From Thermoplasmata archaeon (GTDB lineage: Archaea > Thermoplasmatota > Thermoplasmata > GCA-020350865), in the NCBI GenBank assembly GCA_020348445.1, contig CP070751.1, positions 2,551,447-2,575,446 of the forward strand: 24,000 bases of DNA, in the 5' to 3' direction. The notes under the pieces were generated by a model. The model worked only from the letters and a program-made list of their open reading frames with translations, did no database searches and had not been told where the DNA came from. Below, piece after piece: positions 1 to 24,000 of this stretch. How positions within the stretch are numbered: position 1 is the first letter of the stretch; the number at the start of each line of letters is the position of its first letter. The translations under genes were made by a program, and so were the position numbers.

Positions 1-285
1 ACCATTGATCCACCTACAGAATTATCGGCAAAATATGTGAAGAAGGGCGGGGGGTCCATCGAGCTCACCTGGATACCTGTGGATGATGCAGAAGGATACA
101 ATGTATATTACTTTCAGAATGAAAAATATACATTCATAGCCAGTTCAACTTCGATAAAATACCTTGATAAGAATGTAATAAAGGGACAGACCTACACGTA
201 TGTAGTGACATCGTACAAGACATGCCCAGACGGCTCAACTGTAGAATCGGACTACAGCAACACAGCATTTGCAACTGCCGGATAA
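1..285 (+). CDS. 3' end of a surface/secreted protein gene ending in a fibronectin type III-like domain (gene begins left of the window)
   Basis: Frame 1 is open from base 1 (TIDPPTELSAKYVKKGGGSIELTWIPVDDAEGYNVYYF...TYTYVVTSY...). The listed ORF 37-285 is only the part downstream of an internal GTG. The FN3-like pattern matches the FN3 modules of the 19117 and 21651 proteins. Stop TAA at 283-285. Confidence 0.6.
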   Translation, partial: TIDPPTELSAKYVKKGGGSIELTWIPVDDAEGYNVYYFQNEKYTFIASSTSIKYLDKNVIKGQTYTYVVTSYKTCPDGSTVESDYSNTAFATAG

Positions 286-352
286 CTATTCCTTTTCCTA
301 ATATTTCTTAAAATGAATACTTTAACCCAGGTGTTTAATAAGTAAAAGAAAA

Positions 353-883
353 TCAATATTTTGAAGGGCAGCCAACCTGAATTTTTGTTGATATAATGGT
401 AAGCCCAAATTCACCTTCCTCGAGCTTCCCCTCCACCACGACCACCTTACCTTCCGCAAATCCTTCGGGCATTGCCTTTTCATGGACAACAAATATTGCG
501 AATGACGCATTTTTATCATCCACAAGTGTGAAGTTCTTACCTCCAGTCCAATTGCCCACCTTTCCCTTCACTGTGACCTCATCACCTAGGTATTTACCTC
601 TATTTTTTACGATATCCCTTACCTCGTCATAATCAGGTGGTGCGGCACCCCATAGAACCACTATCAAGGCAATTGCCACTATGGCCACCACGATAAGAAC
701 CTTGTTTCTTCTGGAAAAGAACCGTTTTCGCTTGGGTTTTGTCTCTTTCTTTGGTTCTTCTTGGGTATCCTCCCCTACTTCCTCATGTGATTCATCCTCA
801 GGCTCTTCCCCAGATTCTTTTTGGGAGTCATGCGCGGTTTCATCCTCGGTAATTTCCCCTTCTTGCTTCGTACTTACATTCAT
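353..883 (-). CDS. ccmE: CcmE-like heme chaperone, Cys-variant (CxxxY) type, with a long acidic N-terminal extension
   Basis: Single TM segment (VLIVVAIVAIALIVVLW) followed by an OB-fold-like beta-rich domain. The C-terminus ...IQVGCPSKY carries C-P-S-K-Y where bacterial CcmE has HxxxY. Last gene of the ccmABCD-linked operon; its ATG overlaps the ccmD stop (ATGA). Confidence 0.75.
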   Translation of the reverse strand: MNVSTKQEGEITEDETAHDSQKESGEEPEDESHEEVGEDTQEEPKKETKPKRKRFFSRRNKVLIVVAIVAIALIVVLWGAAPPDYDEVRDIVKNRGKYLGDEVTVKGKVGNWTGGKNFTLVDDKNASFAIFVVHEKAMPEGFAEGKVVVVEGKLEEGEFGLTIISTKIQVGCPSKY

Positions 884-1023
884 TCTTTTTTCACCATCTC
901 TTCAAGTAACTTCAGTTCATTTGCTAGTTTTACCTGTTTCATATGAAGATATACAAGATATCCAAAAAGTCCCAACCATATGATCGAATAGCCAATATAC
1001 AAAGCCTCAAGTTCACCCATCAT
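880..1023 (-). CDS. ccmD: Small single-TM protein, CcmD-like heme exporter subunit (47 aa, below the ORF-track size cutoff)
   Basis: Hand translation gives MMGELEALYIGYSIIWLGLFGYLVYLHMKQVKLANELKLLEEMVKKE: one hydrophobic helix plus a charged tail. It fills the ccmC-ccmE gap exactly, with ATGA overlaps at both ends (1020-1023 and 880-883). Confidence 0.55.
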   Translation of the reverse strand: MMGELEALYIGYSIIWLGLFGYLVYLHMKQVKLANELKLLEEMVKKE

Positions 1024-1724
1024 ATCCCTCCAATCTTTTCCTTTAAATCCTCAATTTTTGAGGCCATTTCTTGAATTGCTATGCGTTTTCTCAACATGAA
1101 CATATACAGAAATGAGAAAGCTACAACACCAACTAAAAGACCGATTCCTGTTTCAGAAGACATGGACCCCTCACTTGTTGCCACAACATTTGGATGCATG
1201 CTCTGCCATATCCTTGAAGATATGAACGACAAGGGAACACATGCAAAACCAATGATTCCGAAAACAGCTGCAAGCCTGGCTTTATTCTCGCTTTCCACAC
1301 CCCCTCTCAGTAATAGATATGCCAAGAAAATCAGCCATAAAACGAACGTTATAGTGAGCTTGGTGTCCTCCCACCTCCAGTAAACACCCCACTCTGCTTT
1401 TCCCCATATTGGACCTGTTACAATGGCAAGGGTGCAGAAAACAACACCGATTTCGGCAGAGGCAAATGCTATGGTATCCCATTTTCTTAAGCTGTTTTTA
1501 AGATATAGTACTGACATTATGAAGACCACTCCGAAAGCCAAAAACGATACCCAAGCTGCTGGAACATGAAAGTAGAAGATTTTCTGTGCTTTTGGCGCAC
1601 TCCAGCCATCTTCTTCCCTGACCTCAGGGGTATAGATCAGAGCTGTATATATTGAAAGCAAGACAAAGAATACTGTGAGAATCAGAATAACTGTCTCCAA
1701 CCTTTTATCGAACTTCATCATCAT
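1020..1724 (-). CDS. ccmC: Heme exporter / heme-handling protein CcmC
   Basis: Polytopic membrane protein with the tryptophan-rich heme-handling motif WGKAEWGVYWRWEDTKLT (compare WGxxWxWDxRLT). Sits between ccmB and ccmD. Confidence 0.85.
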   Translation of the reverse strand: MMMKFDKRLETVILILTVFFVLLSIYTALIYTPEVREEDGWSAPKAQKIFYFHVPAAWVSFLAFGVVFIMSVLYLKNSLRKWDTIAFASAEIGVVFCTLAIVTGPIWGKAEWGVYWRWEDTKLTITFVLWLIFLAYLLLRGGVESENKARLAAVFGIIGFACVPLSFISSRIWQSMHPNVVATSEGSMSSETGIGLLVGVVAFSFLYMFMLRKRIAIQEMASKIEDLKEKIGGI

Positions 1725-2404
1725 TCCTCTAAGACAAAATCGAACAGGAGATATGCGATTGCGATGTATATTACAGCAAACACTCCCAATATCCTCAACT
1801 CGGGTATTGCATCTATAATATCGCCCTCTAAAGCCTTCGATGTGGCGTTTACAGAAGGCATTAACACTGTTAATAGGATAATAGGTATTAATAATATTGG
1901 TATCAACACACCCCTAATATCCTGGGCATTTACCGCAATTCCCGAAATGAGGGTTCCTGAAACGACAAAACAAAAAGTACCCAGAAACACCACCACTAGG
2001 ACTGGGAGTAAATTCCCGTTAAAGTCATATGAAAAGAATAAAACAAAGAAAATCAACGCAAAGATGTCAACAAGAAGTATTAGAAAGTAATTGGACAAAA
2101 CTTTACCGAAGTATATTGCCGACCTGTCCATGGGACACAACATAAGACCCTCCAATGAACCCCGGTCTTTTTCTTTTGAAAACGAGGTGAGAAGGCCGAA
2201 CATTCCCGCGAAGAAAAATGTAACCCATAATATGGGTGAAACAAGAGGTTCCAGGGCCTCTGACGAAAGAGAATAGAAGTAAAATGCAAAATAAAAGGCT
2301 ACCATGACGAATAACGAAAACACAAGCATGGAGAATACCATCTCCTTTGTCCTGAATTCGGTTTTTATGTCCTTAATGGCTATTGCCAGGCCCTGAGACA
2401 TCAT
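1721..2404 (-). CDS. ccmB: Heme exporter permease CcmB (ABC-2 type)
   Basis: Six-TM hydrophobic protein immediately downstream of ccmA. I prefer the start at MMSQGLAIAIKDIK (ATG 2404-2402), which gives an ATGA overlap with the ccmA stop. The ORF-track start at 2473 would overlap ccmA by 73 nt. Confidence 0.8.
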   Translation of the reverse strand: MMSQGLAIAIKDIKTEFRTKEMVFSMLVFSLFVMVAFYFAFYFYSLSSEALEPLVSPILWVTFFFAGMFGLLTSFSKEKDRGSLEGLMLCPMDRSAIYFGKVLSNYFLILLVDIFALIFFVLFFSYDFNGNLLPVLVVVFLGTFCFVVSGTLISGIAVNAQDIRGVLIPILLIPIILLTVLMPSVNATSKALEGDIIDAIPELRILGVFAVIYIAIAYLLFDFVLEE

Positions 2405-3111
2405 TTTTGAGCCCCCATAAGGCCATGGTACTTCCCCTTGAAAGCCTCTATATCCATATTCTTCTTCTCGCATTCAAAGGCAACCTTTCCATTGACAAGT
2501 ATCGCCAGTCTTTCTCCGATTCTATGGCCAAGTTCAACATTGTGAGTTATCAAGAATATGGTTTTACCCTCCTCATGGAACTTCCTAAGAATGTCTGTCA
2601 ACATCTCCCAAGCCTTATAATCAAGGCCGGTGTAGGGCTCGTCTAATAGGAGAACCGGGGGATTATGAAGAATTACTCTTGCAACAGCAGCCCTTTGTTT
2701 CATACCTCTAGAGAATTGACCCACCCTATCATTCATTCTATGTAATAATCCCACCTCATCAGCCAAGGTTTTTAATGTTTTCTCATCCTTTTTTAATTTG
2801 TACATCCTTGAATAGAAAATCAGATTCTCCTTTAAGGTGAGATCATCATAAAGAAATGGATTGTGGGACAAAACACCTATTGTGCTTCTCACTTCCATTG
2901 ACTCCTCTTTGATGTCAAATCCATTTATGATCACATTTCCGGATGAGGGTCTTGAAAGAGTGGATAGAATCTTGATAAGAGTTGTTTTTCCAGCACCATT
3001 TGGTCCAAACATAACAAGGAACTCACCAGATTCGGCTTCCAAGTTCAAGTCGCATAAAACCTTCTTTCTTCCAAATCTCTTTTGGAGGTTTTTGATTTCT
3101 ATTGCGGGCAT
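2401..3111 (-). CDS. ccmA: Heme exporter ABC ATPase CcmA
   Basis: Walker A GPNGAGKTT, ABC signature FSRGMKQR, Walker B LLLDEP, H-loop ITHN. First gene of the ccm operon. Confidence 0.85.
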   Translation of the reverse strand: MPAIEIKNLQKRFGRKKVLCDLNLEAESGEFLVMFGPNGAGKTTLIKILSTLSRPSSGNVIINGFDIKEESMEVRSTIGVLSHNPFLYDDLTLKENLIFYSRMYKLKKDEKTLKTLADEVGLLHRMNDRVGQFSRGMKQRAAVARVILHNPPVLLLDEPYTGLDYKAWEMLTDILRKFHEEGKTIFLITHNVELGHRIGERLAILVNGKVAFECEKKNMDIEAFKGKYHGLMGAQK

Positions 3112-3199
3112 TACCGCGTAATCTACGGATTGCCTTAAAATGTTTTGGATTTTTAAAATGGCTTATATTTTCCGGCTCTTCTTGTTTATAATAATTTTT

Positions 3200-3230
3200 G
3201 GGCGGGAGGTGGGGATTTTGGCGGTGGGGG
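3200..3230 (+). other. G-quadruplex-forming motif in the ccmA/acd divergent intergenic region
   Basis: GGG C GGG AGGT GGGG ATTTTGGCGGT GGGGG: four G-runs of 3 or more with loops of 1, 4 and 11 nt. The surrounding intergenic sequence is AT-rich. Confidence 0.35.
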
Positions 3231-3273
3231 TTTTGTGGTGGTCAATATAATTACATAAATGAAGAGATAAAGA

Positions 3274-3280
3274 TTATAAA
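3274..3280 (+). promoter_or_regulatory. Candidate TATA box for acd
   Basis: TTATAAA lies 38-44 nt upstream of the ATG at 3318. A GAGG Shine-Dalgarno-like element at 3303-3306 lies between it and the start. Confidence 0.3.
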
Positions 3281-3317
3281 CCATAATTGTATCATTACTC
3301 CCGAGGATTGAATTTCC

Positions 3318-5453
3318 ATGTCCGAGAACCTAGATGCCATATTCAAACCACGCTCAATAGCGGTTGTAGGCACATCAAGAAAAGAAGGTACCATTGGAAG
3401 GGAGGTACTCCATAACCTAGTGGCCTACGGCTTCAACGGGCCCGTATACCCAGTGAACCCTAAAGCTGAGTATGTCAACAGCATAAAGTGTTACCCCAAT
3501 GTATCCACGATCCCCGACGGAGTGGATTTGACCATCATAGTTATTCCAAAGGAAAATGTCCTCTCCGTTGTTTCCGAATGTGGAGAAAAGGGAGTAAAAG
3601 GCATCGTGGTAATTTCAGCGGGATTCAAGGAGATAGGGGAAAAAGGAATTCAGCTTGAAAAAGAACTTGTAGGTTTGATTAAAAAATATGATATGAGGCT
3701 AGTTGGCCCGAACTGTATGGGCGTAATTAACACAGCCAAGGATATCAGGATGGATGCCACATTTGGATCCACATTACCTCTCGACGGGCATGTGGGTTTC
3801 ATGTCCCAAAGCGGTGCCCTGGGCAACATTATCCTGGAATACGCAGACGAGCTTAAAATCGGATTCTCGAAATTCATCAGCATGGGAAACAAGGCTGATG
3901 TCTCAGGCAATGACATGTTGATGGACCTGGAGAATGATGAAAACACGAACATAATTCTCATGTATTTGGAGAGTTTCGGCAACCCAAGGAAATTCGTTAA
4001 GATTGCAAGGAGGCTGACCAAGAAAAAGCCCGTTATCGCGGTCAAGGCAGGCAGAACCAGGGCAGGGGCAAAAGCCGCCTCTTCCCATACCGGGGCCCTT
4101 GCTGGCTTGGATGTGGCTGTTGATGCACTTTTTGAGCAATGCGGGGTTCTGAGAGCCACCTCAATTGAAGAGCTGTTTGATTATGCGCTGGCCTTTTCCA
4201 ATCAGCCATTACCTGAGGGAAAAAGGGTGGCAATAGTTTCAAATGCAGGTGGGCCAGGTATAATCGCCACTGATGCATGCGTCAGTCTTGGCCTTGATAT
4301 GAGCACATTCGAGGATGAGACATACCAAAAATTGAAAAATGCGCTGCCCGAGGAAGCCAGCACCCAAAATCCTGTTGATATCCTTGGAGATGGAGGGCCA
4401 GAGCGTTACGAGAAGGCCTTGGATGCCGTATTAAAGGATAAGAACGTTGATGCAGTAATTACCATATTTGTACCGCCTTTAATGAGCAGAGCATTGGATG
4501 TCGCATTAGCCATATCAAATGTGAGTGCAAAATATCATAAACCAGTCCTTGGCTGCTTCATGGGTCGAGAGGAGGTGCTCACAAGCATCCAGGAACTTGA
4601 AAAGAACAACATCCCTGCCTACCTTTTCCCCGAATCTGCGGCAAAATCAATAGCAGGCATGTATAAATTCAACGAATACAGACGCAGAAGGGAGGGGGAT
4701 ATTAGGCAGTTTGATGTAGATAAGGAAATGGTCCAAAATATCATCTCGAAGGCAAAAGACGCGGGGAGAACATATCTTTCTCAAAACGAGGTGAAGGAGA
4801 TTTTAATTGCCTATGGATTCAGCTTCCCGCAATCGCAATTGGCGAAAGGTGAGGATGAAGCGGCAAACATCGCAAAGCGTATTGGATTCCCAGTGGCTTT
4901 AAAGATCGCCTCCGATGAAATCATACATAAATCAGATGCCAAAGGCGTGGCTTTAGATCTTAAAGACGAGAAAGAGGTAAGAGAGGGTTATAAGCAAATC
5001 CTCAAGGAGGTGGGACAAACTACTTCTGCAACAAAGATAGATGGCATCGTGGTTCAAGCCATGGTAAAAGGCGGTAAAGAAACGATATTGGGTATGAGTC
5101 TCGATCCCAATTTTGGACCATTGATCATGTTCGGTTTAGGCGGCATATATGTGGAAGTTCTCAAGGATGTGACCTTCAGGATAGCTCCGATTACGGATTT
5201 GGATGCCCAGGAGATGATCAAGAGCATAAAGAGCTATCCTTTGCTCTCAGGAATCAGGGGCGAGGAGCCAGCAGATATCGATTCCATAGAGGAGTATATT
5301 CAAAGACTTTCCAGATTGGTGGAGGATTTCCCAGAGATAGAAGAACTGGATGTCAATCCCCTTGTCGTATTCGAGAAAGGAAGATGCTGTAATGTCGTTG
5401 ACGCCAGGATAAAGATTGGTCCTTCATATGAGCTAAAAAGGTACAAGTTGTGA
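3318..5453 (+). CDS. acd: ADP-forming acetyl-CoA synthetase (acetate--CoA ligase, fused alpha/beta, NDP-forming acyl-CoA synthetase family)
   Basis: N-terminal CoA-binding fold (SIAVVGTSRKEGTIGREV), MSQSGALG, and the phosphohistidine segment AKAASSHTGALAG. The C-terminal ATP-grasp half contains FPVALKIASDEIIHKSDAKGV. At 711 aa it has the typical length of fused archaeal ACD. Confidence 0.85.
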   Translation: MSENLDAIFKPRSIAVVGTSRKEGTIGREVLHNLVAYGFNGPVYPVNPKAEYVNSIKCYPNVSTIPDGVDLTIIVIPKENVLSVVSECGEKGVKGIVVISAGFKEIGEKGIQLEKELVGLIKKYDMRLVGPNCMGVINTAKDIRMDATFGSTLPLDGHVGFMSQSGALGNIILEYADELKIGFSKFISMGNKADVSGNDMLMDLENDENTNIILMYLESFGNPRKFVKIARRLTKKKPVIAVKAGRTRAGAKAASSHTGALAGLDVAVDALFEQCGVLRATSIEELFDYALAFSNQPLPEGKRVAIVSNAGGPGIIATDACVSLGLDMSTFEDETYQKLKNALPEEASTQNPVDILGDGGPERYEKALDAVLKDKNVDAVITIFVPPLMSRALDVALAISNVSAKYHKPVLGCFMGREEVLTSIQELEKNNIPAYLFPESAAKSIAGMYKFNEYRRRREGDIRQFDVDKEMVQNIISKAKDAGRTYLSQNEVKEILIAYGFSFPQSQLAKGEDEAANIAKRIGFPVALKIASDEIIHKSDAKGVALDLKDEKEVREGYKQILKEVGQTTSATKIDGIVVQAMVKGGKETILGMSLDPNFGPLIMFGLGGIYVEVLKDVTFRIAPITDLDAQEMIKSIKSYPLLSGIRGEEPADIDSIEEYIQRLSRLVEDFPEIEELDVNPLVVFEKGRCCNVVDARIKIGPSYELKRYKL

Positions 5454-5492
5454 AGAACTGACCTGGGAACTGGAGATTTGTAGATAATATAG

Positions 5493-5500
5493 TTTTTTTT
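5493..5500 (+). terminator. Oligo-T archaeal-type terminator candidate after acd
   Basis: T8 run 40 nt downstream of the acd stop. Confidence 0.35.
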
Positions 5501-5545
5501 ACTAAACTCGAGAATTATTTAATTATTTCGCAATTAACACCGTAT

Positions 5546-6502
5546 ATGTTATATACCAATTCAATTAATAACCTCCGAGATCATGTGCCTGGTGATAGTT
5601 TGAGAAAGCCAACGATTTTATTTTATGTCATTGTGGTGAGTATCTTTCTGATGCCCTATTCCACCCAAACTGCATTTTCTGATGCAGAATTACCCCAGTG
5701 GAAGGTGGGATACAGGTGGGATTATAAAGGTCAGGAGCAGAACACCACAGTCAATCTCACTGTCAAGGTTATTGAAATAACTACTATAGAAATGAATGGA
5801 ATGGCTTATGATGTATATGTTGTAAACATAACATCCATTGCGATGATAAATCAAGTTCAAGATCAATTTCAAGTCATTGATCAAAAAAATAAATACATTC
5901 AAACGAGCAATTTAGCCACTGTAAAAGAGGAGATTTCCCATATTGCTCCTAATAGAAATATTAATGGGAATAACACTTACACACCTTTAAAGAAGGAATA
6001 CGATTTCCCTATTCTGGTTGGCAAGAAATGGACCTCTTCCTACACCAAGAATGTAAGTTTAGAAGGGCTGGGAACCTACCTCATCTCAGAAAGTATTAAT
6101 TATTCTGTTATAGCTGAAGAATCAGTTACAGTTGCCGCAGGTACATTTGATTGCTATAAAATCGAAATAGACGTTGGCACAGGTGTAATAGACCAATTCT
6201 GGTATTCTGAGAAAGTAAAAAACATAATCAAGACAACTCGCTTCTCAGAAGATATATTTTATGAAATGAACCTTACCGCCTATTCATTTAAGGAAGAAGA
6301 GGATGGTGATTCCGATGATATCACCACAGAGGACCTTTTGCCTTATATATTAATTCTGATCATCGTGATTTTGATAATTGTAGTTATCGTGGCAAGAAAA
6401 AGGAAAAAGAGCAAGAAGAAAAAGAAAAAAAAGAAGAAGAAAAAGACCATACCTGATGAGGACAAGAAGGTAGAGGAGAAAGAGGAAGAAAAATCTGAAT
6501 GA
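5546..6502 (+). CDS. Hypothetical type-I membrane-anchored extracellular protein with a poly-lysine cytoplasmic tail
   Basis: N-terminal hydrophobic signal-like segment (ILFYVIVVSIFLMPYS). The beta-rich ectodomain has many N-x-S/T sequons. C-terminal TM (LLPYILILIIVILIIVVIVA) is followed by RKRKKSKKKKKKKKKKK and an acidic tail. No recognisable catalytic motif. Confidence 0.5.
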   Translation: MLYTNSINNLRDHVPGDSLRKPTILFYVIVVSIFLMPYSTQTAFSDAELPQWKVGYRWDYKGQEQNTTVNLTVKVIEITTIEMNGMAYDVYVVNITSIAMINQVQDQFQVIDQKNKYIQTSNLATVKEEISHIAPNRNINGNNTYTPLKKEYDFPILVGKKWTSSYTKNVSLEGLGTYLISESINYSVIAEESVTVAAGTFDCYKIEIDVGTGVIDQFWYSEKVKNIIKTTRFSEDIFYEMNLTAYSFKEEEDGDSDDITTEDLLPYILILIIVILIIVVIVARKRKKSKKKKKKKKKKKTIPDEDKKVEEKEEEKSE

Positions 6503-6546
6503 ACCTGAATCTTGCCTACGCCCACTGATTATCTTAGTTTATTGAT

Positions 6547-7872
6547 CTATTCCCCTCTCAATTCCTTCATATGCTCGATTCTTTTCTCTATTAACTCCTT
6601 CTTGCCAATGTCGTGCCTCATGAAGACGTTGCCTTTTACATGGGAAAGCGCATTTTCGGCGATTTTCTCTGCATCGAATATACTGTCATCGATGCCCACT
6701 ACAGCCAATGACCGTGAAGAGGTCGTATAGATCTGGTCATCCCTCTGATTCACAGATGCAAAGAAAAGCTCTGCACCGCTATTTTCGATTTCGGCCTCGT
6801 CTACTACCACTTTCTCTCCCACAAGTGATTCTACACCGTAACCCTTTGGAACGATGTACTTGCAGACACTGGCCTTGTTTGCGAACATAGCCTTTTTAGA
6901 CGCCAAATTACCATCGATAATTCCGCTGCAGATTTCTGCAAAGTCCGAGGTCAAAAGCGGAAGGACATTCATGGCCTCTGGGTCCCCGAACCGTGCATTG
7001 CACTCCAGCACCTTTAGTCCTTTGGTTGTGAGGATGAACTGGCCATAGAGGATGCCCTTGTATGGCGTTCCTTCTTCCTTCATGGCATCTATTATGCTCT
7101 GCATTATATCCACGCAATTATCGTATTCCTCTTTTGTCAGAAAGGGTAACAGACCATCTTCCTGAGAATAGGAACCCATACCACCAGTATTGGGCCCGAT
7201 GTCGCCTTCATATGCCCGCTTATGATCTTGCACTGCTGGCATTGGTAACAGGTGGCTTCCATCGCAAAATGCCTGGAGCGTGAGTTCCTCTCCAACCATC
7301 TTCTCCTCGATTACAAAGCTCGATGAGCCCCCAATTTTATTTTCATTGATTTCCCTGCAGTAATCCAAAACACCCTCCATGTTCAACAAATGCTCGCCCA
7401 TGATCTTCACGCCTTTGCCACCAGTAAGACCTATGGGTTTTACCACAACCTCTTTGTTGTAGTCCTTTAAAAATGTCTCTGCCTCTGATACATTATCGAA
7501 AACCCGATAGTCAACCATCCCAGGGAGGTTGTGCTTTGCCATCAAATCCCGCATGTACTGCTTTGATATCTCTATCTGAGATGCGCTCTTGCTCGGACCT
7601 ACACTTGGAATGCCCGATTTCTCAAGTTCATCCACGATTCCCACACCCAAAGGTGCCTCGGGTCCGATAAACGCAAAATCAACCCCCTTGGACTTTGCCC
7701 ATTCTGTAACTTTCTCAACTTCTGTCTCTTTTTCGTACAACGTGTCCTTACTCAGCTTGGCAATACCAGGATTACGGTTCTTCATAACCGAATATATCTC
7801 GGTATTGGATTTTACTAAGGCTTTTACTATCGCATGTTCTCTTGCTCCGCCTCCAACACTTAGAACTTTCAT
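6547..7872 (-). CDS. purD: Phosphoribosylamine--glycine ligase
   Basis: MKVLSVGGGAREHAIVKAL N-terminus and an ATP-grasp core (VVKPIGLTGGKGV, LECNARFGDPE). Length 441 aa. Confidence 0.9.
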   Translation of the reverse strand: MKVLSVGGGAREHAIVKALVKSNTEIYSVMKNRNPGIAKLSKDTLYEKETEVEKVTEWAKSKGVDFAFIGPEAPLGVGIVDELEKSGIPSVGPSKSASQIEISKQYMRDLMAKHNLPGMVDYRVFDNVSEAETFLKDYNKEVVVKPIGLTGGKGVKIMGEHLLNMEGVLDYCREINENKIGGSSSFVIEEKMVGEELTLQAFCDGSHLLPMPAVQDHKRAYEGDIGPNTGGMGSYSQEDGLLPFLTKEEYDNCVDIMQSIIDAMKEEGTPYKGILYGQFILTTKGLKVLECNARFGDPEAMNVLPLLTSDFAEICSGIIDGNLASKKAMFANKASVCKYIVPKGYGVESLVGEKVVVDEAEIENSGAELFFASVNQRDDQIYTTSSRSLAVVGIDDSIFDAEKIAENALSHVKGNVFMRHDIGKKELIEKRIEHMKELRGE

Positions 7873-8026
7873 ACCTTGCCCTCCTTATATGGGGGTAATA
7901 GACTTAGATATGGTTATACCTTTTGGTGGTCCTTGGATTTATGTAATCCAGTGTGATAAAGAAGGGAACAATTTTATATCTTGACAATAATGTAGGAAAT
8001 AGTGAAGATGATATTGAGGGAGAATC

Positions 8027-9028
8027 ATGGAAAATAAAACACAGATGGGATTGTTATTGATTATAATAGGCATGTTGCTCGCCATCTTTTCAACTCTGGG
8101 AAGCATCGCAGCATCCAGTTTGGGAGGTTCAGGCCTTTCACCGGGGGCGCTAATACCAGGAATCCTGGGTTTCTTTGCTTTCATTCTCATGCTGGCAGGA
8201 TGGATCCTCATGATCACTGGTAGGAGGGAGTTCGGTGATAAACACTCCCAATTTGTTGTTTACTCAATAATTGCCCTTATAATTGGTTTTTTTATAGTGA
8301 TAGTTGGATCGATGATATCTGCATTTGCTGGAATCTCAAGCGGTGTGGAGAACGGAGAGGCAGAAGTCACATTTGATTACATTGCCATGGCCAAAGCCAT
8401 GAAGACAGGGATGATCATTTCATTTGTAGGTAGTTTATTGATTACCATTGGGTCAATTTTACTTGTATACAATCTCGAGAATGACATTGGTAAGAAAGTC
8501 CTCTATATCGCTTTCATCGTTTCAATTGTAGTCTCGATAGCGGTGATTATTTATACCCTACCATTATTAGATGACCTAGCCGAAAAACTGGAAGGTACGC
8601 CAGAAGATGATCGAGAGGACGAATTCTACGAAGGTATTGGTGACATCAGTTTGATAGAGGGCCTAGGTGTTATAGGCTCAGTAATTCTTTTAATTGGATA
8701 TTTCATCCCTTATAATCGTATAAAGAAAGGGGAGTTAGAACCTGTCCCACCGCCCACCGACACCCAAGGAATGCCTCCATATCCATCGTACCCATACCAA
8801 CCATATCCGCCTTATCAACCATCCCCAGGACAGCCCCCTGGTGCCCCCGTGGAAGGTGAGCCAAAACCCGATGGAGAGGTTACACAGCCTGAGCCCACCC
8901 CTGATGGTGCAGTACAACCAAAAGCCGTTACGCCGGAGCCGATAGAGACAAAGTATTGCAGATTTTGTGGAACTCAGATTCCAATGGAAAGCACTGTATG
9001 TCCTGTTTGTAATAAAACTCTGACATAA
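8027..9028 (+). CDS. Multi-pass membrane protein with a Pro/Tyr-rich linker and C-terminal zinc ribbon
   Basis: About 6 hydrophobic helices, then PPPTDTQGMPPYPSYPYQPYPPYQPSPGQPPGAP..., then CRFCGTQIPMESTVCPVC (CxxC-x12-CxxC). GAGGGA Shine-Dalgarno-like element at 8016-8021, 6 nt before the ATG. Confidence 0.6.
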   Translation: MENKTQMGLLLIIIGMLLAIFSTLGSIAASSLGGSGLSPGALIPGILGFFAFILMLAGWILMITGRREFGDKHSQFVVYSIIALIIGFFIVIVGSMISAFAGISSGVENGEAEVTFDYIAMAKAMKTGMIISFVGSLLITIGSILLVYNLENDIGKKVLYIAFIVSIVVSIAVIIYTLPLLDDLAEKLEGTPEDDREDEFYEGIGDISLIEGLGVIGSVILLIGYFIPYNRIKKGELEPVPPPTDTQGMPPYPSYPYQPYPPYQPSPGQPPGAPVEGEPKPDGEVTQPEPTPDGAVQPKAVTPEPIETKYCRFCGTQIPMESTVCPVCNKTLT

Positions 9029-9062
9029 AGCATTACCGAATGCAAACATAAAATAACATAGG

Positions 9063-9195
9063 GCGGGGGAAGGGTGTGTCCGAGATTAAGATTAAAGTTG
9101 AATAATAACATAACTCGGACACACAGCCATTTTGTGGTGTCTGAGCTTAAGACAAAATTGATGTATTAGTATAACTTGAACACAAGTCCCCCGCA
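9063..9195 (-). pseudogene. tRNA-Leu-derived relic / tRNA-like element sharing both acceptor strands with the adjacent tRNA-Leu
   Basis: 9063-9074 gcgggggaaggg is identical to 9225-9236 (acceptor 3' strand plus T-stem 3' strand). 9188-9195 cccccgca is identical to 9343-9350 (acceptor 5' strand). The interior is three hairpins, including a perfect 11-bp inverted repeat at 9074-9084/9114-9124. There is no T-loop or anticodon-loop consensus. Confidence 0.4.
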
Positions 9196-9223
9196 TCGCA
9201 TTCAATTTAAAAATAATTTAAGG

Positions 9224-9349
9224 TGCGGGGGAAGGGATTCGAACCCTTGAACCACTTCTGGACAGGATGTCCAAACAAGGCGCGTAAATTGAACCCTTAC
9301 ACCTAGGATCTTAAGTCCTGCGCCGTTGGCCATGCTTGGCTACCCCCGC
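9224..9349 (-). tRNA. tRNA-Leu (anticodon UAA) with a 41-nt intron at position 37/38
   Basis: Reverse complement: GCGGGGG TA GCCAAGCATGGCCAACGGC G CAGGA CTTAAG[intron ATCCTAGG...TTTGGAC]A TCCTG, long variable arm, AAGGG TTCGAAT CCCTT CCCCCGC A. Perfect 7-bp acceptor, class II D-arm, discriminator A73. Mature length 85 nt. CCA is not encoded. Confidence 0.8.
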
Positions 9350-9367
9350 ATTTAAGCGGATTCCACC

Positions 9368-9478
9368 TGAGGGGGTAGCCAAGTTCACTTCCCAAGGAAA
9401 CCAAAGCATTTATCATCGAATTGTGGTTTCCTGGGCACAGAGGGGTCTGAAGGACAACTCTAGTGGGCTACCCCTGCA
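9368..9478. repeat. Inverted pair of tRNA-Leu 5'-end copies forming a long composite hairpin
   Basis: 9368-9384 (+) tgagggggtagccaagt matches the tRNA-Leu 5' end tgcgggggtagccaagc at 15/17. 9462-9478 read on the minus strand, tgcaggggtagcccact, matches at 13/17. Because they face each other, 9372-9380 pairs with 9466-9474 (9 bp). This encloses a 12-bp bulged hairpin (9391-9403 / 9424-9435). Confidence 0.5.
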
Positions 9479-9696
9479 TTATGGCAGCACAACCAAAAGG
9501 TATAAGCATAGAGGTTTTTTGTTTTTTCTATTCGAGAGGGATTTTCAGGGATGTTTAAATGCCAGATTTGACCATGTGAACCTGGAAAAAACCCAAAAAA
9601 ACCAAAAATTAATGTATATGTTCGGGTATAATAAGATGTTTAAGATATCAATCTGGAGGTATTTACGTAAGCGATATAACCCAAGCTCTCTCAAAT

Positions 9697-10446
9697 GTGG
9701 CGTATCAAACCTATGAAAAGAGGCTACTTAAGGAGGTCCAAGAGGGACCTATCCCAAAACACATAGCCATTATAATGGACGGCAACAGGAGGTTTGCCAG
9801 GGAATTGGGTATTGAACCAACAGATGGGCATCTTAAGGGTAAGGATAAACTGGAGGAGGTAACTGATTGGTGCCTGGAAGTAGGGGTTAAGATCCTCACT
9901 GTATTTGCATTCTCCACAGAGAATCTGAAGAGAAAGACCCAGGAAATAGACAAGCTAATGGCGCTATTTACAGAAAATTTTCGAAGGGCCGGTGATGATG
10001 AAAGGGCTCATAAACATGGAATAAGAGTGAGAGCCTTGGGACAGAGGAACCTATTACCAAAAGAGGTCCAGGATGCCATAGCCTATGCCGAGGAAAAAAC
10101 AAAGGATTACGATAATTACTTCTTCAATATCGCCGTGGCCTACGGTAGCAGGGAGGAGATATTAAGGGCCATCAAAAACATTGCAGATGATGTAAAGAAC
10201 GGAAACCTGAATTCCGATGATATTGATGAGAAGGTATTTTCTTCTTATCTTTATACAGCTGATCTACCAGACCCTGATCTTGTGCTTCGGACATCTGGTG
10301 AGGAGAGGGTATCAAACTTCCTTTTATGGCAGTTGGCATACTCAGAACTGTATTTTGCTGACATATACTGGCCTGGATTTAGAAAAGTAGAGTTTCTTAG
10401 GGCGATTAGATCTTACCAGAAGAGACAGAGAAGATTTGGTACGTAA
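9697..10446 (+). CDS. uppS: cis-prenyltransferase (undecaprenyl-diphosphate synthase family)
   Basis: HIAIIMDGNRRFA, FAFSTENLKR and RTSGEERVSNFLLWQLAYSELYF motifs. The start is GTG at 9697, with no in-frame ATG upstream. Confidence 0.9.
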   Translation: MAYQTYEKRLLKEVQEGPIPKHIAIIMDGNRRFARELGIEPTDGHLKGKDKLEEVTDWCLEVGVKILTVFAFSTENLKRKTQEIDKLMALFTENFRRAGDDERAHKHGIRVRALGQRNLLPKEVQDAIAYAEEKTKDYDNYFFNIAVAYGSREEILRAIKNIADDVKNGNLNSDDIDEKVFSSYLYTADLPDPDLVLRTSGEERVSNFLLWQLAYSELYFADIYWPGFRKVEFLRAIRSYQKRQRRFGT

Positions 10447-10475
10447 ATTGTCCATCAATTTTCATCCCATGACAG

Positions 10476-10484
10476 TTTTTTTTT
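10476..10484 (+). terminator. Oligo-T terminator candidate after uppS, in a convergent gap
   Basis: T9 run 30 nt after the uppS stop. On the other strand it reads as A9. Confidence 0.35.
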
Positions 10485-10521
10485 ATCTTTGTCAATCGCA
10501 ATATCCCAAAATATGGAGTTT

Positions 10522-12606
10522 CTAACTCACGATCTGGAAAAGATTCCTTTTCAAAAAATTTCCAAGATCTTTTTGACAATACCCGCATTCTGTAATTCCC
10601 TCCTCTATTGAATTGTGTAAACAATGTACGTGATAAGGCTTTTTGCATTGAATGCAGGGCATCTCGCAAAGGTCCTTGGTTTCCACAACAGGTTGCGTTA
10701 AAAGAGGAAGGCCACATACTGGACATTCTTTTTGACCGCATATTAAACATTTGAACAAGGATGTATTCCATAAAGATAAAGAAAGCCTATTTATTGCATC
10801 AACTAAAAACATACTGGGGGCCCAAGATTTCAATATATCAGTAAAAAAGGCTTTTACAGATTCCTTAAGTTCTAGATCACCAATATCGACTAAAATCTCG
10901 GGGGGAACAAGTGGGTAGGCCTGTGGGACCTTGATATTTAACTGGATCCGTTTAATTTTGGGTGCTGCTTCCCCTAAAATATCTCCCGTAGACGAGGGAA
11001 CTGGTATTGTAACCTTATATCCACCATCCACTACCTCAAAATCTTCAGTAACCAATCTCAGTAGTAATTCTTCGAACTCTCTTCTATATATATTATTTAT
11101 GACCTGGGAGAGGTTCCGAAGAACATCCATTATCCTCTTTTGCGGTTTCTTGGGCCATTTTTTGATTCCCTCCAGTTCCTCTATATCCAAGCCTTTCAGT
11201 TCTTTAGGTAAAGTTACCACAGGGGGAGAGGGGTATCCTCTTAAATCCATATCGATATCGATAAATTTCGGTCCATATGTTGATATCCTTATAAGGAACC
11301 TGTTCTTGCTCAATCTTTCGGCTCGATACTCCCTTTTGATGACCTCGAATTCACTTTCTATCATGGAATCCTCCACCAGCCTAACCTCTATACCCTGTAG
11401 AATATCCACGAGATTAGGTGTAAACACATCCTCCCAGTGCTTCAATTTCTTGAAGATTTCTTCAATACCGCGGATCCTGATCAACAGATCATCAGTGAAG
11501 GTTATGGATGGTTTTTTCGGGAACTCCTTATAATTTATGGTAACGGGATAGATGTTGTAAATCCCAGCATCCAGACATGAAAGGTAGACTACTACATGAT
11601 ACATTTTATCTCCGACCAACTCCAAAGAGAAATTGTTGGAAAGGTCCAGATACTGCGAAATCGCCTCCTCGTTCTCGAAGGAATCTTCAGTGGCTTCTGC
11701 ATCTGGTATCTCAAAATCGTAAGATGGCTCAATTTCAAAAAATGTTTCAGGAAGAACCTCCTTTACCTCAAACACCTCTTCTGAATCGATATCTGAGGAT
11801 TGTGGAGTTACCTCGATAAATTCCCCCTCAGGTAGAACCTCGACAACCTCTTCATTTTTCTCTTCACTTGACTTTTTACCATTTTCAATTTCCTTTACCT
11901 CGGATTGCTTATCCTCCCTCTCAGGATCTTCTTCCTTTATTTCTTCAGATGGTTTTATCCTGGATTGTATATTATAAAGCACATCCACAAGTCTTGGAGG
12001 GGACTTGGGATCCCAGTTGTTCAGATTTTCAAGCAATTCATCTAAACCGTCGATATTCACAAGGAGCTCATCAGTAAAGGAGAAGGTTGGCTTTTTTGGG
12101 TAATATTCAAAATCTATATTGACAAAGTACTGCTCACCGTCTGGCGAGTTTAAAAACACCGAGATGTCCCTGATGCTGCCGTCGATTAAAGCCAAAGAGA
12201 ATTCATCACTTAATTCAAGATACTGGTTGTAGATCTCTTCAGGTATCAGGCTGACCTCTACAGCGGTCTCTTTACCAGGCTCGAGATCTAAAGGAACGGG
12301 AATGTAGCAATGGGGGCATATTCTCTCTGCACCGTCGACACCAGATATGGCATTAAAATACTGCTCGATGCAACCCTTATGGAAGGCCACACCGCATATA
12401 TGTTCGTAATCGGCACCACCCCGCCTGCAGATAGCACATTCTTTTGTTTTTTGCACAACAGTTCTTAGTTTGTGCTGGAATCCGGATTCCACGTCCTTTT
12501 CTGATGATCGAGAAAATTTATTTTTTGGTACCCATATGGGAATCATAGGTATAAGAAATGACAAAGCGCAAATTTTTTTAGATAACAAGGATGGGAAACC
12601 TATCAT
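10522..12606 (-). CDS. Putative ubiquitin E3 / scaffold: RING-like finger, four tandem RWD/UEV-like (inactive E2-fold) modules, second RING-like finger
   Basis: The N-terminal finger has 8 ligands: C57-x2-C60-x8-H69-x-C71-x4-H76-x2-C79-x17-C97-x2-C100, with the RING-H2-like core CGVAFHKGCIEQY. Four repeats each carry the UBC/RWD hallmark YPxxP(P): EYYPKKPTFSF, KEFPKKPSITF, RGYPSPPVVTL, QAYPLVPPEIL. None has an HPN motif or a Cys at the catalytic position. The C-terminal finger is C628-x2-C631-x19-C651-x2-C654-x4-H659-x2-C662-x11-C674-x2-C677, with additional Cys at 620, 623 and 647. Lies on the same strand, 114 nt downstream of the Ubl-E1-E2-JAMM genes. Confidence 0.7.
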   Translation of the reverse strand: MIGFPSLLSKKICALSFLIPMIPIWVPKNKFSRSSEKDVESGFQHKLRTVVQKTKECAICRRGGADYEHICGVAFHKGCIEQYFNAISGVDGAERICPHCYIPVPLDLEPGKETAVEVSLIPEEIYNQYLELSDEFSLALIDGSIRDISVFLNSPDGEQYFVNIDFEYYPKKPTFSFTDELLVNIDGLDELLENLNNWDPKSPPRLVDVLYNIQSRIKPSEEIKEEDPEREDKQSEVKEIENGKKSSEEKNEEVVEVLPEGEFIEVTPQSSDIDSEEVFEVKEVLPETFFEIEPSYDFEIPDAEATEDSFENEEAISQYLDLSNNFSLELVGDKMYHVVVYLSCLDAGIYNIYPVTINYKEFPKKPSITFTDDLLIRIRGIEEIFKKLKHWEDVFTPNLVDILQGIEVRLVEDSMIESEFEVIKREYRAERLSKNRFLIRISTYGPKFIDIDMDLRGYPSPPVVTLPKELKGLDIEELEGIKKWPKKPQKRIMDVLRNLSQVINNIYRREFEELLLRLVTEDFEVVDGGYKVTIPVPSSTGDILGEAAPKIKRIQLNIKVPQAYPLVPPEILVDIGDLELKESVKAFFTDILKSWAPSMFLVDAINRLSLSLWNTSLFKCLICGQKECPVCGLPLLTQPVVETKDLCEMPCIQCKKPYHVHCLHNSIEEGITECGYCQKDLGNFLKRNLFQIVS
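10576..10749 (-). other. C-terminal RING-like zinc finger with an extra Cys pair (aa 620-677)
   Basis: CLICGQKECPVCGLPLLTQPVVETKDLCEMPCIQCKKPYHVHCLHNSIEEGITECGYC. It has the same pair2-x4-pair3 spacing (C-x2-C-x4-H-x2-C) as the N-terminal finger. Confidence 0.5.
10771..12246 (-). other. Array of four RWD/UEV-like E2-fold modules (aa 121-215, 311-410, 413-507, 508-612), with an acidic linker at aa 216-310
   Basis: Modules 1 and 2 align at roughly 40% identity by eye (EEIYNQYLELSDEFSLALIDG...YYPKKPTFSFTDELLVNIDGLDELLENLNNWDP..LVDVL versus EEAISQYLDLSNNFSLELVGD...EFPKKPSITFTDDLLIRIRGIEEIFKKLKHWED..LVDIL). Modules 3 and 4 keep the helix-strands-YPxxPP-helix layout. Confidence 0.5.
12307..12438 (-). 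other. N-terminal RING-like cross-brace zinc finger (aa 57-100 of the 694-aa protein)
   Basis: CAICRRGGADYEHICGVAFHKGCIEQYFNAISGVDGAERICPHC: four ligand pairs (C,C / H,C / H,C / C,C) with spacings compatible with RING/PHD. Confidence 0.55.
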
Positions 12607-12710
12607 GAAAGTGCCTCTTCTTTAATCAAAATAACCGCATAAGCGCAATAAAAAGTTTTCCATTGGATTTTACTGCTGTGTTTTAAATATCAGATATAAA
12701 TTCTTATCTC

Positions 12711-12720
12711 AAATAAAAAA
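12711..12720 (-). terminator. T-rich tract immediately after the JAMM stop (possible attenuating terminator before the RING gene)
   Basis: The minus strand reads TGA TTTTTTATTT. It is followed by AT-rich TATA-like elements: TTTATAT at 12694-12700, TTTAAAA at 12681-12687 and TTTTTATT at 12647-12654. Confidence 0.3.
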
Positions 12721-13926
12721 TCAAAGTTCTATCCCGCAGTTTGCGCAGCTTGAATCACCTGGCATTATGGAATCATATCCACAGAATTCGCATTTAGCGG
12801 CTTTCTTGCGCTTTTCCTTCTTATGATCCTTTTTTAGCTTATCAATTGCCTTGTCCGTGGATTTTTGGTGCGACTCCAGTTTAATGCCCACAGATTGCAT
12901 ATCTTTTTGTATCTTCTGGACGAACTTACCCATTTCATCGATGGTCTTCTCCAGATTCTCCACCTTTTCAGTTAAAACGTGTTTCGGCCTCGCGTATTCC
13001 TCCTTGTACTCAAGAACCAATGGATAGCCCTCAGCAAGAAGCATTGTAGCTTCCACCATACAATCCAATACATCCTGTATGATATGCTCTACCTCAACAT
13101 TCTCTATCTCGACAAACTCCGATTTCTCCCCCAACTCAGGTGATTTTAACCTGAAAATCTTCAGATATTCATTGAGTTGAATTCCTTCTTTGAATTTAGA
13201 TGGATCAAAGACTATTGCCACGGCTTTGGGATTCAAGGATTGGTAGCCAGAGTGATTGACCCTGTCCACAGGGGATAAAAACAGCCCATGGCCTGGGTGC
13301 GTGTGATACCATCCAACAATCCAGTTTTCATCTGTCAGGTCTTGGTTTATCTCGTCGGCTTTGGCATAGTGCTCATTTTGGAATTCTACCTCAACCAAAC
13401 TACCGTGAACAATGGGAATTGCATCCATTATCTGTACTTTGGAATCGTCCACATTCCCAACGAGAAATCCCATGCATTCCACCCAATCCTTTCGTGGTGC
13501 CTTGGGATTGGAAAACCTCATTCCATGCCTAAGCACTTTGTTCAAGGCCCTATAACTGATTAAAACCTTTTCCTTTTCTTTTGGGGGGATCTCCTCCTTT
13601 TCCTCTAATGCCCCTTTCATAGCAACTTCTTGTATATCAGTTTCAGCCAGTTCATCAAGCTCTGATAGATAATCGTCTATTTCTTTCTCTTTCTTTTCCT
13701 CCATTTCCTTGGGCCTTTGCTCGATTTTCTCTTCTTTCTTTTCCTCGATTTCTTTGGGCTCTTTTTCTATCTCTTCCTCAATTTCCCTGGGTTCTTTTTC
13801 TATTTCTTCCCTCAATTGGGAGGACTCCTTTTTGAGCTTCCTTTTAGATTTCTTTCTTTTGACCTTAATCCTCTTTTTCTTAGGCATAATTCTGTGTCCA
13901 CTCCTTGGCCTTATTATCGAATTCAT
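12721..13926 (-). CDS. JAMM/MPN+ metalloisopeptidase (Rpn11/CSN5-like deubiquitinase) with a polybasic/EK-repeat N-terminus, coiled-coil region and C-terminal zinc ribbon
   Basis: Complete JAMM motif: E150 (WVECMGFLVG) and H208-T-H210-P-G-H-G-L-F-L-S218-P-V-D221 (codons 13264-13305). C-terminal ribbon CEFCG-x12-CANCG (12739-12792). An alternative start at M14 (ATG 13887) would overlap the E2 stop by 8 nt; the listed start overlaps E2 by 47 nt. Confidence 0.85.
   Translation of the reverse strand: MNSIIRPRSGHRIMPKKKRIKVKRKKSKRKLKKESSQLREEIEKEPREIEEEIEKEPKEIEEKKEEKIEQRPKEMEEKKEKEIDDYLSELDELAETDIQEVAMKGALEEKEEIPPKEKEKVLISYRALNKVLRHGMRFSNPKAPRKDWVECMGFLVGNVDDSKVQIMDAIPIVHGSLVEVEFQNEHYAKADEINQDLTDENWIVGWYHTHPGHGLFLSPVDRVNHSGYQSLNPKAVAIVFDPSKFKEGIQLNEYLKIFRLKSPELGEKSEFVEIENVEVEHIIQDVLDCMVEATMLLAEGYPLVLEYKEEYARPKHVLTEKVENLEKTIDEMGKFVQKIQKDMQSVGIKLESHQKSTDKAIDKLKKDHKKEKRKKAAKCEFCGYDSIMPGDSSCANCGIEL
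13699..13808 (-). repeat. Imperfect 33-nt tandem repeat encoding EEIEKEP(R/K)EIE units in the JAMM N-terminal region
   Basis: 13743-13775 versus 13776-13808 are 28/33 identical. A third, more degenerate unit lies at about 13699-13734. The protein reads EIEKEPREIEE-EIEKEPKEIEE-KKEEKIEQRPKEMEE. Confidence 0.6.
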
Positions 13927-14416
13927 CTTTATTGTATTTATACTGGGCTCCAGCCTCTCTGTTTAGGGGATCGTCCGGATTGAAGAAAGGAGGATAGCAA
14001 TGTATCATGAGTTTCAGACATTCAATGAGCATGGACAAATCTTTTGTGGGTGTCCATCCCATGGTTTTACTCTCGGGATCCACCTTCCCTATCCTGTCCG
14101 GGTTAATGATATCAAAACATACATTGTCCTTCCAAAAGCTCTGTGTCGGAGGGGCTCTGTTGATGTCTATATTGGGATGCCATATTCTGGTATGGCAGAA
14201 CACGCCTGGTGGATAGAACGGGTAATTGTTGAAGGTCTTGATCTCGAAAACGAACCTTCCGTCTTCATAGGGTGTTTCCTCTGCGCCATAAATCGTAACC
14301 TTCAAATGACCAACGAAAGACGCCCCAGGCCAAAGCTCTATTATAACGTATCTATCATTCTGAAAGCGTTGCAAGGCTTCAAAATAATCCCTCTCTATGC
14401 GCTCGAAATCCGCCAA
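13880..14416 (-). CDS. Ubiquitin-conjugating enzyme E2 (UBC fold, catalytically competent)
   Basis: YPFYPPGVFCHTRIWHPNI (YPxxPP plus the HPN triad at aa 80-82). Catalytic Cys100 in NVCFDII (codon 14117-14119). WTPTKDLSMLIECLKLMI and NPDDPL helix motifs are present. The start codon is TTG at 14416, 2 nt after the E1 stop, with GGAGGG 7-8 nt upstream inside the E1 3' end. Confidence 0.85.
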   Translation of the reverse strand: MADFERIERDYFEALQRFQNDRYVIIELWPGASFVGHLKVTIYGAEETPYEDGRFVFEIKTFNNYPFYPPGVFCHTRIWHPNIDINRAPPTQSFWKDNVCFDIINPDRIGKVDPESKTMGWTPTKDLSMLIECLKLMIHCYPPFFNPDDPLNREAGAQYKYNKDEFDNKAKEWTQNYA

Positions 14417-14418
14417 TA

Positions 14419-15654
14419 CTAGCCCTCCATCTCAATAATGAACTCAGCTTGTTCTCGCTTCAGTTTGCCGTTTTCATCGACAGATGTGTATGTGGCTCTG
14501 AGTATATCACGATTTTGGATTGGTAGATCAGACAATCTACTTCCCATGATGTCTTGGCCGGGAGCTGCGATCACTGATCCATCTATGATCTTGGTGATCA
14601 AGACCGTCTCTTTCAAATCCACTCCTTCTTTTTTAAGCGATGATAACATATCAGCAAAAGTAGAATCACTCTTCATTTTAAGGCTCAATTTCACCCTTTC
14701 CTTTCCGCATACAGCACAATTCTCATCCTTGGAGATTTCCACAGGGGTGAATATCCCGTAAGAAGAGCTATATTCAAGATATGAGGGTGACATTATCTCA
14801 CCAATATTAAGGCCCGAAAGGCGGTGAAGGATTTTCAGCACCTCATGGGAGACTATAGCCGATATGACCGCATTGACAGTCAATATGGAAGGGATTTTGT
14901 TCTCTATTATATTCTCCACCTCATGGGGCATGAATTCTTCGGCCTTCGTATGCGGGGATTCCTTTGAAAGCCTGGATGCGATTTTCGCAATCATATCAAG
15001 TTCCTTGTCTGAATATTCTTTATGAATACCATGCTCTTTTACGAACTCGTCCTCAGCCTTGAGTATACACTGCTCCCGGCTTCGGGGTTCGCCTGGGATA
15101 GAACAAGCAACGTACACCTTTTCATCTGCTGGAGGTATGGGAAAGAAGCATCGAAGACAGGGAGTTGCATCTTTTAAGAGAGGATCACCTTCCGGGATTA
15201 TCACCTGGACATTTCCCTTGAAACCAGTTGCAGCTCCATCAACATATGGCTTGCACAATTCATGTGCCAACCTGTTTAAAGCGAACCTTGCGGAAAAAGA
15301 GTCCAGGCCTCCTGCAATGAGATCCACACCCTCGAATACACTCATTGGTAAATCTTGAAATTTTTGGGTATAGGTTTCGATACTAACATCCGGATTTAGA
15401 ATCTTCAGTTTTTCTTTGGCTACCTCAGCTTTGAGTCTGCCTCTATCATTGTCAGTAAAAAGCATCTGCCTCGAAAGGTTCGAGGTCTCGATAGTATCCA
15501 TGTCTATCAAAATTAGATTCCCAACACCCACTAAAGCAAGGTTCTTTGCAATCTCACAACCCAATGCCCCTATACCAACGATTAGCACATGGGAAGAAGA
15601 AATGACGTCTTGGTCCCAACCCTCAAGGGAAAGATGTCTGGCATACCTTGCCAT
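14419..15654 (-). CDS. Ubiquitin-activating enzyme E1 (compact ThiF/MoeB-fold adenylation domain with catalytic-Cys insertion and C-terminal UFD-like domain)
   Basis: RYARHLSL...VLIVGIGALGCEIAKNL (GxGxxG), TSNLSRQ and DSFSAR adenylation motifs. Two CxxC pairs (CLRC, CAVC). Catalytic segment VACSIPGEPRSREQCI resembles the eukaryotic UBA3-type PMCTIASMPRLPEHCI (Cys codon 15103-15105). The last ~90 aa are beta-grasp-like. I prefer the start at MARYARH (15654), 10 nt after the Ubl stop. The ORF-track start at 15741 would overlap the Ubl gene by 77 nt. Confidence 0.85.
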   Translation of the reverse strand: MARYARHLSLEGWDQDVISSSHVLIVGIGALGCEIAKNLALVGVGNLILIDMDTIETSNLSRQMLFTDNDRGRLKAEVAKEKLKILNPDVSIETYTQKFQDLPMSVFEGVDLIAGGLDSFSARFALNRLAHELCKPYVDGAATGFKGNVQVIIPEGDPLLKDATPCLRCFFPIPPADEKVYVACSIPGEPRSREQCILKAEDEFVKEHGIHKEYSDKELDMIAKIASRLSKESPHTKAEEFMPHEVENIIENKIPSILTVNAVISAIVSHEVLKILHRLSGLNIGEIMSPSYLEYSSSYGIFTPVEISKDENCAVCGKERVKLSLKMKSDSTFADMLSSLKKEGVDLKETVLITKIIDGSVIAAPGQDIMGSRLSDLPIQNRDILRATYTSVDENGKLKREQAEFIIEMEG

Positions 15655-15664
15655 ATCTTTTTTA

Positions 15665-15940
15665 TCACTGGAAAATCCAACCACCCGCTTGTTGAGTAAT
15701 GATGGTAATGGTATCCTTTTCAGGTTTGTGGCCCAGATCATTCAACTTCTTTGAAAACACATCATTATCGGAAATGGGCTGGCCCTTATAGATTAGCTGA
15801 ATCACCAAAGCCTGGTGAATCTTATAGGCATTTCTTAGGAGGTTCTTTGTGTCCTTGCATGATGCTTCCTTCGGCACGTTTACAGATTTCGTGCCCTGGT
15901 TTGGCGGCAAACCCATCATCCTAAACTTGTATCTTGGCAT
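15665..15940 (-). CDS. Ubiquitin-like beta-grasp modifier precursor (C-terminal GG followed by the 4-residue propeptide WIFQ)
   Basis: 91 aa. ...LIYKGQPISDNDVFSKKLNDLGHKPEKDTITIITQQAGG-WIFQ parallels ubiquitin [34 protein letters not shown]. GG codons at 15680-15685. AGGTGA Shine-Dalgarno element at 15945-15950, 4 nt before the ATG. First gene of the cassette. Confidence 0.75.
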   Translation of the reverse strand: MPRYKFRMMGLPPNQGTKSVNVPKEASCKDTKNLLRNAYKIHQALVIQLIYKGQPISDNDVFSKKLNDLGHKPEKDTITIITQQAGGWIFQ

Positions 15941-15944
15941 GGTC

Positions 15945-15950
15945 TCACCT
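15945..15950 (-). promoter_or_regulatory. Shine-Dalgarno-like element for the Ubl gene
   Basis: The minus strand reads AGGTGAgaccATG. The 134-nt AT-rich gap upstream (15941-16074) contains TATA-like TTTTATA (around 16051-16058) and TTAATCTATCATTAT (around 15962-15980). Confidence 0.4.
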
Positions 15951-16074
15951 TGATGTTGAATGGGGATAATGATAGATTAAGGTGTCGGTTGGGTGTTTTT
16001 CCCACCTATCTATTATTCTTTGGATGAGGATAAAACCGATATCTGATCGTATAAAATAAGCGGTTCTTTTGCCT

Positions 16075-16794
16075 TTAGAACTCAGTTTTCTCAGTAATAA
16101 CCCTTGTTACCTGAAACTCTCCATCACCATAAAGCAGGGTGTAATAATCTGGACTGTGGTTGGTACTCCTCATCTTAACGCATCTAATTCTTCTTTGTAT
16201 TGTAACGCCGTCCACGTTCTCCATTGTCAGGTGGATTATACCATCAGCCAGAAAATCCTCGCCGTATTTCCCGAAGTCCCTTGCACTCTGACTCATTTCT
16301 GAGATTAGGATTGTGGTTGAGTCCAGTTCCTTTAGCCATTCAAAGAGGTGGAAAAGGTCGTTTCTCGGCTCCGCAAAGTTCGCCAAAAGCTCCAAAACGG
16401 GTAAGGTGTCTAGGACCAATATATCGTAATCCATGTTCTTTTTGAGATTCTGGGCGTACATCTTGAATATTTGAGCCCAGGTCTGCTGTCCCAGTTTATC
16501 CAGATTCTTCCTAATCAGCGATAGATCCACCAAACTGATATTATCCTTCACCTCGTTGAAATTTAGTCCCATGGTTGCTATGTGATCCAGAAGACCCTCT
16601 CTGCTTTGCTCTAAAGTTATGTATGCACCTTTTAAGTTGTTCATTTGAGCGTTTTTGAATATTATGTAAAACGCTACCGAGGATTTCATGGTGCCAGGTT
16701 CACCCAAAATGAGAATATTGTGGCCCCGTGGAATCCCGCCATTCATCTTTTCATCAAATCCCTCAATATAGGTCTTGATACGCTCTTGCACCAT
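16075..16794 (-). CDS. Single-domain KaiC/RadA-like (RecA-superfamily) ATPase with an atypical Walker A
   Basis: IPRGHNILILGEPGTMKSSVA (Walker A with Met where the GK[ST] glycine is expected; codons 16681-16704), Walker B DILVLDTL, and a KaiC-like C-terminal beta-rich region. Lies directly upstream of the Ubl cassette on the same strand. Confidence 0.75.
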   Translation of the reverse strand: MVQERIKTYIEGFDEKMNGGIPRGHNILILGEPGTMKSSVAFYIIFKNAQMNNLKGAYITLEQSREGLLDHIATMGLNFNEVKDNISLVDLSLIRKNLDKLGQQTWAQIFKMYAQNLKKNMDYDILVLDTLPVLELLANFAEPRNDLFHLFEWLKELDSTTILISEMSQSARDFGKYGEDFLADGIIHLTMENVDGVTIQRRIRCVKMRSTNHSPDYYTLLYGDGEFQVTRVITEKTEF

Positions 16795-16866
16795 AGAGAA
16801 TCACCCGCGAGGTCGGTAAATTAGATAATAGCTTATAAAATTTATGCAAAAAGAATCAAATAGTAA

Positions 16867-16979
16867 AAGGAGGGGGGGATTCGAGCCGTCGTAGGTGACC
16901 TTTGCTCAATGATACTGTTATGTGGCCTCCTACTGGTTCGAATCTCCATCAATTTAACGTTGCTTTTAATCCTCAGCTC
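16867..16979 (-). pseudogene. Decayed tRNA-Ser-like copy immediately downstream of tRNA-Ser
   Basis: On the minus strand it starts with GCTGAGG (plus 16971-16977, identical to the tRNA-Ser acceptor 5' strand). It ends CGACGGCTCGAATCCCCCCCTCC, versus CGCGGGAGTTCGAATCTCCTCCTC in the real gene. No intact D or anticodon arm; the T-stem cannot pair. Confidence 0.4.
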
Positions 16980-17000
16980 TACTTGAATAAAAATGAAAAA

Positions 17001-17116
17001 CGCTGAGGAGGAGATTCGAACTCCCGCGGTGCAGAGCACCACCGGCTATCAGGGTCTTTTTCGTTTCGTTTGAACTCTCAAGGCCGGCGCCGTAAGCCTG
17101 GCTTAGCTACCTCAGC
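17001..17116 (-). tRNA. tRNA-Ser (anticodon UGA) with a 29-nt intron at position 37/38
   Basis: Reverse complement: GCTGAGG TA GCTAAGCCAGGCTTACGGC G CCGGC CTTGAG[intron AGTTCAAACGAAACGAAAAAGACCCTGAT]A GCCGG T GGTGC TCT GCACC GC GGGAG TTCGAAT CTCCT CCTCAGC G. Perfect acceptor stem, 5-bp variable-arm stem, discriminator G73. Mature length 87 nt. Confidence 0.8.
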
Positions 17117-17183
17117 ATTAAGCGAATCTCAGTCTGGGGGAGATAAGCCCAGGGCAAGTGGGGGCCAAAGGCCACCACGGGGA

Positions 17184-17206
17184 CCTGGCTTAGCTACCTC
17201 AGCATT
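17184..17206 (-). repeat. Exact 23-nt second copy of the tRNA-Ser 5' leader, acceptor strand and D-arm start
   Basis: cctggcttagctacctcagcatt at 17184-17206 is 23/23 identical to 17097-17119, offset by 87 nt. The sequence between the copies is GC-rich and self-complementary (for example GTGGGGGCCAAAGGCCACCAC at 17158-17178). Confidence 0.6.
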
Positions 17207-17304
17207 CCTGTGCACTTTCAGCCATATATGGTGGATTGTTATCAAGTTTTCGTTTTTGAAGGAGAGAACCAAAAAACATATTTTCTTAAGGAAGGATTAA
17301 AATA

Positions 17305-18951
17305 TCATTCTCTATTTCTATGAACCATTAATTTCTCAACATCCAACTCGAATGCAGAAATGGGACTCGACAGATCAAAATTAGTAATGACCTGTGGGTG
17401 CAATTCACCGAAAAATCCCAAGGTCTCATCCCCAATTTCAACAGATGCACATCTTCCTTCTATGTAACTACCCCTATAAAGCGGATTAATGGTGTAAGGA
17501 ATCCCCAAAGGCCTTAATATCCCCTCAACAAGGGATTTCACCTCAGTAAAACTGGCCTTTGGGTGTATTGAGACACCGGCCAGCTTGTACACATTATGTT
17601 CTTCTGGGACAGTTATTCCAACTTCAAAAATTTTTTGAGGAAGATCCCTGTGTCTATTGGCCTGTAGAGTTCGTAGGAGGCTAGGAAGCAAGGAAACCCT
17701 AAGGCAGCTGTGTTCCTCTGTTAGAGGGTCGTTGGCCAGGGCAACATCAATTGGCTCTACTCCCATTTTTTCGAACTGCTCCTTTATACTAGAGAGGGTG
17801 AGGGTCAGCACCTCGAAGAATCCATAGCCCACCATTATCATCCTCAATTTCCTACAAAATTCGATTATCTCCATGGGCCTTCCAAATGTCATAGCCGAGG
17901 GCAGCTCAGGCTCAAATTTCATGTAGCCATAACTAATGGCGATATCCTCCACCAAGTCGATAGGATGTAGAATATCACCCCTGTATGCTGGTACAAGGGT
18001 AGTTATTATATCACCTTTTTTCTCTGCACCAAAGCGCATCTTTTCAAGATGTGAGGCCGCTTCATCCACAGAAATATTAATGCCCAGCATAGAATTGACA
18101 TATCCCAAATCAAGGTCCATTTTCTCTGGTTCTAAGTTTGGGGTATTGATGCTCTCATCCTGATAAACAACCTCAACCTTCTCAATTTTTCCTCCCCGTT
18201 CAGCCAGTGCAGTTGCTATTATGTTCAATGCCTGGTTTACTGCATTCATGTCGGTGCCTGTTAGGTCTAAGAAGATATCCTTTGTGTCTTCGGTCACTGT
18301 AGTCAGAGTGCCATTGATTATGGGTGGAAATGAAAGGACCTCGTTGTTAGAATCTAGGATTATGGGATAGCGAGCAAAACCCTCCAATGTCCAGGCATAG
18401 TCCCGGCCTTTTTCGTGTTTTCTCAGAATCTCCTCCAAATCCATGGTCTCATTCTTTCCGAGGGGTACGAACTGGATGCTCTCAGGATCAACAGCCTTAT
18501 AGGTGAATGGCGGGGTGATATCCCGATAGTCGTGGACCCCTATTGCCATCTTGGCTCTCTTTCTTCCCAAAGTGAGGTGCAGTTTCTCCTGCATATCCAT
18601 TAAGGATGTAATAAAAAAGTCTGTCATGGTTACGTCGCGAACAAGGCCGCTTACAATATAGGGTCTCACCTCATTTACAGTTGGATCAACTATGAGCTTG
18701 ACATCAGACTCACCAATTGGATACTTCTTGAGTCCGGTCTCTAGTTCCAGATATCCTCTTAATGCTCTGGCCACTCCTTCCACAGAATATAAATCTGGCC
18801 TGTCAGGAAAGAATTCGATATCCATCTGCGTGTAATCTATCCTCCCAATATCGGCACCCATCATCGGGATGATTTCCTGGAGCTTCTCCATCTCGATTTT
18901 GGTGCCGAGAAGGTCTATTAGATCGTCGTATTCGATGGATATCACTGGCAT
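17305..18951 (-). CDS. pheT: Phenylalanine--tRNA ligase beta subunit (archaeal/eukaryal type)
   Basis: MPVISIEYDDLIDLLG N-terminus and B3/4 plus B5 domain pattern (RPDLYSVEGVARALRG). At 548 aa it has the typical length of archaeal PheT. Confidence 0.9.
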   Translation of the reverse strand: MPVISIEYDDLIDLLGTKIEMEKLQEIIPMMGADIGRIDYTQMDIEFFPDRPDLYSVEGVARALRGYLELETGLKKYPIGESDVKLIVDPTVNEVRPYIVSGLVRDVTMTDFFITSLMDMQEKLHLTLGRKRAKMAIGVHDYRDITPPFTYKAVDPESIQFVPLGKNETMDLEEILRKHEKGRDYAWTLEGFARYPIILDSNNEVLSFPPIINGTLTTVTEDTKDIFLDLTGTDMNAVNQALNIIATALAERGGKIEKVEVVYQDESINTPNLEPEKMDLDLGYVNSMLGINISVDEAASHLEKMRFGAEKKGDIITTLVPAYRGDILHPIDLVEDIAISYGYMKFEPELPSAMTFGRPMEIIEFCRKLRMIMVGYGFFEVLTLTLSSIKEQFEKMGVEPIDVALANDPLTEEHSCLRVSLLPSLLRTLQANRHRDLPQKIFEVGITVPEEHNVYKLAGVSIHPKASFTEVKSLVEGILRPLGIPYTINPLYRGSYIEGRCASVEIGDETLGFFGELHPQVITNFDLSSPISAFELDVEKLMVHRNRE

Positions 18952-19082
18952 TAATATCGGATAAGGAAAAGGCTTGATGGTATATTTTTGTTTTGATTAA
19001 GGGCTTTAATCTTCAGAAACAAGGGAATAACTCCTCATTCCCCCAATTTTTAAATATTTTAAATGTGTTAATCATATAGGTC

Positions 19083-19110
19083 TTATAAAACCCAAACTCT
19101 ACGGGGAGGT
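19083..19110 (+). promoter_or_regulatory. TATA-like box plus Shine-Dalgarno element for the 19117 surface-protein gene
   Basis: TTATAAAA at 19083-19090 and GGAGGT at 19105-19110, the latter 6 nt upstream of the ATG at 19117. Confidence 0.4.
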
Positions 19111-19116
19111 AATTCT

Positions 19117-21654
19117 ATGGGACGGATAGGTAAGAAATTATATGGTACACAAGATATCAAGCAAGCAAATAATAATTTTCAAATATGGATTGTAATATTT
19201 TTGGTTGTATTAAGTTCAATATCCACTCATTGTTTAATAACAAAATCAAAAGCTGCCCCTATCATAATCGATGAGGACAGCAATGGATATTGGGAGGATT
19301 ATTTTGAGGATAACAAAGGGATCGAAACATGGGATAACATAGAACTGAATATGGGTGAGATTCGACTGATGGATATGTTATATGAGAATTTTACAGGACC
19401 TACCGGAACATACCCTGATGATAAAAAATGGGATATCATCCATCAAGGTGGAACTTTTGAAATAAACAATAACCGCATGAGATCCTCTGATTCCCCTCCC
19501 TATGGAACCTGGCACAATATGAAGGTCCAGACAAAATCGGATTTTAAACTGCCACACACCCTCACATGGAGGCAGCAGCTTCAGACCGTTGGAGGTGGTA
19601 TGTATTATCATTTCCGCGTTCAAAATGCATCAAGTGGTAATTCATTGTTGGGTATCTATCAGAATTATTTGGGAAATTACGGAGTTTATAATTACTATAC
19701 CTCAAGTGGAACTTCGATGGGTTCTTCAGTCTCTGGCTGGCACGATTACAAGGTTACCTTCAATGGTGGTTATTTAGAAATTTATATGGATGATGTATTA
19801 AAATTTTCTTATGACTATTTTGATGTGCAATCGGTTAGGTATCAAATCGGTATGGATATACTAGATCCAGCCTCTGCAACAATTTATACTGATGATATTC
19901 AAATCACTTCAGGTATCACATCTGGCAATCTAACCTCCACAGAAATCGTAATCCCAAAGGATCAGACATGGGAATCCTTGGAGGTCGATAAACTGGAACC
20001 GGTAAATGGAAATACTATTAATGTGTCGGTTCTTGATGGCATTACCTTCCTTGCAATTCCGGGATTTGATAATCTCAATGCATCTACTATTAATTTATCC
20101 TCAATTGACCCGACAACCTATCCCACCATACGGTTAAAAGCCCATTTTACAGGATACGACAATCGCACACCAGTTCTTTATGGGTGGAAGGTTACATGGG
20201 CCGATACCATAGCGCCCTCGCCTCCTTCAGGTTTGACTGTAAATGATCCTTATTCTGGTGATTCACTTAATATCAGTTGGGACCCCAACCCGGAGCCTGA
20301 TGTTGTATATTATTATTTGGATTACAGCACCGACAATGTTACATTTTATAGACTTGCCAATATCGATAAGAACACATTCTCATTCATTCATTCAAACCTC
20401 TTAACCGGAATTGAATACTATTACAAAATTGCAGCTGTAGATGAGATACCGAATCAGTCACCGTTTTCAGAGGTGAAGAGCACCATCTTAGACATCGATT
20501 CAGATGGGGATGGTATTGGCAATAGAATCGATGACGATATCGATGGCGATACAGTACCAAATTCCATTGATGAATACCCTTATAACGAAAATGAGTGGAT
20601 TGACTCGGATGGTGACGGTATCGCTGACAATGCAGATTTGGACGATGACAATGACAGTTATGATGATACCATCGATGATTTTCCATTCAATTCAAGTGAA
20701 TGGAAGGATACTGATTGCGATGGTATAGGAAATAACGCTGATCTCGATGATGATAACGATGGAATCCCTGATATCTCTGATATGTATCCCTTCAATGATG
20801 CAAATGATATTGAGGAGAGAATCGATGATCTTTCAGCAGAACTTACCAGCGTAAATGACTCCCTTTTTAATAGGATATCTGAGACCGAAATCAACATATT
20901 GAATAGGTTGGATAACCTCAACTGGAGCCCTATACTGAACTATATCGAAGGGATGAATGATTCTTTATCTTCAGAGATCCAGGATATACTGAACAGTATA
21001 ACAGATGACGTAATCGAATTGAACTCTTCTCTTTCAGATGAATTAACTATGCTCCTTGACAGTCTGAAAAACGATAACGATGCTTTAAGAGCATGGCTTG
21101 AATTGGTAACCAACGAATTGAACTCCCAGTTGACTGCTGCAAGCGATATCCTTTATAACCAATCGAATGAACTGGATGACTCTGATAATAATATTGAAAT
21201 AATCAACAACACCCTGGCGAATCTAACAAAGCTTGATAACATATTATCACAGCTTCTTGATCTTGACAGTGCATTGAAGGATGTTAACGATGATTTAAAG
21301 ACAAAGGCAGAGGATAAATCAAAAGAAGAGGAAATAGAGGATAGGATTCGATTATTGGAATTTTTCATTTTCATTGTGCTTTTATTATTGATCGTTAATT
21401 TAGTAGTGACATCTATCAGTTTATTAAGAAAGAAAATCCAAAAAGATACCAAGATTTCTGAGAGTTATAACAAAGTCGAACCTGAGCCTTTAGAGTCCTT
21501 TACCCTGGCATCAGAACCTGAGGAACCTAAAGAGATTATCAAGGAGAATAAAATCAAAGAAGAGGAACCTACACCACAAACACAATCTACACCCCCTTTT
21601 CCACCTCCCCCACCTCCTCCTCCACCACCTCCAAATGAAGAGGTGATAGAATGA
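19117..21654 (+). CDS. Large membrane-anchored surface protein: signal anchor, ConA/LamG-like beta-sandwich region, FN3, thrombospondin type-3-like Ca-binding repeats, N-glycosylation-sequon-rich coiled coil, TM, Pro-rich tail
   Basis: N-terminal TM IWIVIFLVVLSSIS. WHDYKVTFNGGYLEIYMDDV lectin-like strand pattern. FN3 at about 20212-20481. Repeats DSDGDGIGNRIDDDIDGD / DSDGDGIADNADLDDDND / DTDCDGIGNNADLDDDNDGIPD at 20482-20796. TM at 21361-21432. PPFP(x11) at 21592-21633. Confidence 0.7.
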   Translation: MGRIGKKLYGTQDIKQANNNFQIWIVIFLVVLSSISTHCLITKSKAAPIIIDEDSNGYWEDYFEDNKGIETWDNIELNMGEIRLMDMLYENFTGPTGTYPDDKKWDIIHQGGTFEINNNRMRSSDSPPYGTWHNMKVQTKSDFKLPHTLTWRQQLQTVGGGMYYHFRVQNASSGNSLLGIYQNYLGNYGVYNYYTSSGTSMGSSVSGWHDYKVTFNGGYLEIYMDDVLKFSYDYFDVQSVRYQIGMDILDPASATIYTDDIQITSGITSGNLTSTEIVIPKDQTWESLEVDKLEPVNGNTINVSVLDGITFLAIPGFDNLNASTINLSSIDPTTYPTIRLKAHFTGYDNRTPVLYGWKVTWADTIAPSPPSGLTVNDPYSGDSLNISWDPNPEPDVVYYYLDYSTDNVTFYRLANIDKNTFSFIHSNLLTGIEYYYKIAAVDEIPNQSPFSEVKSTILDIDSDGDGIGNRIDDDIDGDTVPNSIDEYPYNENEWIDSDGDGIADNADLDDDNDSYDDTIDDFPFNSSEWKDTDCDGIGNNADLDDDNDGIPDISDMYPFNDANDIEERIDDLSAELTSVNDSLFNRISETEINILNRLDNLNWSPILNYIEGMNDSLSSEIQDILNSITDDVIELNSSLSDELTMLLDSLKNDNDALRAWLELVTNELNSQLTAASDILYNQSNELDDSDNNIEIINNTLANLTKLDNILSQLLDLDSALKDVNDDLKTKAEDKSKEEEIEDRIRLLEFFIFIVLLLLIVNLVVTSISLLRKKIQKDTKISESYNKVEPEPLESFTLASEPEEPKEIIKENKIKEEEPTPQTQSTPPFPPPPPPPPPPPNEEVIE

Positions 21655-24000
21655 TAGGCAATATAAATAACAAGAAATCAATGGCAATTGGTGTTCTTTT
21701 ATTACTCGGTTTTTTAAGTTTGTCATGCATAACCAATTTAGCAAAGGGAGTACCAGTTATCCATGAGGAGGACAGCTATGGAAGTTGGGAGGATACCTTC
21801 AATGATACAACAGGAATAGCCCTGTGGGATAATATCGAAACCTGCGGGTATGGTCTTAAATTGATGGACATGTTCTACGATAACTTCACAGGTTTGGAAG
21901 GAGATCCACCAGACGCCTTGAAATGGGATATTTTCGATGAAGGATATGTACTATGGAAAAGTGGTAATATACTGAGGGTTGAGGCTAATCCCCCGGGATC
22001 ATCCTGGAGAGCTGAGATGATTCAAACCAATGATTCCTTTACAGAAAATCATACCCTCACATGGTCCCAGGTTCTTCAAACTGTAACCAGCGGGATGTAC
22101 TACCATTTCTATATTTCTAATGCCACTGATGGCAGTTGGCTTCTTTGCCTCTATCAGAACTCAGCAGGACAATACATGGTCTGGAACAACATCACATCAT
22201 CAGGTGTGCAAATAGGAACCAGTGTTACCGGATGGCATGATTACAAAGTGGTTTTCACTGATGGTTTCATTGAATTCTATTATGATGGTGTAAAAGAGCA
22301 CGAATATGATTTCCAGGTGGATTCTGTCAGATACCGTTTCGGGATTCTTGTGCAGAGTGCCTGGACCAGATCTCCTCTAGACGAGATCCATATAAGCTCG
22401 GGCATCACAACAGGGAATCTGACATCATCTGAAATCACCCTGCCTTCGGGCTATACCTGGGACTCTCTCTATTTAAATAAAACTGTCATTGGAGATGACA
22501 ATTTCCTGAATGCGACAATTTTGGATGGAGTAACATATCAGCCAATTTTAGGATATGAACATCTCACTGGAGCAAATATCGACATCTCTGGGATTGATGA
22601 GGGGGTGCACCCTACCATACGATTAAGAGCGCATTTTGTTGGCAACGGTACCCACTCGCCCTATCTTTCTGGATGGAAGGTATTATGGACAGATACCATA
22701 GCCCCGGAAAAACCAACTGGTTTTACTGTATCTGATCCAAGGACCGGAAATTCCCTTATTCTTGATTGGAATCCAAATATCGATCCCGATATTGTAAATT
22801 ATGTTTTGTATTACAGTTTAGATAATTCAACATTTATCTGGCTTGCTAATGTTATCTTGGGATCGGAATCATTCACACACTACGGACTTTCCACCCATAC
22901 CACCTACTATTACAAGATCGCAGCAGCTGATGAGATGCCCAATCAATCACCGTTTTCTGATGTGTCATCAGGAATCCCCGATATCGATACCGATTGTGAT
23001 GGCATAGGTAACCTCATGGATGGCGATGATGACGGTGATACAGTTTTAGATTCTAATGATGACTTTCCATTAAATCCCAATGAAAATATCGATACTGACG
23101 GTGATGGAATAGGAAATCATGCAGATTATGATGATGACGATGATAGTTATTTGGATGTGAACGATGAATTTCCATTAAATGATACAGAATGGCTGGATAC
23201 AGATCATGACGGTGTGGGTAACAATATGGATCCAGATGACGACAATGACGGCGTACCCGATATATCAGATCCCAACCCGCTCAGCAATATCAATGACCTA
23301 GATGCAAAAATCGATGCCCTTCTTTTACAAATTTCCACCATCAATGCATCCCTTCAAAGCGAAATCTTGGGTGCTGAGTCAGATATCCTGGGTAAAATAG
23401 ATGAAATCGATAATGCGGACATACTTACCCATTTGAAAGAAACGAATGTTACATTGTATTATGAGTTGCAAAATCTACTGGATAGCATTACAGATGAAGT
23501 CATAGAAATAAATAATTCACTTTCCCACCAACTTACAGCACTTTTGTTAAACATGACTGATGATAATGATGCACTGAGAATATGGCTTGAAATCATCCTG
23601 AACGAGTTAAATACCAATTTAACTGCAACAAATGATTTCTTGGACAATCAGCTGAAAGATATCCAGGATTCGAATCAAAGATTAAGTATTATCAGGAATA
23701 CTCTGGATGATCTTCTAAAATTGGATAATATTCTTTCGAACATAACATTACTAACTCAAACATTACAGGATGTAAACGATGATCTGTCCGAATCCATTGA
23801 AGATAAATCCAAGGAGGAGGATATCGAGGATAGGGTACAGTTTTTGGAGTTGTTAATAATCCTGGTTCTGATCTTAGGTAGCGTTAATCTGATACTTTCT
23901 GTCCTGGTTGTGATGCTTAAAAAATCCGAACCCAAAGATTTGGCATTAAATAAGGGACCGAAAGAAGGAGAACAAACTCAGAAAAAGGATTTAGAAACAT
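21651..24000 (+). CDS. Paralog of the 19117 surface protein (runs off the right edge of the window; absent from the ORF track because no stop is reached)
   Basis: The ATG at 21651 overlaps the upstream stop (ATGA). Hand translation gives MIGNINNKKSMAIGVLLLLGFLSLSCITNL...HEEDSYGSWEDTFNDTTGIALWDNIE...DNFTG. It has the same domain order as the 19117 protein: FN3, DTDCDGIGN/DTDGDGIGN/DTDHDGVGN repeats at about 22980-23280, and a TM LELLIILVLILGSVNLILSVLVVML at about 23850-23920. The frame is still open at 24000. Confidence 0.7.
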   Translation, partial: MIGNINNKKSMAIGVLLLLGFLSLSCITNLAKGVPVIHEEDSYGSWEDTFNDTTGIALWDNIETCGYGLKLMDMFYDNFTGLEGDPPDALKWDIFDEGYVLWKSGNILRVEANPPGSSWRAEMIQTNDSFTENHTLTWSQVLQTVTSGMYYHFYISNATDGSWLLCLYQNSAGQYMVWNNITSSGVQIGTSVTGWHDYKVVFTDGFIEFYYDGVKEHEYDFQVDSVRYRFGILVQSAWTRSPLDEIHISSGITTGNLTSSEITLPSGYTWDSLYLNKTVIGDDNFLNATILDGVTYQPILGYEHLTGANIDISGIDEGVHPTIRLRAHFVGNGTHSPYLSGWKVLWTDTIAPEKPTGFTVSDPRTGNSLILDWNPNIDPDIVNYVLYYSLDNSTFIWLANVILGSESFTHYGLSTHTTYYYKIAAADEMPNQSPFSDVSSGIPDIDTDCDGIGNLMDGDDDGDTVLDSNDDFPLNPNENIDTDGDGIGNHADYDDDDDSYLDVNDEFPLNDTEWLDTDHDGVGNNMDPDDDNDGVPDISDPNPLSNINDLDAKIDALLLQISTINASLQSEILGAESDILGKIDEIDNADILTHLKETNVTLYYELQNLLDSITDEVIEINNSLSHQLTALLLNMTDDNDALRIWLEIILNELNTNLTATNDFLDNQLKDIQDSNQRLSIIRNTLDDLLKLDNILSNITLLTQTLQDVNDDLSESIEDKSKEEDIEDRVQFLELLIILVLILGSVNLILSVLVVMLKKSEPKDLALNKGPKEGEQTQKKDLET

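Follow-up and report, generated by a model that had tools for sequence, protein, structure and literature searches.

A predicted ubiquitin-like conjugation and deconjugation cassette with a FANCL-like RWD/RING protein in Thermoplasmata-labelled genomes

Components of the cassette

According to our analysis, five consecutive ORFs at positions 10522 to 15940 encode a ubiquitin-like protein (Ubl), an E1, an E2, a JAMM isopeptidase and an E3-like protein. They lie on the minus strand of a window of 24,000 nt from the Thermoplasmata archaeon assembly GCA_020348445.1 (contig CP070751.1, 2,551,447 to 2,575,446, forward strand); positions given here are those of the window, and all features described are on its minus strand. 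A first-pass annotation had reported this five-gene ubiquitin cassette, and all five ORFs were found where it had placed them; five such genes cannot plausibly adjoin by chance. The computational checks that it had suggested all spoke in its favour. GenBank automatically names four of the five (UCE39485 to UCE39488) as E3 ubiquitin protein ligase, Mov34/MPN/PAD-1, E2 and ThiF family, while the Ubl is listed as hypothetical.

The Ubl precursor (15665..15940) has 91 aa, of which Met1 to Gly87 (15680-15940), ending in TQQAGG, form the mature part, followed by a WIFQ tail (15668-15679) and the stop codon (15665-15667). The earlier description of a beta-grasp protein ending in GG plus a tail agrees with its AF2 model (pLDDT 87.5; beta-beta-alpha-beta-beta-alpha-beta topology), whose top Foldseek matches in the PDB are ubiquitin and SUMO, with a target-normalised TM of 0.76 to 0.83 and an rmsd of 2.3 to 2.8 Å. 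Matches by sequence are weak (Pfam ubiquitin 0.0054, below threshold for the single sequence; SUMO2 0.0017 by profile). In homologs, which are about 90% identical, TQQAGG is invariant and is followed by 0 to 5 variable residues.

The E1 gene (longest ORF 14419..15741, 440 aa; Pfam ThiF 2.3e-58, above threshold) likely starts at GTG 15684 (421 aa) or ATG 15654 (411 aa, the GenBank call). The residues listed in the first-pass annotation are in place: GIGALG from residue 56 (15559-15576), the zinc pairs C195xxC198 (15148-15159) and C342xxC345 (14707-14718), and the predicted catalytic Cys213 in VYVACSIPGEP (15103-15105), a segment that aligns to the UBA3 sequence nfpmCTIASmPRlpEhCI. A C-terminal domain of about 95 aa follows (14422-14706). 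Cys213 and both CxxC pairs are invariant in the aligned Thermoplasmata and Asgard E1s. Against the PDB, the best scores are to Uba1 (1.8e-37) and UBA3 (4e-33, residues 46-357), ahead of MoeB (1.1e-24) and ThiF (1.5e-22); judged by its sequence, the protein is a UBA3-like E1 with a catalytic-Cys domain.

The SAMP/UbaA, MoaD/MoeB and ThiS/ThiF sulfur-carrier systems share with the cassette the E1 adenylation fold and a GG-ended beta-grasp carrier, and in NCBIfam the N-terminal half of the E1 best matches ThiF, MoeB and UbaA models (1e-44 to 1e-35). These matches, however, lie far under the curated cut-offs (150 versus 275 bits, 120 versus 450) and cover only residues about 25-208. Sulfur-carrier systems lack an E2, a RING and a Cys-domain insertion, whereas here the E1 carries its UBA3-like Cys domain and is encoded together with a RING/RWD protein and a dedicated E2 of the UBC type. 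Moreover, neither MoaD nor ThiS is among the 50 best fold matches of the Ubl, which are all ubiquitin, SUMO or related ubiquitin-like proteins, and no sulfurtransferase or cofactor-synthesis genes were seen nearby among the window genes checked. It is thus extremely improbable that the cassette is a sulfur-carrier system, perhaps with a protein-tagging side activity, as the first-pass annotation had also concluded.

The E2 gene (13880..14416; 178 aa, TTG start; Pfam UQ_con 2.6e-22, above threshold) encodes HPN80-82 (14171-14179) and the predicted catalytic Cys100 (14117-14119), with an insertion of 10 residues from HPN to Cys and a further 9 inserted in total after Cys. Its PDB matches include UBE2T (3.2e-16) and UBE2D (about 1e-15), whose catalytic Cys aligns with Cys100; five clade members all keep HPN, Cys100 and the insertions unchanged. 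The JAMM/Rpn11-like isopeptidase (12721..13887; Pfam JAB 9.3e-15, above threshold) has 388 aa when counted from ATG 13887, the start conserved in homologs, within a longest ORF of 12721-13926. It comprises a K/E-rich N-terminal region (13573-13887), the catalytic E150 and the motif H208-T-H-x7-S218-x2-D221 (13264-13305), and, towards the C-terminal end, a coiled coil and a CxxC...CxxC zinc ribbon (12736-12792), the latter kept in the clade bearing the E3-like gene and absent from L014. The PDB matches are Rpn11 (4.6e-15), the Caldiarchaeum Rpn11-like structure 6fjv (8.3e-13) and CSN5 (about 1e-9), and E150, H208, H210, S218 and D221 are invariant in the aligned relatives. The catalytic residues previously assigned to both enzymes are correct, and the UBC and JAMM assignments are solid according to Pfam, the PDB and relatives.

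The E3-like protein and its relatives

The fifth gene (10522..12606) encodes a protein of 694 aa, which had been described as a double-RING protein. Its RING-type fingers hold up, but the architecture is richer, since four RWD-like domains lie between them. From the N-terminal end, we find a RING/PHD-like cross-brace finger (C57-C100; 12307-12438), RWD1 (residues 120-218; 11953-12249), an acidic disordered linker (222-310; 11677-11943), RWD2 (311-398; 11413-11676), RWD3 (399-492; 11131-11412), RWD4 (493-614; 10765-11130) and an Rbx1-like RING zinc module (C620-C677; 10576-10749). Taken alone, the protein stays below the Pfam thresholds for RWD (0.0014) and zf-RING_2 (0.0048), as the Ubl does for ubiquitin, whereas the ThiF, UQ_con and JAB assignments proposed earlier pass theirs. 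The Ubl, RWD and RING assignments are firmed up by Foldseek searches with the AF2 models and by family profiles. Among 25 members of the E3-like family, zf-RING_2 is matched in 24, RWD in 23 and UQ_con in 16, with FANCL_C in a single member (0.015); hhalign relates RWD1 to RWD2 with 99.6% probability. The relatives show no variation in any zinc ligand or in the YPxxP motifs, and the RWD region contains no invariant Cys across those aligned.

The AF2 model has a pLDDT of 72 overall and of 73 to 92 in the folded parts. The structure search that the first-pass annotation had proposed led to FANCL, RWD and E2 folds, besides ubiquitin and SUMO for the Ubl. FANCL, the eukaryotic Fanconi anaemia E3 with an ELF, a double RWD and a C4HC3 RING, is the best solved structural match (human and Drosophila; 2.2e-8, 1e-7, 2.2e-5 and 5e-5, over about 400 columns), followed by Listerin (1.3e-3); the Knl1 double RWD, E2s and the GCN2 RWD were also matched. 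In FANCL as in the 694-aa protein, several non-catalytic UBC-like domains in a row precede a C-terminal cross-brace finger, and the RWD2-4 plus RING core appears to reproduce the domain count and order of FANCL. In contrast to FANCL, the RWD-like domains number four and a second finger sits at the N-terminal end; the C-terminal finger looks like the three-zinc Rbx1 type; and the Fanconi pathway context is absent. Sequence similarity to FANCL is not significant, FANCL does not appear among 60 listed matches of the family profile against the PDB, and the TM-score is low (0.14-0.27) because domain orientations differ. The protein is, in our view, one with four tandem non-catalytic UBC/RWD-like domains between two fingers, and it resembles FANCL. 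Elsewhere, arrays of inactive E2-like (RWD) domains joined to a RING are known from eukaryotic ligases, FANCL among them.

The broad family profile matched UbcH5B (8.1e-5), UBE2L3 (2.6e-4) and RBX1 (6.5e-4) in the PDB. Of the solved structures, chains of RBX1, which like APC11 is a three-zinc RING-H2 protein, come closest in sequence to the C-terminal module, although at marginal values in this family-profile search (6.5e-4 to 1.2e-3), and were weaker in other searches. The pattern C-x2-C...YHVHC...C-x2-C, with 12 candidate ligands, resembles the FHFHC core of Rbx1, Y-H659-V-H661-C662 mirroring F-H-F-H-C, which suggests a three-zinc finger. Differently from Rbx1, its C-x-H pair is replaced by C651-x2-C654, the cullin-binding N-terminal strand is missing, and no cullin was seen.

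Gene junctions, conservation and host

The junctions described by the first-pass annotation are accurate. The Ubl and E1 genes are separated by a 10-nt gap or share a 77-nt overlap, and the GTG start, which the JGI gene calls use, gives a further possibility, an overlap of 20 nt. The E2 gene follows E1 after 2 nt, and its start is preceded, 8 nt upstream, by a GGAGG inside the E1 3' end. E2 and JAMM overlap by 8 or 47 nt, the alignment of homologs favouring 8. Packing this tight suggests that the first four genes, and only these, are co-transcribed and translationally coupled. The first-pass annotation had likewise read co-translation as one unit from it; the E3-like gene is probably its own transcription unit. 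The 114-nt spacer between JAMM and the E3-like gene (12607..12720, read directly from the sequence) contains a T-run (TTTTTTATTT) immediately after the JAMM stop, then AT-rich TATA-like boxes and GAGG 8 nt before the E3 ATG; the T-run may act as a terminator and the boxes as a promoter. Such roles agree with an E3 gene set apart in L001 and L012 and devoid of cascade neighbours in L005.

These features raise the alternative that the first four genes conjugate while the 694-aa protein is a separately transcribed scaffold or reader, whose adjacency would reflect shared regulation or history only. RWD and UEV domains are able to bind ubiquitin-like proteins. Both fingers show the spacing C-x2-C...C-x2-C-x4-H-x2-C...C-x2-C, which fits PHD fingers too, and weak PHD matches occur beside the RING ones. 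The gene lies about 190 kb from the other four in CP070739, lacks them as neighbours in L005, and stands alone in relatives of the Asgard (Promethearchaeota included) and P0164 types as well as in L016, so that the pairing with the cascade rests on adjacency in one clade and on domain logic. However, all contigs examined from the closest clade retain that adjacency, the cassette has no other RING gene, and those genomes checked that bear the E3-like gene also have the E1/E2 set. Together with the zf-RING_2 and RBX1 matches and the whole-protein match to a bona fide E3, FANCL, this leads us to regard a non-E3 role as unlikely.

The depositors' labels of cassette hosts are Thermoplasmata or Methanomassiliicoccales, outside Asgard and Aigarchaeota. 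Caldiarchaeum and Asgard archaea are the lineages that had been named earlier for such operons, and the present host label falls outside both. The cassette recurs, within one and the same housekeeping synteny, in several related MAGs; MAGs and metagenome contigs obtained independently preserve the order of the five genes between PheT, a KaiC-like gene and a UPP synthase. The KaiC-like ATPase gene (16075..16794; Pfam KaiC/ATPase 1.2e-41) is directly upstream of the Ubl gene on the same strand and keeps its position in L002, L006 and L012 but not in L014; we regard it as a conserved neighbour and only as an unproven candidate member of the system.

Outside the own clade and a group at 51-55%, the nearest E1s among the best 120 matches belong to Hel-, Loki-, Hod- and Promethearchaeota. 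The distant relatives of the E3-like protein, all labelled hypothetical, come from Promethearchaeota and Lokiarchaeota MAGs and share RWD1-4 and the C-terminal RING. Given these Asgard affinities, and a source record that is large for Thermoplasmata (5.16 Mb), one might suspect that mis-binning or mis-assembly placed Asgard DNA in Thermoplasmata MAGs. However, the Asgard E1s, which have the same Cys and C-terminal domains, are just 41-44% identical when aligned, and the Asgard relatives of the E3-like protein just 22-25%. The same housekeeping flanks recur on long contigs (up to 94 kb read, with the same protein on record on a 298-kb contig). These contigs represent several JGI samples and four or more MAGs that were assembled separately, each carrying a Thermoplasmata or Methanomassiliicoccales label. 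A preprint (10.1101/2023.07.25.550441) independently lists a Thermoplasmatota E2 clade. We deem such an artefact highly improbable.

Bil-type systems have the same four-gene composition of Ubl, E1, E2 and JAB. An antiviral defence module of the bacterial Bil (PMC10557695) or CBASS Cap2/Cap3 kind, instead of a housekeeping system, would fit that composition, and in PADLOC the E1 adenylation core matches Cap2 "E1-E2" models (1.7e-21) and the JAB model is matched at 8.7e-5. Nonetheless, the PADLOC E1 matches are confined to the generic adenylation core (residues 44-162), and Ubl, E2 and E3 have no match in the 2023 PADLOC-DB, which may lack newer systems. The cassette E2 belongs to the eukaryotic UQ_con type, the E1 has its closest relatives among Asgard E1s of ESP type, and the conserved housekeeping synteny is accompanied by a GC content without anomaly; a defence role is in our opinion very unlikely.

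Proposed working and comparison with known systems

We consider it likely that the cassette is a chromosomal, vertically kept and working ubiquitin-like conjugation and deconjugation system of eukaryote/Asgard type with a FANCL-like scaffold E3. The JAMM protease would cut the 91-aa precursor after Gly87, exposing the di-glycine end, which E1 would adenylate at the expense of ATP and then bind as a thioester on Cys213 before the Ubl is handed on to Cys100 of E2. As the putative E3, the 694-aa protein would bind E2~Ubl through its Rbx1-like C-terminal RING, while the four-RWD/UBC-like array may serve as a scaffold docking substrates or partners, as the RWD lobes of FANCL do; the N-terminal finger may be a lineage-specific addition. 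The same JAMM enzyme would take the Ubl off its targets. UBE2T, the partner of FANCL, is nominally the top PDB match of the cassette E2, with a trivial lead over UBE2D.

One of the closest known systems is the operon of "Ca. Caldiarchaeum subterraneum" (Aigarchaeota), which likewise has a GG-ended Ubl, a single-chain E1, a UBC E2, an Rpn11-like JAMM and a RING protein, and for which precursor processing by the Rpn11 homolog and the E1/E2/RING cascade were demonstrated in vitro (PMC6043591, PMC5654768). The two differ in host lineage, in the E3, a small RING finger there and a 694-aa four-RWD, two-finger protein here, and in the K/E-rich N-terminus, coiled coil and zinc ribbon added to the Thermoplasmata JAMM. 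No Caldiarchaeum E1 occurs among the best 120 E1 matches, where the names outside the own clade are Asgard only. Asgard ubiquitin systems also include E1-like, E2-like, RING and ubiquitin proteins, counted among the eukaryotic signature proteins; their E3 relatives lack the N-terminal finger, and in the one examined the E1/E2 genes do not adjoin. These distant Asgard relatives temper the novelty that had been claimed for the E3-like partner. As for an undescribed variant, we found no paper on the cassette or its ligase architecture, but GenBank automatically annotates the same cassette here and in the genomes of relatives. Ubl (85-90% identity) and E2 (82-90%) are conserved above E1 (75-77%), JAMM (55-66%) and the E3-like protein (about 60%), the pattern that a modifier and its carrier would be expected to show.

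Gene layout and the core cascade

According to our analysis, the five consecutive ORFs described in the first-pass annotation as a ubiquitylation cassette are present exactly at the positions assigned to them, all on the minus strand: a ubiquitin-like modifier (Ubl; 15665-15940), an E1 (14419-15741), an E2 (13880-14416), a JAMM protease (12721-13926), and a 694-aa E3-like protein (10522-12606). The junction distances reported there also agree with the sequence. The first junction varies with the E1 start: the ATG at 15654 called in GenBank leaves a 10-nt gap after the Ubl stop, the GTG at 15684 called by JGI in relatives gives a 20-nt overlap, and the longest ORF gives a 77-nt overlap. E1 and E2 are separated by 2 nt, with GGAGG placed 8 nt ahead of the TTG that starts E2, and E2 overlaps the JAMM gene by 8 nt when the latter is read from 13887 (MPKKK...), the start common to all homologs. 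The gene encoding the 694-aa protein is preceded by a 114-nt spacer, beginning with TTTTTTATTT; AT-rich, TATA-like boxes and a GAGG of its own lie within this spacer. The GC content varies little over the region (0.40 to 0.44). The interpretation as a ubiquitylation cascade is supported by a beta-grasp Ubl, a Uba1/UBA3-like E1, a UBC E2, and a JAMM protein with an intact motif, but what had been said of the host lineage, the E3 architecture, the operon boundary, and existing automatic annotation needed correcting.

By sequence alone, the Ubl gives weak matches to Pfam ubiquitin (E value, 0.0054) and, with a family profile, to SUMO2 (0.0017); the single-sequence PDB search was uninformative and the family profile was needed. 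Its AF2 model is a beta-grasp (pLDDT 87.5), for which a Foldseek search of the PDB places ubiquitin and SUMO on top, with target-normalised TM of 0.76 to 0.83 and rmsd of 2.3 to 2.8 A. The homologs are about 90% identical and share an invariant TQQAGG, followed by either no residue or 3 to 5 variable ones, and this Gly-Gly with an absent or variable tail is the pattern of a processed ubiquitin precursor. As no Arg or Lys lies close to this end, trypsin digestion would be expected to leave a long remnant of the Ubl on a modified Lys.

The E1 matches Pfam ThiF above threshold (2.3e-58). Against the PDB, its best match is the active adenylation domain of Uba1 (1.8e-37), followed by full-length UBA3 (4e-33, residues 46-357), with MoeB (1.1e-24) and ThiF (1.5e-22) ranking lower. 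Both CxxC zinc pairs align with UBA3, and the inserted segment VYVAC213SIPGEPRSREQCI aligns to the catalytic-Cys segment of UBA3, nfpmCTIASmPRlpEhCI, so that Cys213, which is invariant in relatives, falls on the UBA3 catalytic Cys. The C-terminal domain of about 95 aa is conserved. We set aside the reading of the system as a sulfur carrier since the E1 lies below every NCBIfam cut-off for that function (ThiF, 150.6 versus 275 bits; MoeB, 150.3 versus 449; SAMP/UbaA, 120.5 versus 450), and these models align to the N-terminal half of the protein only. Beyond its own clade, the nearest relatives of the E1 are a group at 51 to 55% identity and then Asgard E1s, whose domain layout is identical and whose identity is 41 to 44% in the alignment (up to 49% by local BLASTP).

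The E2 matches Pfam UQ_con above the cut-off (2.6e-22), and a full-length alignment with UBE2T and UBE2D puts Cys100 at the position of the active-site Cys. The HPN motif and the catalytic Cys, which are separated by a 10-residue insertion, are invariant within the clade. A 'Ca. Thermoplasmatota E2' clade has been placed deep in the E2/UEV tree (preprint 10.1101/2023.07.25.550441); our placement of the E1 and E2 is based on score ranking and on the statement in this preprint.

The JAMM protein matches Pfam JAB above threshold (9.3e-15) and, in the PDB, Rpn11 (4.6e-15), the solved Caldiarchaeum Rpn11-like protein (8.3e-13), and CSN5. Its motif, E150 with H208-x-H-x7-S-x2-D, is present, and the catalytic residues are invariant in relatives. 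The K/E-rich N-terminal region, about 40 to 60 aa longer in the window's protein than in homologs, contains a 33-nt tandem repeat (13732-13817; 2.6 copies, 84% match). On the JGI contig 3300041082 Ga0452208_009191 (2737-4152), E2 and JAMM are called as a single product of 471 aa that combines a UQ_con and a JAB domain, and on its sister contigs they are two overlapping genes; the single product could be a genuine fusion, or it could stem from a frameshift or from faulty assembly.

Architecture of the 694-aa protein

The product of the last gene had been described as a double-RING protein. A finger is indeed found at each end, but the alignment of 25 homologs and the AF2 model place four UBC/RWD-like domains between the two. 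The model has a pLDDT of 72 overall and of 73 to 92 in the folded parts, where four alpha-plus-beta-meander domains (RWD1 to RWD4; approximately residues 120-218, 311-398, 399-492, and 493-614), each made of a four-strand meander with flanking helices, are enclosed by a zinc module at each end; an acidic disordered linker (222-310) separates RWD1 from RWD2. The UBC-type proline motifs Y169-P-K-K-P, F-P363-K-K-P, Y458-P-S-P-P, and Y564-P-L-V-P-P are invariant among the 25 homologs, and no Cys is invariant in this alignment between residues 100 and 620. Fold, YPxxxP-type motif, and the absence of a catalytic Cys are thus those of non-catalytic UBC/RWD domains.

As with the Ubl, a single-sequence PDB search was uninformative and a family profile was needed. 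Of the 25 members, 23 match Pfam RWD (best, 4.5e-6) and 16 match UQ_con, and a broader family profile run against the PDB gives significant E2 matches on RWD4 (8.1e-5) and RWD1 (2.6e-4). According to hhalign, RWD1 and RWD2 (99.6%) are a clear duplication, and RWD3 is related to both (72 to 84%). RWD4, the two fingers, and the cassette's own E2 gave no link to other RWDs in hhalign, and we accordingly make no claim of an origin of the RWDs from this E2.

In the Foldseek search of the PDB, FANCL comes first, with human core-complex chains (2.2e-8, 1e-7, and 2.2e-5) and Drosophila FANCL (5e-5) matched over about 400 columns, followed by Listerin (1.3e-3), the Knl1 double RWD, many E2s, and the GCN2 RWD; TM-scores of the fold matches are low because inter-domain angles differ. 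The Foldseek result and the domain map agree in that the 694-aa protein, like FANCL, carries UBC-like domains in tandem and, after them, a predicted RING at the C-terminus. By sequence, in contrast, it stands apart from the FANCL family, since Pfam FANCL_C matches one of the 25 members (0.015) and no other FANCL model does, and FANCL is missing among the 60 matches listed in the family-profile PDB search.

Twelve candidate zinc ligands of the C-terminal module are invariant (C620, C623, C628, C631, C647, C651, C654, H659, H661, C662, C674, and C677). The window protein alone scores 17.6 bits with zf-RING_2, under the cut-off of 27.3, and this model matches 24 of the 25 family members (best, 8.2e-5). 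The broader family profile matches RBX1 in the PDB (6.5e-4), and Y-H659-V-H661-C662 parallels the F-H-F-H-C of Rbx1; we infer by analogy that the module may be a three-zinc Rbx1-like RING. In the N-terminal finger, C57-x2-C60-x8-H69-x-C71-x4-H76-x2-C79-x17-C97-x2-C100 is invariant in the alignment. The finger is closest to the variant RING of NSE1 (0.0042) and reads like a RING-H2 (CGxxFHxxCIxxYF) with one ligand apparently displaced.

Ahead of this finger, residues 1-30 form a short proline-bearing hydrophobic stretch (..ICALSFLIPMIPIWVPK..) that is semi-conserved, with M21-I-P invariant or nearly so. The start of the protein differs between gene callers (M1, M21, or V39) and AF2 is unconfident there; the stretch could be a membrane-associating tail or be untranslated.

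Distribution and gene order

A word-index search for the 694-aa protein returned 31 homologs, all with at least 47% identity, most of which lie on metagenome contigs; those with a taxon name belong to Thermoplasmata or Methanomassiliicoccales. Scanning 185,579 GTDB species representatives with the two N-terminal finger patterns recovered four species. From 1.84 billion representatives, an exhaustive profile search retrieved 84 proteins, only a handful of them full length. In its second tier (1e-55 to 1e-35), where the match runs from RWD1 or RWD2 to the C-terminal RING, we found proteins of Promethearchaeota annotated as hypothetical, together with a short form from Thermoplasmata (N-finger, RWD2-4, C-RING), and among weaker matches to RWD1 alone the named proteins are again from Lokiarchaeota and Promethearchaeota.

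The order PheT, KaiC-like ATPase, Ubl, E1, E2, JAMM, E3, UPP synthase is repeated on JGI contigs and in two NCBI MAGs. In CP070739.1 (Methanomassiliicoccales bin396), the four-gene unit is in the usual place, interrupted near its E1 end by an insert of unrelated ORFs that measures about 2.8 kb (9150-11931, between the E1 body and a 97-aa ORF abutting E2), and a distance of about 190 kb separates the other four genes from the E3 gene, which is accompanied by UPP synthase; two ORFs of the insert were scanned and had no Pfam match. At another locus (L005), the E3 gene adjoins UPP synthase and no cascade gene stands beside it. A more distant group (L014) has Ubl-E1-E2-JAMM only, and both the Asgard E3 relative, at the one locus examined, and the short Thermoplasmata form stand alone. 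Since the four-gene order is kept where the E3 gene is elsewhere or absent, Ubl-E1-E2-JAMM is the stable core, and the E3 gene is a neighbour that probably has transcription signals of its own.

Alternatives concerning the whole locus were also considered. A defence system (CBASS Cap2/Cap3 or Bil-like) was set aside, as PADLOC returned a generic E1 core and a weak JAB and the synteny is housekeeping; the PADLOC-DB (2023) search gave no model match for Ubl, E2, or E3. A binning artefact was likewise set aside.

The KaiC-like ATPase gene (1.2e-41; 16075-16794, minus strand) is directly upstream of Ubl on the same strand. It occupies the same place in every E3-bearing clade member examined and is not found in the four-gene L014 group; a functional link with the cassette is possible.

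Proposed cycle and position in the archaeal record

The best-supported reading of these genes is a cycle of ubiquitin-like conjugation and deconjugation. The precursor would be matured at Gly87 by the JAMM protease, and the Ubl would then be carried on E1 Cys213 and on E2 Cys100; the role of RING E3 would fall to the 694-aa protein, with its RWD array as the docking site for substrates or partners, and the modification would be reversed by the JAMM protease. Work on Caldiarchaeum is a direct precedent for the first four of these steps (PMC5654768, PMC6043591). The weakest link of the cycle is the E3 role of the 694-aa protein, which could instead be a non-cognate scaffold or reader; its gene adjoins the cascade genes in one clade only.

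Archaeal ubiquitin operons are the main evidence on the origin of eukaryotic ubiquitylation, and the account so far is based on Asgard archaea and on Aigarchaeota, whose RING E3 is small. Grau-Bové et al. reported ubiquitin toolkits in Aigarchaeota, Crenarchaeota, and one marine-group-II euryarchaeote (PMC4327156), eukaryotic signature proteins (ESPs) including the ubiquitin system were mentioned without detail in Thermoplasmata MAGs (preprint 10.1101/763623), and the archaeal RWD-like record of Tromer et al., 2019, is a single Asgard sequence (PMC6601020). In the literature on RWD, FANCL, and RING in archaea, we found neither the architecture nor the cassette described. The window's proteins already have GenBank entries (UCE39485-UCE39489), which belong to a 'Thermoplasmata archaeon' record of 5.16 Mb and bear the automatic names E3 ubiquitin protein ligase, Mov34/MPN/PAD-1 family, ubiquitin-conjugating enzyme E2, ThiF family adenylyltransferase, and hypothetical protein. 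Sister records measure 2.5, 3.2, and 4.2 Mb. A size of 5.16 Mb is large for Thermoplasmata, and these records may be genuine chromosomes or, alternatively, bins that were concatenated.

The cascade belongs to the type already established in archaea and eukaryotes. The host lineage, the candidate E3 with four RWDs and two fingers, and the Asgard relatives of the latter appear undescribed. The locus adds to the archaeal record a complete, chromosomally fixed cassette in a Thermoplasmata-labelled lineage and a candidate E3 with tandem non-catalytic UBC/RWD domains, and it ties the family of this protein to Asgard proteins that lack annotation. Should E3 and cascade truly belong together, the locus would provide a small system of five proteins for testing how an RWD scaffold and RING fingers cooperate, and a dated point of reference for the emergence of FANCL-, Listerin-, and Rbx1-like ligases. 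Tentatively, and with more doubt than confidence, the multi-RWD family with an Rbx1-like RING, shared by the Thermoplasmata clade and Asgard archaea, might represent the prokaryotic stock of eukaryotic RWD-RING ligases (FANCL-like and Listerin-like), perhaps also of the three-zinc Rbx1/Apc11 RING. Were this true, scaffold-type E3s and RWD duplication would be older than eukaryotes, and the operon-linked version would be a tractable minimal system with cognate Ubl, E1, E2, DUB, and E3. The locus is of interest for ubiquitin-ligase evolution, although eukaryote-like archaeal ubiquitin operons in themselves no longer come as a surprise.

Elsewhere in the window, Rfam identified two minus-strand tRNA genes, at 9224-9349 (126 nt, 45.2 bits) and 17001-17116 (116 nt, 36.6 bits), both missed by ARAGORN, which reported no tRNA in the window; their length suggests intron-containing archaeal tRNAs. 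A cluster of CcmE/CcmC/CcmB/CcmA-like cytochrome c maturation genes (353-3111, minus strand) hints at a respiratory lifestyle of the host.

Follow-up and report, generated by a model that had tools for sequence, protein, structure and literature searches.

A Thermoplasmata protein with two RING-like fingers and four non-catalytic E2-fold modules, a putative E3 of a ubiquitin-like cassette

How elaborate can the ligase of an archaeal ubiquitin-like system be? To our knowledge, the E3 of the archaeal ubiquitin systems examined to date is a minimal protein with a single RING. The DNA analyzed here, a stretch of 24,000 nucleotides from a Thermoplasmata archaeon (the window), places a complete Ubl-E1-E2-JAB cassette and a large multidomain putative E3 of 694 aa in a non-Asgard archaeon. 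An earlier note on this DNA had read the protein as two RING-like fingers flanking four inactive E2-fold modules. Here we ask whether this domain reading holds and what the protein is likely to do.

A ubiquitin-like cassette and its large neighbor

The ORF at 10522-12606 is real. According to the ORF list and the translation it runs from ATG to stop on the minus strand (12606..10522), a strand the earlier note had left unstated. GAGG is found 8 nt 5' of the ATG at 12606 and TTTTTATT about 40 nt 5' of it. The NCBI copy (UCE39485.1), labelled 'E3 ubiquitin protein ligase', begins at V39 and has 656 aa. The gene and the cassette are arranged as follows.

10522..12606, minus strand: whole ORF of 694 aa, with RING, module 1, acidic linker, modules 2-4 and three-zinc RING (translation, homologues)
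12721..13926, minus strand: Rpn11-like JAB/MPN+ metalloprotease, Lys/Glu-rich at the N-terminus and ending in a zinc ribbon (Pfam JAB, 9.3e-15)
13880..14416, minus strand: active E2 of 178 aa with HPN and the catalytic Cys (NVCFDII; Pfam UQ_con, 2.6e-22)
14419..15741, minus strand: E1-like ThiF/UBA adenylating enzyme (Pfam ThiF, 2.3e-58)
15665..15940, minus strand: ubiquitin-like modifier precursor of 91 aa ending in ...QQAGG-WIFQ (translation; weak Pfam ubiquitin match, E 0.005)

The JAB translation holds the HTHPGHGLFLSPVD motif and its true start is probably M14 (nt 13887). The JAB gene lies directly upstream of the 694-aa gene, and this synteny is seen in six loci. The full order Ubl(GG+4)-E1-active E2-JAB-694-aa gene occurs in 6 of 9 distinct Thermoplasmata loci (the window, L003, L004, L011, L013 and, partly, L012), with the Ubl 86-91% identical among the syntenic loci. 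Searched against PDB, the cassette E2 matches E2s with up to E 3e-16; UBE2T comes out on top at 62.7 bits, followed by UbcH5-type E2s at 59-61 bits, and the nearest named eukaryotic matches are 'E2 T-like'. We did not adopt the description of this enzyme as specifically UBE2T-like, as the margin over UbcH5 is only about 1.5 bits.

The operons of Caldiarchaeum and Asgard archaea combine a pro-Ubl carrying residues after the GG, an E1, an E2, an Rpn11-like JAB and a RING protein (PMC3082918, PMC5654768, PMC6043591). The window follows the same cassette logic (Ubl GG-WIFQ, E1, HPN/Cys E2, JAB) in a Thermoplasmata host rather than in Aigarchaeota or Asgard. Neither the translations nor Pfam revealed another RING protein in the cassette, and a small RING ORF was likewise not found, so that the 694-aa gene takes the slot of the Caldiarchaeum srfp. 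The two occupants differ strongly in size: the Caldiarchaeum/Asgard E3 is a small single-RING srfp, whereas the window encodes two RINGs and four pseudo-E2 modules in one chain of 694 aa, divided as follows.

12517..12573, minus strand: conserved hydrophobic N-terminal stretch, aa 12-30, ICALSFLIPMIPIWVPKNK (I22/P23 conservation, pLDDT)
12292..12444, minus strand: N-terminal RING-like finger, aa 55-105, C2-H-C-H-C-C2 (ligand conservation, Pfam, profile)
11941..12249, minus strand: module 1, non-catalytic UBC/RWD/UEV fold, aa 120-222 (pLDDT 82-93, hhalign, BRE)
11680..11940, minus strand: disordered acidic linker, aa 223-309 (pLDDT <50, composition)
11371..11679, minus strand: module 2, non-catalytic UBC/RWD fold, aa 310-412 (pLDDT 78-90, hhalign)
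11086..11370, minus strand: module 3, non-catalytic UBC/RWD fold, aa 413-507 (helices, hhalign, Foldseek)
10759..11085, minus strand: module 4, pseudo-E2, aa 508-616 (PDB profile, Pfam)
10567..10758, minus strand: C-terminal RBX1-type RING, aa 617-680, with 12 conserved ligands (conservation, PDB profile, AF2)
10525-10566, minus strand: C-terminal helix, aa 681-694, following the C-terminal RING

Two RING-type fingers

The N-terminal finger has the pattern C57-x2-C60-x8-H69-x-C71-x4-H76-x2-C79-x17-C97-x2-C100. Each of its eight ligands is unchanged in 28 of 28 homologues, a set with a mean column identity of 61%, which bears out its description as an 8-ligand, cross-brace-compatible finger with an H69-x-C71 knuckle. 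Its RING fold is judged from the sequence: Pfam zf-RING_2 is matched in 27 of 28 members (best E 8.2e-5), the isolated finger matches the same family with E 7.5e-5, and the family profile searched against PDB finds the NSE1 RING-like domain with E 0.005. The E2-contact positions are also invariant, namely I59 (the Ile after Cys1), Y83/F84 (the helix aromatic) and P98 (the Pro after Cys7). The Ile after Cys1 and the helix aromatic are needed in the Caldiarchaeum srfp E3 (PMC5654768), so the positions that were mutated in srfp are kept in the window finger. What the window protein lacks in comparison with srfp is the linchpin Arg: the residue following Cys8 is Y101 in the N-terminal and Q678 in the C-terminal finger, and the canonical Arg/Lys is present in neither.

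The C-terminal finger is of the RBX1 type. For this finger the earlier note had given a C651-x2-C654-x4-H659-x2-C662 knuckle and eight ligands; the knuckle stands, but the count does not, as 12 Cys/His ligands (C620, C623, C628, C631, C647, C651, C654, H659, H661, C662, C674 and C677) are invariant in 28 homologues, implying three zinc sites on the strength of the sequence. Asgard relatives, at about 20-35% identity, retain this ligand pattern. Against PDB, the best matches of the finger profile are RBX1 (E 5.5e-6) and RBX2 (E 1.3e-4), and Pfam zf-rbx1 is the commonest Pfam match (7 of 31 members, best E 1.7e-4). In the order listed above, the 12 residues align one-to-one with C42, C45, C53, C56, C68, C75, H77, H80, H82, C83, C94 and D97 of RBX1. 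The finger thus has in common with RBX1/RBX2 the 12-ligand pattern with the third-zinc insertion (an extra C-x2-C, a Cys and a His) and differs in the knuckle, which is Cys-x2-Cys here and Cys-x-His in RBX1, and in the last ligand, which is Cys here and Asp in RBX1.

Modeling of the isolated C-terminal finger with AF2 (pLDDT 80) yielded a structure that superposes in Foldseek on the RING domains of the E3s TRIM, RING1B/BMI1, UHRF1, TRAF6 and listerin (1.8-2.5 Å over 64-68 columns, probability 0.9-1.0); RBX1 itself is absent from the top 50 Foldseek matches. I622 is present at the position after Cys1, while the Pro after Cys7 and the helix aromatic are absent. The setting of the finger is also different. 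RBX1 is a small stand-alone subunit, whereas the finger is built into a 694-aa protein as its C-terminal domain and follows a pseudo-E2 module. The N-terminal strand of RBX1/ROC1 inserts into its cullin or APC2 partner; this cullin-binding strand is missing in the finger, and no cullin-like gene was found in the 24-kb window by the ORF list and Pfam.

Could the fingers instead be PHD-like or other treble-clef binders of nucleic acids or proteins, with no role in Ubl conjugation and with the cassette next to them by coincidence? The C4HC3-like spacing of both fingers is PHD-compatible, weak Pfam PHD_NSD/PHD matches occur, and the adjacent cassette is missing at three loci. However, it is RING E3s and not PHD fingers that match best in sequence and in structure, both fingers share their chain with four E2-superfamily modules, and a link to E1/E2 is seen again in a second archaeal phylum. 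We consider this explanation highly improbable, and based on the RBX1 profile match and the superposition on RING E3s we rejected the PHD-finger reading in favor of RING.

Four non-catalytic modules and their relatives

In the AlphaFold model the four modules (aa 120-222, 310-412, 413-507 and 508-616; pLDDT about 78-93) all have the alpha-beta(4)-alpha-alpha topology with a YP/FPxxP motif ahead of strand 4. Helices 399-426 and 492-519 join module 3 to modules 2 and 4, as in double-RWD domains. Module 4 is the clearest case. It keeps the E2 core motifs YPxxPP and LxxW(S/A)P with a helix in place of the HPN-to-Cys loop, and its profile matches canonical E2s in PDB (Ubc4 8j1r_C with E 4.9e-8, Ubc13 with E about 1e-5); a hydrophobic residue stands where these have the catalytic Cys. 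Across the family, module 4 is matched by Pfam RWD in 25 of 28 members and by UQ_con in 17 of 28. Module 1 contains no Cys and matches the UEV-like Pfam family BRE with E 0.005.

Profile comparison with hhalign links the modules to one another. Modules 1 and 2 had been called obvious duplicates and pair at 99.8%; modules 1 and 3 pair at 95.4%, modules 3 and 4 at 96.1% (E 3.1e-9) and modules 2 and 4 at 80.6% (E 1.3e-5). Using Thermoplasmata sequences alone, module 4 was not linked to modules 1-3; its links to modules 2 and 3 appeared only once Asgard sequences were added. The profiles of modules 2 and 3 gave nothing significant against PDB; the fold of these two is assigned from the structure model and from their hhalign pairing with module 4. 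AlphaFold topology, Foldseek, Pfam, the module 4 profile and the hhalign links agree with the proposal of four UBC/RWD-fold modules with a YPxxP-type motif. The modules had also been described as lacking HPN and a catalytic Cys, and this is the case throughout: HPN is absent in every member, no module has a conserved Cys, and the only Cys outside the fingers are C13 and C344, neither conserved (C344 is Cys in 15 of 28 members). The modules are therefore pseudo-E2/RWD-like and not enzymes.

Searched with the window protein alone, Pfam gives RWD, zf-RING_2 and BRE matches that are all under the curated cut-offs, and significance comes only from the family-wide scans and profiles. No NCBIfam family was found for the protein. 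The arrangement of fingers and modules is not a chance pattern. Independent tests, namely Pfam RWD, UQ_con and zf-RING_2, the profile match of module 4 to E2s, Foldseek and the RING fold of the C-terminal finger, bear out the reading as RING-like finger, four inactive UBC/RWD modules and RING-like finger.

Close homologues number 31, at 47-62% identity, and stem from Thermoplasmata/Methanomassiliicoccales MAGs. The distant relatives are all archaeal and none has a protein name. A genome scan returned 4 loci among 185,579 species genomes, an undercount because it relies on two N-finger peptide patterns. A search for the RING-4xRWD-RING order in Asgard genomes, which the earlier note had suggested, recovered part of it: Asgard relatives have three or four modules and the same C-terminal RING, but the full order was seen in Thermoplasmata only, among the relatives found. 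Lokiarchaeia and Helarchaeota widely carry simpler relatives. One Helarchaeota relative has an E1 directly downstream that is 46% identical to the window E1; Asgard relatives also occur without an adjacent JAB. The conserved core of the family, present in Asgard, is three UBC-like modules and a C-terminal RING. The 694-aa form, at the elaborate extreme of this broader archaeal family, adds the N-terminal RING and module 1 to the core. We found no description of this family in open-access papers and bioRxiv; archaeal RWD-type modules are reported in the searchable literature only as one Asgard RWD-like sequence and a Uev-like homologue (PMC6601020).

Among eukaryotic proteins FANCL and RNF25 had been named as the nearest analogies, and for FANCL the structural search agrees. 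With the whole AlphaFold model, the best Foldseek match in PDB is 7kzp_L (E 1.2e-7, 418 aligned columns versus a 370-residue chain), which we take to be FANCL from its chain letter and length. It is accompanied by 9a0j_L (7.9e-7) and 3zqs_A ('FANCL central domain'), by the double-RWD structures Knl1 and CENP-O, and by the GCN2 RWD, UFC1 and E2s. Whole-chain TM-scores are low (0.15-0.24; AlphaFold pTM 0.58), reflecting a different or poorly predicted placement of the domains relative to one another. Both proteins have a run of non-catalytic UBC-fold domains, shared helices and a terminal RING, and the three UBC-fold domains of FANCL (ELF and double RWD) plus RING equal the conserved archaeal core in module count. 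Compared with FANCL, the 694-aa protein has a second RING at the N-terminus, one more module and the acidic linker, and its C-terminal RING is a three-zinc RBX1-type finger, whereas that of FANCL is a two-zinc C4HC3 finger. We know of no FA core complex in archaea. The protein is FANCL-like in plan, short of a demonstrated membership of the FANCL family. RNF25 and other RWD-plus-RING proteins, the UEV proteins Mms2/Uev1 and TSG101, and BRCC45/BRE likewise contain E2-superfamily domains that lack catalytic function and are combined with ubiquitin enzymes or support them, and Pfam RWD/UEV/BRE match modules 4 and 1. Their domain number and order are different from those of the window protein (RING, module, linker, three modules, RING).

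A putative RING E3 and its alternatives

Given this anatomy and the operon context, we consider it fairly probable that the 694-aa protein serves the operon's Ubl as a RING E3 and uses its pseudo-E2 modules to dock Ubl, E2 or substrate. The JAB protease would trim the four residues after the Gly-Gly of the Ubl, and the E1 would adenylate the Ubl and load it onto the active-site Cys of the E2. The resulting E2~Ubl thioester would be bound by one or both RING fingers, which would promote its discharge onto lysine residues, while the four dead UBC/RWD modules and the acidic linker might offer docking sites for substrate, for Ubl (free or donor) or for the E2 backside. FANCL would offer a parallel: its RING binds the E2, and ubiquitin and substrate are bound by its ELF and double-RWD domains. 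Several observations count against the E3 reading. The canonical linchpin Arg/Lys is missing from both fingers, and the whole-chain Foldseek TM-scores are low. At L001, L002 (the same as L014) and L005 the homologous gene lies beside sugar-modifying genes and not beside a Ubl cassette, and the oligo-T run and TATA-like box between the JAB and the 694-aa gene make separate transcription of the latter possible.

The position directly downstream of JAB in six loci would also suit a non-catalytic scaffold or regulator of the JAB deubiquitinase, or a reader of Ubl conjugates with structural or binding fingers. BRCC45/BRE, with its tandem UEV-like domains, is such a scaffold for the JAMM enzyme BRCC36; module 1 has sub-threshold Pfam BRE matches (E 0.0015-0.037), BRCC45 and Mms2 are among the weak PDB matches of the module 2 profile (E about 1-2), and UEV/RWD modules are typically non-catalytic binders. 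Yet no BRE match reaches the threshold, BRCC45 lacks a RING while the modules here are framed by a pair of fully conserved fingers of RING type (the C-terminal one RBX1-like), and Asgard relatives occur without an adjacent JAB, all of which makes this role quite unlikely. Mms2 pairs with Ubc13, and module 4 could in the same way pair with the active E2, position an acceptor Ubl and extend chains, as a UEV/E4-like cofactor not concerned with substrate choice. Module 4 is closest to true E2s, including Ubc13, and has no catalytic Cys, and several modules could hold several Ubl molecules, as the earlier note had proposed. However, any lysine-specific or Ubl-binding surface would be putative, and none of the sequence features examined bears on Ubl chain formation; we regard this function as distinctly unlikely, and it overlaps the E3 model rather than excluding it.

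A true FANCL orthologue in ancestral form, mono-modifying a DNA-repair factor with a UBE2T-like E2, would account for FANCL as the best structural match, for UBE2T as the nominal top PDB match of the operon E2 and for its 'E2 T-like' nearest eukaryotic namesakes. Against this, UBE2T leads the UbcH5-type E2s by those 1.5 bits only, DNA-repair genes were not found nearby, and the three-zinc C-terminal finger does not correspond to the two-zinc one of FANCL. A sequence-level FANCL signal is also missing: Pfam FANCL_C is matched in 1 of 28 members only (E 0.015), no FANCL chain appears in the module 2 and 3 profile searches of PDB (all matches to E 10), and none is among the 60 best PDB matches listed for the module 4 and C-finger profiles. 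We regard orthology as very unlikely.

If the 694-aa protein is indeed an E3, then E3 complexity and the radiation of RWD domains would predate eukaryogenesis, the sharing of ubiquitin machinery between Asgard and Thermoplasmata would be documented, and the operon would provide a compact system for how pseudo-E2 modules aid a RING ligase. A further step, which we deem unlikely, is that the archaeal core of three pseudo-E2 modules and an RBX1-type RING is the prokaryotic ancestor of FANCL (with a UBE2T-like E2 as its ancient partner), of the RBX1/APC11 RING class, or of both. RWD-scaffolded complex E3s and the three-zinc RING would in that case be older than eukaryotes and not eukaryotic inventions.

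Finally, two regions outside the folded domains are conserved. The acidic linker (32 D/E versus 8 K/R) contains the short motifs VEVxPE..VEVT and LPxTFFE, in which E256, P259, E260, E265 and V266 are near-invariant and F289 and F290 invariant; these motifs might bind Ubl. In the hydrophobic N-terminal stretch, which AlphaFold models with pLDDT <40, I22 and P23 are near-invariant among homologues, and the relatives P0061 and P0064 have long hydrophobic stretches, TM-like by eye, directly ahead of the same finger type. The stretch may anchor the protein in a membrane or serve as a docking peptide.

E2-fold modules and linker

The 694-aa protein encoded next to the Ubl, E1, E2 and JAB genes carries four inactive E2-fold modules between two RING-type fingers. 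Its gene lies where the earlier note had placed it, and two further segments of the chain are conserved.

12606..10522, minus strand: open reading frame of 694 aa, from ATG to stop
12517-12573, minus strand: aa 12-30, conserved hydrophobic, Pro-rich N-terminal stretch (LxPMIPxWVPK) preceding the first finger
11680-11940, minus strand: aa 223-309, acidic disordered linker with the conserved motifs VEVxPE..VEVT and LPxTFFE

Upstream of the ATG lie a GAGG (at 8 nt) and TTTTTATT (at about 40 nt), and an oligo-T run comes after the stop of the preceding gene. These signals make the first ATG a plausible start, and the gene may be transcribed from a promoter of its own. The NCBI copy (UCE39485.1, from a Thermoplasmata archaeon MAG), already named 'E3 ubiquitin protein ligase', begins at V39. 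A search of 5.8 billion proteins found 31 close homologues with 47-62% identity, most of 650-723 aa and all from Thermoplasmata/Methanomassiliicoccales MAGs or metagenomes. Conservation was counted in an alignment of 28 sequences (mean column identity 61%).

AlphaFold2 modeling with the family alignment (pLDDT 80-93) delimits modules 1-4 at aa 120-222, 310-412, 413-507 and 508-616, each with a predicted alpha-beta4-alpha-alpha topology. Long shared helices join modules 2/3 and 3/4, while aa 1-54 and 224-308 are disordered. A Foldseek comparison of the model with the PDB gave FANCL as top match (7kzp_L, which we take to be FANCL from its chain letter and length; E 1.2e-7, 418 columns, 370-residue chain; also 9a0j_L). 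Further matches below it were Knl1 double-RWD, Mediator and CENP RWD proteins, 'FANCL central domain' (3zqs_A), UFC1, canonical E2s and GCN2 RWD. Whole-chain TM-scores of these matches are low (0.15-0.24), indicating that the FANCL match reflects architecture and local fold rather than rigid-body superposition.

Sequence and structural evidence agree. Module 4 matches Pfam RWD in 25 of 28 members and UQ_con in 17, and its profile matches canonical E2s (E 4.9e-8) with the YPxxPP and LxxWxP motifs aligned. Comparison of the modules by hhalign links M1 to M2 (99.8%), M1 to M3 (95.4%), M3 to M4 (96.1%, E 3e-9) and M2 to M4 (80.6%). HPN occurs in none of the 28 aligned members, C13 and C344, the sole cysteines outside the fingers, are not conserved, and a helix in module 4 stands where E2s have the HPN-to-Cys segment. 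The fold matches, internal links, Pfam assignments and lost catalytic segment thus identify all four modules as non-catalytic members of the E2 superfamily, bearing out the proposal of four inactive UBC/RWD-fold modules with neither HPN nor a catalytic Cys. The hydrophobic-acidic motifs of the linker resemble SIM-, LIR- or UFIM-type Ubl-binding peptides.

Two RING-type fingers

The eight N-finger ligands (C57, C60, H69, C71, H76, C79, C97, C100) are each invariant among the 28 sequences. The C-terminal finger has 12 conserved Cys/His (C620, C623, C628, C631, C647, C651, C654, H659, H661, C662, C674, C677), so that the proposed eight-ligand layout holds for the N finger but not for the C finger. 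Both knuckles, H69-x-C71 and C651-x2-C654, agree exactly with the earlier description, and x4-H-x2-C comes after each of them.

A C-finger profile built from 31 Thermoplasmata and Asgard sequences matched RBX1 (E 5.5e-6) and RBX2 (1.3e-4) best in the PDB; RING-H2 E3s, among them Arkadia and RNF4, ranked next. All C-finger ligands align with the three-zinc arrangement of RBX1, and zf-rbx1 is the commonest Pfam match. In superposition, the isolated C-finger model (pLDDT 80) deviates from RING E3 domains by about 2 Å. Nearly all of its best 50 Foldseek matches are RING ligases, with weak E-values of at least 0.02, and RBX1 is absent among these 50.

The N finger matches Pfam zf-RING_2 in 27 of 28 members (best E 8.2e-5) and, among PDB entries, the RING-like domain of NSE1 (E 0.005). 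It retains I59 after the first Cys, the helix aromatics Y83 and F84, and P98 after the seventh Cys. Mutagenesis of srfp, the small RING finger E3 of the Caldiarchaeum ubiquitin operon, showed that the Ile-after-Cys1 and helix-aromatic positions matter (PMC5654768). The usual linchpin Arg is missing from both fingers of the 694-aa protein.

Operon, relatives and proposed role

The same strand carries, immediately upstream, genes for a Ubl precursor ending in GG-WIFQ, a ThiF-type E1, an E2 with HPN and catalytic Cys, and a JAB/MPN+ protease.

12721-13926, minus strand: JAB/MPN+ protease, with a long repetitive N-terminus rich in Lys and Glu (EEIEKEPREIEEEIEKEPKEIEE...) and, at the C-terminus, a CxxC...CxxC zinc ribbon
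13880-14416, minus strand: operon E2, top PDB match UBE2T
16075-16794, minus strand: KaiC/RecA-like ATPase, 239 aa, just upstream of the Ubl gene

As listed, the JAB frame overlaps the E2 gene by 47 nt; homologues suggest M14 as its true start. The order PheT, KaiC-like, Ubl, E1, E2, JAB, the 694-aa protein and convergent UppS is repeated in five other loci (L003, L004, L011, L013 and partly L012), and the KaiC-like gene keeps its position in all four that reach that far (87-91% identity). A sister clade (L001, L002=L014, L005) keeps the UppS neighbor, but DegT and GFO/IDH/MocA genes precede the homologue in place of the cassette. Between the window and the syntenic loci, UppS, E2, Ubl, KaiC-like and PheT are 79-91% and E1 74-76% identical, compared with 58-62% for the 694-aa protein and 52-71% for JAB, which points to faster evolution of the putative E3 and the protease than of the core enzymes.

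Scanned in full with HMMER, a set of 1.84 billion representatives yielded 85 relatives. The named ones are Thermoplasmata proteins or Asgard 'hypothetical proteins' (Promethearchaeota/Lokiarchaeia, Helarchaeota, Sigynarchaeota), with no eukaryotic protein among them. Four architectures occur: three modules with a 12-ligand C-terminal RING (350-460 aa); four modules with a C-terminal RING and without an N-terminal one (about 570-600 aa); a short form from Thermoplasmata in which two RINGs enclose three modules; and a single module-1-like domain with different fusion partners, such as a longin domain. Asgard members have three or four modules with the same kind of C-terminal RING, and the complete order of four modules between two RINGs turned up only in Thermoplasmata. 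These architectures define a conserved core of three pseudo-E2 modules and an RBX1-type RING, the FANCL plan, of which the 694-aa protein is the most elaborate form. The full-length type was found in at least 4 of 185,579 species genomes in a pattern-limited scan. One Helarchaeota homologue is directly followed by an E1 46% identical to that of the window.

The distant relatives P0072, P0065 and P0069 carry lone module-1-like pseudo-E2 domains behind other N-terminal domains, of Fuz/Mon1 longin type in P0072; those of the group that carry names are Lokiarchaeia. Such fusions point to a broader and as yet undescribed radiation of RWD/UEV-like modules among Asgard archaea. In two others, P0061 and P0064, the N-finger type directly follows long hydrophobic stretches resembling transmembrane helices. 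Together with the hydrophobic N-terminus of the 694-aa protein, this raises the possibility that the latter may be membrane-associated.

The best-supported reading, which we consider probable, is that the protein is the RING E3 of the cassette's Ubl with its pseudo-E2 modules as docks; this activity is what we infer from anatomy, conservation and linkage. JAB would mature the Ubl, E1 and E2 would charge it, a RING finger would bring in E2~Ubl, and substrate, Ubl or E2 would dock on the modules and the acidic linker. The adjacent JAB gene also fits a BRCC45-like scaffold for that protease, which seems unlikely for a protein with two RING-type fingers, and the inactive E2 folds fit a UEV-like cofactor for chain building, which we regard as rather improbable.

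That it is a true FANCL orthologue is very improbable: the plan of pseudo-E2 modules and RING is shared, but significant sequence similarity to FANCL is absent and the RING is of a different type. UBE2T is the E2 partner of FANCL, and the nearest named eukaryotic matches of the operon E2 are coral 'E2 T-like' proteins; however, this likeness is perhaps meaningless because UBE2T leads UbcH5-type E2s by only about 1.5 bits. Similarly, the C finger is built like RBX1, but the protein is not a small cullin-binding subunit, and by these marks it falls outside both the FANCL and the RBX1 family. Least probable of all are PHD-like binding fingers with a role outside conjugation, given RING matches at both ends. 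The protein we favor as an E3 also differs from srfp-type archaeal E3s, and we found no description of its family in open-access papers and bioRxiv.

Other features of the window

9224-9349, minus strand: tRNA gene, 126 nt (Rfam)
17001-17116, minus strand: tRNA gene, 116 nt (Rfam)
5546-6502, plus strand: predicted membrane or secreted protein, 318 aa, with 11 consecutive lysines (KKSKKKKKKKKKKKT) and then a Glu/Lys-rich tail
8027-9028, plus strand: multi-pass membrane protein, 333 aa, with a segment rich in Pro and Tyr and, at the C-terminus, a zinc ribbon
19117-21654, plus strand: putative surface protein, 845 aa, with Asp-rich calcium-binding-like repeats (DSDGDGI..DDDNDG)

The two tRNA genes probably encode archaeal tRNAs with introns; ARAGORN, run in bacterial mode, found no tRNA in the window. 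Synteny of the 333-aa membrane protein gene extends beyond UppS in L003, L004, L011 and L012. The putative surface protein has a TM-like hydrophobic stretch near its C-terminal end and about 15 prolines at the C-terminus.

What the first reader, a model, noticed from the sequence alone, without database searches (positions are those of the whole stretch)
15665..15940. Ubiquitin-like modifier is encoded as a precursor: GG is followed by WIFQ
The diglycine (codons 15680-15685) is not C-terminal; four more residues (WIFQ, 15668-15679) precede the stop. As with eukaryotic ubiquitin precursors, activation would require endoproteolytic exposure of GG. The only obvious candidate protease is the JAMM enzyme three genes downstream. 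The protein also has a longer beta1-beta2 loop (GLPPNQGTKSVNVPKE) than ubiquitin, and 11 lysines available for chain formation.
Basis: partly seen in the sequence, partly recalled or inferred. Interest (0 to 1): 0.6.

Follow-up and report, generated by a model that had tools for sequence, protein, structure and literature searches.

The report
Archaeal ubiquitin-like precursor with removable tail
An archaeon encodes a ubiquitin-like protein whose reactive Gly-Gly end is capped by four extra residues, most likely clipped off by the metalloprotease in the same operon; this maturation step is already proven in another archaeon, so the case is a new example and not a new mechanism.

Summary
The minus-strand ORF 15665-15940 encodes a 91-residue beta-grasp protein ending ...TQQAGG-WIFQ-stop. 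It is the first gene of a Ubl, E1, E2, Rpn11-like JAMM, RING/RWD operon, and all catalytic motifs are intact.

Comparative data support a discarded propeptide:
- GG is invariant.
- The last 13 mature residues are 99% conserved within the genus, while tail positions 3-4 are 18% conserved.
- Two lineages changed the Trp codon to a stop (TGG to TAG, TGG to TGA), so they encode the mature form directly.
- In the wider family, which is centred on Asgard archaea, GG is followed by nothing, by 1-3 mostly hydrophobic residues, or by long fusions.

Exactly this mechanism has been shown biochemically for Caldiarchaeum subterraneum (PMC5654768, PMC6043591). There the JAMM cleaves after GG, the pro-form is refractory to E1, and the GG form is active.

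- The genome holds four other MPN/JAMM genes and a second Ubl cluster with its own precursor (GG-KDE).
- The beta1-beta2 loop is about 8 residues, not 16.

One real difference is a bulky Trp-Ile directly after GG, which blocked cleavage in the Caldiarchaeum enzyme.

Verdict: new member of a known kind, with modest interest. Earlier scan notes on this same window already list the cassette.

The parts
15665..15940 (-). Pro-form of a ubiquitin-like modifier, 91 aa (mature part residues 1-87)
   Evidence: Translation. AlphaFold beta-grasp model, pLDDT 86. Foldseek top hits are ubiquitin, SUMO2 and CsUb. Pfam ubiquitin is hit only below threshold, 16.9 bits against 25.4.
15680..15685 (-). Gly86-Gly87 codons, the predicted mature C-terminus and conjugation end
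   Evidence: Invariant in 10 close orthologs and in a 16-member alignment of the wider family.
15668..15679 (-). Propeptide Trp-Ile-Phe-Gln
   Evidence: Disordered in the model, pLDDT below 50. Positions 3-4 are 18% conserved against 83% for the mature part. The Trp codon is a stop in two lineages.
15662..15667 (-). Tandem stops TGA TAA. The E1 start follows 7 nt further on, in another frame.
   Evidence: Sequence. This excludes read-through or fusion to E1.
14419..15654 (-). E1-like activating enzyme, 411 aa
   Evidence: Pfam ThiF 1.9e-58. Best solved relatives are Uba1, UBA7 and UBA3. GxGxxG at 27, CxxC at 166 and 313, Cys184 in the ACSIPGEPR segment.
13880..14416 (-). E2 conjugating enzyme, 178 aa
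   Evidence: Pfam UQ_con 2.6e-22. Best solved relatives are UBE2T and UBE2D. HPN at 80 and Cys100.
12721..13887 (-). Rpn11-like JAMM metalloprotease, 388 aa from the ATG at 13887 (the longest ORF starts at 13926). It is the candidate maturase and deconjugase.
   Evidence: Pfam JAB 9.3e-15. Yeast Rpn11 4.6e-15 and CsRpn11 8e-13. Motif E..HTHPGHGLFLSPVD, invariant in 25 homologs. Model core pLDDT above 90, Foldseek top hit Rpn11 with TM 0.71-0.78. The start at 13887 overlaps the E2 stop by 8 nt, as in ortholog L011.
10522..12606 (-). 694-aa protein with RING-like fingers at both ends and RWD-like modules, the probable E3
   Evidence: Weak Pfam RWD and zf-RING_2 hits. CxxC pairs at 57, 97, 620, 628, 651 and 674. 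Not studied further here.

Best explanation
The gene encodes an inactive pro-form of a ubiquitin-like modifier. The proposed pathway is:
1. The four residues after Gly87 block the carboxylate that the E1 must adenylate.
2. The operon's own Rpn11-like zinc metalloprotease (12721-13887) cuts the Gly87-Trp88 peptide bond.
3. The GG-ended form is then adenylated and thioesterified by the E1 (Cys184), passed to the E2 (Cys100), and ligated to lysines with the help of the RING/RWD protein.
4. The same JAMM later removes the modifier from targets.

Shown here: the anatomy, the fold, the intact catalytic motifs, and an evolutionary pattern in which GG is fixed and the tail is free and dispensable.
For: - Sequence and operon.
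- Ubiquitin fold with a disordered tail.
- GG is invariant.
- Within the genus the last 13 mature residues are 98.7% identical and tail positions 3-4 are 18% identical.
- The Trp codon became TAG in one lineage and TGA in another. The old tail codons are still visible downstream, and the E1, E2 and JAMM genes are retained.
- Of 50 family members, 12 end at GG, 15 have short unrelated tails and 8 have long fusions.
- Of 30 Asgard homologs, 8 end at GG and 22 carry 1-3 residues.
- The JAMM site is intact and invariant, and the enzyme is closest to Rpn11 and CsRpn11 by sequence and fold.
- No C48, OTU, USP or UCH protease was detected in the genome.
- Precedent: CsRpn11 cleaves pro-CsUb exactly after GG. 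The pro-form is refractory to E1, while the cleaved or stop-truncated form is active (PMC5654768; PMC6043591).
Against: - No cleavage, transcript or proteomic data exist for this protein.
- The residues after the scissile bond are bulky (Trp, Ile). In CsRpn11, Cys79Glu at P1' and Gly80Trp at P2' abolished processing (PMC6043591), so this JAMM would need a roomier primed side.
- The genome has four other MPN/JAMM genes.
- The searches for cysteine deubiquitinase families had no positive control and cannot prove absence.
Confidence: 0.75

Rival explanations
1. The tail is removed, but by a different protease. Candidates are one of the four other MPN/JAMM proteins of the genome (for example the 144-aa Prok-JAB type at C1:768595 or the JAMM of the second Ubl cluster), or an unrelated endo- or carboxypeptidase. 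In that case the operon JAMM serves only to deconjugate.
For: - Five MPN genes exist in the genome.
- The tail-less lineages still keep the operon JAMM, so its retention does not depend on precursor processing.
- Bulky P1'/P2' residues blocked the Caldiarchaeum enzyme.
Against: - In Caldiarchaeum the Rpn11 homolog and the SAMP-type JAMM each cut only their own precursor (PMC6043591).
- The second cluster has its own precursor (VGG-KDE). Its Ubl is only 22% identical over 69 aligned residues to this one and its JAMM core is 32% identical.
- Gene linkage favours the operon enzyme.
Confidence: 0.15
2. The tail is more than a disposable cap. A hydrophobic residue directly after GG is selected in this family as a maturation gate or as a recognition element for the primed side of the JAMM, so the rate of Ubl activation is controlled by processing.
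For: - 21 of 22 tails in Asgard homologs begin with I, V, F or L, and 18 of 30 proteins stop after exactly one such residue.
- Trp or Leu followed by Ile is kept in all 10 tailed orthologs of the 12 distinct within-genus sequences.
- In CsUb a Trp at P3' speeded cleavage.
Against: - Tail-less variants arose twice in this genus, and 8 of 30 Asgard proteins have no tail.
- Within the genus, 90% identity at tail positions 1-2 is not clearly above the 83% background of the mature part.
- The species sampled are related, so the counts are not independent.
Confidence: 0.25
3. The protein is never processed or conjugated. It would be a stand-alone ubiquitin-fold domain acting non-covalently, or a sulfur carrier of the ThiS/MoaD/SAMP kind.
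For: - The Pfam ubiquitin score is below threshold.
- The E1 also scores against ThiF/MoeB models.
Against: - There is no ThiS or MoaD match.
- An E2, a RING protein and a deubiquitinase-type JAMM are co-encoded.
- The E1 is closest to Uba1, UBA7 and UBA3, well ahead of MoeB.
- GG is invariant and lineages end exactly at GG.
Confidence: 0.03

Closest known systems
Caldiarchaeum subterraneum pro-ubiquitin (CsUb, GG + CGEPIRRAA) and its Rpn11-like JAMM (PMC5654768, PMC6043591; PDB 6fnn, 6fju, 6fjv)
   Same: - Archaeal beta-grasp modifier made as a GG-plus-tail precursor.
- Encoded with an E1, an E2, a RING E3 and an Rpn11-like JAMM.
- The JAMM core matches by sequence (8e-13) and by fold (TM 0.69).
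- The Ubl model matches CsUb (6fnn_C).
   Different: - The tail is 4 residues, not 9, and starts with bulky Trp-Ile. CsRpn11 did not tolerate bulky P1'/P2' residues.
- The JAMM here lies inside the operon. It carries a long charged N-terminal helix and a C-terminal coiled coil plus zinc ribbon.
- The E3 is a 694-aa double-RING/RWD protein instead of a small RING protein.
- The host is labelled Thermoplasmata, not Aigarchaeota.
- The Ubl sequence family is different: the CsUb chain was not among the sequence hits at E up to 1.
Ubiquitin-like proteins of Asgard archaea (Promethearchaeota) ending ...DVITVMATQAGG
   Same: - Same sequence family. The profile scores 1e-38 to 1e-44 in about 50 of 251 sampled genomes.
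- Same conserved G-x-P-P loop and Q-A-G-G end.
- Same habit of a short tail after GG that begins with a hydrophobic residue.
- The nearest relatives of the E1 (55%) and the JAMM (41-48%) outside the clade are also Asgard.
   Different: - In the Asgard loci examined the Ubl gene stands alone. An E1 was nearby in only 1 of 31 loci. Here it heads a five-gene operon.
- Asgard tails are mostly one residue; here the tail is four.
Eukaryotic ubiquitin, SUMO and NEDD8 precursors
   Same: - GG is followed by a short variable tail that must be removed before E1 activation.
- The C-terminal segment resembles SUMO2/3 (DTITIITQQAGG against DTIDVFQQQTGG).
   Different: - Eukaryotic precursors are matured by cysteine proteases (UCH, USP, SENP). 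No such family was detected in this genome. The available enzyme is a JAMM metalloprotease.
- The similarity to SUMO is weak: E = 7e-4 only for a tandem construct, and 0.2-1 for single chains.
Haloarchaeal SAMP and JAMM (desampylase) systems
   Same: A ubiquitin-fold modifier plus an E1 plus a JAMM protease in an archaeon.
   Different: - SAMP systems work without an E2 or E3, whereas this operon has both.
- NCBIfam desampylase scores 15.9 bits against a cut-off of 130, and the SAMP E1 scores 117 against 450.

Membership tests
Archaeal eukaryote-type ubiquitin system with JAMM-matured pro-ubiquitin (Caldiarchaeum type) | Modifier has the ubiquitin beta-grasp fold | tested here: met
   AlphaFold pLDDT 86 with strand and helix order beta-beta-alpha-beta-beta-alpha-beta. 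Foldseek: ubiquitin TM 0.76-0.80 and CsUb 6fnn_C TM 0.67.
Archaeal eukaryote-type ubiquitin system with JAMM-matured pro-ubiquitin (Caldiarchaeum type) | Gly-Gly followed by extra residues before the stop | tested here: met
   GG86-87 followed by WIFQ and then TGA TAA.
Archaeal eukaryote-type ubiquitin system with JAMM-matured pro-ubiquitin (Caldiarchaeum type) | Gene linkage with E1, E2, RING-type E3 and an Rpn11-like JAMM | tested here: met
   Five consecutive minus-strand genes. The same order is found in orthologous loci L011, L080 and L082.
Archaeal eukaryote-type ubiquitin system with JAMM-matured pro-ubiquitin (Caldiarchaeum type) | JAMM with an intact E...HxHx7SxxD site, closer to Rpn11 than to prokaryotic JAB proteins | tested here: met
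   Motif present and invariant in 25 homologs. PF01398 scores 54.9 bits against 25.7 for Prok-JAB. Rpn11 is the top hit by sequence and by fold.
Archaeal eukaryote-type ubiquitin system with JAMM-matured pro-ubiquitin (Caldiarchaeum type) | JAMM cleaves the precursor exactly after GG | not testable with these tools
   This needs biochemistry. Only single chains can be folded here, so no complex model was made.
Archaeal eukaryote-type ubiquitin system with JAMM-matured pro-ubiquitin (Caldiarchaeum type) | Pro-form is refractory to E1 and the GG form is activated | not testable with these tools
   Shown only for Caldiarchaeum (PMC5654768). Natural stop-after-GG variants are consistent with it.
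Archaeal eukaryote-type ubiquitin system with JAMM-matured pro-ubiquitin (Caldiarchaeum type) | Sterically small residues just after the scissile bond, as CsRpn11 requires | tested here: not met
   P1' is Trp and P2' is Ile. Cys79Glu and Gly80Trp blocked CsRpn11 (PMC6043591). This is a difference in detail and not in kind.
Pfam ubiquitin family PF00240 | Score at or above the gathering threshold | tested here: not met
   16.9 bits against 25.4. Membership rests on fold, not on the Pfam model.
ThiS/MoaD/SAMP sulfur-carrier type modifiers | Match to ThiS or MoaD models, and a system that lacks an E2 | tested here: not met
   No such Pfam or NCBIfam hit for the Ubl. An E2 is present.
SUMO | Significant sequence match to SUMO, and a Ulp/SENP (C48) protease | tested here: not met
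   Only a weak C-terminal match. No PF02902 hit in the genome.
Bacterial defence-associated Ubl systems (Bil, CBASS Cap2/Cap3 type) | Matches to defence-system models for the Ubl, E2 and JAB proteins | tested here: not met
   PADLOC gave only generic adenylation-domain hits for the E1 and weak JAB hits, and nothing for the Ubl, E2 or E3. The neighbouring genes are housekeeping genes.

The most novel reading that the evidence does not exclude
The residue directly after GG is a selected feature and not junk. This Asgard-centred Ubl family keeps a hydrophobic residue (I, V, F, L, or W here) as a one-to-four-residue cap. The cap would gate activation and be read by the primed side of an Rpn11-like JAMM, a specificity opposite to that measured for the Caldiarchaeum enzyme. 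In addition, the complete cascade in this Thermoplasmata-labelled genus would be a transfer from Asgard archaea.
Probability: 0.25. Interest if true: 0.45.

Novelty: new member of a known kind. Interest (0 to 1): 0.3.

Why it matters
The finding extends JAMM-matured pro-ubiquitin beyond Caldiarchaeum to a second archaeal lineage, a genus labelled Thermoplasmata with genomes of up to 5 Mb, and to the Ubl family that dominates in Asgard archaea. The natural stop-after-GG variants are ready-made controls. The bulky Trp-Ile after the scissile bond offers a simple way to ask how the primed-side specificity of Rpn11-like enzymes differs between lineages. The finding does not change the current picture of how archaeal ubiquitin-like modifiers are activated.

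Tried and rejected
- Assembly or frameshift artefact: rejected. 12 distinct orthologs from independent samples keep the frame and a 4-5 residue tail.
- Read-through or fusion to the E1: rejected. There are tandem stops TGA TAA, and the E1 start is in another frame.
- Tail codons conserved because they hold the E1 ribosome-binding site: no Shine-Dalgarno-like sequence lies at a useful distance.
- A 5-bp hairpin at the E1 start is not kept in ortholog L011.
- SUMO membership: only a weak C-terminal resemblance and no Ulp protease.
- Anti-phage defence system: no specific PADLOC match.
- Sulfur-carrier reading: no ThiS or MoaD match, and an E2 is present.
- Bacterial promoter and terminator scan: uninformative for an archaeon.
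- Model of the JAMM-Ubl complex: not possible, because only single window-encoded chains can be folded.
- Fusion partners of the family: long family members gave no Pfam domain other than ubiquitin, apart from one Hint-like module.

Full report
**Observation.** The minus-strand ORF 15665-15940 reads MPRYKFRMMGLPPNQ...TITIITQQAGG-WIFQ, 91 residues.
- Gly86-Gly87 are encoded at 15680-15685 and the four extra residues at 15668-15679.
- The stop TGA (15665-15667) is followed at once by an in-frame TAA.
- A GGTGA ribosome-binding site lies 4 nt before the ATG.

**The gene is real.**
- Twelve distinct orthologous sequences from independent metagenomes and genomes keep the frame.
- AlphaFold2 on a 10-sequence alignment gives a confident model, mean pLDDT 86 and pTM 0.73. 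Its elements are strand 3-8, helical turn 13-16, strand 17-21, helix 28-39, strand 45-51, helix 62-68 and strand 77-84. Only the last residues (87-91) are disordered.
- Foldseek places it among ubiquitin (TM 0.76-0.80), SUMO2/3, ISG15 and the Caldiarchaeum ubiquitin of entry 6fnn.
- By sequence it is a divergent ubiquitin. Pfam PF00240 scores 16.9 bits, below the 25.4 cut-off.
- The beta1-beta2 connection is residues 9-16, which is 8 residues against the 2-4 residue turn of ubiquitin (my knowledge of 1UBQ).
- This G-L/V-P-P-x-Q loop is among the best conserved parts of the family.

**Context.** The Ubl opens a run of five minus-strand genes.
- E1 (14419-15654): Pfam ThiF 1.9e-58.
- E2 (13880-14416): UQ_con 2.6e-22.
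- MPN/JAMM protein (12721-13926 as the longest ORF): JAB 9.3e-15.
- A 694-residue protein (10522-12606) with weak RING and RWD matches.

The catalytic equipment is complete.
- E1 has GIGALG at 27, CxxC at 166 and 313, and Cys184.
- E2 has HPN at 80 and Cys100.
- The JAMM has Glu150 and HTHPGHGLFLSPVD at 208-221 in 401-aa numbering.

The JAMM most likely starts at the ATG at 13887, giving 388 aa. That start overlaps the E2 stop by 8 nt, exactly as in ortholog L011.

Against solved structures the parts look eukaryote-like.
- The E1 is closest to Uba1, UBA7 and UBA3 (9e-37 to 1e-32), well ahead of MoeB at 1e-23.
- The E2 is closest to UBE2T and UBE2D.
- The JAMM is closest to yeast Rpn11 (4.6e-15), then human PSMD14, then the Caldiarchaeum Rpn11 homolog at 8e-13.
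- A model of the JAMM built on 25 homologs has a core with pLDDT above 90. Its best structural matches are Rpn11 (TM 0.71-0.78) and CsRpn11 (TM 0.69).
- The five catalytic residues are invariant in those 25 homologs.

The neighbouring genes are archaeal housekeeping genes: PheRS beta, a KaiC-like ATPase and a UPP synthase. PADLOC gives no specific defence-system match.

**Comparison within the genus.**
- Mean pairwise identity is 83% over the mature part and 98.7% over its last 13 residues.
- It is 90% at tail positions 1-2 (Trp or Leu, then Ile) and only 18% at tail positions 3-4. Those read FQ, FS, LR, RV, SA, FK(N), KA, RA and FK, plus FP in one further locus (L080) outside that set.
- Two lineages have no tail. 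A DNA alignment shows why. In L008/L009/L014 the Trp codon TGG has become TAG, with the old ATT TTC CAG TGA still readable behind it. In the more distant L010 it has become TGA.
- The TAG lineage keeps E1, E2 and the start of the JAMM gene. L010, a 1.2-kb contig, shows only the start of the following gene.
- The tail can therefore be lost without loss of the system, as expected of a propeptide that is thrown away.

**Comparison across the wider family.**
- An exhaustive profile search of 1.84 billion representatives found only 41 relatives.
- Of the 50 family members then in hand, 35 have GG at the aligned position. Of these, 12 end there, 15 carry 1-11 unrelated residues and 8 continue into long extensions.
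- A broader profile showed that the family is centred on Asgard archaea. 81 of 251 sampled genomes of the phylum of a Promethearchaeota MAG have a match, about 50 of them at 1e-38 to 1e-44.
- Thirty stand-alone Asgard proteins all end DVITVMATQAGG. After that, 8 have nothing, 18 have one residue, 3 have two and 1 has three. The first tail residue is I in 14, V in 3, F in 3, L in 1 and E in 1.
- A short, mostly hydrophobic cap after an invariant GG is therefore the family's habit. WIFQ is a long version of it.

**Who cuts.**
- The operon JAMM is the natural candidate, but it is not the only MPN protein in the genome. Searches of the 5.16-Mb single-contig genome found five.
- One of them lies in a second, unrelated Ubl cluster about 410 kb away. 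That cluster has its own precursor (83 aa...DIVGG-KDE), a Ubl-E2 fusion, a Ubl-E1 fusion and a 428-aa JAMM with Ig-like domains.
- The two JAMM cores are 32% identical and the two Ubls 22% over 69 aligned residues.
- No C48, OTU, USP or UCH family protease was detected. Three of these four searches had no positive control, so they do not prove absence.

**Literature.** The proposed mechanism is already established in a homologous system.
- In Caldiarchaeum subterraneum the ubiquitin is made with nine residues after GG, and the adjacent Rpn11 homolog removes them exactly.
- The full-length form is refractory to the E1. The cleaved form, or a stop-after-GG form, is activated and conjugated (PMC5654768).
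- CsRpn11 cuts only its own precursor and the SAMP-type JAMM only its own (PMC6043591).
- One result from that work does not transfer directly. Bulky substitutions right after the scissile bond (Cys79Glu, Gly80Trp) abolished cleavage, whereas Glu81Trp speeded it. Here P1' is Trp and P2' is Ile, and the Asgard relatives also place a bulky hydrophobic residue at P1'. The primed-side pocket of this JAMM lineage must therefore differ, or another enzyme does the trimming.

**Host and distribution.**
- The closest E1 and JAMM relatives (54-83% identity) come from records labelled Thermoplasmata or Methanomassiliicoccales archaeon, including closed chromosomes of 3.2 and 4.2 Mb. The next tier (41-55%) is Helarchaeota and Promethearchaeota.
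- Among 41 related genomes the Ubl was found in all five species of the window's genus. It was not found in the 36 other genomes of the same order or class that were searched.
- E2-fold genes as such are common in the phylum, in 95 of 401 sampled genomes. Thermoplasmatota E2s are mentioned in the literature (bioRxiv 10.1101/2023.07.25.550441).
- An exchange of this cassette with Asgard archaea is likely. No tree was built, so the direction is open.

**Verdict.**
- It is a new member of a known kind.
- What is new in detail: the natural nonsense variants that encode the mature form, the family-wide hydrophobic cap, the bulky P1'/P2' pair, and the presence of two precursor-plus-JAMM systems in one genome.

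Noticed in passing
L007 (G000:C1:2146000-2164000), about 410 kb from the window: A second, unrelated Ubl cluster in the same genome. It holds an 83-aa Ubl ending VGG-KDE (L007:7838-8089, minus strand), a 428-aa JAMM with Ig-like domains (8128-9414), a Ubl-E2 fusion (9839-10528), a Ubl-E1 fusion (6830-7798) and a further ThiF protein (4519-5301). It is also a precursor-plus-JAMM pair.
   Followed up: partly
P0027: A family member in which GG is followed directly by Cys and a Hint/intein-like module (GG|CFSGDTYVMM...). The Pfam Hint hit is 2.8e-5, below threshold. This suggests self-cleaving, possibly E1-independent, release or activation of the Ubl. The protein is truncated at both ends.
   Followed up: partly
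L042-L072 (Asgard genomes): The window's Ubl belongs to a family centred on Asgard archaea. Thirty stand-alone genes end DVITVMATQAGG plus 0-3 residues, and the first tail residue is I, V, F or L in 21 of 22. These genes are not next to E1, E2 or JAMM genes (1 of 31 loci).
   Followed up: yes
L043 (G431:C132) and several contigs of G569: Ubl domains of this family are embedded in very long open frames (about 620 to 2226 aa) in some Asgard genomes. One has GGG followed by hundreds of residues.
   Followed up: no
L079 (CP070672.1, 4.2-Mb chromosome labelled Thermoplasmata archaeon): A relative whose E1-E2-JAMM run has no Ubl gene in front. Its E1 is called as two genes (324 + 146 aa), so this may be a decaying or rearranged copy.
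   Followed up: no
window 13880-13926: The JAMM gene most likely starts at the ATG at 13887, overlapping the E2 stop by 8 nt (ATGCCTAA) as in ortholog L011, and not at the upstream ATG at 13926.
   Followed up: yes
window 15686-15721: The C-terminal segment DTITIITQQAGG resembles SUMO2/3 (DTIDVFQQQTGG) more than ubiquitin (LRLRGG). It is the best PDB sequence hit but weak, E = 7e-4 for a tandem construct. No Ulp-type protease was found in the genome.
   Followed up: partly
L017 (Promethearchaeota MAG JBHLME010000098.1): The nearest E1 outside the clade (55% identity, 530 aa) sits about 1.3 kb from an E2 that is clearly similar to the window's E2. This fits an Asgard link for the whole cassette.
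   Followed up: partly
phylum-wide search: E2-fold (UQ_con) genes above the Pfam threshold occur in 95 of 401 sampled genomes of the window's phylum. One genome has 7 copies and another has 5.
   Followed up: no
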